Of a DNA stretch of 64,000 nt, positions 1-64,000 are shown one piece after another. The DNA is from Octopus vulgaris (Eukaryota). The stretch lies in assembly GCA_951406725.2 (NCBI GenBank), contig OX597817.1, positions 99,572,001 through 99,636,000 of the forward strand, written 5' to 3'. The notes below the pieces were generated by a model that worked only from the letters and a program-made list of their open reading frames with translations, did not search any database and was not told the origin of the DNA. The position numbers were made by a program, and so were the translations under genes. How positions within the stretch are numbered: position 1 is the first letter of the stretch; each line of letters starts with the position of its first letter.

Positions 1-432
1 CGACTGATGTAAATCGTGTCCCTCTCGCCTGCCACACTCGCCACTCACGCCGCCTCGAACCTTTGTACTGCTATTTCACGCCTGAAATAAATCGCTGGAT
101 AAACTTACACCTCTTGTCTGCTCCAGTTTTGCTGATTACGACCACAGTCCTTTTCAGGGCTAATTCAAGTCTGATCTGAATGCGATAACAGTCCTTTTTA
201 GGACTACTCTCAGATCCGATCTAATTGCGATAACAGTCCTTTTTAGGACTATTCTTGGATCGATCTAATTGCGATAACAGTCCTTTTTAGGATTACTCTC
301 AGATCCGATCTAATTGCGATAACAGTCCTTTTTAGGACTATTCTTGGATCGGATCTAATTGCGATAACCGTCCTTTCAAGGGCTACCCTCAGATCAGACC
401 AGAAGTAGTGGCCAAGAACCATACCCGCTACA
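1..432 (+). repeat. 5' LTR (3' part) of CsRn1-like element, with about 6 tandem 45-bp units
   Basis: Ends ...CCCGCTACA directly before the PBS; matches 11779-12194; unit ATAACAGTCCTTTTTAGGACTACTCTCAGATCCGATCTAATTGCG. Confidence 0.92.
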
Positions 433-434
433 AT

Positions 435-447
435 TGGTGACCCCGAC
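435..447 (+). promoter_or_regulatory. Primer binding site, tRNA-Trp
   Basis: TGGTGACCCCGAC is complementary to the 3' end of eukaryotic tRNA-Trp (..GUCGGGGUCACCA), 2 nt after the LTR end. Confidence 0.9.
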
Positions 448-540
448 AACGAATCAAGCGAACAGCATATCAAGAATCAGCATGGACACGCTAAAACCAA
501 CAACAGAGGCCGATATACAACCACGCAAGCAGCTTTAACC

Positions 541-1280
541 ATGAAGGTCCCGGTTTTTTGGTCCAACGACCCAGCCCTGTGGTTCGTCCACATAGAAGCA
601 CAATTCGCCGCGAATAGAATCAAGCACGCGAATAGAATCAAGCACCGCCAGGCACGGTGTCGTACGAAGCTTTCCGCAAGGAATTAATAATGCGAACTAC
701 CGCATCACAGCAGAGACGACACAACCAACTCGTATCTGCAGAAGAGTTGGGGGACAGAAAACCGTCCCAACTGCTGCGTAAAATGAGACAGCTGATGGAG
801 GGCCAACCGCTGTTAGAAGAGGTCCTGAAACGGCTTTTTCTACAGCGCCTGCCCTTACCAATGCAGGGCATTCTGGCGTCGACGAACGACACAGCAACCC
901 CGGAGGAATTTGCGCGTGTCGCAGATAGAATCGCTGAGGTGTCAAACCCCTTTTCTTCTGTGGCACAAATCAACCATCGGACGAACCCTTTCGAAGCGTC
1001 CTCAGACTCTACCTCCGAGATTGCAGAGCTGCGAGCTATGATCAGAGAGCAGGCTGGTCAAATTAAAGCCCTCACAAACAAGCTAGAAAACTGGACCTTG
1101 GAAACACACCGGCGGCGCAGCAACAGTTCATCAAGATCCACTCACCGTCGAAGATCCAGAAGTCCCAGTCAAAATCGTGTGTCTGGCAACATCTGCTGGT
1201 ATCACGCAGAATTCGGCGCACGGGCATCTAGGTGCAAGGCCCCGTGCTCTTTTCTGAATACCACCCAGGGAAACGGGTAG
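541..1280 (+). pseudogene. gag: Gypsy gag (CsRn1-type), disrupted near 610-660
   Basis: KVPVFWSNDPALWF start; LGDRKPSQLLRKM; C-terminal CWYHAEFGARASRCKAPC (CHCC). Confidence 0.9.
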
Positions 1281-1312
1281 ACCAGGGCCTTGCGACGACG
1301 TTCACCCCTGGT
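1268..1312 (+). promoter_or_regulatory. -1 ribosomal frameshift signal gag/pol
   Basis: G GGA AAC slippery heptamer in the gag frame, followed 6 nt later by ACCAGGG...CCCTGGT hairpin; pol ORF lies in the -1 frame. Confidence 0.8.
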
Positions 1313-4300
1313 ACTGAGAAAAAAAATCGTCTGTTTTTTATTAACGACCAAGCGACGGGCATCCGCTATCTCGTGGATACAGGAGCCCAGGTTAGTGTTA
1401 TTCCTGTTTCACTAGTCTCGGGCAAACGACATCCAACACCGTCCTTTCTGCAGGCAGTGAACCGATCATCAATTCCGACTTTCGGTGAGAAATCACTGAC
1501 CCTGAATCTAGGCCTGAGGCGTCGTTTCCAGTTCATTTTCATCGTGGCAGACCTACCGATTCCTATCTTAGGAGCCGATTTTCTCCACCACTTCAACCTT
1601 CTGGTGGACATGAAGAACCGGAGGCTTATTGACACCACCACAAACCTCACTGTGAGAGGTATATTTACCACGCAACCGACAGTGAGCCCTGTAATCTGTC
1701 AGTCAGAGCCTTCGTGTTACAACAGCATACTCCAGAAATATCCAGACATCACTCGCCCGGTATGTAAAGATGGACCCATTAAACATCGTATCACACATCA
1801 CATCGAGACACGGGACCACCCACAGCCGCCCGACCAAGGAGACTGCTTCCAGACCGATTGCGAATCGCCAAACAGGAATTTCAGCACATGCTGGACCTTG
1901 GAATCATTCGCCCTTCCTCCAGCAACTGGTCTGCACCTCTACACCTTGTTCCCCAAAAATCAGAGAACGACTGGCGACCATGTGGGGATTATCGTGCACT
2001 CAACAATACCACAGTACCCGATAATTACCCTGTACCTCACTTGCACGATTTTTCTGCCTCTCTGCAAGGCGCACGCATCTTTTCTAAGATAGATTTGGCG
2101 CGGGCATATAACCAGATACCTGTGGAGCCTGCTGATATTCCAAAGACGGCAATCACAACACCGTTCCGTTAATTCGAATTTCTGCGAATGCCGTTCGGTC
2201 TGCGCAACGCTGCACAAACTTTTCAACGGTTCATTGACACCGTATTACATGACCTACCTTTTGTGTACGCGTATATCGACGATGTACTAGTAGCAAGTAC
2301 TTCTAAGCAAGAACACGAGAAGCACTTGGATCTTCTGTTCCAACGTTTGGCCGAGTACGGCATCATCATCAACCCAAGCAAGTGCGTTCTCGGCGTTCCT
2401 TCACTGTCCTTTCTCGGGCACATGATTGATAAAGACGGTATTCGTCCACTTCCTGAGAAAGTAGACGCTATCCGCAATTTTCCAGCACCTACATCACTTC
2501 GGAAACTACGTGAATTCCTCGGTTTGGTTCATTTTTATAGGCGTTTCATCCCTCATTGTGCTGACGCAGCCCGACTCCTCACGGACCTTCTTCGCAACCG
2601 GACTCGGAAAAATGAAGACATAACGTTGAACGAGGAAGAATTAACATCTTTCAACGGTCTGAAAGAAATGCTGGCAAACGCTTCCATGCTCGTTTTCCCC
2701 AGGTCTGGCGCTCCTCTTTCGCTGCTAGTGGACGCATCAGACATGGGGGTTGGAGGCGTTTTGCAACAATATGTCGACGACGTTTGGCAACCCTTATCCT
2801 TCTTTTCTAAGCGGTTGCAACCCACTAAAACCAAATATAGTACGTTCGGCCGTGAACTCTTGGCAACCTACCTTTCAGTGAAGCATTTTCGTCACATGCT
2901 CGAAGGATCGGATTTCGTAATCTACACGGACCATAAACCACTAGTTTATGCGTTCCGTACCAAACCGGATCGACATTCACCGAGAGAACTTCGCCACTTG
3001 GACTTTGTCTCCCAATATTCAACCAATATTCGGCATATCAAGGGATCAGACAACGTAGCAGCTGACGCTCTGTCCCGAATCCAGCTGAATGCAATACATG
3101 TGGATTCAGGCATCGACCTTCATCAAATTGCAGCTGACCAAGAGACTGACGAAGAGTTTATCAAACTCCGAGATTCGCCATCCCTCAAGTTTCAGCAAGT
3201 TCCCATTCGTTCTTCTCCGGGACAAATTTGGTGCGACATTTCTACTGGTCATGAACGACCGTACGTACCACAGATGCATCGACAACAAGTGTACGGCACC
3301 TGGTCAGATGGTTGCTCCCATCTCTCCTCAGGACGTTCCAGACCCAGGATCATACGTACACCGACTTCGTCAATACATGTCTCACCTTGCCCCTGCGAGC
3401 ACCCGCCAACAGAACACGAACACACATGTACCTGCAGACATTAGTGATTGGACGCACGTTTTTGTTAGAAATGACACCATCTCCACTAATTACACTGTTT
3501 GTCTCACCCGGGAATCCGGGCTACACAGAAACTCATTTCTGCTCGTTTTGTGTGGACCAACATTAACAATGACGTGTGCGACTGGTCCAGGAGCTGCATT
3601 GCCTGTCAGAAATCCAAAGTCCACAGACACATCAAAACGCCACTCGGCACATTCGCGCAACCTGATGCACGTTTTCAGCATGTGCATATCGACATCGTCG
3701 GACCTTTACCATCATCACAGAACTGCACTCACTTGCTCACCTGCATTGATCGTTTTTCTATAAGTGATACCTCAGCGGAAACGGTGGCTAAAACTTTGGT
3801 TTTACACTGGGTATCACGTAATGGCGCCCCAGCGAATATAATAACGGACAGAGGACGCCAATTTGATTCCCATCTCTTCAGGGAACTGACTCGTCTGTTA
3901 GGATGTAAACACATCCGCACAACAGCTTATCACCCGCAAGCTAATGGTCTTGTGGAAAGATTCCATCGTCAATTGAAAGCTGCAATAAAGGCGTACCCAG
4001 ACAAGACCCATTGGTTTGAATACCTGCCACTCATCCTTCTTGGCATCCGTTCCACCGTTAAGGAACAATTTAGACACACACCTGCAGAATTAGTGTACGG
4101 CACCTGGTCAGATGGTTGCTCCCATCTCTCCTCAGGACGTTCCAGACCCAGGATCATACGTACACCGACTTCGTCAATACATGTCTCACCTTGCCCCTGC
4201 GAGCACCCGCCAACAAAACACGAACACACATGTATCTGCAGACATTAGTGATTGGACGCACGTTTTTGTTAGAAATGACACCATCTCCACTAATCTTCAA

Positions 4301-4552
4301 CCTCCATATTCTGGCCCTTACCGTGTCCTAGAAACACACCCAAAATATTTTGTCATCGATCAAAATGGTAAACAGAATTCTGTCAGTGTGGACAGATTAA
4401 AAAAAGCCATCATGGACACGATTACGGTTTCTACGCCAGAAACTCCAGCAGCTTGCATTCCCAGCAAACCACCTGTTTCATCTCCAGTCACAAGAAGTGG
4501 ACGACGTGTCCATTGGCCCGCCAAGTTGGCACAATACGTGAAATATCGTTAA
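1274..4552 (+). pseudogene. pol: Gypsy pol (protease, RT, RNase H, integrase), frameshifted
   Basis: LVDTGA protease; [11 protein letters not shown]; YIDD; VDASD and YTDHKPL; HPG..C..C zinc finger; TDRGRQF; GPY motif; split over ORFs 1232, 1858, 2188, 3499 and 4112. Confidence 0.95.
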
Positions 4553-4870
4553 AACCGAGTTTCACAAGCATGCTTCTTGCGAAACATTCCTATATTGTTT
4601 GTTTCTAATCTTTCCTGCACCATTTGCTCATGTTGTCATTGTCACGAAAAACATTATTTATTACAAACATTATTTATTACCGGTAGTTTCTCTGCCCGTG
4701 GGACTTTTTGTCACGCAATCCACAGGCAGACCAACCCAAATCCAACAGACTCATTCATCATTTTGTAGTTCATTTTTATCTGTTAATATATATATATATT
4801 TTCTTTTCTCTGACTCATCACTGTACGATTTGTCGCTCTTTTGTTGTACAAAAGATCTGGCAGAGAGCTA

Positions 4871-5024
4871 TGTACAGTCACCGGAAGTAACTTGCACGGA
4901 CACCGGAAATACATCTGCCATCAAAGCAACTACCCCCAGCGACTTGCCTGACCTTTCATTGGACAAAAGCTACCTACCTGCCATTCTATTGGACACTGGC
5001 TAAACATCACTGCTGTAAACATCA
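4871..5024 (+). repeat. U3 start of the 3' LTR of the CsRn1-like element
   Basis: TGTA start (inverse of the TACA LTR end) directly after purine-rich GGCAGAGAGCTA; two ATTGG (CCAAT) boxes; interrupted by Tx1. Confidence 0.65.
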
Positions 5025-6341
5025 CTGCAGTAGCCAAGACCTGGTCTTGGCAGTGGTTATCCCTGAAAGGTAGGGCGGAGGTAGCCAATGTGTTTATCGC
5101 ATCGGTGATCACCTACCGCCTTGCCGTCGTGCCTTGTCCGGATTCGTGGTTGACCAAGCTGGAAAGACAGCTCTTTCACTTCTTGTGGAAGGGCTCGAAA
5201 CCACTTGTGAGACGCTCTATTTGTTGTCAAAAACCGTTAAAGGGTGGACTAGGGATGCCGTGGCTAATGATGCGCAGAAATGCGCTGAGGTTAAGGCATT
5301 TGTGGCTCCATCTGGATGGTGAACGGGTATGGTCTCCGCTGGCGAAACAGATGTTTCCCAAGTTCACCAGTTTTGGTGGACGGGAAGCCTGGTATAATCG
5401 CAGATCGAAGTTGGATACATGGTATACGGAGTGTCGCAAGGCACTCCGACTATTCCGTCGCTCGGGCAACGCCTGCGGCAGTGGTTCTACCGCTGTTTTC
5501 TATAGAGGTTTTGTAGAGGCCGGTTGCGATGATACGTTAGAAGAAACCCTAGGTTTCGACGATAATCAGCTGGCCAGTCTGTTCCAACGTATATTCGGGC
5601 CGAGGACCCTGGATAATTTTCAGAAGTTCTTGGCTTGGCAGTGTTACCGAGGAGCCTTAATTGTTCGGGACAAACTCTCAAGGCACGGTTGGCCAAGTCA
5701 GCCCGACCTGTCCGAGGTGTGGGCAAGACAGGGAAACCGTCTTGCACGCGATCGTGCAGTGTTCGGAGGTGGCAGATATGTGAGTTTTTGCCGAACAACT
5801 GTTGTCAAGTGGAGGAAGAGTACAGCTATCGACTGAATCCATTGTAAAAATCAGCCCACCGGATTTCTTAACGAAAGAAGGTAAGAATTGTTTTCTCTCT
5901 GTGGTTTCAACTGCGAAACAGGTAGTATGGAAGACAAGGATGAAAGGAATGATAACAGGCGACTTCATCTCTGGTTCTAGTCTGGTGGAATATTTTAAAT
6001 TCCACCTGAAAAGACAAATAGAACTAGAGAGGAGGGGCCTGAGTAAGAAAGCGTTTGATGAAAGGTGGAAAAATGTGGTGAATAAAAGGTCCTTCATAAA
6101 TACGAGATAGGCCGTAAAAGAAAAAGAAAAAAACATATGGTCATGTGTCGTGGCGGGGATCGTGGGGTCCGTAGACCCGCCCCACTCCATTTGTAAATTT
6201 GTCCAAGTAATTGTATCATCATTCGAAAATTGTATAATTATCATCCAATTTTTAATCGACCCCAAAACGCATTTTAATGTAAAAATCATTCGTGATTGTT
6301 TTGTCCTCTCTGTGTAGCCCTTTATGGGTAATAAAGAAAAA
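5025..6341 (+). mobile_element. 5'-truncated Tx1/L1-clade LINE (copy A)
   Basis: High identity to 10475-11758; ORF2 C-terminus with zinc-finger remnant; AATAAAGAAAAA 3' end. Confidence 0.9.
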
Positions 6342-6566
6342 GCAGTTGGCTTTTGGGCACATGATATACTGCGGTGAGTTATTTATCTGTCTGTTTTTTA
6401 ATATTTTGAGAACGAATCTGTAAGTGTTGAACTTTTGTTGAAAATTGCTGTTTGAACTTTGAACGTCTGGTGTTTAACCAGAAAAATATTGTTATTCCCC
6501 TCCGTAAGGAGGGGAAAGTGCTGTGCGTTGTAGCATAACATAACACAAAAAACAAAAAAAAAATTT

Positions 6567-8081
6567 TTGAAAATGAACAAAGAAAATATTTTGTCTGAAA
6601 AAATGTTTGAAACACTATCTGACGAAGGTTCGCCTTCTAGAGAAACTGTAGTAGGTTCGCCTACATTGAAAGTTGTTAAAAGTTCGTCTTTAAAAGAAAC
6701 TGTAATAGACTCGCCCAAATTGAAAGTTGTTGAAGGTCCGCCTTCTGGTAAAGCTGTGAAAACAGCCAAAGTTGCTGAAGGTTCGCTTTCTGGTGAAGCT
6801 GTGAAAACAGACAAAGTTAGTGAAGGTTCGCCTTCCAAAGGAAAAAGTGAAACAAAAACTTACATCTTCGCAGCCGCCGCTGGAAGAAAAACTGAAGAAA
6901 TCAAAATGGAAGAGATCGATTTCGAAAATTATAAAACTATGTTCACAAGGGAGAGGAACAATATAAAAGCAACCCTCCCACAAGAAATTAAAGACAGTAC
7001 TCTAAAAAGAATAATAATATATAAATCATATATTATAAAAGAAAAGAAAATTGAGAAAGTGTCGAAGGAACAGGCGGAAAAATGCCTTCAACCAATATGG
7101 CGCGATGTAGACTACGTGAGGTGGGGGGAAAAGTACGCCACAATAGCGGTGTACTTCAAAGAGGAAGAAATGGCTAAAATGCATTCACTAACCCCGATCA
7201 AAACCAGTGACATAATCCTTCTACCTTCATATCTGGGGCGAAGAACATCCAAAATACGGATAGAAGATATTCCCCCAGAAATAGAATTGAAGTGGTTATT
7301 TTCAGCCCTATTAATAGGGCTGGAAAAGAAAATAAATGTAATAAACATCACTAAGATCCAAAAAGAAAACTGGAGAGGCTAGACGCTGCAAATAACAGTA
7401 CAGGCGGCCCCAGAAACTCTGGAAGAGGTCCCGGAGAACATCAATTTCGACGAGGAAATAAACTTGCGGGTGGTGGTGGAGGGGCGAAAGCCGAGATGTT
7501 ATGACTGTGGCGAAAAGGGCCACATCCGTGTGGAATGCCCCACCCGCAAGAAAGAGGAAGATAAAAGAAGGGCAGAAGAAGAGGAGAAGAAGAGCAAAGA
7601 GACGGAGGGAACAAAACAAAAGGAAGATGAAAATGCCTTCACGCTGGTGAGGCAAAAGAAAACACCCAAAAGAAAGAACGATGACGTAAACCCACCCATC
7701 CCATGTACAAACAAAAAGAAAACAAACACACAGGGGGAAAATCTACCCCACCCAACCACAAAAAAAAGAAAAAAAGAGAAGACCCCCAGCCCAACCCGAA
7801 CCAACAGTGCCGAGCAATTCCCTTCCCTCCCAAACTACTCCCCGTGTTCCCCCCATCATACTCCCCGCTGTCCTCCCCATCACCCCCACAAAGCCCAAAA
7901 AAAGAAAATAATAGAAATCGAGACAGTATTCGTCTCTATAAACAAAGCAAATGACAGGTTAACAAAACAAATAGACGATATATCAACGGCACACAAAATC
8001 CAGACACATAGGGTACTCCCCAAAAATGTCGATGTTTACAAAATGGACAGGATGAATTTTAATATTATAAGAGAGGAGTGA
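6567..8081 (+). pseudogene. Tx1 ORF1 (gag-like, CCHC zinc knuckle), one in-frame stop at 7380
   Basis: ORFs 6567 and 7464 are in the same frame; CYDCGEKGHIRVEC; K/E-rich tail. Confidence 0.85.
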
Positions 8082-8171
8082 CCGGGGGACATTAATGGTC
8101 CGCGACTCGACCTTCACGAGCGGACTTCCCCCCATGACCAACAGAAAAGAAAAACAACTAAAAGGTAGGTA

Positions 8172-11100
8172 ATGTCTCGTATATATGTAGGGTGTATAAA
8201 TGTACGTGGCCTGATGTCGAACTGGAAGCAAGGGCGCCGCCTAAATGACATCAGGTCACGAGATTTAGATGTTGTTGCCACAGAAACCTGATTAAAGGGG
8301 CAAAGAGATATGCTCCCGCTGCTCGGCGGTTACGAGGGAATTATCTCTCCAAGCCGTTCGTCCGGCGGAAGCGGTGTGTTGGTCCAGTGTAAAAAGAACC
8401 GGGTTTCTGAGAAAAAGTTGATTTTTTCAGATCCAGAAGGTAGACTGGTCGTCGTTGATTTGACGTTCAGTAGTCGTAAGACAATCAGGCTGGTTGCGAT
8501 TTACGCACCCTATAAAATAGGGGAAAAAAGTGATTATTTTCGGAACCTTGGAAAGTTTCTGAGTACATCGCACCCCTTAGTAATTTTAGGAGACTTCAAC
8601 ACAATCTGCGATGCGCGGGTAGACTGTGAGGGCTCGCGTACAGATAGGAAGGAAATGCTTGCTTCCAGGATTTACTAAGACGTTTCGAGCTGGTAGATCC
8701 ATATAGACTGGAACATCCGAACGCTCCATTGTGGACATGGTCAAGCAGCGACGGATCTTCCAAGTCATACATAGACAGGATACTAATTAAAAAAGTAGAT
8801 AGAAAACTAGCTAAGAGTCCACAGCTCCACATGGTCAGCTCCAGTGACCACAAGATGGTCACCTGTAGGCTAGACATAGATAAGACGAATAGAGGTCCTG
8901 GTTACTGGAAACTTAATACGTCCCTTTTGGCGATTAAGGAGTACAGTGACAGGATTAGGTTAATGATTCAGAGGGCCATGACCGGATCCATTATTAACGA
9001 CAAATGGTGGTATTCCCTCAAGCGAGCCATCAGATACGAGTCTATTAGGTATAGTATAGATCTAGTAGCTAGAGAGGCTAGAAAGGAATCAGCACTAGTT
9101 AAGGACTTAGAGGAAGCAATACGAACTGGCACTGCGGCTCAGGTGAAGGTCAAGAGGCTGGTTTTAAACCAGCACTTCGAAGCCAAACACATGGGTTGCA
9201 TTGTCAGGGCTAGACAACTTGCAATGGGGAGCGAAGGAATCAAGGCCGCAGGATGGGCCCGACTGGTGGAAGCCCAACGTGGCAACGATGCTACAATTCG
9301 ATCTTTGACGAACCAACAGGGTAAGTTGATAGACGAGCCCGAGGAGATGTGCGAGGCTTTTCAGGACCACTTCGCCCAGCTCTTAGGGGGGAGTGGCGGA
9401 CCGGATTGGAGGAGGGGCCAAACGGACCTCTTCGACGAGCTGCCGCGCCTCTCAGAGCGGGACGCGAAGTGTAGTGAGGAGCCGATCACGCCTGGGAAAG
9501 TAATAGAGGCCATGGCTAACTGCGGTGCAGGTAAGGCGCCGGAACTGGATTGTCTACCCTACGAGCTTTACAAGAGTATGCCGGACTTGTTCGGGGACTT
9601 ACTGGCGAACGTCTACGCGAACTGGCAACGGAATGGGTTTATTCCCAGATCTGTGCGTCGGGGAGTGGTGACACTAGTCAGGAAGGACCAAAACAAGGGG
9701 TATGTCATTGATAATTTTAGGCCCATCACTCTGCTTAATGCAGAGCTGAACATTTTGGCCAAAGTGTTATCTAACAGATTGGCGCATGTCGCGGATGGAC
9801 TAATTGGGAAGGCACAAACGTGTGCCGTACTAGGCAGGTCCATTCAGGATAATCTCCATCTAATTAGATACACTATAGAGGGAATTAATAGTGATCCCGG
9901 CAAGAGAGGGGCAGTGGTCCATTTAGACCAATCAAAAGCCTTCGATAGGGTCGACCATCATTACCTGGTGTCCGTTCTGGCTCAGTTCGGTCTGGGTCTT
10001 GGCTTCCTCGGGTGGATCATTGAAATGTACGACAACGTCGACTCGGTAGTTCGGGTGAACGGCTTTATTTCTAAGCCGTTCAGAGTCAAATGCTCGGTTC
10101 GTCAAGGATGCCCACCCTCCCCGCTTTTGTATGTAGTGGCTATTGAGCCGCTACTGCGAAAGCTGAGTGGCATCCCGAGGCAGCCAGGTCGTGGAATGTC
10201 GGTTTCGGCGTACGCGGATGACATCACTATCATCGTGACCGAAGTTGACCTCCTACGTAAAGTAGGCAAGGCCATAGAGGTATACGAGACGGTGACAGGA
10301 GCAAAAGTTAATCGTGAAAAGTCAGTCAGCTTGCAGCTCGGCACCTGGAGAGGCAAGTCGATGCCTTCAGACAGCGTCGTGGGACGTTGGACGAGGGCCC
10401 GATTAAGTTGCTCGGGGTTTGGTTCGGATCAGACCTCCAAATAGAGAACTGAGGCGAGGTATCGAGCAGGGTGGCTGCAGTAGCCAAGACCTGGTCTTGG
10501 CGGTGGTTATCCCTGAAAGGAAGGGCGGAGGTAGCTAATGTGTTTATCACATCGGTGATCACCTACCGCCTTGCCCGGATTCGTGGTTGACCAAGTTGGA
10601 AAGACAGCTCTTTCACTTCTTGTGGAAGGGCTCGAAACCACTTGTGAGACGCTCTATTTGTTGTCAAAAACCGTTAAAGGGTGGACCAGGGATGCCGTGG
10701 ATAATGATGCGCAGAAATGCGCTGAGGTTAAGGCATCTGTGGCTCCATCTGGATGGTGAACGGGTGTGGTCTCCGTTGGCGAAACAGATGTTTCCCAAGT
10801 TCACCAGTTTTGGTGGACGGGAAGCCTGGTATAATCGCAGATCGAAGGCGGGTTCATGGTACACGGAGTGTCGCAAGGCACTCCGACTATTCCGTCGCTC
10901 GGGCAATGCCTGCGGCAGTGGTTCTACCGCTGTTTTCTATAGAGGGTTTGTAGAGGCCGGTTGCGATGATACGTTAGAAGAAACCCTAGGTTTCGACGAT
11001 AATCAGCTGGCCAGTCTGTTCCAACGTATATTCGGGCCGAGGACCCTTTTCAGAAGTCCTTGGCTTGGCAGTGTTACCGAGGAGCCTTAATTGTTCGGGA

Positions 11101-11539
11101 CAAACTCTCAAGGCACGGTGGCCAAGTCAGCCCGACCTGTCCGAGGAGTGGGCAAGACAGGGAAACCGTCTTGCACGCGATCGTGCAGTGTTCGGAGGTG
11201 GCAGATATGTGAGTTTTTGCCGAACAACTGTTGTCAAGTGGAGGAGGAGTACAGCTATCGACTGAATCCATTGTAAAAATCAGCCCACCGGATTTCTTAA
11301 CGAAAGAAGGTAAGAATTGTTTTCTCTATGTGGTTTCAACTGCGAAACAGGTAGTATGGAAGACAAGGATGAAAGGAATGATAACAGGCGACTTCATCTC
11401 TGGTTCTAGTCTGGTGGAATATTTTAAATTCCACCTGAAAAGACAAATAGAACTAGAGAGGAGGGGCCTGAGTAAGAAAGTGTTCAATGAAAGGCGGAAG
11501 AATGTTGTGAGTAAAAGGTCCCTCATGAATACGAGATAG
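8172..11539 (+). pseudogene. Tx1 ORF2 (APE endonuclease, RT, zinc finger), several frameshifts/stops
   Basis: INVRGL, LGDFN, SDHK, GPGYWKLN, FRPITLLN, LDQSKAFDRVDH, RQGCP, YADD. Confidence 0.93.
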
Positions 11540-11758
11540 GCCGAAAAGGAAAAAAGAGAAAAAAAACATAAGGTCAAGTGTCGTGGCGGGGTTCGTGGGG
11601 TCCGTAGACCCGCCCCATTGTCTAGTTGAATGTCTTGTCATCCGAAAATGTATAATCATCATTAAATTTTTAACTGACGCCAAATGCATAATTATGTAAA
11701 AATCATTCGTGATTGTGTTGTCTGTATTTGTTGAACAGAAATGGTGAATAAAGAAAAA

Positions 11759-12194
11759 GCAGTTGGCTTTTTGGCACTCGACTGATGTAAATCGTGTCCC
11801 TCTCGCCTGCCACGCTCGCCACTCACGCCGCCTCGAACCTTTGTACTGCTATTTCACGCCTGAAATAAATCGCTGGATAAACTTACACCTCTTGTCTGCT
11901 CGTCATTTCAACTACTGTTTTCGTCTGTCCAGTTTTGCTGATTACGACCACAGTCCTTTTCAGGGCTAATTCAAGTCTGATCTGAATGCGTTAACAGTCC
12001 TTTTTAGGACTACTCTCAGATCCGATCTAATTGCGATAACAGTCCTTTTTAGGACTACTCTCAGATCCGATCTAATTGCGATAACAGTCCTTTTTAGGAC
12101 TATTCTTGGATCGGATCTAATTGCGATAACCGTCCTTTCAAGGGCTACCCTCAGATCAGACCAGAAGTAGTGGCCAAGAATCATACCCGCTACA
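11759..12194 (+). repeat. Distal part of the 3' LTR of the CsRn1-like element (5 x 45-bp units)
   Basis: Matches 1-432; ends CCCGCTACA; followed by CA/TA microsatellite. Confidence 0.92.
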
Positions 12195-12319
12195 CATATA
12201 TACACACATATACATGCATAAGCAAAGTGTATATACTATGTACACGTGTAAAATACATAAATAAACACAATTAAACAATAAGTTCAAGTAGATATATATA
12301 CACATACATTGGAACATAT

Positions 12320-15300
12320 TGTTACGCCGCACGCAGGCCAACGATGCCACCACGGGTCCTCACACAAACAGCTCGCAGTTTGCTAGCCCCGAGAAGCTCG
12401 CGTGCGACGACGCTCAGTAAAGCAGGAATTCACTCCGAATGGGGGGAGCAGCGAAACGCAGCCAGTAGAGCCAACAACAATAACAAAAATAACACACAGG
12501 CGTTGCGTTGTCAAAGTTTGTTTTTTTAACAAAACATTCAACAATTCTTAGGAAAGTTCTTTTTTGGTATCTTTTCCTTTTGATGGACGGAGTTTTCTAT
12601 AAAATTCGAAGAATTAAACTACGTTAAACTTACAAATTACAATTTTGTTTTCAATTTTGTTTACAATAATGTTTTCTTTTGACACATTCTACCAGTATAC
12701 GAAGTTTCAAATTGTTTAGTTAACTAGAAAATTCCGTCCATCAAAAGGAAAAGATCCCTTTTTTTTTCTTTCCTTAGTTCCTTAAAAAAACATTTAACAT
12801 TTAACAACACAAAGTTCTTTTCCTTTTTCTTTTGTTTTAAACACAAAGTTCGTTTCTCAAAACATTTAGCACAGTCCTTTTTCTTTCTTTTCTTTTTTAC
12901 TTTTCCCTTCTTTTAAAAGCAGTCAACAACTCAGTTCTTTTCTTCTTTCTTAACGTCACAGGGTTTTTTCTTTCTTTTTTTTAAACATTCAACACCACAA
13001 AGTCTTCTCATCTTTACTAAAACATTTAACAACACAAAGTTTGTTCCCCTTAAAACACATTTACCGGTGACACTTTCTTCTTTCCTCAGCCCATGCGTAG
13101 CATCCTGCTACCTCCTTGCCATTTGTTCAGTTTTCCACTCGTTCCATTGCCAGGCGTTCCGTTCCGGTCTCCCTCTCCAACTGTCCCTCGCACCTCAGCG
13201 ACACCCGGATATACGGAGCCCTCCAGCCATTGGCAAAAAGGGAGATAATGCTTCTTTCATTTGTCTTCATTTTTTTTCAAGCGTTCGTATCACTACCCCT
13301 TCTCTAGAGTTTTGTCGTCGCGACAAAAGCACACAACATTTGTAACTCCTGACGACTTTCTTAACAGGTGGGCCCAACCCCTGAAGGCCTGCTCCAGCTG
13401 AACTGGCAAGACCCATGGTACTTCCACAGATGGTTGGCATGCACAATTTTTGGAGAAGACCTCCTGCCTTCTCGAATCCGGTTCGTCACATCGGACAGGC
13501 GATTCATCACGGTGTAAAGTCCCTCCCATGGACTCTACAGCTTCGGAGACTGCCCTCTCTTCCGCCGGGTGTTATGAAACCACACTTCATCACCCTCCTT
13601 AAAGTCGACCTCACTAGCCCTGGTGTCATGCCAATGCTTCATCACCTCACCCAAAAATTTCAGAGCCTCTTTAACTTGGTGTACCTCAGACAGCGTCTCT
13701 TGCAGATGTTTCACATAGCTGGAGGTTTCCCTGGGTAGCTCCTTCCGCGGTGGTCTTCCCATCAACAGATCAACTGTGAGCTTTACTTCATGGCCCAACA
13801 TCAGCTTTGCAGGTGTATAGCCGGTGGTCTCATGCCGAACGATAAGTGAGCAATAACGCAGGTAGCTTCAAATCCCATTCCAACTGTCCTTGTACACAAT
13901 ATTCGGCTAGTTCTTGTCCTAGTGTCCAGTTAAACCTCTCCACCATCCCGTCCAACTGTGGTCTCATTGGGGTTGTTCTGGTCTTCTTAATCCCCAACAG
14001 CTTACAACATTCCTGGATTCAAAGTTCCTACCTTGATCAGAATGCAACTCCTGGGGCACCCCGACAGAAGTACTGGTCTACTAACTCTTGCGCCATAAAT
14101 GTGGCCTCCTGATCACGGATGGCAAAGGCCTCAGGCCACTTTGTGAAGTAGTCCATGGTCACACATATGTACCTATTTCCTCTTTCTATGAGTGGCAACG
14201 GTCCAGCATTATCCACAGCTACCCTTTCCATGGGCACACCCACCTGGTATAATTGCAGAGGGACACACCCCTGCTTCCTCGGTCCCTTCTTGGCGCAGCA
14301 TACATCACAAGATCGACACCATTCCTGGACGTCCTGATGCATGCCTGTCCAATAGAATCTGTGCCGCAGCCGATTCAACGTTTTCTTTACCCCCAGATGT
14401 CCACTTGTAATTTGGTTTTGAGCTTCTTCCAGCAGCTCGGGTCTCATCTTCTTGGGTATCACCAATTGCTAATACTTATTCAGGCCATTGGGTGTCTCCC
14501 AGCACCTCTCAAGCAGCCCGTCGTTCAGACGAAGAAGGTCCCACTGGCTCCAGTAGCTCTTAGTTTCAGGGTTGGACCTGGATACCTCCTGCCAAGATGG
14601 TTTGGCTGCTTCCTGCTGCAGCCACTCTGCTACTGGCCCCAAGTCGGCATCTTCCAGCTGTCTCTTCTGTACTTCTCCAGTTGCTACATATCCAGTCACT
14701 GTAGTATTTTTGCACTTTTTACTGTGCTCTTCTCTTCCTGCACAATGCTTGCAGTCCGGTTCACAAGGATGACAACTCAAATTGTCAGCATTACCATGTA
14801 CCCGCCCCGGACGGTGCTGTACCTCATAGTTGTGTTGGTCCAGTTTCCCTAGCCAGCGTGCTAATTGTCCCTCCAGGTTCTGTAGTGTCCTCAGCCACTT
14901 GAGTGCCGCATGGTCCGTTCTGATAGTAAAGTGGGAACCATACAGGTACGGATGGAAAAAGTCAACACTCTTCATCACCGCCAAAAGCTCCTTACGGGTT
15001 ACACAGTAGTTTCACTCGGGTGGACTAAGCTTTTTACTGTAATATGCCACCACATATTCCTTGTCGCCCTTCCTCTGAGACAGTACTCCTCCAATACCAT
15101 GGCTACTAGCATCACAGTCCAGTAAGAAAGGCTTGCTTAGGTCTGGATATGGCAACACCGGAGAACTCACTAGCACCTGTTTGAGTCCATCAAAAGCGCC
15201 CTGTGTCATGGCAGACCACTCAAACCTTTGGCTCTTCCCCAGTAGCTTGTGCAATGGTGCAGCCACTGTAGCAAAGTCTTTTACAAAGAGCCTGTAATAG

Positions 15301-15929
15301 GTACACAGTCCAAAGAAACTCCTCAACTCCTTTACACAAGGAGGGACCAGCCAATCCTTCATGGCGGCCACCCTCTCTGGGTCAGTACGGACACCGTCTT
15401 CGCCCACAATGTGTCCCAGGTATCTTACTTCCTTCTGGAACAGACAGCACTTCTTTGCATTCAACTTGAAGTTTGCAGTTCAAAACCACTCAAATACCCC
15501 CGATAACCTCTCCAGTTCTTGATCAAATGTTCGACCAAACACTATGACGTCTTCAAAATAGATGAGGGCGGCCTGCCAGTGTAGGCCCTCCAGTACCCGG
15601 TCCATAAGACGCTCGAAAGTTGCAGGGGCGTTACACAAGCCGAATGGCATCACATTGAACTGCTACAAACCCGTCCGTACGAAGATACAGTCTTTTCCCT
15701 ATCTTTTTCGGCAACCTTGATTTGATGGTATCTGGCTTTCATATCCAAGGTAGAGAACTACCGAGCCCCCACCAAAGCATCAAGCGTGTCATCAATTCTC
15801 GGCAGAGGATATGCATCCTTAACTGTCACTTCATTGAGCGCTCTTTAATCTACGCAGCATCTCACTGTGCTGTCTTTCTTCTGCACAAAAACAATGGCTG
15901 ATGACCAGGGGCTGTTCGACTTTTCCACT
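12320..15929 (-). mobile_element. Gypsy LTR retrotransposon (3' half: RT-RH-IN, PPT and 3' LTR), decayed
   Basis: LTR 12320-13292 (TGTTAC...TATCA); PPT 13293-13307; minus-strand LDCDAS, RTDHAAL, GHLGVKKT, WCRSCDVC, MDYFTKWPEA. Confidence 0.9.
12566..12758. mobile_element. MITE with about 33-bp TIRs inserted in the Gypsy LTR
   Basis: GGTATCTTTTCCTTTTGATGGACGGAGTTTTCTA ... TAGAAAATTCCGTCCATCAAAAGGAAAAGATCCC; internal AAACTTCGTATACTGGTAGAATGTGT block shared with the 28126 family. Confidence 0.85.
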
Positions 15930-18900
15930 TGTTATGCATTGTTTCATTCTTGATGGGATGATAGACAACTCAATGAAGGCATTGTTATTGTTTTACGTGT
16001 TTATTTTGCTTAACCTGTTATGAACTGTCAATATACAGCAGAGTGATACACATATCCGCCTTTGACGCAGCTCATACTGTTTACTAACAAATAGTGCCAA
16101 TAGTGAGGATGCATTCATACATACGTATACCTACGTATACACATGGATATGAATGTGTAACATCCCTTCTTCTTGAAAAAAATAAAGGGGTCTTTTGACA
16201 GTGAAGAAAAAATATAAGTAATCTCCCTTGCTCTAATGGATTGTCAGCGCAAGGGTGGCAATCCTGCAGCAGAAACCATGAGATTATTCTGTCCACTCAA
16301 GTGGTTTTCTGCTTTGTAATCTAGCAGAATTAGTTATTTATCTTTTCTTTTTCTTTTTCTTTTCTCTTTAACGGTATCGAACCGGTGGTAGAATGTTCAA
16401 TCTCAATCTGGTGGATCTTGTGCTCTGCACTGGTGTCTGAGGTGTGTTGTTGGGCTGCTGATGAGTGGTTGGTGCTCTTTGGGGTGATGATTCTGTGAAT
16501 GTTGTCACTGATGTGGCAGGTGTTGTACACGTTATCCTCGACAGCTTTGGTGTTGGGCGGATGTGGGCCCTATTGCGTCTCAGTTGCCTACCAGATTCCG
16601 TTTCTATTATACACTTGTGCTAGGATCCATGTTTCAGTTATGGGATCTTGAGTATGCATATGTTGTCCTCCAAGTATCTCAGGTAAGTATTATGCATGTT
16701 TGTTGTAATATATCTGTAATTGTTCTTGAGTGGCTGCTAGCTTTGCCCTTGTCTCTTCCTGGTCAATAGGAGGTTGAATCTTAGTTGGCAGGGTGGTTTT
16801 GTACTTCCTGCCATTCAGCATTTCTGCTGGGGATTTCATGTCAGCCCTCAGTGGTGTCACTCGTAGGGACAGAAGTGCCAGGTGTGGGTCTTCCTTAGTC
16901 TCTCTGCATTTGACTAGTGTTCTCTTCACTGTCTGCACCTGTCTTTCTATAAATCCATGACCTTTGGGGTAGTGTGGAGATGAAGTTGTAATATTGAACC
17001 CATACTCATCGGCTAGCTTTTTGAATTCTTGCAATGTGAACTGGGTTCTATTGTCACATATGATCTGCTCTGGTATTCATTGCTCTGCTAGAAGTCCTCG
17101 AGCCACTGTAGTGATTGTTTTGGCTCTCAGGTCTTTCACTTTTCTCACAAATGGAAATTTGTGAGTAGTAGCAGACCATTATCAAATACCATTCTTGGCT
17201 CTCTGTGAACAGATCTACTCCAATAGCTTGCCATGGCCTTCTAGGGATATCACTGGATATCATTTCCTCCTTTTGTTGTGAATTTCTGTACTTTTGACAG
17301 ATGTGGCATGTAGAAACTATATTTTCTATGTCTTTGTACATGCCTACCCAATATACAGCTGACTAGGCTCGGAGCTTGCATTTCTCCATTCCTAGATGCC
17401 CTTGGTGAATCTTGTCAAGAATCTCTTTTTGTATTGATTTAGGTATAATTATTCGGGATCCAGCCATCAGGATTCCATTCTCCACTGATATATCATCATG
17501 GATGGCCCAATATTCACGAATGAGGGGTTGCACCTGATGTCTCTTCTCTGGCCACCACTGAATCACCATCTGAGTAAGGAGCTGGAGTTCTTCATCTTTG
17601 CTGGTCTCCTCTTTGATTTGTGCCAGCTTTGTGTTTGTTACATTTACAATGTGGTAGACCTTTATGGTTAGTCCTCCCATCTCCTGTTTATCATGTGAGG
17701 ATAGTCTGGAAAGAGCATCTGCTAATATCAGGTCTTTTCCTGGCTTGTACCTGATATCGTAGTCGTACTTTTGGATCCTCAACAGTAATCTTTGCAGTCT
17801 GGCTGGTGCTTTCATGAGGTTTTTTCTGTGTATTTGTTCTAGCAGGCGATGGTCTGATTCAATATTGAATTGTCTGCCATACAGGTATGTATGGAACTTT
17901 TCACAGCCATATACTACTGCCAGGAGTTACCTTTCGATATTTGCATACCTTGTCTCTGTAGGTGAGAGAGCTTTCGAGGTATATGCAATAGGTTTACCTA
18001 CCTGTATCAATGCTGCGCCAACTCCTCTCATAGAAGCATCGACTTGGAGTGTTATTGGTTTGCGTCTGTCATAGTACTGCAGAGTTGTCTCCTTACTGAT
18101 GAGCTTTTCGATTGCTTTGAAATCCTGTGTGTGTGAAGCACACCAATCAAACTCTACGTCATCTTTGTTTAGTTCTCGGAGATTTGCAGTGTGATTGGCC
18201 AGCTTGGGTATGAAGGCTCCCATGTAGTGGATGAGTCCCAGGAAGCTCCTGAGTTCCTTCTTATCTTTGGGTTCTTTGATGTCTCTGATGGCTTCCACTT
18301 TAGCGGGGTCTGGTTTCACTCCCTCTGAAGAGTATATAATTCCAAAGAATTTGCACTCCTTTGCTTTTATCACATATTTGTCTGCATTGAGTTTGATACC
18401 TGCTTGTCAGGTTTTCTCCATGGCTTCATGTAAATTGAAGTCACGTGTGATTTCATCCTTGCCATGCACTTGGATGTCGTCTGCTATCCCAATTGCTCCC
18501 TTGCAGCCTTGGTAGGTCTCATCTATTTGGCGCTGGAAAACATCTTGGCTCACCTTCAATCCAAATGGGAATCGGTATCTGCCAAATGGTGTGTTGAAGG
18601 TAGTGAGCATGGACGATTCTTTGTCTATCTCTACATTCCAGTACCCATTACTGGCATCCAGTTTGCTGAATATCTTGGATCCAGCTAATGATGGTGTGAT
18701 TTCTTTTTAATGCCTAGTTAAGATCCCTTGGGTCGAGGCATATCCGTAGGGTACCATTGGGTTTTTTTTTATTACAATTGAATTCACCCAGTCTGTTGGT
18801 CATGTCACTTTGGTGATTATTTCTTTTTTTTTCCATTCTGTCCAACTCTGCCTTCAGCTTCTCTTTTAGTTCTAGAGGAATGCGGCAAGGTGGGTGAACA

Positions 18901-20338
18901 ATTGGTTTGGTATTGGGGTCGACTGTTATATGGTATCAACATTTCACAAAACACCCAACTGTATCGTCAAAGCATTCTGGGTACATGCTTATCAGTTCTT
19001 CTTTATTTGTGAATGGTGGTCGGTCTTTGATAGGCATATCTCTGTCATTCCTGCTCGGAGCTGCCTTCACTTCATCATTGATTGACACAATATTAAGCTT
19101 TTGACAGGTATTAAGTCCAAGAACCGCTGGTCCTTCTATTCTTGTGACATAAAAAGAACACCTGGTTGTTTTTCCTTTGTGTGTCCCTGTGATTGTTGTT
19201 TTGCCCAGTTGTGGAATCCTGGTACCTCCGTATGCAGTAATAATTACATCACTTGGTGTGAGGATTCCTTCTTTGACTTTATCCTCTTGTGTCATGTGTT
19301 CTGGGAACATCTTTTTGTTGAGGTTGACAGGCAAGATATCACTCTGGGCTCCAGTGTCAATCTTTAGCCTTAAGTCAATGTTTATTCGTTCCTTACCTGA
19401 CTTCTTTTGTATTTGTTTAGTTGTGTATGCCTCATTTTTTTCTCTGGTTGTCATTTCCCATCTCATGCACATTTATTGTGCCAACTGCCAAGAATTCCTC
19501 CTCTGAGGTGTTTTGTTCCTATTGTTGGGCATGTATATCTCTTTGTTTTCTCTTTCCGCTCATCTTTGAAAATTGGGGCTTGTATTTCTGAGATTTTGTT
19601 AGTCTACACATTTTTTCCCAGTGGTTGGGTTTCCCACATGCTTTGCAGTGTGTACTGAATGCAGGACATTTCTTCCGGTTATTGAACTCATGCTCTGTAC
19701 CACAGTACTGGCATATTCTTTGTTTGCCGGGTATGTTTCGTCCTATGTCTAGATACAATATCTACACTGCTGCCTAGTGCGCTTGTTTGTAAAGGAAGTG
19801 AGGTAATTTGTTTGGTAGTGGCTTTGAATGCTCTTGCAGTGTCTACTGCTTCTATTAACTGGAGAGCGTCCTTACCTATGAGGGATTTCTGGACTTCTTT
19901 ATGAGCACACCCCCACATTAGTTGATCAACAATCCTTTCATCCTTGTCTTTGAATTTGCATTTCTCGGCAACTTTCTTTAGTCTGGACAAGAAGTTGTCA
20001 ATCGTTTTTTGTGAGTCTTGTTTCAGGCCCTGGAATTCGTATCTATGAATTCTATGGTTTGATCTGGGCTCTAGGTGCCTTTCAAATTTCTCTAAAAATG
20101 TGTCTAGGTTATTGCAATCCGATTCTGACATGTCCTGGTTATTGAATAGGTCTAGGCCCTTCTCTCCCGTCCATAAAAGGATGTAGCTTACCTTTTAATC
20201 AGCAGTTGTACCTTTCAGGAAGCTTTTGAAAGCCAGTTGAGTTTTCTGTTTGAATTTCTTGTTGATATTCCTCCATCACTTCCTCCATTTCCCATCGCTG
20301 AACTGGGGCCATCCTCTGAGCTGTCTTCTACACCATGT
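15930..20338 (-). mobile_element. Gypsy LTR retrotransposon (Mag/K02A2.6-like), decayed; 5' LTR lost
   Basis: 3' LTR 15930-16162 (TGTTA..TAACA); PPT 16163-16174; PBS TGGTGTAGAAG at 20325-20335; gag CxxC, IDTGAQ, IADDI, QVDAS, HQGHLG, SPHYPKGHG. Confidence 0.9.
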
Positions 20339-22180
20339 GAAGCTAATCCCCTTCTATTTCGTCAAAGGCTTCAAGTAATATGTCCCTAAATCTATGTCCA
20401 TTTGCAGGATCTTTAAGCTTCCTGACCCTTCTTCTCCATGTTGGTCATCTTCTGGTCGTCCTTAGTCCTGATCCTAAAGTCATTAACTACCAGTCTATGT
20501 TGTGGGGTTCATTCTTCGCCTGGGAAGGTTTTGGCATTTATAAGCAGCCATCTTTCCCTTTTCCTGGCAAGGATGTAGTCAATTTGGCTAGTATGTTGGC
20601 CCGATTGGTAGGTGACTAGGTGGCTGGTAGGTGTCCTGAAGTTAGTGTTGCAAACCATAAGATCATTTGCATCGCAGAACTCCAGCAGCCTGGTTCCCTC
20701 CTCATTGCAGGAACCATATCGTAGTTTCCATGTACACCTTGGAAGCCCCCAGAATGTTGTCCAACATGCCCATTGAAGTTACCAGCCACAAAGAGAAGGT
20801 CCCTGTCATTCGTCAATGAGGTAGTCTGCAGTAGGGTGTCATAGAATCGGTCTTTCTGTCCATTGGGTAGCCCCGGCTGAGGGGCATAGGCCGATATAAT
20901 CATTGCTAATCCATGATGAAGCACTAATCTAATCTTAAGTATTCTGTCGCATACTCTGACTACCTCGATTACCTTATCTACCCATTTTTCAGTGGAAAGT
21001 ATACCCACGCCCCTGACTCCGTCAGTGTTCCCAGCCCAGAAAATCTTGTACCTGTGAGGAACCTAGCAGAACTTCCTCTCCACCTTATTTCTTGGATGCA
21101 GCACATATCAACACATCTCCGTTCAAGCATCTCCACAATCTCACCAGACCTACCTTTCAGTGTGCCAACGTTGAGGGTGTGGGAGGTATGGGCCCTAGAG
21201 ACCCTGGGACGGGGAACAGTAACTTCATGTACCTGAAAAGAAAACTCGCATTTGGCAGAATTCATGAGCAAGCAATACAGTAGCCTTCAGTTCAACCTGA
21301 ATAACACTACCCTTTCATATTTTGCACTATATGATCATTACCTTACATAGGAGATAGCCCAAGACTAGGGGTGGGGATGGCGAAATAATTTTTGCAGTGT
21401 TCATGGGAGGCAACCCAGGGATATCAAAGGATAAGAACTTCCGGTACAGGTGGAGGGGTGGGAGGGCAGGTGCACCTCTAACTAGGAAGAGGGTCTGCTA
21501 ATCGTGGTTTAACGAGAGAGCACAAAATAGACTTGAAAAATCTGAGAAAGACAAATTTTAGAGAATAGAGAAGTGGCTGTGTGATAAGACTTTAATAGCT
21601 GAGTGAATCAATGAATATAAGGTTATCTTAGGGAACAACAGGAAGACGAGACTATTGAAAAGTATATTTACATGATGGCATGTTACTGAACTAGAATAAT
21701 GAAAAGAATAATGATCTGTGCAAGAATAGTAAGTAGATGAAACGAGGTTGAAAGAAGAAGTTTCTCATCTTATCTGTTCATGAGCGATCCATTATTCTTC
21801 GGCAGGGGTTTGAAAGCGAGTGGGAGTCCTGTATGCATTTGCTAGTTTATAATAGGGTGATGGTGGTGGAGGAGGTCTAGGCAAAGCAAGTGGTTATCGA
21901 AAAAAGGAGACATAGTGAAACATAGGGAGAGAGACAGAGTTAGTTAGGGAGGGGGGGTCAAGAACATGCAGGAGGAAATATTTTTGAGGGGATCTGACTA
22001 GCATAGTTTAAACGAGACAGTAATGTTGATGATAGTAAGATAGACTTGAAAAATCTGAGTTCGTCAGACCACCTAAGACAAAGTTTAGAGAATATATTAG
22101 TGGCTGTGTGATAAGACTTTAATAACTGAGTGAATCAATGGATATAAGGTTATCTTAGGGAACAATAGGAAGACGAGACT
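20339..22180 (-). mobile_element. RTE-clade LINE 5' fragment (5'UTR with partly duplicated monomer + APE endonuclease)
   Basis: TLNVGTL, CIQEIRW, SAYAPQ, AGNFNGHVG; direct repeat 21527-21653 / 22040-22179. Confidence 0.85.
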
Positions 22181-22196
22181 TATATATATAAATATA

Positions 22197-23090
22197 GGAA
22201 TGGTCATGTTGCCAGTTTAGCCAATAAAAACACATGCACTATATATTTGGTGTTAATTTGCTTCAGCTTTATATATTTTTTACATTAATCTTAATCTTAT
22301 TTCAGCCAGAGTTCTTTCGTCACACTTCTGTGACCTCATCAGTGGTTCTTTGCTTTCTTCTTTCTTATTTGTGTGTCTCTCCTTATTTGTGTGTCTCTCA
22401 GCCATTTTGTATTTTGTATTCTTATTGTATGTGTCTTTATTTGCGCATGCGTATACCTCTATGTGTGTCTATGTTTAGTTAGTGTGTGTGTCTATGTTTA
22501 GTTAATGTGGCCTCCAAATACTTGATCCACCGAAACTCAGCTATCGCGGACAATGCCAAATTCAATATTTTGATGGCAGACCTCATCAGAATAATGTGAA
22601 ATGTGTGACCCAACAGAGTTAAAGAGACACATACAACATTTCGTTCACTGCGTGCAGTTCTCAGATTACAGCCATAAAGAAAGGATCAGAGTATACAAAG
22701 GAGATATGAAGAAATTTGATACTATCGTACATAACAATAGAAATGGGATTTGCCCACTCTATAGGAGCAAGTCATGGAATACTATTGAAAGGACTAAGAA
22801 GGAAATAGGGAAGGCCAACTCTTGGTATGATAGCCACAAATGCTAGAGTGTCATGTTCGTTGACACCACCCCTAGAGACGAATTGGCGTACCGCTTTATA
22901 AGGGCCCTAGACAAACTTAAGCTAAGGATTAAGGTTGTTGAAAGGCCAGGCAACCCTATCAAATCCCTAATTGGTAGAACCTACCCTTTTAGTAGAACTC
23001 CCTGTATGAATAGGAACTGTACTGTGTGTAGATTTAGCCCACAAACAAGCTGTAAAGCCAGAAATGTAGTCTATAGTATAAGATGTACAA
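22197..23090 (+). mobile_element. Penelope-like element fragment with inverted pseudo-LTR
   Basis: 22197-22480 matches pLTR 29515-29790; 22508-23090 matches PLE ORF 30445-31032 in opposite orientation. Confidence 0.85.
22306..22345 (-). ncRNA. Minimal type I hammerhead ribozyme in Penelope pLTR
   Basis: Minus strand CCA-CUGAUGA-G-GUCAC agaagu GUGAC-GAAA-GaaC-UC-UGG. Confidence 0.7.
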
Positions 23091-24099
23091 AAGCAATGAA
23101 AACATTTTGACACAAATTAAATTTAAATGTTGAAGTGAAGCAATCAGTTTTTGTGTTTTCTTAAATGGCTTACAAACATCTTCCACACTTCCATTGTATA
23201 CACACACACATTACATGGACAACATTTTCAACAGAGATGGTACAATTGTATCTGATTCTTCAAGAGCTTCAATTCTGTGTATGTAGATATATTTACTTGA
23301 TTGCTGACATTTAGCAATGGTTTCTGCCATTATGTTGATGCACCATTTTCTGTCATTAATAAAACTGTTGGCATTTTTGATGACATGGGTATGCTAGTAA
23401 TTAACAATTGAAATGCTTAAACGTGTTTGTAAATTTGTGATAAAATTGTAATGTAAAATTACCATCATAATTTAATATTATTTGGTATAATGCACCATTC
23501 ACATACTCCACAACAACCAATAATTGAGTCATAGCTGTTTTTGTAACTTTCATAACCTGGTTCAACAATTTGGTAACTCTGGAATTACTCTTCTCTAAGG
23601 CATCTCTTTTATCCTTGTAACAGTTAGCAAGAGTGCTGTGATACTAGTTATTAGATATGATACCTGCCAGATATTTTAAGCAACTCATTAGTCATTCTTG
23701 ATGAACCAAAAATTTTCTTTGTATTTTTAATTGTTTTGTCAATCATACTACTGTCAACTTCAATGGTTAGTCCCTCTTTCAGGTTCACATTTGGAAGGTT
23801 TTTTTCTCTCACACATCCTCAAGATTTAGTTGCCTTTCATAGTAGCATATTCAAGCCCCTTTCTTTTTAGAATCACTAAGTACATGTATACCATTATCCA
23901 TCTGTACACACTTCTCACCTACATCTTGATTTTCTCTGATACTCATCTTACAATCTGGACACCTCACCTCTTGTCCTCACACTGTAGAACATTGGCAAAT
24001 CTTTTCCTTTCTACTTCACCCCTTTGTAAATATCATCTAGCTTCTCTTCTAACTACTTAGTCTCTGTAACCCCAAGTTTTCCAATCCTTCCAAGCATAT

Positions 24100-25150
24100 C
24101 TCTTCACTTTTAAGGCTTTGTCTATTTTACTGTTCCATCCCTATGTTACCTTGGGTCTGGCTGGAACTTCACAGCAGCAACAGATATGATTTGTTGCTCT
24201 CAGTAGGTTGTCACATAAGATTTTCTAGTTGTTCTCTAAATTATACATCACTATGTTCTACACCTCAAAAGCTTCAATTAGGTCTTCTCTAAATCTCTGA
24301 CAGTTTGCTAGGTCTTTAAGTTTTAATAAATTTGTGTCTCTGTGTTCCTGTTCTAAGTCTGAAGTCACTAAACACTAACCTATACTGGTTTGTATATTCT
24401 TTACAGGGAAGAACTTTACACTTACAACCATTTGTTTATCCTGCTTTTTAGTGAGAATGTTGTCAATCTAGCTTGTGTGCCCACCAGATTGATAACTAAT
24501 CAGGTGACTAGCTGATCTCTTGAAGTTAGTATTGCAGATCATTAGGTCATTTGCATCACAAAATACCAGTAACCTTGTTCCCTCCTCATTTCAAGTACCA
24601 AATCTTTAGCCTCCATATACACCATGGAAGCCACTAGGATGTTGCTTAACATGTCCATTGAAGTCACTAGCCAGGAAGATCAAGTTACTGTCATTTGTCA
24701 TTGAGGTCGTGTGCAAAAGTGTATTATAAAACTGATCCTTTTGTTCATTTGACAGTCCTGGATGATGAGCATAGGCAGAGATAATAGCTGCTGTTGTAGT
24801 TTCCAAGACTAGTCTAAGCATAATTATCCTATCATCACTCGTCTACCTTGATCACTTCATCTACCTATTTCTTCACTGAAAGTATGCCTACACTTCCTTC
24901 TATCACTATTGCCTACCAGAAAGAATTTATACCTATGTCCTTTGCCAGTGAGGAGTTTGACTGAGGCACACCTGCATCAAACTGCTTGCATGCAGCACAC
25001 ATCTGCATGCTTCCATTCTTACATTTTAACAATATCACCAGGCCTATCTTTCATTATGCCTAAATTACTTGAGAGGAAGAGCATGTACCCTACAGCTTTA
25101 AATAACAGAAAAGAAAGTTTGCAGGCAGACTGGTCCTGCACATTATCAGA
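24100..25150 (-). mobile_element. Old RTE LINE endonuclease fragment
   Basis: IISAYA...LASDFNGHV homologous to 20616-21008. Confidence 0.75.
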
Positions 25151-26124
25151 TATACAAATATTAATATAATCACCCAACTGAATCACCATTTCTTTAGATA
25201 CTCAAACATTCAGGATGTAAATAAATAAATAGAGTTAAAAAACAACACTAGCTGAGGGTGGATATTGTATATATGTCTAACTTTTTGATGAAAGGGCAGG
25301 TGTGAAAGGAGTGGGAAAATTGAGAAAGAAGTCTGTAAGTCTCTAAGAGATTAATGAAAATATTACTTAGAACTTGAAAATAAAGCTTAAACTAATGCCT
25401 GGGTTAAAAGTATATTAATACATTCTAAAATAAAGAAGTGAATCTATAGGTCTCTAAGAGATTAATGAAATCTTAGTTTGAACTTGAAATTAATACTTGA
25501 GAATTTTTAAGACAACACTAAAATACATATATATTATAAAAATATTAATATGTTTATTGGTTACAAATGAGTTATGGATAAGAAAATGGGTTGCAGTGGT
25601 AAAATGTTGAGTGAATTATATTACATATTTAAGAGGAAAAATACAGTCGGTATAACTTAGCATTGTTCATATTTGTACATCCCAATAGCAAATGTACATG
25701 TGGGTAGTAACCAGCATAATTATTTAAACTACAAGGCATATTGTATACAATGAAAGTACATGTATTTCTGATCAAACTTTATTGGAAAACTATCCGAAAA
25801 TCCCCGAAGTATCTACATCACCAACTGACTGGAACAAGTTGTTCGAAATACACTCTTCTTCCTGGATCTCTGCATCAGTCAAGCCTTGGTTGACAATTCT
25901 CAATTTTTGTTCAAGATCTCTTTTATTTTTCATATTTATGTTGACGTTTTCCATAACTACTTTTTTCAAGGTACTTCTCAAGCTGAAATGAAAGTAATTT
26001 TTCCCCTTATTTCTCTAGAAGTGCTAGCTACTACTTTTCAGATGTTTCTCAAAATTCCAATGAATTTTTATTTTGTTACCATGTTTTAAATGTGATTGTT
26101 AGAAAAATTATTTTTCCACAAAAG

Positions 26125-26887
26125 AAGGTCTTTACTCACCTCCTGTTTATCATTGCCTATGGGAATGCCATTATACTAATAACCTTGTTCACTGATTACC
26201 TAGTTGAATTAGTGAAAGCAAAACTGGGATAAAAAGGCCTTAAAGTTAATTTAACAAAAATCAAAGTCCTAGTTAGCAGGAAAACAGACAGTACATTTAC
26301 ACCTTCAGCTCAGTTCCATATGTAAAAAATACGTGGGTAGAATTCCATACAGTGCTTCCAGGGTAAACTATATACACACAAGAGTTGCAGTGAAATCACA
26401 GGAGGATTAACAGAGAAAGTAGACTTTGTGGTAGATGTGCAGGAACAATAAACACTAAGAACTCATAGGAAATACATTTTCTCAAATGATGAGGATTCTT
26501 AAAGATAGTAGATAGTTTCTCAATTTTAGCTTACCTAAATAGCATTGGAGGATGATATTCTGATAGTACTGCTACCAATCTCCTCCCACTCCCTGGCCCA
26601 CTTATATTTTTGTTTCCTTTCGCCCAAACAGATTCACCACCAACCATGCCTCTACCCATGTTCACCGTTCACTGTATTCACCTCTCAGCTCATCTGTCAC
26701 GCTCCTTTCACACTCTTGTGAAATTCCTCATTTCTGCAAAGTGGCTGTTATTAAGAAAGGGCACTCAGCTATAGAAACCATACCAAGCAAATATTGGAAC
26801 TTAATGAAGTCATCTGGTTTATCAGGTCCTGTCAAATTGTCCAATGTCAGTATAGAATACAGATATTAAATGATGATGATGATGATG
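26125..26887 (+). mobile_element. Decayed RTE RT fragment followed by RTE-type tail ending in (GAT)n
   Basis: Similarity to the reverse complement of 50900-51420; ends ATTAAATGATGATGAT. Confidence 0.55.
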
Positions 26888-27889
26888 CTGTAACAACAAT
26901 TATGTACTACAATAGTTGCTAACATAGGAGGTTAAGATTGGGCTTGTTTTTCAACAAATCTAAACTGGATGTCACAGTTAATGACATTCATTCTTGCTCT
27001 CCTCTCTCTTCTCCATCTGAGGTAGCCATGTTTTTACTAATGCAAGACACCTTTCTGTGCTTCACTATTACTCCCCACCCACCAGTTGAAGGTCCTGCAA
27101 GTTACTTGATCTTAGTACTGCTGGTGCCATGTAAAAAGCACCCAGTACAATCTGTAAAATGGTTCACATTAGGAAGGGCATCCAGTTATAGAAACCTATG
27201 GTGGCTGAATACACATGATAAATGTTTTATAGTATCAATCAAAGATTAAATAGCCCCAATTCTTGTCTGAATTCAACAGACATGTTTTGTGAGACATGAA
27301 ATAACTATTTTGTCGTGGTGGCATAGCACAGTCATGCTATGTCCATTTCATTCATTTACTGCTGACTACAGAAGATACATGTAGCAACTTCCACCCAGCA
27401 GAATTGCGTACCTTTCTCAAGGAGCTAGGACAGTTGCAGCATTGATGGCGAGGAAGCAACATCACTTTCAACAATGTGGCATGTTTTATGTTCACTACCA
27501 GCTTAATTGGCCACAGATTTAATGGCCCTAGTGCTACATCAATCTTTCAGCTATGAATTTATTATAGTGTTTACAACCAATATTGTGCAGCTCATTTTGT
27601 TTTTATGTGACCTTTCCACATATTGTCTCATTACTAAATCGGTGACTCTTCCTACATATTTCCACATTATAAACATGCATTATATCTGATGATTGGTGTG
27701 CTTAGAATGGTGTTGATGAAATAGGCACACATACACATTTTATAATTTGAAAAAGAAAAAAATGTGCACTCAAGGTTTTCAAGATGAAACTGGATTTTTA
27801 ATCAAAGAAATTTGTGTAACAGTTACTTTGCAAATAATAACACAGTTTGCTCATAGCCATATAAAAAGTTGATACTAAAGCCACATAAA

Positions 27890-28044
27890 TAAGCACCCAG
27901 TACACTCTGTAAGGTGGTTGGTGTTAGGAAGGGCATCCGACTATAGAAACCATGCCAAAACAGACAATAAGACGTGGTGCAGCTTTTGTCAAACCATCCG
28001 ACCTATGCCAGTATGGAAAACGGACGTTAATGATGATGATGGTG
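27890..28044 (+). mobile_element. RTE 3'-tail SINE fragment
   Basis: GGTTGGTGTTAGGAAGGGCATCC...AACGGACGTTAATGATGAT. Confidence 0.75.
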
Positions 28045-28125
28045 ATTAAGGGACAGCCAGGAAATTTCCGCTGGTTCTTATACATCCTTTGAGGTTTTCA
28101 AGAAATACTTCTAAGTTATCTATTT

Positions 28126-28538
28126 GGATCTTTTCGGTTTGAACGGCAGTTTTTAACATAATTTCTAGGTAACTAAAAAATTTAAAACTTCGTATACTGT
28201 TAGAATGTGTTTATAAAACATCTTTTTCTCTTGGCTTTATTGAGAAAATTCTATAGTTTGTAAGATATTTATTGTTTTTTCTTCTTCAATTTTTGCAATT
28301 TCAACCAATCAATTACGTCTATTGAGGTAAAAAGCATTCTGTGCCGTATGAATATGTCCCTCGTTTAAGAAATAGATTGGGTTTATTTACATTTGTGAAG
28401 AAAAAAAGATACCCTTCCCCCCACCCCTAACCCTAAAACAGATAGAAATGCAATAGATCGATACTAGGGTCATAATTATGGGTGACAATTTCATATGATA
28501 CCGCTAGAAAAAACTGCCGTTCAAACCGAAGAGATCCA
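28126..28538. mobile_element. MITE, GG-ended TIR, 8-bp TSD (Merlin-like)
   Basis: GGATCTTTTCGGTTTGAACGGCAGTTTTT / AAAAACTGCCGTTCAAACCGAAGAGATCC; TSD ATCTATTT on both sides. Confidence 0.9.
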
Positions 28539-29622
28539 TCTATTTTGTTTAACTAGCAGGTTTAGGGGTTTTAAATAATAAAATTAAATTGACTAGGAAT
28601 AACATTCCATAATTTCATAAAGAGAATAAAATCTCCCAATTTTATCAACAGGACTCTCTCTCTCATTAAGGTGCTTGCAAAGGAACCTACTTGAATAATC
28701 TGACCTACTAGAGATCTGTTACCCATTCTCAGATTTGTTTACACGAAATTATTGCATGCCACTGTCGTTCCGAACCGAAGATGTTTCAGGACCTGACAGT
28801 GAAATATCTCTTCCAACCTGTGACGTTTGAGACTGGGCCACTAACCACGTTGGCCCTTGGCTTTCCCAAAGCCTTAGCCTCACCATCAAATGTGGTAAAC
28901 GCTGCGAGCATGCTGGCTTGCTTCAGTAGGTTCCGTTAAACCTTGATGGGTGCGACAAGTTGCTGTAATGAAGAAAAAAAAAAAAAATCCCCATGAATGG
29001 TTGGTACTACTAGCGAAGACTAGACCCGGTACGTATAGACAAATTGTCGAAGACTAGACATGCGCAGTCGCGCGTCCGCGCTAGCTAGTCGAAAGTAGTC
29101 GATCCTACAACGACTTGCGCGTATGCAAATGAGTTGTGTTGGAAGACAACCAATGGGTCTAATTAATGATCAAGACAAGGCTGGTGGTGGTTTAGTGTAA
29201 ATAAACAAACAAGAAAACATCAAAACAAACCAAAAAAAAAAACAAAACCCTTCATGGAATGCTGTAATATGCTCTCCTCTCTCGCTCAGACATTCTTACA
29301 CACAGATACACATGTGTAATGAACTGTTACTAAAATATCTTCATCTTATCAAATCCATTAATCGATATCAACTTTCCATTCCTTATCATCTTAAGGATAT
29401 TTTGTTTCTTCTCTCTTTCTCACATATATATATATATATATAGTACGTTTAAATATTTGTTGTGCAAGATTTTTTATGTGAAGTCGTGTGTTGAAACAGA
29501 TATTGTTATATTTCAGAATGGTCATTTTGCCAGTTTAGCCAATAAAAACACACGCACTATATATTTGGTGTTACTTTGCTCAGTGTTATTTATTTTTTAC
29601 ATTAATCTTAATCTTATTTTGG

Positions 29623-29662
29623 CCAGAGTTCTTTCGTCACACTCCTGTGACCGCATCAGTGG
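29623..29662 (-). ncRNA. Hammerhead motif in Penelope pLTR (core variant CUGAUGC)
   Basis: Same fold as 22306-22345 but with a substitution in the conserved core. Confidence 0.5.
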
Positions 29663-30022
29663 TTCTTTGTTTTCTTCTTTCTTATTTGTGTCTCTCCTTA
29701 CTAACCATCAGCCATTTTGTATTTCTATTGTATGTCTTCATTTGCGCATGCTTATATCTCTATGTGCATTTATGTTTATTTAGTGTGTGTATGTGGGGGA
29801 TGCCTGTAATATTTGTATCTTCTGTTTATATATGTTCATGTAATTTGTAATTTTTAATTTTATATGTTCATGTAATTTGTATTTTGTTTTTTGTTTTTGT
29901 TGTTTTTGTTTATTCTTATTTTGTTCATGTGTTTACATCCACCCATTATTATCATTACATATGCTTGTATGTATGTATGTATGTATGTATAACAACATTA
30001 CTAGTAATAATAATTGAATCGG

Positions 30023-30072
<50 letters not shown>

Positions 30073-30145
30073 TATACATATATATAGTTATTTATTTCTA
30101 TTAGTTTATTATGTGTATTTATTATGTTTTCAGGATCCTCTATCG

Positions 30146-31796
30146 TCATATGTTGTGGTGTGTGTTAGTGTTCCATTCTAGTTTTCTATTCAGGCTAGGT
30201 TTATTTTCTATTATGTGTGCAGCTTCTGTAATTTGTCTAATTGTTGCATCTGATCTATGTGTGGATAATATTTTAATTTCTATGTTATTGATTGATCCCC
30301 CGTGTTCTTGTTCGGCGTGTTGATACAGAATCGATGAGCTTTTACCTTCTTTGAGTTGTCTCCAATGCTCATTTACCCGCTCTCCTATGCTTCTTGCCGT
30401 TTCCCCTACGTATGTCATTGTCTTGTTACTGCATCGTCCCTCTATACATCTTATACTATAGACTACATTTCTGGCTTTACAGTTTGTTTGTGGGCTAAAT
30501 CTACATACAGTACAGTACTTATCCGTACAGGGGTTCTACTAAAAGGATAGGTTCTACCAATTATAGATTTGATAGGGTTGCCTGGCTTTTCAACAACCTT
30601 AATTCTTAGCTTAAGTTTGTCTAGGGTCCTTCTAAAGCGATACGCCAGTTCACCTCCAGGGGTGGTGTCAACGAACATGACACTCTGGTATTTATGGCTA
30701 TCATACCAAGAGTTGGCCTTCCCTATTTTCTTTTTTGTCCTTTCTATAGTGTTCCATGACTTGTTCCTATAGAGTGGGCAAATACCATTCCTATCATTAC
30801 ATAATATATTATCAAATTTCTTAATGGCTCCTTTGTATACTCTGATCCTTTCTTTATGGCTGTAACCTGAGAACTGCATGTGGTGAATGAAATATTGTAT
30901 GTGTCTTTTTAACTCTGTGAGCTCGCACATGCATGACACATTTCTCATTATTCTGACGAGGTCTGCCATCAAAATATTGAATTTGGCATCGTCCGCAATG
31001 GCTGAGTTCCGGTGGATCAAGTATTTTGAGGCCATAGGTTTGGCATAATATGAATGAAGGATTTGTGTTTTATTATTCACAATTTCTAGCCAGAGTTCGG
31101 TGTCTAGTACTGGTAGTCTATGGTTGGGATGTTTAGTGGGGTAGTCTATTGTGACCTTAATACTCTGGTGGATGGAGTTAGCTATTTGCTGGATGCTCTC
31201 CATAGTATTAGTTTCTATTACTATATCAACATTACTCTCTTGTGGGGGTGCCTTTACCACTATGTTGATATCATCAACATAGCGAGAGTACATGTTTACG
31301 AGTATGGAGTTCTGTGTTAGGCGTTCTTTAAGCCTTCTGTCCCACCATACCATACCATGAAAAGGTTGGCCACATCACCAGCGATACTAACGCCGATGGC
31401 TGCCCCCTCATCCTGGGCATATATTTTATTATTAAACTTAAATGTGTGGCCTTTTAGGGTAATTCTTATACTAGCTCCTAGTGCATGTGTGATCATTTTC
31501 TTTATCTGATGGACATTTGCGGGGCTCCGTATGGCTCTGGTCCATCTGTGCCATCTTTCTATATGTGTCTTCCTAGCCATAGAAGTAATTGTGGGCGGTC
31601 TACCTCTTAAACATCTACTGGGGCAGAAACTACTAAGATTATGTTTATCTAAGTATTCAGTATTACATGTCAGTCTAAGTAGGAGGCCCAGTTCCTCTGT
31701 GTTGACATTACAGAACTCCACCTGGCTCTCATTGATCATCTCCACACACTTCTCCACCGCAAAATCTACGTCGATCGATGGGTATAAGGATAACAC
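30146..31796 (-). pseudogene. Penelope RT + GIY-YIG endonuclease, frameshifted
   Basis: ORFs 31317-31796, 30463-31353 and 30146-30418. Confidence 0.9.
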
Positions 31797-31872
31797 TGAA
31801 GCAAAGTAACACCAAATATATAGTGCATGTGTTTTTATTGGCTAAACTGGCAAAATGACCATTCTGAAATAT

Positions 31873-31931
<59 letters not shown>

Positions 31932-32552
31932 TGGGCACATATACACACACACACACATATACACACGCATATATATACTCACATACACGCACACATATAT
32001 ATATACTCACATACACACATATACACACACATATATACACACACATATACACACACACATACACACACACATTTATATATACATATACATACATATATCT
32101 CTATATATAAAACTGAAATGCGTTTTTACCGCTTGGATCGCTTTCAATGCCACTACATCCCGTCCGATTCGCTCCAAAATTTACAGGGACATGTAGAATG
32201 AGGTGACGATGCCCGTGGGCTACCTTAGAAATCCCTATCTTGAAAGGTGTGGTTGCTAGGGGCCATCTTCCTCACTCACGCTATTTCCTCCTTTCCCTCT
32301 CTTACTCCCCTTCATTTATAACTTTGAGAAGTCCACTCTCGTTATTTAATGTTATTTAATTCATAGGGAGAATTATCATCGCTACCAACAACACACAATC
32401 ATGAGAACAAATATTATGAATCAGATATTCATTGCGTTCATTTATATATGTGTGTGTGTGTGTGTGTGTTCGATATATAAATATGTATATATAATGTATA
32501 TATACAAAGTGTATATATCTGTATTTATGTATATTAAACTTTTTAATACTTT

Positions 32553-32553
<1 letters not shown>

Positions 32554-32587
<34 letters not shown>

Positions 32588-33333
32588 TTAGCGTCCATTC
32601 TCCATGCTAGCATGGGTTGGACGGTTCAACTGGGGTCTGTGAAGCTGGAAGGCTTCATCAGGCCCAGTCAGATCTGGCAGTGTTTCTACGGCTGGATGCC
32701 CTTCCTAACGCCAACCACTCCGTGAGTGTAGTGGGTGCTTTTTACGTGCCACCCGCACAAGTGCCAGACAGAGCTGGCAAACGGCCACGAACGGATGGTG
32801 CTTTTACGTGTCACCGGCACGGGGGCCAGGCAAGGCTGGCAACGGACACAAACGGATGGTGCTTTTACATGTCACCGACATGGGGGCCAGACAGGGCTGG
32901 CAAACGGCCACGAACGGATGGTGCTTTTACATGTCACCGGCACGGGGGCCAGACAGAGCTGGCAAACGGCCACGAAACGGATGGTGCTTTTACGTGTCAC
33001 CGGCACGGGGGCCAGGCCAGGCTGGCAACGAACACGAACGGATGGTGCTTTTACGTGCCACCGACACGGGGGCCAGACTGGGCTGGCAAACGGCTACGAA
33101 CGGATGGTGCTTTTACGTGTCACCTGCACGGGGGCCCTGATGTGATCGACCTCAATTTGGTTTGATCTTGATTTTGACTGTTCTCACTGGTCTTTCCGGG
33201 TTTTCTCACGCACAGCATACCTCCAAAGGTCTCGGTCACTGGTCATTTCCTTTCCTAAAGTTCGAAGGTCGTGCTTCACCGCCTCGACCCAAGTTTTCCT
33301 GGGTCTACCTCTTCCACAGGTCCCCTCAACTGC
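32554..33333 (-). mobile_element. RTE LINE 3' fragment with about 7 tandem 55-58 bp units in the 3'UTR
   Basis: (CAT)n tail; repeated CGGATGGTGCTTTTACGTGTCACCGGCACGGGGGCCAG; 33290-33333 matches RTE ORF end 50505-50545. Confidence 0.85.
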
Positions 33334-33606
33334 CGATAGTTATATATATTTTTAAACAAATTATAAATATAATTTAATAATTTTTATTTTAGATTTAAAT
33401 AATTTAAATTTTTCAATTTTATATATTATATTTTTATTTTTATGTTTTTGTTTTTTTTTTGCCTATTAGTGGTTTTATCTCTAATTTAATTTATACATAT
33501 ATATATATAATTTGTATATATAATGCATGCATACACACACACACACATATATAATGTGTGCATTATGTGGTCGGTCGGTTCAGCTGAAAATATGCACACC
33601 TATGAA

Positions 33607-34626
33607 CCCTTTCGTTACTATATTTCTGACCAAAATACACCCCTTATGTGTTTTTTATTTATCAATATATTAATGATATTTTTGGAAGATAATTGAATGA
33701 AATGTTCTCAACCAATTCTATACTATAATTTTTGTCACAAAGTGACTCTAATTGCAGGTAGATACAGGTACATTCAACAAAATATAAAATTATTAAAATT
33801 TTGTTCAAACATCGCTATAGAAAATGGGTTATTAGCTAATATTCAATTGGGTATACAACAAAATTTTACGATAGAATTTGTTATTCTGGGTAACTTTCTG
33901 ATACCCATAATAATATTTATGGCAAAATAATCTTAATTTCATTTAAGGTTGTGGGAAACCACTAACTATCCTTTCTTTCGTTTTGTTTACATTTAGCGTA
34001 ACGGTTCGTTTCCGCCGTAATGATTTCAAATAGGCTCATTCGAAAAAGTAAAAAGAAATAGTCTAAGGCTTTACTCTCCTGGGAAAGTCTGTGGCTTGGT
34101 CCAGTTTCTTCAGAAAAATCACCGAAAGAAACAGTTTTTCAATTTTCACTCCATTCAGGTGCCAATTCATTTTCTTTATCGCTGTCGGAGCTCTCGGATT
34201 CACTGTTTTCACTTTCGGAAAATGAAACATCAGATTCATTATCAAATACCAAGTGCTTTTTTTTTTTCAGTCATAGAGTTAGATTTATGAAGGTCTTCAG
34301 TAGAAAATCCTTCGAATTCTACCTCGCTGCTTGATATGATGAAATTCGTATCCATTTTTTGTCAGAATTACAAAGTTTGAAAACACAATAGGAACAAATT
34401 TTGGAAAAAAATCTCCCAAAATTCACGGAATTAAAATTACACTTCGATTGTTGTACAAAACTGTAGATGAACTGTTTACGAAGTATAATCACGTGTTTTC
34501 ACGAATGTAATAAAGAGATTTGCTCTGATATTCTCATTTAAATATGAATAGGTAAATAAGGGCGGGTTTGGGCGGTTTGGTCACATTAACCAAAATTTTT
34601 TTCGGGCGGCTTTGGTAACGAAAGGG
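33607..34626 (-). mobile_element. Non-autonomous piggyBac element
   Basis: CCCTTTCGTTAC...GTAACGAAAGGG TIRs; TGAA/TTAA target; minus-strand acidic transposase N-terminal remnant MDTNFIISSSEVEFEGFSTEDL from 34355. Confidence 0.85.
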
Positions 34627-35377
34627 TTAAAAGTGCTGGCAAGTTTGCATGACTATTTTTTTCCTCAAATGAAAGGCGTCACCTCTAGGACAAAATTCCT
34701 CATCTTATAAAATGTGGCCGCAGTAGACCCAAATTAAATCGGGTTATATTAACCAAAAGGTGAAAAGGGGTATAAATGGGGCTGGAAGGGGATCAAAATT
34801 TAAAGGAGCGAGTGTTTAAGAATTCTCAGTTACATCAAGCTAAAAAATTTGCGCCAGCCTTTTAATCTTCAATGTCCATGATGAAGAGGTTTTGAATGCT
34901 TGCCATGGTGAGTCTACTGTCGTGAGAAAGAATCACTTCAAAACTTGGTGTTTACGAATTTTCTTTTACATCAAGTTCAAAATTTTACGCCAGCCATTAA
35001 ACTGTCAATACGTTGCTGTCCGTCGTTAAGAAATGCCAGTCATGGTGACTCTCCTATTCTCAGATTCCATCCCTTCAAACTTTGGTTTCCAATATTTTAT
35101 TATTTTTATTCAGCTCGCAAGTTCGTCTGTCCCTTTTATATGTTAGCGTTTTGCTGTCTGCCTTGAAGCAGACCTTTCCGTTGCCACTGCCTGATATTTA
35201 TGATTGATCTTTTTAAATATTTTATTCCTCAACTTACTCAAGATCTTTTGTTGTTTATAAAAGGGAGAGAGATAGATAAAGATAGAGAGTAAGAGAAAGC
35301 GAGGGAGAGTCCGAGAGAAAAGAAAAGTAAGAGAGTGGGAAAGTGAGAGAGAAAGGAGAGAGAAACAAAGAGGGAGA

Positions 35378-35688
35378 ATCATCATCATCATCATCGTTTA
35401 ACGTCCGTTTTCCGTCCTAGCACGGGTTGGACAGTTTGACCGGGGTCTGGGAAGCCAGGAGGCTGCACCAGGCTCCAGTCTGATCTGGAAGTGTTTCTAC
35501 AGGTGGATGACCTTCCTAACGCCAACCACTCTGTGAGTGTAGTGGGTGATTTATTCGTGCCGCCGGCACAGGTGCCAGGGGGGCTCGCAGCGGCAACGAT
35601 CGGTTGGTACTTTTTACGTGCCACCGGCACAGAAGCAAGTCAAGGCGGCGCTGCAATCGGCCACGTTCGGATGGTGCTTTTTACGTGC
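35378..35688 (-). mobile_element. RTE 3'-tail SINE
   Basis: (ATC)nGTTTAACGTCCG..., CCTAACGCCAACCACTC. Confidence 0.85.
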
Positions 35689-35770
35689 TGAAAGGAAGCA
35701 ACAGAAAGTAACAACCATGCGTAGAGCGGGTCACCTTCAGCTAGTATATATATATATATATATATATGTA

Positions 35771-37008
35771 TGCATATTCTGTATAATTCACTAGTTATCG
35801 TTATAGATATTAAGATCTATCTCCCTTACAGGGCTGATTAGAAATTGGCTGCCGATTCTTCGCGGGGTTTTTCTCTTCCCTTCTCTCCCCCTCTTTTTAC
35901 ATTGTCGTCTGTCTGGACTCCTCTCTTCCTACCACCCGCCATGGCTATGCATACTTAAGCTAGTAAACTGCCTCATTCTTGATTCCGAATTCCTTTTGCC
36001 AAGTCTGTCCGTAAACGAAGTGATCTCAAGATAAGAAATCTTTGAACTTTAATTCATCCGTATCTCTATTTATTATTATTATCTATTAATTATTATTATT
36101 CTGATCCCCCTAGTCGCCACTCTGTTTACTATTTCAGCCTCGCCTCGTTTTTGCATATTCTGTATAATTCACTAGTTATCGTTATAGATATTAAGATCTA
36201 TCTCCCTTACAGGGCTGATTAGAAATTGGCTGCCGATTCTTCGCGGGGTTTTTCTCTTCCCTTCTCTCCCCCTCTTTTTACATTGTCGTCTGTCTGGATT
36301 CCTCTCTTCCTACCACCCGCCATGGCTATGCATACTTAAGCTAGTAAACTGCCTCATTCTTGATTCCGAATTCCTTTTGCCAAGTCTGTCCGTAAACGAA
36401 GTGATCTCAAGATAAGAAATCTTTGAACTTTAATTCATCCGTATCTCTATTTATTATTATTATCTATTAATTATTATTATTCTGATCCCCCTAGTCGCCA
36501 CTCTGTTTACTATTTCAGCCTCGCCTCGTTTTTGCATATTCTGTATAATTCACTAGTTATCGTTATAGATATTAAGATCTATCTCCCTTACAGGGCTGAT
36601 TAGAAATTGGCTGCCGATTCTTCGCGGGGTTTTTCTCTTCCCTTCTCTCCCCCTCTTTTTACATTGTCGTCTGTCTGGACTCCTCTCTTCCTACCACCCG
36701 CCATGGCTATGCATACTTAAGCTAGTAAACTGCCTCATTCTTGATTCCGAATTCCTTTTGCCAAGTCTGTCCGTAAACGAAGTGATCTCAAGATAAAAAA
36801 TCTTTGAACTTTAATTCATCCGTATCTCTATTTATTATTATTATCTATTAATTATTATTATTCTGATCCCCCTAGTCGCCACTCTGTTTACTATTTCAGC
36901 CTCGCCTCGTTTTTGCATATTCTGTATAATTCACTAGTTATCGTTATAGATATTAAGATCTATCTCCCTTACAGGGCTGATTAGAAATTGGCTGCCGATT
37001 CTTCGCGG
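35771..37008 (+). repeat. Tandem array 381 bp x 3.25
   Basis: TGCATATTCTGTATAATTCAC recurs at 35771, 36152, 36533 and 36914. Confidence 0.95.
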
Positions 37009-37953
37009 CGCGCCCGCCCTACCCACCCCCACCACCAATACCGGATATCTCTATATTTGCTCCAACTATACCGGATGTCGTTTTCTCCCACCACCATTAT
37101 AGGTGTCTACTCTTTGAACCCCCCTCTTCAATACGCTATTTCACCATGCATTACCCCTCTCTCGATATCCTACGTTCTACTTGCCTAGAACCTGTCCTCT
37201 GAACCACCACCCCCCACTGGTGCTCCCCTATATTTCTACACCCCCCACCACCATTATAGGTGTCTACTCTTTGAACCCCCTCTTCAATACGCTATTCACC
37301 ATGCATTACCCCTCTCTCGATATCCTACGTTCTACTTGCCTAGAACCTGTCCTCTGAACCACCCCTCCCACTGGTGCTCACCCCTCCCACTGGTGCTCCC
37401 CTATATTTCTGCACCCCCCACCACCATTATAGGTGTCTACTCTTTGAACCCCCTCTTCAATACGCTATTTCACCATGCATTACCCCTCTCTCGATATCCT
37501 ACGTTCTACTTGCCTAGAACCTGTCCCCTGAACCACCCCTCCCACTGGTGCTCCCCTATATTTCTGCACCCCCCACCACCATTATAGGTGTCTACTCTTT
37601 GAACCCCCTCTTCAATACGCTATTTCACCATGCATTACCCCTCTCTCGATATCCTACGTTCTACTTGCCTAGTACCTGTCCTCTGAACCACCCCTCCCAC
37701 TGGTGCTCCCCTATATTTCTGCACCCCCCCATAAAAAGCACCATCCGAACGTGGCCGATGCCAGACCCCTCTGGCACCTGTGCAGGTGGCACGTAAAAAA
37801 CACCCACTACACTCGCGGAGTGGTTGGCGTTAGGAAAGGCATCCAGCTGTAGAAACACTGCCAGACTAGACTGGAGCCTGGGGCAGTCCCGAGCTCCCCA
37901 GACCCCGGTCGAAACCGTCCAACCCGTGCTAGCGCGGAAAACGGACGTTAAAC

Positions 37954-37992
<39 letters not shown>
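35771..37992 (+). mobile_element. Composite non-coding RTE-tailed element A (tandem monomers + C-rich body + RTE tail)
   Basis: 381-bp array, GCGCCCGCCC junction, about 4 x 155-175 bp C-rich repeats (37068-37730), RTE tail, (GAT)n. Confidence 0.7.
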
Positions 37993-39072
37993 ATATACAC
38001 CTGAGTGATGTACCTACAATGGATGCTGTCCAAAAACTAAAAACTAATAAAAGAATATTTCACACATAAACACATATATATCTATTTGTATCGGTGTGTA
38101 TATACACACACAAGATTAAAAACTAAAGAATATGAAAACTAAAAGAATATATCACACACATTTTATTTGATTTGTGTAAAAAAAAATCAGGTAAAATTAC
38201 AGATTAACACCTGCACGATTTTCACTAAAAAAAAAAAAAAAAAAACTCGGATTTTTTGCGTGGGATCAAGTACCCTGACCTCCTAATATGCTGCAAATCC
38301 CATATTTTGGTCCGGAATTGCTCCGGAAAGGGGGGAGTAAACCCCCCCCCCCGGAATTTTCACAAGGAAGAAGAAAAAAACCTCAGATTTCTTGCGTGGA
38401 ATCAAGTACCCTGACCTCCTAATATGCTGCAAATCCCATATTTTGGTCCGGAAGGGGGGGGGTAAACACCACCCCCCCCGGAATTTTCACAAGGAAAAAA
38501 AAAATCAGATTTTTTGCGCGGAATCAAGTAACTTAACCTCCTAATATGCTGCAAATCCCATATTTTGGTCCGGAATTGCTCCGGAAAGGGGGGGTAACCC
38601 CCTCCCCCGGAATTTTCACAAGGAAAAAAAAAATAACATATCAATAATTTAGAAAAGAAACATTTCTAGAAAATAGTAAATTGAAGTGTCAACAAATTAT
38701 TGGGCAAAATTGAAGTGTGAACAAATCATTGGGCAAAAGAAGATTTGGCATACTGTCATGCTTTTAGCTGTCAGAAGTGAAAGTCGTCAACTTCGTGTAT
38801 TTGCGTCAGGTTCGCTGTTAGGCTTATAAAACAATTGAAGTTCAGTTTAAAGTTTATAAATAAATACATTTCATTCCATGTTCTGTTTAAACTTTATAAA
38901 TAAATATATTCTTGCAGTGTGTGTATATGTGGCTATATGTCTGACTAATGTGTGTGTCTGTATTTATTGTATGTGTGTATAAGTAGTTATATGCTTATAT
39001 TATCCATTATAGTAATATTTGTCTGTTGAAACCTGTTTTAAGGCGGTCAATAGTTTAATTAAAGATGTATCT

Positions 39073-39110
<38 letters not shown>

Positions 39111-40347
39111 GTGTATATATACATGTGTATACATATATATATATATATATAAATATATATATATACACATGTCTATATATATACACATGTATATATAAAT
39201 ATATATATATAAATATATATATACACATGTATATATATATAGACACATCTTTAATTAAACTATTGACCGCCTTAAAACGGGTTTCAACAGACAAATATTA
39301 CTATAATGGATAATGTAATGGATAAAATTCAGACAAACTTACCTCTTGCTGTCAAAAAAAGTGGATTAATTCTCAGCAAAACATACTGTTATGCTAGACC
39401 AGTGGTTTTCAACCAGGGTTCCGCAAGAAGTTGCAAAACTGCTAAAATCGGCATTAATTTTTAATTCTCCTGTGCAGATATGTGTGCATAAGACTATTAA
39501 ATTATTGTACAGGGGTTCCTTGAGCCAGTGGAATGTTTGAATTACGCTGTGTGGTTTCAGTTTCTAATTTTTGCTTCTGATCTCTCTTTGCCCCCCCCCC
39601 CTCTCTATCTCAGTTGTTCATTCTGCTGATATTTAGAAAAGTTTTCGCGCCAAGTTTTGTTGTGGGCGGGAAAAGATGAACGATTTAAAATAAATATACC
39701 TTAATTGTAGTGTGAGAAAGTATATATATTCTGATGATAAAATATATTATCTTTCAAAAACATCCCAAATTTATAGACTATATCGTGTATGTTTAAGAAA
39801 TGGTTCATGAGACATTGTTCATCTGTCTCCCCACCACACCTCCACCTACACAAAAATTAGTTTGAGATAGAGAGGGCGGCACAGAGAGAGATCAGAAGCA
39901 AAAATTAGAACCTGACACTATCACAGAGCGTAATTCAAACATTCCACTGGCTCGTGAACCCCTGTACAATAATTTAATAGTCTTATGCACACATATCTGC
40001 ACAGGAGAATTAAAAATTACTGCCGATTTTAGCAGTTTTGCAACTTCTTGCGGAACCCTGGTTGAAAACCACTGGTCTAGCATAACAGTATGTTTTGCTG
40101 AGAATTAATCCACTTTTTTTGACAGCAAGAGGTAAGTTTGTCTGAATTTTATCCATTACATTATCCATTATAGTAATATTTGTCTGTTGAAACCCGTTTT
40201 AAGGCGGTCAATAGTTTAATTAAAGATGTGTCTATACTTGTATATATATATATACATGTGTATATATATATATTTATATATACATGTGTATATATATATA
40301 TTTATATATATATATATATATGTATACACATGTATATATACACCTGT

Positions 40348-42700
40348 ATCATCATCATCATCATCATCATCATCATCGTTTAACGTCCGCTTTCCGCGCT
40401 AGCACGGGTTGGACGGTTTGACCGGGTCTGGGAAGCCAGGGGCCGCACCAGGCTCCAGTCTGAATCTGGCAGAGTTTCTACGGCTGGATGCCCTTCCTAA
40501 CGCCAACCACTCCGTGAGTGGATTGGGTGCTTTTTACGTGCCACCTGCACAGGGGCCGGAGGGTCCGGCATCGTCACGATCGGTTCGAGCATTTTAACGT
40601 GTCAGCGGCACGGGGGCAACGAGGTCCGGGGTACTTTGGGGATCCAGGGTACTTTGGGGATCCGGGGTACTTAGAATGAGTAGGGGGTATGTGGAATTGC
40701 TGCAGAAAGCAGCCCGGGTCTTTGTAGTCACAGCATTTATCGTCACTGAGTAAGGAAGGGTTGGTGTAGGTTCCTAAGAAATAAAGACATTCGTTATCGT
40801 CACTGAGTAACGTTATTAGGTAGAGGAAAGAATACAGATATTCTAGAGTTGAGTTGGGGAGGGGGGTCCAGTTGAGGTGGGTAATATAGGGGAGCAACCA
40901 GTGGGGAAGGTTGGGGTAAGGAGGAACGATGGCAGGAAGGGTTGGTGTAGGTTCCTAAGAAATAAAAACGTAGGATATTACGAGGCGGGAGGGTGCTAAA
41001 GGGGGATAGTCGGAATGAAGCAGTGTCAGGAGGAAGCGTAAGATCGGTGGGCAGTTGATGAGCTATGGCGCTAGCAGCTTGTCTTTTCACAGTGAAAGCA
41101 TATGAGGAGAAGGGGTAGTGGGGGGAGGAGGAGGGAGTAGGGCGTACCCGGTGTAGATGAGTAAGGCATATCCGGTGTAGATGGTGAGGACAGGGTATAC
41201 TGGTATTGGTGGTGGGGGGTGAGGAACAGTGTTCACCAGTATTGGTGGTGTTGGCGGTGAGAACAGTGTTCACCGGTATTGGTGGTGGGGGTGAGAACAG
41301 TGTTCATCGGTATTGGTGGTGTTGGCGGTGAGAACAGTGTTCACCGGTATTGGTGGTGGGGGTGAGAACAGTGTTCATCGGTATTGGTGGTGGGGGTGGG
41401 GGGGCGGGCGCACATGGGAAGAGATGGGATTACGGCTTGAGGTAGCCTTGCCTAAGGTTAAATTTTGTAGAGAGAGAGATAGAAAGATAAATCAAGTTAT
41501 GGCGAAGGCTTGAAAGTAGCCTTAAAAGGTTAAATTTTCGTAACAATGTATGAATAAACGTAGTAACAACGAATAGAAATATTAAGATAAATTTTTAAAG
41601 AACTTGCTGCGGACATCGGTCGGGAGTTGAAATTGAAGAAGTAAGTTAGTTGAATTGGGAATTTAAATTGTAGAATCGTAATGGTAAGAGGAGGAAAAAG
41701 ACCGCCAAATGGCTGAAAGATGGAAAGAGATGGGAAGAGATGGGATTACGGCTTGAGGTAGCCTTGCCTAAGGTTAAATTTTGTAGAGAGAGAGATAGAA
41801 AGATAAATCAAGTTATGGCGAAGGCTTGAAAGTAGCCTTAAAAGGTTAAATTTTCGTAACAATGTATGAATAAACGTAGTAACAACGAATAGAAATATTA
41901 AGATAAATTTTTAAAGAACTTGCTGCGGACATCGGTCGGGAGTTGAAATTGAAGAAGTAAGTTAGTTGAATTGGGAATTTAAATTGTAGAATCGTAATGG
42001 TAAGAGGAGGAAAAAAGACCGCCAAATGGCTGAAAGATGGAAAGAGATGGGAAGAGATGGGATTACGGCTTGAGGTAGCCTTGCCTAAGGTTAAATTTTG
42101 TAGAGAGAGAGATAGAAAGATAAATCAAGTTATGGCGAAGGCTTGAAAGTAGCCTTAAAAGGTTAAATTTTCGTAACAATGTATGAATAAACGTAGTAAC
42201 AACGAATAGAAATATTAAGATAAATTTTTAAAGAACTTGCTGCGGACATCGGTCGGGAGTTGAAATTGAAGAAGTAAGTTAGTTGAATTGGGAATTTAAA
42301 TTGTAGAATCGTAATGGTAAGAGGAGGAAAAAAGACCGCCAAATGGCTGAAAGATGGAAAGAGATGGGAAGAGATGGGATTACGGCTTGAGGTAGCCTTG
42401 CCTAAGGTTAAATTTTGTAGAGAGAGAGATAGAAAGATAAATCAAGTTATGGCGAAGGCTTGAAAGTAGCCTTAAAAGGTTAAATTTTCGTAACAATGTA
42501 TGAATAAACGTAGTAACAACGAATAGAAATATTAAGATAAATTTTTAAAGAACTTGCTGCGGACATCGGTCGGGAGTTGAAATTGAAGAAGTAAGTTAGT
42601 TGAATTGGGAATTTAAATTGTAGAATCGTAATGGTAAGAGGAGGAAAAAAGACCGCCAAATGGCTGAAAGATGGAAAGAGATGGGAAGAGATGGGATTAC

Positions 42701-42701
<1 letters not shown>
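40348..42701 (-). mobile_element. Composite non-coding RTE-tailed element B, inserted in the right arm of foldback 1
   Basis: 317-bp x 4 array, GCGCCCGCCC junction, 30-bp CCACCACCAATACCG repeats, RTE tail with (ATC)n. Confidence 0.7.
41414..42701 (-). repeat. Tandem array 317 bp x 4
   Basis: ATGGGAAGAGATGGGATTACG recurs at 41414, 41730, 42047, 42364 and 42681. Confidence 0.95.
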
Positions 42702-42744
<43 letters not shown>

Positions 42745-45326
42745 AGATACATCTTCAATTAAACTATTGACCGCCTTAAAACAGGTTTCAACAGACAAAT
42801 ATTACTATAATGGATAATATAAGCATATAACTACTTATACACACATACAATAAATACAGACACACACATTAGTCAGACATATAGCCACATATACACACAC
42901 TGCAAGAATATATTTATTTATAAAGTTTAAACAGAACATGGAATGAAATGTATTTATTTATAAACTTTAAACTGAACTTCAATTGTTTTATAAGCCTAAC
43001 AGCGAACCTGACGCAAATACACGAAGTTGACAACTTTCACTTCTGACAGCTAAAAGCATGACAGTATGCCAAATCTTCTTTTGCCCAATGATTTGTTCAC
43101 ACTTCAATTTTGCCCAATAATTTGTTGACACTTCAATTTACTATTTTCTAGAAATGTTTCTTTTCTAAATTATTGATATGTTATTTTTTTTCCTTGTGAA
43201 AATTCCGGGGGAGGGGGTTACCCCCCTTTCCGGAGCAATTCCGGACCAAAATATGGGATTTGCAGCATATTAGGAGGTCAAGTTACTTGATTCCACGCAA
43301 AAAATCTGATTTTTTTTTTCCTTGTGAAAATTCCGGGGGTGGGGGGGTTTAACCCCCCCCCCTTTCCGGACCAAAATATGGGATTTGCAGCATATTAGGA
43401 GGTCAGGGTACTTGATTCCACGCAAGAAATCTGAGGTTTTTTTCTTCTTCCTTGTGAAAATTCCGGGGGGGGGGGGGGTTACCCCCCCCCTTTCCGGAGC
43501 AATTCCGGACCAAAATATGGGATTTGCAGCATATTAGGAGGTCAGGGTACTTGATCCCACGCAAAAAATCCGAGTTTTTTTTTTTTCTTAGTGAAAATCG
43601 TGCGGGTGTTAATCTGTAATTTTACCAAAAATCATATACATTGTTTTAAGAAATAATTTATTTACTTTCTTTAAAAAATTCTTTTATTTTAGTCTGTAAA
43701 AACAACTCATTTGCATACGCGCAAGTCGTTGTAGGATCGACTACTTACGACTAGCTAGCGCGATTGCGCGCGCCGGGTCCAATCTTCACTAGTACCCGAA
43801 TGGTTTCAATAGTTTTAACAGAAAGATATGGAAGAATTAGATGAAAGTTCTCCGGTAATTTTCTTTCATGTAAATAAATGTTAATGTTAATTATACACGC
43901 TCCATGTTTAAACGTCGCCCAAGTTCTCCTGGGGTGAAATAAAAATAAACATAATTTCAATCGATTGTAGTTCTTAAAATTGATGTTTTTTAAAAGTTGT
44001 TTCTACGTTTTCATTTAATCATTTATATTATATAATTTTAAAATGTTTTTCTTTCCTTGAAGTTCCTATTCAAATGCTTGTAATGTAACCGAAAGCTTTT
44101 TCTTTCAAAATTAAAGTAAACAGTATTTTGTTTACGTTTCGGTATTTCAAGTAAACCTTGATATTTTTATACTCTCCCATTTTCTAGAAATACACTGCGC
44201 GTCACTCACGAATATTTTTAATCATGCAATATTTCTAATAAATTTTGGGTAAACTGTAATTCAATCATGCACTCTGTCCGAAATGTTAGATACTTTTTTT
44301 TCTCTTTTTAAAAGCAAACCAATACACCCCCCCTTTTTTTTAACTGCACTGTATCTTACCATCTAACCCTCAACTTATTTCTCAAATGATTTAACAACGT
44401 ATTATGATCAGCATTGAACTACTTCCGCATGTAGCGAGTTTTAACAATTAAATCTCGTCTCATTACGAGATAACGTTTGTGTTGGCGCCATTTACAATTT
44501 CAGCTGTTGTGATTTTGTCAGCGTATTTTTTGCAAAATGGTTATGCGAAATCAACTAACTGCTATAGCCGCGAAAGAGGATCCGCTACAGCTTGTTGCTT
44601 TTATGATACAAACCGTAAATACCTTTTATTCTGTCTAAAGCATACTCTTTGTATTTTTCATTTGATGAATTTTAAAATATTTATACAATAATTTTCTGTA
44701 ACAATATCTAGTTTGTCAAAATTACTAGGTGCCTTGCTTCAATTAATGATTATTCTAAAACTTTCCAATAGTTTGAATGATTTTAAATTTGGATTGCTTA
44801 CTTTAAAACGATGAAACTCTATTTTGTATTAATGCATTGGCAGACGTCAGCGATAGGTAGCACACACAGTTTGAATTTCTCCATTTTGACGAGTTTTTTC
44901 AGATTTTTTCACTGTGGCCTTGGAAATGATGGGGAGCATCTTATTAGAAAAGAAAAGTTTTCGAAAAATGATGATTTTTGTTTTGGTTAATATAAAGATC
45001 TCGGTCAAACTAAAGGGTTTGACCCCAGCAAAAACAAAGGAAAAATATAGTGTAATAGGTGTAAAACAACTTGCAAACGAATAGGAAAATAAAGGCATTC
45101 CTTCGATATAACTCGACAAAATCAAAACATTTCACTTCGAGTATTTCCGTGGGTTGTGGAGCATAGATATAACGAAATTATGCCAGCAATTTTAAACTTG
45201 AAGAAAAAAATCCTTGCATATTTGTTCTTACCTGTTTCATGTGTGTATGTAAAATCCGCAAATTTCCAAGCAGGAAACAGAATCGAACTGTCATTTGCTT
45301 CCACGGAAATACCCGGTGAAATGTTT

Positions 45327-48300
45327 AGATCTTTTCGGTTTGAACGGCAGTTTTTTAAAATAATTTCCACGTAACTAAACACTTTTAAACTTTGTATACT
45401 GGTAGAATGTGTTTATAAATCATTTTTTTCTCTTGGCTTTATTTAGAAAATTCTAGTTTGTAAGATATTTTTTGTCTTTTTTCTTCAATTTCTGCAATTT
45501 CAACCAATCAATGACGTCTATTGAGGTGAAAGCTTTCTGTGCCGTATGAATATGTCCCTCGTTTAAGAAACAGATTGGGTTTATTTATATTTGTGAAGAA
45601 AAAGATACCCTTCTCCCCACCCCTAACTCTAACCGTAACCAACCCTAACCCTAAAACAGATTGAAATGCAATAGGTCATAATTATGGGTGACAATTTCAT
45701 ATGACACCGCTAGGAAAAACTGCCGGTACTTGTCTATTGTCGTGGTCCCGGTTTCGCACACGCGAATTCGCGCGCGCGCGCGCCAGACGTAGGTACTCGA
45801 TACTCGAGATCCTACGAGGTGACTTGCGCATGCGCAGTGCAGAATTCGCGCATGCGCGTTACCCCCCCCCCTAAAAAAAAGGTGTTGGATTTCACTAAAA
45901 ATATATATGTGTGTGTGTGTGTGTATATATAACATTTTCAATTTTACACAAAAAAATTACATAGTCGCTTTCCTCGCGGATTTACAGATAAATGAATTAA
46001 TTACTATTTTACAGAATAAAATTAATGAATTAATTATATAAATTAAATAATTCTTGAAAATTAATTAATATTAATAATATTTTTTGAACAAAGTAAATAG
46101 TTTATAAAACCTGGTTAATAATTTTTTTTACACAAACGCGAACGTATATAATTTGTGAAACTTTTTTTTTTTTACAGACGTATATAATTTGGTAAACTTA
46201 ATGAATTAATTTCTTCTCATCATCATCATCGTTTAACGTCCATTCTCCATGCCAGCATGGGTTGGACGGTTCGACCGGGGATCTGGGAAGCCAGAAGGCT
46301 GCACCAGACTCCAGTCTTACCTGGCAATGTTTCTACAGCTGGATGCCCTTCCTAACGCCAACCACTCCGAGAGTGTAGTGGGTGCTTTTTACATGCCACC
46401 CGCACAGGTGCCAGGAGAGGCTGGCAACGGCCACGGTCGGATTGGTGCCAGTCGAGGCGGCTCTGGCATCGGCCACGATTCGGATAGTGCTTTTTACGTA
46501 CCACCAGTCCAGGGGTCCTGGCATTTGCCGGGTGCCACACTTGCCCCAACATGTCTTCGCAAGCAAAGGGGGTTGGCGTGGGTGCCTGTCGTGGGATGAG
46601 GTTCGATATCAACTTCGCTTGCCTCAACAGGTCTTTGTGTATAAATGTATAAATTTTTCGCACTAAATTCTTTCCGTAGAATTTATCAAAAAACGCGCAA
46701 AATTATTCCGTAGAATTTATCAAATTAAAAAACGCAAAATTAATATATTTTTTGAAATTGCAAATTATTTAGAATATAAAACAAATGAAGTTAAATTTTA
46801 AAAATAAATGTCATATACTTATACTCTGTAAGGTGCTGTGTTCACACTTCAATTTACTATTTTCTAGAAATGTTGCTTTTCTGATTGAAACAATTTTTCT
46901 CAATCTCCATTTAAAAGTCCATAATGCCTCTTGAGCCATATCAAAATGAACAACTTTGAATTACGCGGTGGTGGTGGTGGTGTGAGGTTCTAATTTTTTT
47001 TTCTGATCTCTCTTTGCCCCCCTCTTTATCTCAGTTGTTCATTCCGCTAATATTTAGAAAAATTTTCGCGCCCAATTTTTTGTTGTCGCGGGAAAAGATG
47101 AACGATTTAAAATAAATATATCTTAATTGTAGTGTGAGAAAGTATATATATTCTGATGACAAAATATATTATCTTTCAAAAACATCCCAAATTTATAGAC
47201 TATATCATGTAGGTTTAAGAAATATATATATATATATATATATATAAGAGAATGAAACATCTTTCATCTGTCTCTCCACCACACCTCCATCTAGGGGGGC
47301 AAAGAGAGATCAGAAAAAAAATTAGAACCTCACACCACCACCACCACCGCCGCCGCGTAATTCAAAGTTGTTCATTTTGATATGGCTCAAGAGGCATTAT
47401 GGACTTTTAAATGGAGATTGAGAAAAATTGTTTCAATTAGAAAAGCAACATTTCTAGAAAATAGTAAATTGAAGTGTGAACACAGCACCTTACAGAGTAT
47501 AAGTATATGACATTTATTTTTAAAATTTAACTTCATTTGTTTTATATTCTAAATAATTTGCAATTTCAAAAAATATATTAATTTTGCGTTTTTTAATTTG
47601 ATAAATTCTACGGAATAATTTTGCGCGTTTTTTGATAAATTCTACGGAAAGAATTTAGTGCGAAAAATTTATACATTTATACACAAAGACCTGTTGAGGC
47701 AAGCGAACTTGATATCGAACCTCATCCCACGACAGGCACTCACGCCAGGACCCCTGGACTGGTGGTACGTAAAAAGCACTATCCGAATCGTGGCCGATGC
47801 CAGCCTCTCCTGGCACCTGTGCGGGTGGCATGTAAAAAGCACCCACTACACTCTCGGAGTGGTTGGCGTTAGGAAGGGCATCCAGCTGTAGAAACATTGC
47901 CAGATAAGACTGGAGTCTGGTGCAGCCTTCTGGCTTCCCAGATCCCCGGTCGAACCGTCCAACCCATGCTGGCATGGAGAACGGACGTTAAACGATGATG
48001 ATGATGAGAAGAAATTAATTCATTAAGTTTACCAAATTATATACGTCTGTAAAAAAAAAAAAAGTTTCACAAATTATATACGTTCGCGTTTGTGTAAAAA
48101 AAATTATTAACCAAGTTTTATAAATTATTTACTTTGTTCAAAAAATATTATTAATATTAATTAATTTTCAAGAATTATTTAATTTATATAATTAATTCAT
48201 TAATTTTATTCTGTAAAATAGTAATTAATTCATTTATCTGTAAATCCGCGAGGAAAGCGACTATGTAATTTTTTTGTGTAAAATTGAAAATGTTATATAT

Positions 48301-48521
48301 ACACACACACACATATATATTTTTAGTGAAATCCAACACCTTTTTTTTTAGGGGGGGGGTAACGCGCATGCGCGAATTCTGCACTGCGCATGCGCAAGTC
48401 ACCTCGTAGGATCTCGAGTATCGAGTATCTACGTCTGGCGCGCGCGCGCGAATTCGCGTGTGAGAAACCGGGACCACGACAATAGACAAGTACCAAACTG
48501 CCGTTCAAACCGAAAAGATCC
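45327..48521. mobile_element. Second copy of the 28126 MITE family, right TIR split by foldback 2
   Basis: High identity to 28126-28538; TSD AAATGTTT at 45319-45326 and 48522-48529. Confidence 0.9.
45725..48494. mobile_element. Foldback element 2 (1.2-1.3 kb arms, 8-bp TSD AAACTGCC)
   Basis: 45725-47023 inverse of 47293-48494; GGTACTTGTC..GACAAGTACC tips. Confidence 0.95.
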
Positions 48522-48674
48522 AAATGTTTTGATTTTGTCGAGTTATATCGAAAGACTGTAAAAAAAAAAAAAAAAAGAAGAAAAAAAAAGCGCGCTGACG
48601 ACACTAGGAGAGGACTTTGGAAAAATTCACAAGATTTGATTTTTCCGTCAAAGCTTCCGGTAAAATGGATATAT

Positions 48675-49400
48675 ACTCTTTTACTTGTTTCAGTCATTTG
48701 ACTGCGGCCATGCTGGAGCACCGCCTTTTAGTCGAGCAAATCGACCCCGGGACTTATTCTTTGTAAGCCCAGTACTTATTCTATCGGTCTCTTTTGCCAA
48801 ACCGCTAAGTGTCGGCGACGTAAACACACCAGCATCGGTTGTCAAGCAATGCTAGGGGGACAAACATATACACACATATATATATATACATACTGGCAGT
48901 ATCGCTCGGGAAATAACTATAAAGCATTTTTAGAGAGCTATAGCCAAAAAATAGAAAAAAATTATGGTAAATTTTTTTTTGAGAGTTAAAACGGTCAAGT
49001 TGCGTCCCCTAGACAGTCTGTGGTTTGTGTTTCTGATTCTCGACCCCATGTCGAATTTATCGATTCTTTTCAGAACTGGGGGAACTTTTCAAAATTTTCG
49101 CTGCGTTAGTTTTGAATTATGACATTGGGCTATGTGTGTGTCAAGTTTCATCAGAATCGGTTGAAAGCCATGGTCAGGGTGAGGGTACAACCTGACAGAC
49201 ACACAGACAAACTGCCGTTTATATAGAGAGAGATATACGACGGGCTTCTATCAGTTTCCGTCTACCAAATCCACTCACAAGGCTTTGGTCGGCCCGAGGC
49301 TATAGTAGAAGACACTTGCCCAAGATGCCACGCAGTGGGACTGAACCCGGAACCATGTGGTTGGTAAGCAAGCTACTTACTACACAGCCACTCCTGCGCC
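48675..49400 (-). mobile_element. tRNA-derived Octopus-type SINE (OR-like), interrupted
   Basis: Head GGCGCAGGAGTGGCTGTGT (A box) and GGTTCAGTCC (B box), CORE-like segment, CR1-type tail. Confidence 0.85.
48892..49234. mobile_element. Non-autonomous Helentron/DINE-like insertion in the SINE microsatellite
   Basis: ACT(A/G)GCAGT start, (GACA)n microsatellite and TTTATATAGA..GAT end; cleanly splits the SINE. Confidence 0.5.
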
Positions 49401-49745
49401 TATATATATATATATATTTACAACTATATATATTTATATATTTTTTTTACGGAATCCAACGTTTTTGGTTATGAAAAAACAAAATTTTCAAAAATCCCAA
49501 TTTCAAAATTTAATGGGCCACATTTCGGATTGAGTATGTTACCATGATTTTGTGAGATTTGGCTGTTATTTTGGTAAATTTTTTGAGTAACGCCCGCACG
49601 ATTTTCACTAAAAAAAAAAGAAAAGAATTTCCGAAGCCTCCACTTCATCCCACCCAGTTTTATGGACCCCAAAAAGCATATTAGGTCAGAGTACTTGATT
49701 GCATGCAAAATATTATATATATCTATATATATATCTATCTATATG

Positions 49746-49777
<32 letters not shown>

Positions 49778-49810
49778 AAATATAATATAATATAAGTATA
49801 TGAATATATA

Positions 49811-52212
49811 TATCATCATCGTTTAACATCCGCTTTCCATGCTAGCATGGCTTGGACGATTTAACTGAGGTCTGGCAAACCAGATGGCTGCACTAGACTC
49901 CAATCTCATCTGGCAGAGTTCCTATAGCTGGATGCCCTTCCTAACACCAACCACTCCAAGAGTGTAGTGGGTGCTTTTACGTGCCACCGGCACGAGGGCC
50001 AGTTTGGTGGTACTGGCAACAGCCACGCTCAAATGGTGCTTTTTATGTGCCACCTGCACAGGAGCCAGTCAAGCGGCACTGGCAACGACCTTGCTCGAAT
50101 GTTTTTTCACGTGTCACAAGTACAAGCGCCAGTAAGGCGATGCAGGTAACGATCACGCACGAATGGTGCTTTTTATTTGCCATTGGCACGGAAGCCAGCT
50201 TGTTGCTCTGGCAACGATCACGCTTGTATGGTACTTTTAGCGCTACACTAGCACAGATGCCAGTCATCGAATTTGATTTCGATTTCACTTGCCTCAACAG
50301 GTCTTCACAAACAGAGTTTAGTGTCCAAATGAAGGAAATGTATGCATAAGTGGGCTGGTTACACCCCTAGCATAGGCCACAAGGTTATGGTCTCACTTGA
50401 GCTTGCTGAGTCTTCTCAAGCACAGCATATTTCCAGAGGTTCCGGTCACTAGTCATTGCCTCGGTGAGGCCCCATTTTTGTAGGTCATACTTCACCACCT
50501 CATCCCAGGTCTTCCTGGGTCTACCTCTTCCACAGGTTCCTGCAACCGCTAGGGTGTAGCACTTTTTCACACAGCTACCCACATCCATCCTCACCACATG
50601 GCCATACCAGCGCAGTTGTCTCTCTTGCACATCACATCTGATGCTTCTTAGGTCCAACTTTTCTCTCAAGGTACTAACACTCTGTCGAGTATGCACATTG
50701 ACATTACACATCCATCGGCACATACTGGCTTCATTCCTTGTGAGCTTACGCATGTCCTCAGCAGTCACGGCCCATGTTTTACTGCCATGTAGTATGGCTG
50801 TTCGTACACATTCCTCATACAGCCTACCTTTTACTCTGCGTGAGAGGCCCTTTGTCACCGGCAGAGGTAAGAGCTCTCAGAACTTTGCCCAGGCTATTCT
50901 TATTCTAGCAGCTACACTTTCAGTGCACCCTCTCCTGCTACTGACTTTGTCACCTAGGTAACAGAAGCTATCAACTACTTTTAGTTTTTCTCCCTGGAAT
51001 GTGGCGGAAGTTGTTCTCTGTACATTTTCAGTGTTTATTGCTCCTGAGCATCTGCCACATACGAAAACTATCCTTCCAGTTAGCCTTCCTTTGATATTGC
51101 TGCACCTTTTACGTGTCCATAGCTTACACTAGGTACATATAGATACCAACGCCTTTTCTACAGATCGAGTGGGGCCATCTACCTGAAGGGATTTGTGGTT
51201 TGCCTCTGCCCTCCTACTTATTAGGACTTTGGTTCTAGCCCTTTGATTCTAATCCTTGTTTCCATACTTGAAACTTCTCCTCTAGTTCTGTTAGTGACTC
51301 AGCAGTTAGAGCAAGGTTGTCAGCATAGAGGAGCTCCCAGGGGCATCCTGTCTTGAATTCCTCCATTATTGCCTGGAGGATTATGATAAATAGGAGGGGG
51401 CTAAGGACTGAACCTTGGTGGACCTCTACCTCTACCCAGAATTCTTCACTGTACTCGTTGCCAACCCTCACCTTACTGACAGCGTCCCTGTACATGGTTT
51501 GCACAGCTCTCACTAACCATTCATCTATCCCTAGTTTCCTTATTGACCACCAGATAAGGGATTGGGGGACCTTGTCAAAGGCTTTCTCCATGTCAACAAA
51601 AACCAGGTACAGAGGTTTATCTTTGGCTAGGTATTTCTCCTGCAGCTGTCTAACCAGAAATATAGCATCAGTGGTGCTTTTCCCTGGCACGAACCCAAAC
51701 TACATCTCATCTAAACTGACTCTCTCCCTAATTAGTTGGGCTATGACCCTCTCTGTGACCTTCATTACCTGATCCAACAGCTTGATACCTCTAATTATTT
51801 GTATCTAAAGCGTCACCTTTACCTTTGTAGCAGTTGACTATTATGCTGCTACACCAGTCATTGGGTATGACTCCTTCGTGTATCACCTAGTTAACTATAC
51901 GGGTGACTAGGCTATAGCCAACACTGCAAGGTATTTTGAGCATCTCTGCAGTAACTCCTGATGGATCGGGGGCTTTCTCTGCCTTCATACTCTTGATTGC
52001 TTTATCTACCAAGGTACTGTCAACTCGGATAGCTGGTCCCTCTGTTGGGTTGGCATTCGGCAGACTCTCTTTCTCCCATTCATTTTCTTTATTCAGCAAA
52101 CTTTCATAGTGGCGTCTCCAAACCTCTCTCTTTGCAGCCTCATTTAGTACAAGAGAACCATCATCCATGTGGACACATTTCTCTCCTACAACATCACAAT
52201 TCTCTCTCACAC
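49811..52212 (-). mobile_element. RTE-clade LINE, 5'-truncated (RT + 3'UTR)
   Basis: STTDAIF, VDMEKAFD, HQGSVLSP, LLYAD(N), LRWYGHV, RGRPRKTW; (CAT)n tail. Confidence 0.93.
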
Positions 52213-52294
52213 ACTATATACCATGCTAGCGACCCATGCTGGCATGGAAAGCGGACTTTAAACAATGATGATGATAATATACTATTTCAAAATA

Positions 52295-52640
52295 GGCGCA
52301 GGAGTGGCTGTGTGGTAAGTAACTTGCTTACCAACTACATGGTTCCAGGTTCAGTCCCACTGCGTGACACCTGTGGCAAGTGTCTTCTACTATAGGCTCG
52401 GGCCGATCAAAGCCTTGTGAGTGGATTTGGTAGACGGAAACTGAAAGAAGCCCGTCGTATATATATATATATATATGTTTGTGTATCTGTGTTTGTCCCC
52501 CCCCCCTACATCACTTGATAACTAAGTGGAATAGAATAAGTACTAGGCTTACAAAGAATAAGTCATGGGTTCGATTTACATAACTAAAGGCAGTGCTCCA
52601 GCATGGCCGCAGTCAAATGACTGAAACAAGTAAAAAGAGT
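52295..52640 (+). mobile_element. tRNA-derived Octopus-type SINE (OR-like)
   Basis: Same family as 48675-49400; A/B boxes; tail CAGCATGGCCGCAGTCAAATGACTGAAAC. Confidence 0.88.
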
Positions 52641-52825
52641 ATATAATTATATATACATACATATTATATATATATAACAAAGAGGAGTTGTAAGGTACCA
52701 CACGAGTTGAATTATATATGAAAGGTTTGAAAATGCAATTTTAAAAGATGTTTATTTACTTTACCGGTTTCACTTTTCAGAAAAAGATTGTCAAAAGTAA
52801 CATGTAAAAGTCTGGTTGTGTTAAT

Positions 52826-53272
52826 TATTGGTTGTCACAAAATGCTACAATACATATATAGTCTTTGGTAACAAGAACATGTTAAGGATATAAAAAAGTT
52901 TAACAAGTTCATTAAAATATTGGGCACAAAGGATTACAACATATATATACATTCTCAAGAAAATGTTAAAGATAGTTTCCAGATGGAATTATTAAAATGT
53001 TCAGTGGAATATATTGGTATTGTATCTGTATATACATACATGCACAGAATATTGGTTGTCACAAAATACTACAATACATTCTTTGGTAACAAGAACATGT
53101 TAAGAACATAAAAGAGTTTAAAAAGTTCATTAAAATATTGGGCACAAAGAATTACAACATATATATACATTCTCAAGAAAATGTTAAAGATAGTTTCCAG
53201 AAGGTATTATTAAAAAGTTCTGTGGAATATATTGGTATTGTATCTGTATATTCATACATGTACAGAATATTA
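52826..53272. repeat. Tandem duplication, about 225 bp x 2
   Basis: ATTGGTTGTCACAAAAT at 52826 and 53051. Confidence 0.8.
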
Positions 53273-53303
53273 TGAGTTCAAAAAAGTTTACATAGTAGTA
53301 GGG

Positions 53304-56300
53304 AATTTCGATGTTTTAAAAAAAGAAAGAGAACTTGGAACTTAAGAGAGACTGCTGATTTTGAACTTTGTACTGAATGTAAACAAAACAATTGTCTTAA
53401 AAAAAAAGGGGAGAAAAAAGACCGAACTGTATTGAGTCAAATGTTGAACGATTTGTGTTTTTTTTTTTTTGCGAACTCTGTATTGTGTTTAAATGCATTT
53501 GATTTGGTTTTTCGAACTGTGTTATGTTTAAATGCAATTGATTGTTTTTCGAACTCTGTGTATGATTTGTCAACCTTTGTTTTGAAAACAAATTGTTAAA
53601 TTACGCAACCTCCGCCTGCTGTGTCTCTTGTTGTTGTGTTTGCCCCCCACCCCTCCATGGTGGATTTCTGGTTTGCTGAGCGCTGTCGCTGTTGCAAGTG
53701 GGCTGTTCCCGGAGTGAGGGCCTGTGGTGGCATCGTAAGGCCTAGGGCTCGCGTGGCGGCATAACAACTGGTGTCAGAAGTGGGATTTTAATTGCTGCAG
53801 TTGATCGGTTGTTCGCCATGGATTTGCTGGAGGCACGAATGAGGAGCCAGACCGGAGAGAAAGAGATCTCACTGGCTATGATTGTGGAGATGCTGAAGGA
53901 CCAGACAACACAGCTAGACACATTCATGGGAAGGCTTGAGAAGAGGCAACAGGGCTTACGGGAAGATCCCCAGGTGCTTGAGGATGCAGATGGGTCAGCT
54001 TTAGAGGATGAGTGTTGAACATGTGGTAAGGGTGGACACATGGGTGGAGATTGCCCGGCAAGTGAGAAGGAAAATCAAGGTGACCAGGAGGAACTTTGTG
54101 TTGCTGAACCTGTTGTGGTTGTTGAACCGGTAGTGGTTGCTGGACCCAAAGTGCTTGCTGGAGCTGTAGTGGTTGCTAAATCTGAAGAGACTGCTGAGTC
54201 TGAGGTTGCTGAACCCAAAGTTGCTGTTGCTGTTCCATGTCTTAATCCTTTAACATCTGGACCCCTGTCTCCTGGGACTCAGGATGACTGTGTGGTGCCC
54301 ATTGGGGAGAAGCCACAGGTGTGGATGGACTGTCGGCTGAACGTGCGTTCCGGGAAGCCTTCGGTGCAGAAGGCAGTAAAGAGGACCAAGCCTGGTAGCG
54401 AGGCGAGAGCGCTGCGGATGATGGTAGGACCACCAAGATCAAGAAGACTGCTCCAGTGTCGGGTGAGCTTTGTGTTTGATGGCTGCTTGGGGCTGGAGGA
54501 GCCTGACTGGCAGTGCACGCTGAAAGCTCGAGTGAGGGTCGGGCGGACCCTGGTAGAGGCGGGAGCTGACAGCGCTGGTTGGGTCAGCCAATTTCTCGGA
54601 AGTGACACAAGCGATTTGTAGAGGGCAAATCGAGGGACTATGCCAGGCGGTGGACCAGCGTCGGGGTCAGTTGTGTCACTACAGGAGGGCAGTTGAAGGA
54701 GGTGGTGGTCTGCCCGTGCAGTTGCAGAAGCGGTTCGCAAGGAGTCGCCAGTGCTTGGTGGGCACTTGGGTGTTGCGGAGGAAGCAGTTGTTGGCGAGGT
54801 GTGCAGGATGTTGGTTGCATGGACCTGGCGGAGCGCTATATCGACCCGGGCAGCCATCGCTCAGAAGATGGTCCCAGTTCGGCAGCGAGAAATGAAAGGA
54901 GATCGACGACAGGGGACAGTGAAAAAGTCGAGCGGTCCCTGGTCGTTAGCAATTGTTGTGCAGAATGGGGATGGCGCAGCAAGATGTTATGTAGACTATA
55001 GAGCCCTGAGAGAGGTGGCTGCCGTGAAGGATTGGCCGGTCCCTGCTTGTGTGAGGGAGTTAAGGAGTTTCCTCAGACTGTGCACCTATTATAGGTGCCT
55101 CATAGGAAGCTTTGCGACGTTGGCTGCACCGTTACACAAGATACAGAGGAAAGATGCTGATTTATGGCCAGTGGTAAAGTGGCGGCAGCAGGAAGCAGCG
55201 AGACCATCTTGGGAGGAGATGTCCAGGCTCAGCCCTGAAACTAAGAACTATTGGTGCCAGTGGGACCTTTGTTTGAGCGACGGGTTGCTTGAGAGGCACC
55301 CGATGACCTCAGTGAGCACTGGCAGTTGGTGGTACCCATGAAGATGAAACTTGAGCTGCTGGAAGAAGCTCACAGCCAGGTTGCAAGTGGACATCTGCAG
55401 GAAGGGCTGACTGGAGTACACCAACAGGTTGGAGAGGCTCTGAAGTTTTCGGGTGAGGTGATGAAGCGTCAGCATGGCACCAAGACTAGTGAGGTTTTCT
55501 CCGAAAATTGAGCAGGCGACCATGGGTCTGTCCTGTTCAGCTGGAGCACGCCTTCAGAGGTTTGGCTCACCCATTGAAGTCGTCTGGAGATACGACTGTA
55601 GTGTGCTTTTGTCGGGTCGACAAAGCCTAGGGAGGGGGTAGTGTTACGGAGGCAAGAAAAAGGTAAACAAACAGAAAGTATTATGCCCCTTATTCCATTA
55701 GTTGGAATTGAACCGGCGCTCCAGTTGTTCAGGACAATGGTACTTCCCTTTGTCTTGTCACTACCACAACAATTAATGATCCTAGGCAGCGACCTTTGAT
55801 CCCAACACCGTCACGGAAAGTTTTTTAAAAAATGAAAATGCTACCCTATATAAATGCAGCTGGCATTGGGTTAGTTGGTCAGTTGGCGCGGGAGAGCCAG
55901 CAGGGAGTGAATTGCAAATAGTTAGTCGGCGCGGGACAGCCAGCAGGGAGCGAATTGGAGATAGTCAGTTGGCGAGAGTCAGTCAGCCAGAGCGGAGCGG
56001 ATAAGGGAGTGAGATGGAGATGGTGGGGTCGGCGAGAGGCAACGACAAAGATGACAAGCGTGGTCTGGAGAAAGACAGACAGTGAATGTAAGAGATGACA
56101 GTGAAGGGGGCAGAGAGAAGCTGGACTGATATAGTGGGAGTTTTGTGATGATTCAGGGAAGTATTGCAGACGAGGTAATGTTTGTTTATGTTTGAATTTC
56201 GATGTTTAACTGTTTTAAAAAAAGAAAAGAAAGAGAACCTGGAACTCAAGAGAGACTGCTGATTTTGAACTTTGTACTGAATGTAAACAAAACGATTGTC

Positions 56301-56676
56301 TTAAAAATAAGGGGGCAAAAAAAGACCGAACTGTATTGAGTCAAATGTTGAACGATTTGTGTTTTTTTTTTTGCGAACTCTGTATTGTGTTTAAATGCAT
56401 TTGATTTGGTTTTTCGAACTGTGTTATGTTTAAATGCAATTGATTGTTTTTCGAACTCTGTGTATGATTTGTCAACCTTTGTTTTAAAAACAAATTGTTA
56501 AATTACGCAACCTCCGCCTGCTGTGTCTCTTGTTGTTGTGTTGGCTTCTGGCTGCGCCCCCCCCCCCACTTCCATGGTGGATTTCCGGTTTGCTGAGCGC
56601 TGTCGCTAGTGGGTTGTTCCCGGAGTGAGGGCCTGTGGTGGCATCGGAAGGCCTAGGGCTCGCATGCGGGATAACA
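53304..56676 (+). mobile_element. Internally deleted Gypsy element (same lineage as 12320-15929)
   Basis: Partial 5' LTR 53304-53766; PBS tRNA-Leu TGGTGTCAGAAGTGGGAT 53769-53786; PPT 55628-55641; 3' LTR 55642-56676 (TGTTAC..ATAACA). Confidence 0.9.
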
Positions 56677-56684
56677 ATGTATAT

Positions 56685-57173
56685 ATCTATATATATAAAA
56701 CTCAACTTGTGTGTCTGTGTGTTTAACTTCCCGGCACATCTCCTCCTAGCCAAGAAATCGTAGAACCACCAAAAATGGGTCACTTAAAGTTTAGGTGAAT
56801 GAAAATTGAACTGCGCTATTTCTGTTCTGAAATTCATCTAGCAAGTGCAAAAATTGATAATGTGTTTGTTTAGGCCTTATCCTATACATTGAATAGTGAA
56901 CTTTACTCAGTCAGCTGTTTGACGTGAACTGTGTTCACCACGCGTGCAAGCATGTGTAAATTGCATGAAAAATAAAAAATCAAGATATAAAAACGAATCG
57001 CCGTAAACATTGTAGAAATTCGGCAAAGAAATGAATTTTCAGGATGTAGCCTGGAGGGTTTTTTCGTATTAATCGTTTGGACTTTGTGAACATATACCAA
57101 TTGTTTTCATAACATTTTTAACGCTTTGAATTAAATGTGACCATTTTGCATTGAGTCTGCAGTTTGAATCACT
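56685..57173. mobile_element. Helitron/Helentron-like end; related end at 62358
   Basis: TCTATATATATAAAACTCAACTTGTGTGTCTGT shared by 56685 and 62358; similar start at 32097. Confidence 0.45.
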
Positions 57174-57177
57174 TTAA

Positions 57178-60100
57178 CCCTTTCGTTACTATATTTCTGA
57201 CCAAAATGAGTTTCAATTAAATTCTAAAATAATCATGAATTTAGGCTTGTTTCATTAAATAACTGTAACTCTTTTACTTATCAAGATATTAATGTGATAT
57301 TTGGAACATAATTAAAGAACGGGTTCTTAATCAATTCTATTGCATAACTTTTGTCTCAAAGTGACTTTAATTACATATAAATCCAGGTAAATTGAGCAAA
57401 AGGTAAAAATATTAAAATTTTATATAAACATCACCATAGAAAATGAATCATCAGCTAATATTCAATTGGGTATGCAACAAAATTTTGATAAAGAAGAATT
57501 GTGCACATCACTAGATCATCAGTTGAATTTAATGCACAACTGAACAGATGTACCATAAAGGTGGAATAAACTGAAATACTGGAATCCACCTAAATCCACC
57601 GCAAGTTTGACCGAACTAAAGAAATCGGCCAAAAAATAATATACGGCCTTGATTATGGTATGGAAGTGATAAATTCCAGACCACATCGTACCCTAGGCCA
57701 TGCTGACTAATAACTATTTTCCCTGTATAAAAACTAAATCCACAGCAGTACCCAGTATTTGCTTCACAAATTTTCCAAATTTGATCCCCCATTTTGTGTT
57801 TGTTTACAATCTGCGTAAATTTGTTTCCGAAGTGATCGCTTCAAACAAGCATACTGTAAAAAATAAAAGTCTAATGGTTTTGCTCCCTAAGAAAGACTAT
57901 AGATAAACTCTATCTCCTCAGAAAAATTGCTAATAAAAACATTTTAAAAGTTTTTTTACTTCATTTCAATGTAAAATCGTCTTTGCTGTCGCTATCGCCG
58001 CTTTGTTTCTTCGGAATCACTGCTTTTCAGTTCGGATACCGAGATATCCTATTCATTCTTGTACACCATGTACTTTTGCACCTCATTCATTCTTTTTCTC
58101 GATATCTCCCTCTTTTCCATTGAAAAAGCTCTAACTTCGGAATCAATGCTTGATAACATGAAACTCCTATCCGTTTGCAAAGTTGAAGAAAAATTGATGC
58201 CGAAAATAATGTGGAAAAAAATCTCCCAAACTTCACTGGGTTCAGATATCAGGTCAAGCAATGTCGGATACTATAAACCAACTATTTACAAAGTGAAATC
58301 ACGTGTTTTAACAAATGTACTAACGAGATTTGGGTTCAAATTTACATTTAAATAACAATAGAATGAAAAAATGGTGAATTTATCCGGTCTTACATGCTTA
58401 TAAGACCACACATCAAAACATTGGATAACATAATTGAAAATTATTGTGGCAAGGCTGATGAGGATGAAGAGGATGTAATAGAGAAGGAACCCGGAAGTCT
58501 CTGTGATCCAGGGGTTCCTCAGGAAAATGGATCACCTACCCTGGTGAACGACCAGGTAGTGAGGGATAGGGGAGCCAAGGGAGCAGAAACCGGAAGCCCC
58601 CCTGTACCAGTGGTCCTACAAAGAAACGAGGAATCAGAAAAACAGAAGAAAAAAGGGAGGACCGAAAACAAAAATAAGGAGGGAAATGGAAGAAAAGGCA
58701 AAACTACCAAAGCTGAAACCCCAACCCACCACACAAACAGCAGAGAACCCCATGGAGGATCCAATGCCACCCAGTACACTTCAGGAAAGAAGGAATCTGG
58801 AAGGTACCGAAGAACCTGTAAGTTCTACCTGCGGGGCAAATGTTGGTATGGGGAGGACGGCAAAAACTGCCGGTTCGCCCACCCGACACCCCGCCAGAAC
58901 TTCAGGGGACTCAAAGAAAAGAGCTTTACTGAAGGAAGACAACAAATATCTACCAGAAAAACTCTCAGAAAAGAAGTGTGCTCCTCAGATGTTCTGCGCA
59001 ATGCAGCAGCTGAGCAAGAGTCTTTTATGCATGGCGCAAAGAATTGTCCGGCAACTAACATGGCTACACCAAGCACAGAGAAGGAACCCTGCCCACCACT
59101 ATGCAAGACCACCACAGTCAACAGACACGGGATGGCCTCCCCTAACGCCTGCACAGCCGTCATCCTAATACTTTTACTAAATATTGGGAGCCTGTTACAT
59201 CAAAATAGAAACAAAATTTCTTTCCTGAGAGATTTTACTGCATGCAATCAAGCCCAATGCATAGCACTCGTGGAAACTCACCTCAGCCCTGATATAGAGG
59301 ACACAGAAGTACACATACCAAACTATGCCATACTGTGAACAGACAGAAGGGAAAGGAGCCATGGTGGAGTTGCTGTATACATCCGAGATGACCTCACACC
59401 CCAGGTCTTGATGACATACTCAAATTCGGTATGTGACACTTTAATTGTATACATAAGACAATATAATATAGTCATATGCAATACATATTGCCCACCGGAT
59501 GCTCCAAATCACATAGGCAAGTTTGAAGATTGCTTCACAAGAATTAAAAAATCCTCATGAATCTGGAACACCACGTGACCATATTTCTTATGGGTGATTT
59601 CAACTTCCCCAACGTCAAATGGCCCGAAGGTCTCATACTCTCAGGAATGAATCATTTCAAGCAAGTACAGGTGGAGTCCCTGCTCAACCTCACCAACGCC
59701 TTATTCGTGGAGCAAGTTGTACTCAAACCAACTAGGGCAAATAACATTCTGGATCTCTGCTTCACGAACAATATGGACATCATTCATGATGTGAAAGTTA
59801 CACCGACATTAGTTTTGGATCACAACATAATAGAGCTGTCTATGTTTGGGCCAAAAGTAACCAGAGGCATACAGCCTAAAGGAAGCACCCGAAATATCTC
59901 CAATCTGAACTTCCACAAAGCAGATTGGAAATCGATCCAAAAGGAGATCCTCAGAGAGGACTGGCCGGAATGTCTCTCCACACCAGACATTGACATGAAA
60001 CTAGAATGTTTCATGTCTTCTGTGCAAGCCTTATGCCAGAAATATGTCTCAGAGCACAAGGCCAAAACAAATAGGAGCAAGATTCGAAGAGACGGGAAGA

Positions 60101-62266
60101 TCCTCATGAGACGACGGACGAAGGTTGCAAAGCGTCTCAACCAACATCCCAAAAGTAGCGAAACGTCCCGCCTAAAAACAACACTGATGGAGATCGGAAA
60201 AGGCTGCAACAATCCTATATGAGAGAGAAAGCAGACAAAGAAGCCTGGGTTATAAAAAACATTAAATCAAACCCAAAGGCCTTCTTTCATTACGCGAAAG
60301 AAACAATGTCAGTACACTACAAGATAGGACCCCTCCTCCAAAAGGATGGCTCCCTCACAGACAGCCCAACTAAGATCAGTGAGATGCTGAATGACCAGTT
60401 CAAAAGTGTCTTTACCACCCCGTTGGAACACAGACAAGTGAACGAACCAGTGGACTTCTTTGCCGCCTCACCTATAACCAGTGAGGCAGTTACAATAGAA
60501 CATATTGACATTAGCGAAGAAGATGTCCTACTAGCCATAGATGAAGTGGACACTAACTCAACTGCTGGTCCAGATGGTTTCCCAGCAATCCTCCTCAAAG
60601 CGTGTAAGCGTGCCCTAGCAAAACCCCTCAAGATTCTCTTCCAGAGCTTTCTTACAAATGGCAAACTGCCAAGCAAGCTGAAGGAGGGAATAATATGCCC
60701 AATACATAAAGGGCTAAGTAGAGCAGATGCCAATAACTATAGGCCTATCTCTCTGACTTCACACATCAGCAAAGTCATGGAACGGATACTCAGTAAGAAA
60801 CTAATCGCATTCCTTGAGGAAAATAACTTGCTGAGTGATACCCAGCATGGTTTTCGACCAGATAGGAGCTGCCTGACCCAGCTCTTACAGCATTATGACT
60901 GGGTGTTGAGGCAGTTACTCAACAAATCAAATGTGGACGTAATCTACCTTGATTTTGCAAAAGCTTTTGACAAGGTGGATCATGATATGATATGCCACAA
61001 ACTGCGTGACCTCAGCATAGCTGGAAAACTTGGAGTGTGGTTACATGACTTCCTGAAAGATAGGAGTCAGGCAGTAGTGGTTAATGGAGCCACCTCTATG
61101 AACACACAAATAGTGAGTGGTGTTCCACAGGGCATTGTCTTGGGACCACTGCTTTTTATAGTGGCCCTCTCAGATATTCCCTCAAGTGCCCTGATAGCCA
61201 CTCTGGCAAGCTATGCAGACGATATGAAAGTCTCGCAGAAAATACAGAACCCCAGCGATGTTGCCCACCTGTAGCAGGAGTTGGACTCAATCTACAGATG
61301 GGCTGAGGATAATAATATGCAGTTTAATGCTGAAAAATTCCAGGCCCTGCGCTACCAGCATCCAAAAGTGAATATTAAACTTACAGGATACACCGGTCCA
61401 CAGGGAATTTGAATCCCAGAGCCTAAGTCTGTGAGGGACCTGGGTATCGACATGAGTGAGGATACCTCTTTCTAAGTGCACCAGGATGGTGACAAAGTGC
61501 AGACGACTGGCTGGATGGATCCTAAGAACATTCAGAACCAGAGATAAGGAAACCATGATGGTCCTGTGGGAGACATTCGTCCTCAGCTGCCTGGATTACT
61601 GCTCATAGCTATGGTCACCCACCAGTGTAAAATTAACAGTGGACCTTGAAGCAATCCAGAGAAGATTCACAAAGAAGATTGTCTCTTTGCAACAGCTCAG
61701 CTACTGGGAAAGGTTGAAACAGCTAAGACTCTACTCCCTGGAGAGAAGACGGGAGATGTATGCAGTAATATATGTCTGGAAGATCCTGGAAGGAATTGTG
61801 CCAAATTTTGGCATTGTAAGCTACACCAATGCTAGAACGGGACGACACTGCATAGTGCCAAAGACCCCAGCATTGCCATCACGCTTCAGGACCAGCTTCT
61901 GCAACAGCCTGGGTTTCAAGGGCCCACAGCTTTTAATATTCTCCCAAAGAGTCTGAGGAACTTGCACAAAGTAGATGTAGCATTTTTAAATCAAAGCTAG
62001 ACATCTTCCTGTCGAGAGTCCCAGATGAATCTACCTCACGGCAAGAGGTGCAAATGAGAGTAGCTATATCAAACTCCATTCTTCACCAAGTGCCACATAT
62101 TAGAAGAGGTTCTTCGTAATAACAGTGTAGCACAAAACGCAGTGCATCAGCATGGCCGCAGCTCTGAGCTGAAACAAAAAAAAAAAAAAAAAGGTTCTCT
62201 TGGCCGGGCATGGCCGAGTTTGTATTATGAACCAAAAATTTTTCGGCCGGGTTAGTAACGAAAGGG
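57178..62266 (-). mobile_element. Non-autonomous piggyBac element carrying a CR1-group LINE
   Basis: TTAA|CCCTTTCGTTAC ... GTAACGAAAGGG|TTAA; homologous to 33607-34626. Confidence 0.88.
58393..62192 (+). mobile_element. CR1/L2-group LINE (CCCH finger + APE + RT), 5'-truncated, decayed
   Basis: CKFYLRGKCWYGEDGKNCRFAHP; LVETHL; MGDFN; YRPISLTS; YLDFAKAFDKVDH; GVPQG; YADD; stem-loop + poly(A) 3' end. Confidence 0.92.
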
Positions 62267-63479
62267 TTAACCAAATTTTAGCAGGCCAGATTTTTGATCA
62301 TCACGATACATCGCCAGCGACTTCCTGAAACTCTCCCCTGAAATCCCCATTGGGAACTCTATATATATAAAACTCAACTTGTGTGTCTGTATGTGACTGG
62401 TTTGGTAGCCTTCAACTAACACTATCTCGTTCGAAACCCTGCAGCACAAGTTGACCAAAATTGAGAGTATGATAGAAGACGGCTTGCTCTTCATTCTGTA
62501 GAAGATAAAATTCAAATCGGACCATGTTAACACCAAAAATTATTTATATCAAAAAGGTGCTTTTTTCTATGGAAATCCCTATTTTTTACGATTTTTGACT
62601 GGTGTGTCACCATTTTTCGGTGTATTTCAACTGGAAAAATCTTCACTTGAAGAGAATAACAATTCACTGCAATAGTTTACGCCGGTTTGAGAACATATTA
62701 ATTAAGAATTAAAATCAAAATGAGGGTGAAAAAATTGTATATTAATTTACTAACGCCAGTGGTTTAGCGCATAAAAAACTGAGATTCAGTAAATATTATT
62801 AATACACATATGAGAGAGAATCCACTAAAGTGGACGCCCTTACTCTAACCACAGAAAAGAAATGTCGATAGGGAGAAAAAATTGCGTGTAGGGGCTATGA
62901 GAAAATAAAACGAAAGGGACAGTTTAAAAAGTTCAATGTTAAAAATGTATAGACATCGTGGTATATTTTAAGGATTTCACATCAATAACAAAGTCAGTTT
63001 GATCCGTGAAGGAGAGGTGCAGTCAGAATGCAGGTATCCTTAGAGGTAAAAAAATCCAATGGAAAGGTAAGAGCTGGTAGTGGTATTGGTAGAATATAGG
63101 ATAAAAGTGAGACCACGTGGGCGCATGATATATAACGGAAGGTTTATGAAAGTAAACAAAAGACGAAGGCAGGTTTATGAAAAATAAACAAAAGACGAAG
63201 GCAGGTGGAGTACAAACAAATAATGTATTAGTATGGTGCTCAGGAATAGAAATAAAACAAGTCTTTTACGTTTCGAGCCGACGCTCTTCGACATACAAAA
63301 TAAGAAAATGGAGAAATACACCTTAATCAATAATCAACTACCAGATAATACCCAATCACATAATTTATTAACCAACTACATATGAACACCAAGGTCAAAC
63401 ATAGTAGTACAGAACAAAACAATGCACATCAATGAGTGATATGATACAATATGTATAAATAAATATAAATATAAACTAC

Positions 63480-63606
63480 ATCTTACAGCTGTTTCAGCCA
63501 TGTAGATATGAGTATTTCATTATGCTCATATTAGCCAGGTGTGATAAGTTAATATGTGGTTAAAAATGAGACACTTACAATTATATCCCAAGGCCTCTTC
63601 AGAGAT
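63480..63606 (-). ncRNA. Type I hammerhead ribozyme with long stem II loop (probable Penelope pLTR)
   Basis: AUCU-CUGAAGA-GGCC[about 92 nt]GGCU-GAAA-CAGCUG-UA-AGAU. Confidence 0.75.
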
Positions 63607-63930
63607 TATAAAGTACAATCTAAATATGAGTATCAGAGAAGGTACACACATACAATAATGGGTACATACACATAATATATAATATATACATATAAGTGTA
63701 TATACCCATGCTCCTATATATATATATACACGTATATACATAATAATATATAATATTATACATACATATATACAAGGTTACAGTTAGTCAAATCAATATA
63801 TTAGAGTATTACAATATACAAACATACACATATCTACATGCAAATGTACATATACAAAGTCAAGCGTTCATTATATTAAGTTACAAAATGCCATTAATAT
63901 TACTATTATTACCAATATTATTATCATTAT

Positions 63931-63961
<31 letters not shown>

Positions 63962-64000
63962 AACAATACCAGTAAAACAATATGTGCATCACACGGTTCA

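What the first reader, a model, noticed from the sequence alone, without database searches (positions are those of the whole stretch)
5025..11777. Tx1 LINE inserted twice at the same site in a Gypsy LTR: candidate LTR-initiator-targeted retrotransposon
Seen: two Tx1 copies in tandem both end AATAAAGAAAAA|GCAGTTGGCTTTT.GGCAC. That 19-mer flanks full-length copy B as a TSD and continues into the LTR. The copies have diverged 3'UTRs and different indels (about 10575 and 11047), so they look like independent insertions rather than a tandem duplication. The target holds a CAGTT initiator-like motif downstream of U3 CCAAT boxes. Known: many Tx1-clade LINEs are sequence-specific (Xenopus Tx1L in a DNA transposon; others in snRNA or tRNA genes). 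Inference: this family targets an LTR transcription start site, where it could borrow the U3 promoter and parasitise the Gypsy element.
Basis: partly seen in the sequence, partly recalled or inferred. Interest (0 to 1): 0.8.

Follow-up and report, generated by a model that had tools for sequence, protein, structure and literature searches.

The report
Two LINEs stacked in one LTR
Two dead copies of one jumping gene sit one behind the other at the same spot in another jumping gene's end-repeat, which fits a site-choosing habit already known for this group, but whether the family really seeks that spot, or its start-of-transcription signal, is not shown.

Summary
The structure is real. A CsRn1-like Gypsy 3' LTR (4871-12194) is split by LINE copy A (5' part missing, about 5032-6341), a 19-mer, full-length but broken copy B (6361-11758) and the 19-mer again. 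The 19-mer is probably native LTR. Separate source elements are likelier than local duplication: A and B differ by 43/278 at the 3' end against 3/389 between the LTRs, with a synonymous excess in ORF2 (p=0.03). Family-wide LTR targeting is not shown: in one public run 43 contigs sharing A's tail continue into mixed flanks, probably from a sister family, and relatives far outweigh the LTR in depth. The narrow A/B lineage is rare and could still be specific. No empty site was seen, and the initiator and promoter-borrowing claims have no RNA support. Tx1 families preferring LTR retrotransposons, tandem insertions around a TSD and transcription from the target are in print (PMC4494074). This scan also noted Tx1 homing to Gypsy LTRs on other DNA. 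New member of a known kind; interest 0.27.

The parts
1..432 (+). 5' LTR of the Gypsy element, R/U5 part only (the window begins just after the place of the 19-mer); 45-bp tandem array at 144-395
434..447 (+). primer-binding site TGGTGACCCCGAC (match to tRNA-Trp recalled, not looked up)
480..4555 (+). decayed gag-pol of a CsRn1-like Gypsy element: CHCC knuckle at 1194, protease, RT, RNase H, integrase with GPY near 4313; broken in several places, with a 203-bp internal duplicate (3288-3490 / 4092-4294)
4856..4870 (+). purine-rich tract before the 3' LTR
   Evidence: sequence
4871..5026 (+). left (U3) part of the 3' LTR, starts TG; reverse CCAAT boxes at 4958 and 4988; 15-bp unit twice at 5001-5032
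5025..5031 (+). 7-nt overlap CTGCAGT shared by LTR, start of the 19-mer (GCAGT) and LINE; 5' junction of copy A
5032..6341 (+). LINE copy A, 3' 1.3 kb only: end of ORF2 (one frame change near 5689, TGA at 5781), 3' UTR, AATAAA and short A tail
6342..6360 (+). 19-mer, left copy of B's target-site duplication (1 mismatch)
6361..11758 (+). LINE copy B, full length (5398 bp), dead: 5' UTR about 210 nt, ORF1 from 6573 with one CCHC knuckle, ORF2 8172-11539 with APE endonuclease, RT and C-terminal CCHC knuckle; TGA at 11210 shared with A
11759..11777 (+). 19-mer, right copy of the duplication, continuing into the LTR
11778..12194 (+). right (R/U5) part of the 3' LTR; AATAAA at 11864; 45-bp array at 11950-12157; ends CA

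Best explanation
Two separate target-primed insertions by a low-copy lineage of a Tx1-type LINE family landed at the same nick in the U3/R zone of a CsRn1-like Gypsy LTR, because this lineage's endonuclease prefers that sequence. Shown: the layout, the 19-bp repeat around B, the same 3' junction twice, and the mosaic divergence. Inferred: B came first and left a 19-bp duplication, which kept an intact target on its left. A then entered that left copy and was joined, or later shortened, through the 7-nt overlap. Part of the two copies was afterwards homogenised by gene conversion or unequal exchange, which spread one stop codon to both. Recognition is taken to be of DNA sequence. A link to the LTR's transcription start is possible but is not needed to explain the locus.
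For: Same 3' junction twice, far above chance. A's 5' junction falls on GCAGT, the first 5 letters of the 19-mer, and that motif occurs at only 5 of 5398 positions in B. The LTR's own 15-bp repeat runs into GCAG. A versus B differ by 43 of 278 in the last part and 17 of 473 in the first, against 3 of 389 between the LTRs (Fisher p=2e-14 and 0.006). ORF2 differences show a synonymous excess: pS 0.041, pN 0.016, p=0.03. The narrow lineage is rare in 4 of 4 runs (A-like UTR about 3-14 times an assumed single-copy depth, LTR about 16-58 times), so all its copies could fit in this LTR family (rough). Precedent: sequential tandem insertion around a TSD and Tx1 families preferring LTR retrotransposons (PMC4494074); dimers by double insertion (10.1101/158386). 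Distant relatives in Patella and Metynnis carry near-consecutive locus tags, as tandem arrays would. The minus-strand letters after the inferred nick read AGTG, against AGTT for Tx1L; this is a weak likeness.
Against: Only one locus; no empty site and no clearly independent insertion were seen. In run X1, 43 contigs leave A's tail at 6339 into mixed sequence (agreement 0.47, consensus unlike the 19-mer). The tail bin is 8-48 times and the RT peak 43-320 times deeper than the LTR, so the wider family is not confined to this LTR. A and B share a TGA where 66 of 98 scorable relatives have Trp, inside a tract with 4 differences in 527. CTGCAGT occurs once in B, exactly at A's start, as a microhomology deletion would also predict. 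The endonuclease hairpin loop has 9 residues like L1, not 11 like Tx1L. The 160-nt contig with the same tail/19-mer/head junction shows no substitution in the 19-mer, so it seems to keep its variant letter and is likely the same event by descent.
Confidence: 0.5

Rival explanations
1. One insertion only. B inserted with a 19-bp duplication; unequal exchange at the duplication made a tandem pair; the first copy lost its 5' part by deletion between the two CTGCAGT motifs; parts of one copy were later overwritten by conversion from other family members. No target preference is needed.
For: Shared stop codon and 527-nt tract at 0.8% difference, like the LTR pair. A starts at the only 7-nt match in B. 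The same junction appears at single-copy depth in other runs, apparently with the same variant letter.
Against: Needs at least two extra conversion tracts (5' part 3.6% with 9 synonymous of 17 changes; 3' part 15%), each from a different donor. An A-type 3' UTR exists as a distinct form in 3 of 4 runs by the joint row.
Confidence: 0.2
2. Two insertions, but through a loose preference for a short motif plus a large family and a local hot spot; the LTR is one of many sites and is not sought out.
For: Mixed flanks behind A's tail in 43 contigs of X1, and relatives far deeper than the LTR. L1-length endonuclease loop. Tandem dimers are common even for LINEs without strict targets.
Against: The 39 contigs that diverge before 6305 share one other upstream UTR (agreement 0.82), so the mixed flanks probably belong to a sister family. 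For a lineage of only tens of copies, a double hit at one base by a short motif is very unlikely (inference).
Confidence: 0.2
3. One event that copied an existing tandem: a read-through RNA from another locus (A tail, 19-mer, B), or a template jump, was inserted into this LTR. The middle 19-mer would come from the donor locus.
For: The middle 19-mer differs by 1 letter from the right one. X3 shows two contigs at 6399 and two A-type UTR contigs, which hints at two places with this junction.
Against: The RNA must pass A's AATAAA. One mismatch is also what ordinary decay gives. The donor junction would itself need two hits at the same LTR site.
Confidence: 0.1

Closest known systems
Crocodilian Tx1-8_Crp and Tx1-4_AMi (Kojima 2015, PMC4494074; section 15 read, supplements not available)
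   Same: [quoted passage not shown]
   Different: Vertebrate and in the Keno-related group; the place within the LTR elements could not be seen. Here the host is probably an octopod, the target is a CsRn1-like LTR, and preference is not established.
SINEU-3 / Tx1-Mar in Mariner-N4_AMi (PMC4494074, sections 14, 16 passage, 20)
   Same: Tandem copies sandwiching a TSD, read as sequential insertions; transcription from the flanking target proposed
   Different: Target is a DNA transposon; preference there was counted (313 of 347 copies), here it rests on one locus
Xenopus Tx1L in Tx1D (PMC1950540, passages and section 17)
   Same: APE-type LINE inside another transposon; nicked strand continues AGTT there, AGTG inferred here
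   Different: Specificity shown by nicking assay; 11-residue hairpin loop versus 9 here; DNA-transposon target
R1 and other double-insertion dimers in Drosophila (10.1101/158386, passages)
   Same: Head-to-tail LINE copies separated by one TSD, later open to unequal exchange
   Different: R1 targets rDNA; jockey-type dimers form without a strict target
CsRn1 lineage of Gypsy (features from PMC3630058, passages)
   Same: CHCC gag knuckle, GPY motif, PBS of the Trp type; best named pol relatives are from flatworms, sea cucumber and a nematode at 50-61%
   Different: Decayed copy; the 4-bp TSD could not be checked

Membership tests
Tx1 clade (L1 group) | ORF2 with N-terminal APE endonuclease | tested here: met
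   PF03372, E=1.5e-7 on 8292-8675
Tx1 clade (L1 group) | RT of the L1 group | tested here: met
   PF00078, E=1.5e-26; best solved relative is LINE-1 ORF2p at E=5e-39, against R2 at E=4e-20
Tx1 clade (L1 group) | C-terminal CCHC knuckle in ORF2 and a CCHC knuckle in ORF1 (feature recalled) | tested here: met
   CPRC...H....C aligned to relatives; zf-CCHC, E=8e-5 in ORF1
Tx1 clade (L1 group) | RT groups with named Tx1 elements in a phylogeny | tested here: inconclusive
   Quick tree of 57 of 59 chosen rows holds no named Tx1 or L1 reference. The query sits with unnamed invertebrate-type relatives, apart from fish and turtle rows. The label Tx1 rests on architecture.
Target-specific LINE family (criterion of PMC4494074) | More than 20% of flanks are one kind of sequence | tested here: inconclusive
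   2 of 2 junctions in the window, same locus; 43 tail-sharing contigs in X1 have mixed flanks but are probably a sister family; 2656 loose-end rows were not shown
Target-specific LINE family (criterion of PMC4494074) | Independent 5'-truncated copies at the same target | not testable with these tools
   No whole genome held; pattern scans empty
Tx1L-like endonuclease | 11-residue specificity hairpin loop | tested here: not met
   9 residues in B and in the Argonauta row P0127; 11 in 33 of the 40 matched close relatives (65 examined). Not a clade-defining trait.
   Motif position only: 67 and 37 nt after the reverse CCAAT boxes, 105 nt before AATAAA; U3/R borders need RNA
CsRn1 lineage (Gypsy) | CHCC gag motif | tested here: met
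   CX2HX9CX3C at 1194
CsRn1 lineage (Gypsy) | GPY motif at the integrase end | tested here: met
CsRn1 lineage (Gypsy) | PBS complementary to tRNA-Trp | tested here: inconclusive
   PBS seen at 434; its match to tRNA-Trp is recalled, no tRNA was looked up
CsRn1 lineage (Gypsy) | 4-bp TSD | not testable with these tools
   Left end lies outside the window

The most novel reading that the evidence does not exclude
Inside a large octopod Tx1-type family with mixed insertion sites, one small lineage has newly gained strict specificity for the initiator of a CsRn1-like LTR. It is transcribed from the LTR's U3 promoter and cuts off the Gypsy RNA. This would be a recent switch from loose to strict targeting at a promoter element, with loose sister families at hand for comparison.
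Probability: 0.12. Interest if true: 0.6.

Novelty: new member of a known kind. Interest (0 to 1): 0.27.

Why it matters
If the narrow lineage proves specific, it adds a mollusc example and a defined 19-bp duplication site to the list of Tx1 targets. With high-copy relatives that have mixed flanks, it would offer a close pair for asking how an APE endonuclease gains specificity. If the site is also the LTR start site, it would be a clear case of one retroelement taking over another's promoter. As it stands it is one decayed locus showing a habit already described.

Tried and rejected
No whole genome was held, so copies could not be collected directly. Exact pattern scans for the target found 0 hits in metagenome contigs and 0 in viral contigs. 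The ORF2 alignment found 80 kept loci of 448 confirmed in metagenomes, only 25-45% alike; none matched the LTR parts. Viral contigs gave none. No RNA holder was listed, which says nothing on expression. The read layout showed no row at 11759, 6342 or 6360, but 2656 loose-end rows and 185 joint rows were hidden, so neither an empty LTR nor its absence is shown. 4 of 24 listed runs were laid. The 19-mer region does not fold better than shuffles (z=-0.33). Rfam gave 3 weak histone stem-loop matches in the 45-bp LTR repeats, below the curated score, and no snRNA, tRNA or 5S target, so a hidden RNA-gene target was rejected. The Atlas gave no hit of 0.9 or more for the first part of ORF1. A 36-nt likeness to A's tail at 34243-34278 was inspected and is not a LINE end. 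The careful tree did not finish; the quick one is reported. Five-term paper searches joining Tx1 with LTR, start site or parasitism returned 0 papers; broader ones led to PMC4494074. Passages of PMC13282606 and PMC11203168 mention Tx1 in octopus and gastropods without targets. Earlier-finding look-ups by sequence and place were empty. The two LTR pieces were scanned for motifs separately, so spacing across the site is counted, not modelled.

Full report
Observation. The window opens in the 5' LTR of a Gypsy element (1-432), followed by a primer site, decayed gag-pol with protease, RT, RNase H and integrase, and a 3' LTR that starts TG at 4871 and ends CA at 12194. The two LTRs share 386 matches, 3 mismatches and 2 indels over the part that can be compared. 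CHCC and GPY motifs fit the CsRn1 lineage as described in PMC3630058 (passages). The 3' LTR is interrupted by LINE copy A (to 6341), a 19-mer (6342-6360), copy B (6361-11758) and the 19-mer again (11759-11777). These are the only 2 matches in the window with up to 3 mismatches, against 0.03 expected.

What the LINE is. B carries an ORF1 with one CCHC knuckle and an ORF2 with APE endonuclease, RT and a C-terminal knuckle. Its best solved relative is LINE-1 ORF2p. It is dead, with several stops and frame changes. The closest named proteins are from Argonauta hians, 46% and 61% alike over part of the query, so the host is probably an octopod; this is inference. A quick tree of 57 of 59 chosen rows puts it among unnamed relatives, apart from fish and turtle elements, but holds no named Tx1 reference. 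The label Tx1 therefore rests on architecture.

Is the 19-mer LTR or LINE? Three points favour LTR. First, A's 5' junction lies on GCAGT, the 19-mer's first five letters, a motif found at 5 of 5398 positions of B. Second, the LTR's own 15-bp repeat runs into GCAG. Third, 43 contigs of run X1 that share A's tail go on into other sequence, so the 19-mer is no fixed part of such tails. An empty LTR was not seen: there is no genome, the pattern scans were empty, and the read tables hid most rows.

One insertion or two? They are decay and decide nothing. The substitutions are more telling. A and B differ at 17 of 473 sites in 5025-5510, 4 of 527 in 5511-6045 and 43 of 278 in 6046-6341, against 3 of 389 between the LTRs. 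ORF2 up to 6024 shows 9 synonymous and 12 non-synonymous changes (pS 0.041, pN 0.016, p=0.03), all 9 synonymous ones before 5511; the split between the two tracts is not significant on its own (p=0.10). This fits two source elements that diverged while active. Against a clean story, the middle tract holds a TGA in both copies (5781, 11210) where 66 of 98 scorable relatives, of 119 examined, have Trp. Conversion or exchange between the neighbours, or a shared defective source, is needed. Also, CTGCAGT occurs once in B, exactly at A's start, so A may have been shortened by a microhomology deletion rather than at insertion.

Does the family target this LTR? I laid contigs of 4 of 24 listed runs, from four species labels, on 6190-11990 at 85% likeness. 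Depth is a sum over contigs and, as the tool warns, no copy number, so the following is rough. I took 62, 52, 7 and 7 as single-copy depth, from shared joints. On that basis the LTR stands at about 58, 24, 16 and 22, the RT peak at thousands, and the bin with A's tail at 8-48 times the LTR. The wider family cannot be confined to this LTR. In X1, 43 contigs leave the tail at 6339 with agreement 0.47 and a consensus unlike the 19-mer. However, 39 contigs join that tail from one other upstream UTR (agreement 0.82), so these are probably a sister family. The A-like UTR itself stands at only about 3-14, and B's 5' UTR is covered by one or two contigs of single-copy depth at 6399-6411. The narrow lineage could therefore still be specific. 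One 160-nt X1 contig spans tail, 19-mer and B head at single-copy depth with 4 substitutions and 2 gaps. The same 4 substitutions appear in the other three runs, whose contigs seem, from their distances to the end, to reach the 19-mer too. None of the 4 lies in the 19-mer, so the contig appears to keep the variant letter. I read it as the same event by descent, or a DNA-level copy, and not as independent support.

Is the site the initiator? It lies 67 and 37 nt after two reverse CCAAT boxes and 105 nt before AATAAA, so it is in the zone where U3 meets R. But GCAGTT matches the TCAKTY consensus quoted in PMC3601003 at 5 of 6 places, CAGTT occurs 1.28 times per kb in the window and again at 11930, and that paper notes that such borders need RNA data (passages). 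At this locus A, with its own AATAAA, lies between U3 and B, and B has a 5' UTR of about 210 nt. The endonuclease hairpin loop has 9 residues like L1, not 11 like Tx1L, though PMC1950540 (section 17) shows that the loop alone does not set specificity. Promoter borrowing is untested.

Mechanism. Most likely (0.5): two target-primed insertions at one nick by a lineage that prefers this sequence, B first with a 19-bp duplication, A into the intact left copy, then partial homogenisation. Rivals: one insertion with local duplication, deletion and conversion (0.2); loose motif preference in a large family (0.2); copying of an existing tandem by read-through or template jump (0.1).

Comparison with what is known. 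PMC4494074 (passages; sections 14, 15, 20; supplements not available) reports Tx1-8_Crp and Tx1-4_AMi as preferring specific LTR retrotransposons. It reads tandem SINEU-3 copies around a TSD as sequential insertions and proposes transcription from the flanking target. 10.1101/158386 (passages) shows that double insertion commonly makes such dimers. Searches tying Tx1 to an LTR start site gave 0 papers, in a library that lacks most subscription journals and Repbase reports. This scan's own unchecked notes describe Tx1 LINEs homing to a Gypsy LTR spot and to an LTR TATA box, and a plant LINE near an LTR TATA box, in other genomes; I did not test them.

Verdict. A real, decayed tandem insertion that probably reflects target preference: a new member of a known kind. 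Family-level targeting is open for the narrow lineage and unlikely for the wider family; the initiator claim is unsupported. Interest 0.27. The boldest open reading, a recent switch to strict targeting of an LTR initiator, has probability about 0.12 and would merit 0.6.

Noticed in passing
window 1: The window's first base corresponds to 11779, two bases after the 19-mer. If this is a contig start, the assembly may break at the same site in the 5' LTR, perhaps because of another insertion there.
   Followed up: no
window 5001-5032: A 15-bp direct duplication ends exactly at A's 5' junction; it may be LTR-native or a scar of the insertion.
   Followed up: partly
window 1-432 vs 11779-12194: The LTRs differ by only 0.8%, while the nearest B-like pieces listed from the four runs differ from B by about 2-6%. 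LTR conversion or a second locus could explain the gap.
   Followed up: partly
window 144-395 and 11950-12157: U5 holds a 45-bp tandem array with 5.6 versus 4.6 copies; weak Rfam stem-loop scores there.
   Followed up: partly
window 3288-3490 / 4092-4294: A 203-bp piece of the integrase region is present twice, 99% alike, inside the Gypsy element.
   Followed up: no
window 6723-6835: ORF1 of B has a 45-bp repeat (2.5 copies) whose number varies among contigs.
   Followed up: no
window 13800-15700 and 17700-18600, minus strand: Two further decayed Gypsy-type pol regions, about 30-32% alike to the first.
   Followed up: no
window 58367-61463: Another LINE of a different group: CCCH-finger ORF and RT, about 26% alike to the relatives of B. 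A further RT fragment lies at 51352-51792 on the minus strand.
   Followed up: partly
proteins P0283-P0292 and P0293-P0306: Distant relatives in Patella caerulea and Metynnis hypsauchen carry runs of near-consecutive locus tags, suggesting tandem arrays of such LINEs.
   Followed up: no

What the first reader, a model, noticed from the sequence alone, without database searches (positions are those of the whole stretch)
38190..48494. Two multi-kb foldback elements with different outer arms but a shared conserved central loop
Seen: foldback 1 (38190-43626, TSD AAAAATCA) and foldback 2 (45725-48494, TSD AAACTGCC) both start GGTA. Their outer arms are largely unrelated, yet their 270-300 bp loops (39588-39883 and 47024-47292) and innermost arm segments are clearly homologous and co-oriented. 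Neither encodes a transposase. Known: 5'-GG ends with 8-9 bp TSDs fit the Merlin superfamily, while described foldbacks are mostly Mutator- or P-related. Inference: a modular non-autonomous foldback family that conserves its core while swapping arms, the reverse of normal MITE evolution.
Basis: partly seen in the sequence, partly recalled or inferred. Interest (0 to 1): 0.72.

Follow-up and report, generated by a model that had tools for sequence, protein, structure and literature searches.

The report
Foldback transposons sharing one recycled core
Two hairpin-shaped DNA elements with duplicated target sites, in what is probably an octopus genome, share a 400-base centre but carry mostly different mirrored arms, likely because a transposase made elsewhere (probably Merlin-type) moves them while DNA repair copies one arm onto the other; sharing of a centre between different arms is already known from the fruit-fly transposon Galileo.

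Summary
FB1 (38190-43626; 3.1 kb once a one-sided 2.35-kb insertion is removed) and FB2 (45725-48494) have GGTA ends, 8-bp target duplications and arms about 99% alike. An empty paralogous site at 28511 confirms FB2's duplication. Their cores are 88% identical and co-oriented. No transposase was found.

The arms are patchworks of other repeats mirrored on both sides, and they are not wholly unrelated: two short modules are shared. Contigs of three DNA runs suggest tens to hundreds of cores per genome. In one run the FB2-type arm has 2.3 times the loop's depth, as a palindrome predicts. The loop's middle is far deeper (about 1,300-2,200 times single copy), so it likely comes from a larger repeat family.

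Best reading (0.6): non-autonomous, probably Merlin-mobilised foldbacks whose arms are rewritten by arm-to-arm copying, with the core passed between end families. This is not new in kind. Galileo shows one centre with arms of three subfamilies, and zebrafish Merlin-N5 has kilobase arms with tandem arrays. The extreme difference between the two tips is the unusual part. The scan's earlier notes held nothing similar.

The parts
38182..38189 (+). FB1 left target-site duplication AAAAATCA (right copy 43627-43634)
38190..39612 (+). FB1 left arm (1423 bp), begins GGTAAAATT
38218..38634 (+). Subterminal array of about 3 units of 122-136 bp; motif ATTTTCAC(A/T)A occurs 4 times per arm, candidate transposase-binding motif (inferred)
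   Evidence: 9 matches in the window vs 0.86 expected; 8 in FB1, 1 in the solo end at 49601
38649..38694 (+). 46-bp module shared with FB2 arms (46839-46882, opposite orientation in the left arm)
38825..38865 (+). 41-bp module 78% like FB2 46775-46809, same orientation
38995..39318 (.). 324-bp TA-centred hairpin nested in the arm and mirrored in the right arm
39400..39535 (+). Segment starting CAGTGG, like a hAT MITE end (likeness recalled). Mirror ends at 40074. Its 8-bp flanks are reverse complements, not a direct repeat
39536..39612 (+). FB1 inner inverted repeat, left; part of the shared core; less alike to its right partner (39863-39939) than the outer arms are
39613..39862 (+). FB1 loop (250 bp), shared core; two E2F-like motifs at 39643 and 39666 (motif recalled)
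39863..43626 (-). FB1 right arm (1412 bp net), interrupted at 40350-42701
40350..42701 (-). One-sided later insertion: (CAT)n-tailed retro-repeat, 34/71-bp minisatellite, 4.1 x 317-bp tandem
43690..43796 (-). Solo GGTACT end related to the FB2 tip (another at 29003, +)
   Evidence: 0 of 1000 shuffles reach either score
44368..44614 (+). Probable first exon of a + strand transcript, GT donor at 44615; FB2 would lie in its intron
   Evidence: table 8 record 9 (RNA status of the run is a guess)
44802..45131 (-). Probable exon of a - strand transcript, GTAAG donor at 44801; FB1 would lie in its intron
   Evidence: table 8 record 10
45324..45724 (+). High-copy host repeat that FB2 interrupts (resumes at 48495); ends in left duplication AAACTGCC 45717-45724
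45725..47023 (+). FB2 left arm (1299 bp), begins GGTACTTGTC
46217..46620 (.). (CAT)n-tailed retro-repeat fragment present in both FB2 arms: 202 of 204 bases identical between arms vs 86-90% to 5 other copies in the window; right edge approximate
46955..47292 (+). FB2 inner arm plus 269-bp loop (47024-47292): shared core
47293..48494 (-). FB2 right arm (1202 bp; two deletions of 42 and 55 bp relative to the left)
28511..28518 (+). Single AAACTGCC in an uninterrupted paralogue of FB2's host repeat (empty site)
49573..49627 (+). Solo GGTAAA end 84% like the FB1 tip

Best explanation
FB1 and FB2 are foldback elements with GGTA ends, 8-bp target duplications and no detectable transposase gene, likely moved by a transposase encoded elsewhere (probably Merlin-type), whose arms are likely rewritten by repair that copies one arm onto the other while the unpaired loop is inherited or likely swapped between end families. 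Shown: ends, duplications, an empty site, foreign repeat pieces mirrored in both arms, element-specific variants shared by both arms, and a multi-copy core. Inferred: (1) cut-and-paste mobilisation in trans; (2) a break in one arm, from hairpin or cruciform cleavage or abortive excision, is repaired from the other arm, so any insertion or deletion becomes symmetric before the element next spreads; (3) the loop has no partner, so it changes only by point mutation and stays recognisable; (4) now and then repair uses another copy as template, or folds back at the core's 77-bp inverted repeat, and joins the core to a different GGTA end.
For: Duplications and empty site. The retro-repeat piece is 99% identical between FB2's arms but 86-90% to 5 other copies, and contigs of 2 of 3 DNA runs (X3, X4) and the RNA-guess run skip 46150-46691, i.e. 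a shorter arm type without it exists at about 30-39 times single-copy depth. The hAT-like segment in FB1 has inverted, not direct, flanks. In the homologous inner arm, FB1-type and FB2-type variants are each present on both sides of their own element, and FB2's right inner arm is a copy of its left that lacks about 27 bp seen in FB1. In X4 the arm contig has depth 526.1 and the loop contig 224.5, ratio 2.3. In X1 the left part of the loop (256-551 times single copy) exceeds half the FB2 inner-arm depth (206/2), and one 46-fold contig leaves the FB2 arm at 46977, so cores likely sit in other arms too. FB1 and FB2 share alleles at 47131, 47169 and 47171 that are 7-17% minorities in X3 and X4, so the two cores likely form one lineage. 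Precedent in Galileo.
Against: Only two full elements were seen; no whole genome was held, and contigs cannot show what lies beyond the loop in other copies. Summed contig depth is not a copy number by the tool's own warning, and counts for X1 and X3 were truncated. No autonomous partner was found. The two tips share only GGTA and a 12-bp match further in (15 of 1000 shuffles reach it; 3 of 3 tandem units did not match significantly), so one transposase for both is unproven. The left arm of FB2 has private changes (46111, 46883) absent from the family, and FB1 keeps a one-sided insertion, so arm copying is episodic, not continuous.
Confidence: 0.6

Rival explanations
1. The core is a palindrome seed. 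After a break nearby, its 77-bp imperfect inverted repeat folds back and primes synthesis that copies everything out to the nearest solo GGTA end, making a new two-ended element from one end plus whatever lay between.
For: FB1's innermost arms differ at 7 of 108 bases vs 3 of 735 in the non-tandem outer arms (Fisher p 4e-5; boundaries chosen after looking): an old seed with fresh outer arms. Three solo related ends lie in the 64-kb window. The arms are mosaics of modules of very different depth (about 120 to over 4000 times single copy). Fold-back priming at short inverted repeats is recalled from yeast, Tetrahymena and mammalian amplification work; PMC10164571 was seen only as a listing.
Against: Conversion tracts that stop short of the loop give the same gradient. 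FB2's innermost arms are identical (0 of 68 mismatches). The modules shared between FB1 and FB2 arms point to common descent with rearrangement.
Confidence: 0.2
2. Nested insertion. The core is a small independent element (a derivative of the abundant repeat that shares the loop middle) that inserts at the axis of existing palindromes; later arm copying erased its own target duplication.
For: The loop middle is 1329-2184 times single-copy depth at 47131 vs 31-256 at 47045. FB1 is layered like nested elements.
Against: The shared part starts at TTTGAATTAC with no recognisable transposon end and no direct repeat. In X4 the left part of the loop tracks the FB2 arm at 1:2.3. No free copy of the core lies in the window.
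Confidence: 0.12
3. Assembly fold-back artefacts or chance neighbours of inverted repeats.
For: No long read spanning either element was available; no listed contig spans the stretch.
Against: Exact 8-bp direct repeats at both elements, an empty paralogous site, arms 1% diverged with 42- and 55-bp deletions, a one-sided 2.35-kb insertion, and the arm-to-loop depth ratio.
Confidence: 0.02

Closest known systems
Galileo (P superfamily foldback), Drosophila mojavensis, PMC3573991 (passages read)
   Same: Long variable TIRs with internal tandem repeats; TIRs extended by copying internal sequence; one central region found with TIRs of three subfamilies (98% in the centre vs 77% at the ends); explained by conversion between copies.
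   Different: Galileo has 7-bp duplications and a P-type transposase, and its subfamily ends remain clearly homologous. Here the duplication is 8 bp, the tips share little beyond GGTA, and the arms are built of mirrored foreign repeats.
Merlin superfamily, incl. zebrafish Merlin-N5_DR and Merlin-1_DR, PMC8101967 (passages and S1 Table part 1 of 2)
   Same: 5'-GG ends, 8-9 bp duplications; non-autonomous members of about 4.3 kb with TIRs listed as 1000 bp and 113-bp tandem arrays at both ends. Merlin proteins of Octopus bimaculoides are in the paper's supplement; Merlin has 18 families in O. vulgaris and 11 recent insertions totalling 28,998 bp (PMC13282606).
   Different: No DDE_Tnp_IS1595 partner with these ends was seen. 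Core sharing between end families was not described in the passages read.
Tetris of Drosophila virilis and the general foldback plan, PMC4079207 (passages)
   Same: Non-autonomous, modular; flanking, tandem outer and inner TIR domains around a middle domain; 8-10 bp duplications.
   Different: Assigned to Mutator; relatives share the outer TIR ends, not the middle.
Sea-urchin TU elements (recalled; cited only in the reference list seen) and plant MULEs with tandem TIRs (PMC3310237, abstract only)
   Same: Modular long-TIR families; stacked ends.
   Different: As recalled, TU elements keep the outer domain and vary the middle, the opposite of this pair.

Membership tests
Foldback-structured non-autonomous TIR element | Long terminal inverted repeats around a middle domain | tested here: met
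   1.2-1.4 kb arms, 250-269 bp loops
Foldback-structured non-autonomous TIR element | Target-site duplication made on insertion | tested here: met
   8-bp direct repeats at 2 of 2 elements; empty paralogous site for FB2
Foldback-structured non-autonomous TIR element | Tandem repeats inside the TIR | tested here: inconclusive
   Present in FB1; none of that kind in FB2
Foldback-structured non-autonomous TIR element | Dispersed, multi-copy | tested here: met
   Arm and loop at tens to hundreds of times single-copy depth in 3 of 3 DNA-type runs laid; rough measure
Merlin | 5'-GG termini | tested here: met
   GGTA at 4 of 4 ends; definition from PMC8101967
Merlin | 8-9 bp target duplication | tested here: met
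   8 bp at 2 of 2; shared with hAT, P and some Mutator elements, so not diagnostic alone
Merlin | Autonomous partner with the same ends encoding a DDE_Tnp_IS1595 transposase | not testable with these tools
   No genome held; no such ORF in the elements
Merlin | TIR similarity to a catalogued Merlin family | not testable with these tools
   No Repbase or Dfam library is offered; the table read lists sizes, not TIR sequences
Mutator-type foldback (FB, Tetris) | 8-10 bp duplication and long TIRs; MULE transposase partner | tested here: inconclusive
   Duplication length compatible; partner not testable
Galileo / P | 7-bp duplication (Galileo) | tested here: not met
   8 bp here vs 7 bp
hAT | 8-bp duplication with CAG/TAG-type ends (end consensus recalled) | tested here: not met
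   Ends are GGTA
Known structured RNA (Rfam) | Match at gathering score | tested here: not met
   0 of 26 listed matches reach it; most are TA-repeat microRNA models

The most novel reading that the evidence does not exclude
The 400-bp core is a selfish palindrome seed: a short imperfect inverted repeat around a spacer that turns any single GGTA transposon end, with whatever DNA lies between, into a new mobile multi-kilobase foldback. New transposon families would then be minted repeatedly around one reusable centre, at least three core variants having spread in one species, and would fill introns with long double-stranded RNA in a lineage known for heavy A-to-I editing.
Probability: 0.2. Interest if true: 0.75.

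Novelty: new variant of a known kind. Interest (0 to 1): 0.42.

Why it matters
How very long terminal repeats arise and why unrelated DNA transposons converge on the foldback shape is still argued from few families, mainly Galileo and Mutator-like elements. This family keeps a readable record: foreign pieces mirrored in both arms, a shorter arm type in sister genomes, and one core under different tips. With tens to hundreds of young copies, a genome census could separate arm-to-arm conversion from fold-back birth. Both elements probably lie in introns, so they are natural sources of kilobase double-stranded RNA. The phenomenon itself has precedent, which caps the surprise.

Tried and rejected
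No whole genome is held for this window, so no census or search for an autonomous partner was possible.

Exact scans of metagenome contigs with a loop motif and an inner-arm motif: 0 matches each. The viral and prokaryote collections were not scanned.

Earlier findings: 2 unrelated windows sharing 2-3 of 78 words, and two blanks.

No RNA holder is listed on record; X11 is only guessed to be RNA.

Loop as coding remnant: a 44-codon frame with one stop has no Pfam match, and the majority alleles of X3 and X4 at 47169/47171 would put a further stop in it. Rejected.

Loop as structured RNA: no Rfam match; DNA folding z -1.33, 21 of 200 shuffles as good.

Loop as an old decayed palindrome: local score reached by 9 of 1000 shuffles in FB1 but 96 of 1000 in FB2; global scores 70 and 927 of 1000. 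Suggestive at most.

A bacterial promoter scan was uninformative (2 found vs 1.5 expected).

Host gene not identified: a candidate exon at 25793-25975 found no homologue; an ORF at 7383-8078 found none.

Paper searches for such a family found no description. The library lacks most subscription papers, and Repbase and Dfam were not searchable, so it may be catalogued. bioRxiv supplements were closed and not needed.
Full report
Setting. The window is a repeat-rich animal sequence with LTR-, LINE- and Penelope-like ORFs (labels from my own reading of the translations). The only species-named row among 120 listed relatives of a LINE reverse transcriptase at 60159-61271 is Argonauta hians, 61% identical. 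The (CAT)n-tailed and other short repeats look like octopus repeats as I recall them. An octopod is therefore probable, not proven. No whole genome was held.

Observation. Both elements are present at the stated coordinates with GGTA at all four ends and exact 8-bp direct repeats. FB2 interrupts a high-copy repeat whose paralogue at 28123-28550 has the octamer once and runs straight on into the sequence that follows FB2. The duplication was thus made on insertion. Arms are about 99% alike outside indels: FB2 11 mismatches in 1126 bases, FB1 12 in 884 in the outer part. FB1 is 3085 bp plus a later 2352-bp insertion into the TA run of its right arm only. The cores align at 88%; the loops differ at 19 of 232 aligned bases, with 4 of these in the central 135 or so (boundaries chosen after looking). 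Eight frames gave no meaningful Pfam match.

Anatomy of the arms. FB1 reads from tip to centre: GGTA tip, three tandem units with a repeated ATTTTCAC(A/T)A motif, a 46-bp module, AT-rich DNA with a 41-bp module, a 324-bp TA-centred hairpin, a hAT-like segment (likeness recalled), then the core. FB2 reads: a GC-rich GGTACT tip related to solo ends at 43796 and 29003 (0 of 1000 shuffles each), AT-rich DNA, a (CAT)n-tailed retro-repeat piece, the 41-bp and 46-bp modules, then the core. The 46-bp module is inverted relative to FB1. So the arms are mostly but not wholly unrelated.

Every foreign piece is mirrored. The retro-repeat piece is 202 of 204 identical between FB2's arms and 86-90% to five other copies. 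The flanks of the hAT-like segment are reverse complements, where an insertion would leave direct repeats. In the homologous inner arm each element's own variants appear on both sides, and FB2's right inner arm copies the left into the loop edge. FB1's innermost 108 bases differ at 7 sites against 3 in 735 further out; FB2's innermost 68 do not differ.

Family evidence. Twenty of 24 listed runs hold part of the stretch, under four coded organisms. I laid 4 of them on 43465-47292 at 80% likeness. A single-copy contig (43856-45032) gives baselines of 56.5, 55.1 and 7.18 for X1, X3 and X4; it differs from the window at 1, 7 and 7 letters. Ratios to baseline are rough, since the tool warns that summed contig depth is no copy number and that X1 and X3 counts were truncated. 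The left part of the loop stands at 256-551 (X1), 26-56 (X3) and 31 (X4); the FB2 inner arm at 46883 at 206, 163 and 84; the loop middle at 47131 at 2184, 1726 and 1329.

These figures support three readings. First, in X4 the arm contig is 2.3 times the loop contig, as expected if nearly every such loop sits between two FB2-type arms; in X3 the ratio is about 3-6, so arms also occur without this loop or loops were undercounted. Second, in X1 loops outnumber FB2-type arm pairs, the commonest allele at 47045 matches neither FB1 nor FB2, and a 46-fold contig leaves the FB2 arm at 46977, so at least three core variants and other arms likely exist. Third, the loop middle belongs to a much larger family, within which FB1 and FB2 share three alleles that are minorities in X3 and X4. 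Joints 45807-46122 and 46149-46692 in X3, X4 and X11 (none counted in X1) show a shorter arm type without the retro-repeat piece, at 30-39 times baseline.

Mechanism. The elements are most simply passengers of a cut-and-paste transposase supplied in trans. GG ends with an 8-bp duplication match the Merlin definition (PMC8101967, passages), and Merlin occurs and is recently active in Octopus vulgaris (PMC13282606, first third of the text and a supplement search). This step is inferred. The mirrored foreign pieces require copying from arm to arm after those pieces arrived; that much follows from the sequence. The trigger (hairpin cleavage, abortive excision) is inferred. The loop, having no partner, escapes this rewriting, which explains a stable centre without selection. 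Joining one core to tips that share little beyond GGTA needs a template switch between copies or a fold-back rebuild from a solo end. I put 0.6 on ordinary conversion-driven remodelling, 0.2 on the core acting as a dedicated fold-back seed, 0.12 on nested insertion and 0.02 on artefact.

Expression hints. In X11, whose RNA status is a guess, two contigs stop at GT donors (44615 on +, 44801 on -), which would put FB2 and FB1 in introns of opposed transcripts. A>G plus T>C make up 68 of 182 difference sites in X11 against 38 of 170, 38 of 183 and 35 of 158 in the DNA runs (Fisher p 0.0005-0.003). That fits A-to-I editing, but the sites could not be placed (236 rows were not shown), the stretch includes very abundant short repeats, and the animals differ. 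It is no evidence for editing of these arms. Each loop has two E2F-like octamers; 4 of the 7 matches in the window are there (motif recalled; the four are two homologous pairs, so not independent).

Comparison. [quoted passage not shown] It is not a Galileo (8-bp vs 7-bp duplication). Repbase Merlin families already include kilobase TIRs with tandem arrays. Tetris is a modular non-autonomous foldback filed under Mutator (PMC4079207, passages). Five searches found no description of this family, within a limited library.

Verdict. A real, young, modular foldback family, probably Merlin-mobilised; a new variant of a known kind. Interest 0.42.

Noticed in passing
window 44368-45131: Two opposed probable first exons between the foldbacks (+ 44368-44614, - 45131-44802), each ending at a GT donor in contigs of the RNA-guess run; the + exon has an open frame of 26 codons from an ATG to the donor. 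Host genes not identified.
   Followed up: partly
window 43690-43796 (-), 29003-29140 (+), 49573-49715 (+): Three solo ends related to the FB2 or FB1 tips; depth around 43721-43848 is 2200-4300 times single copy, so GGTA-ended families are abundant.
   Followed up: partly
window 41414-42701: 4.1 copies of a 317-bp unit at 99% identity at the end of the insertion in FB1's right arm; a similar arrangement of retro-repeat next to 155/329-bp and 381-bp tandems lies at 36000-37990.
   Followed up: no
window 49209-49216: AAACTGCC, the FB2 target octamer, occurs again at the end of another repeat; probably chance or a shared repeat end.
   Followed up: no
window 39614, 39676, 39815, 46946, 47035, 47098, 47368: A T(T/C)GTTCAT motif or its reverse complement occurs 7 times in and beside the two cores and 5 times in the rest of the window; possible binding site or remnant of old symmetry.
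   Followed up: partly
window 28600-28960 (-) and 25793-25975 (-): Exon-like stretches on the minus strand, possibly of the transcript that spans FB1; one was searched without a hit.
   Followed up: partly
window 636-4552, 13385-15479, 16690-20194, 54697-55495: Broken LTR-retroelement ORFs of Ty3/gypsy type; Tx1-like LINE at about 6534-11540; Penelope-like copies at 22508-23087 and 30146-31374; LINE at 58367-61956 (labels from my reading).
   Followed up: no
window 48670-49418 vs 52232-52645: Short repeats in inverted order around an RTE-like LINE; 86-98% alike in pieces, no shared GGTA ends seen; looks like independent SINE copies rather than a third foldback.
   Followed up: partly
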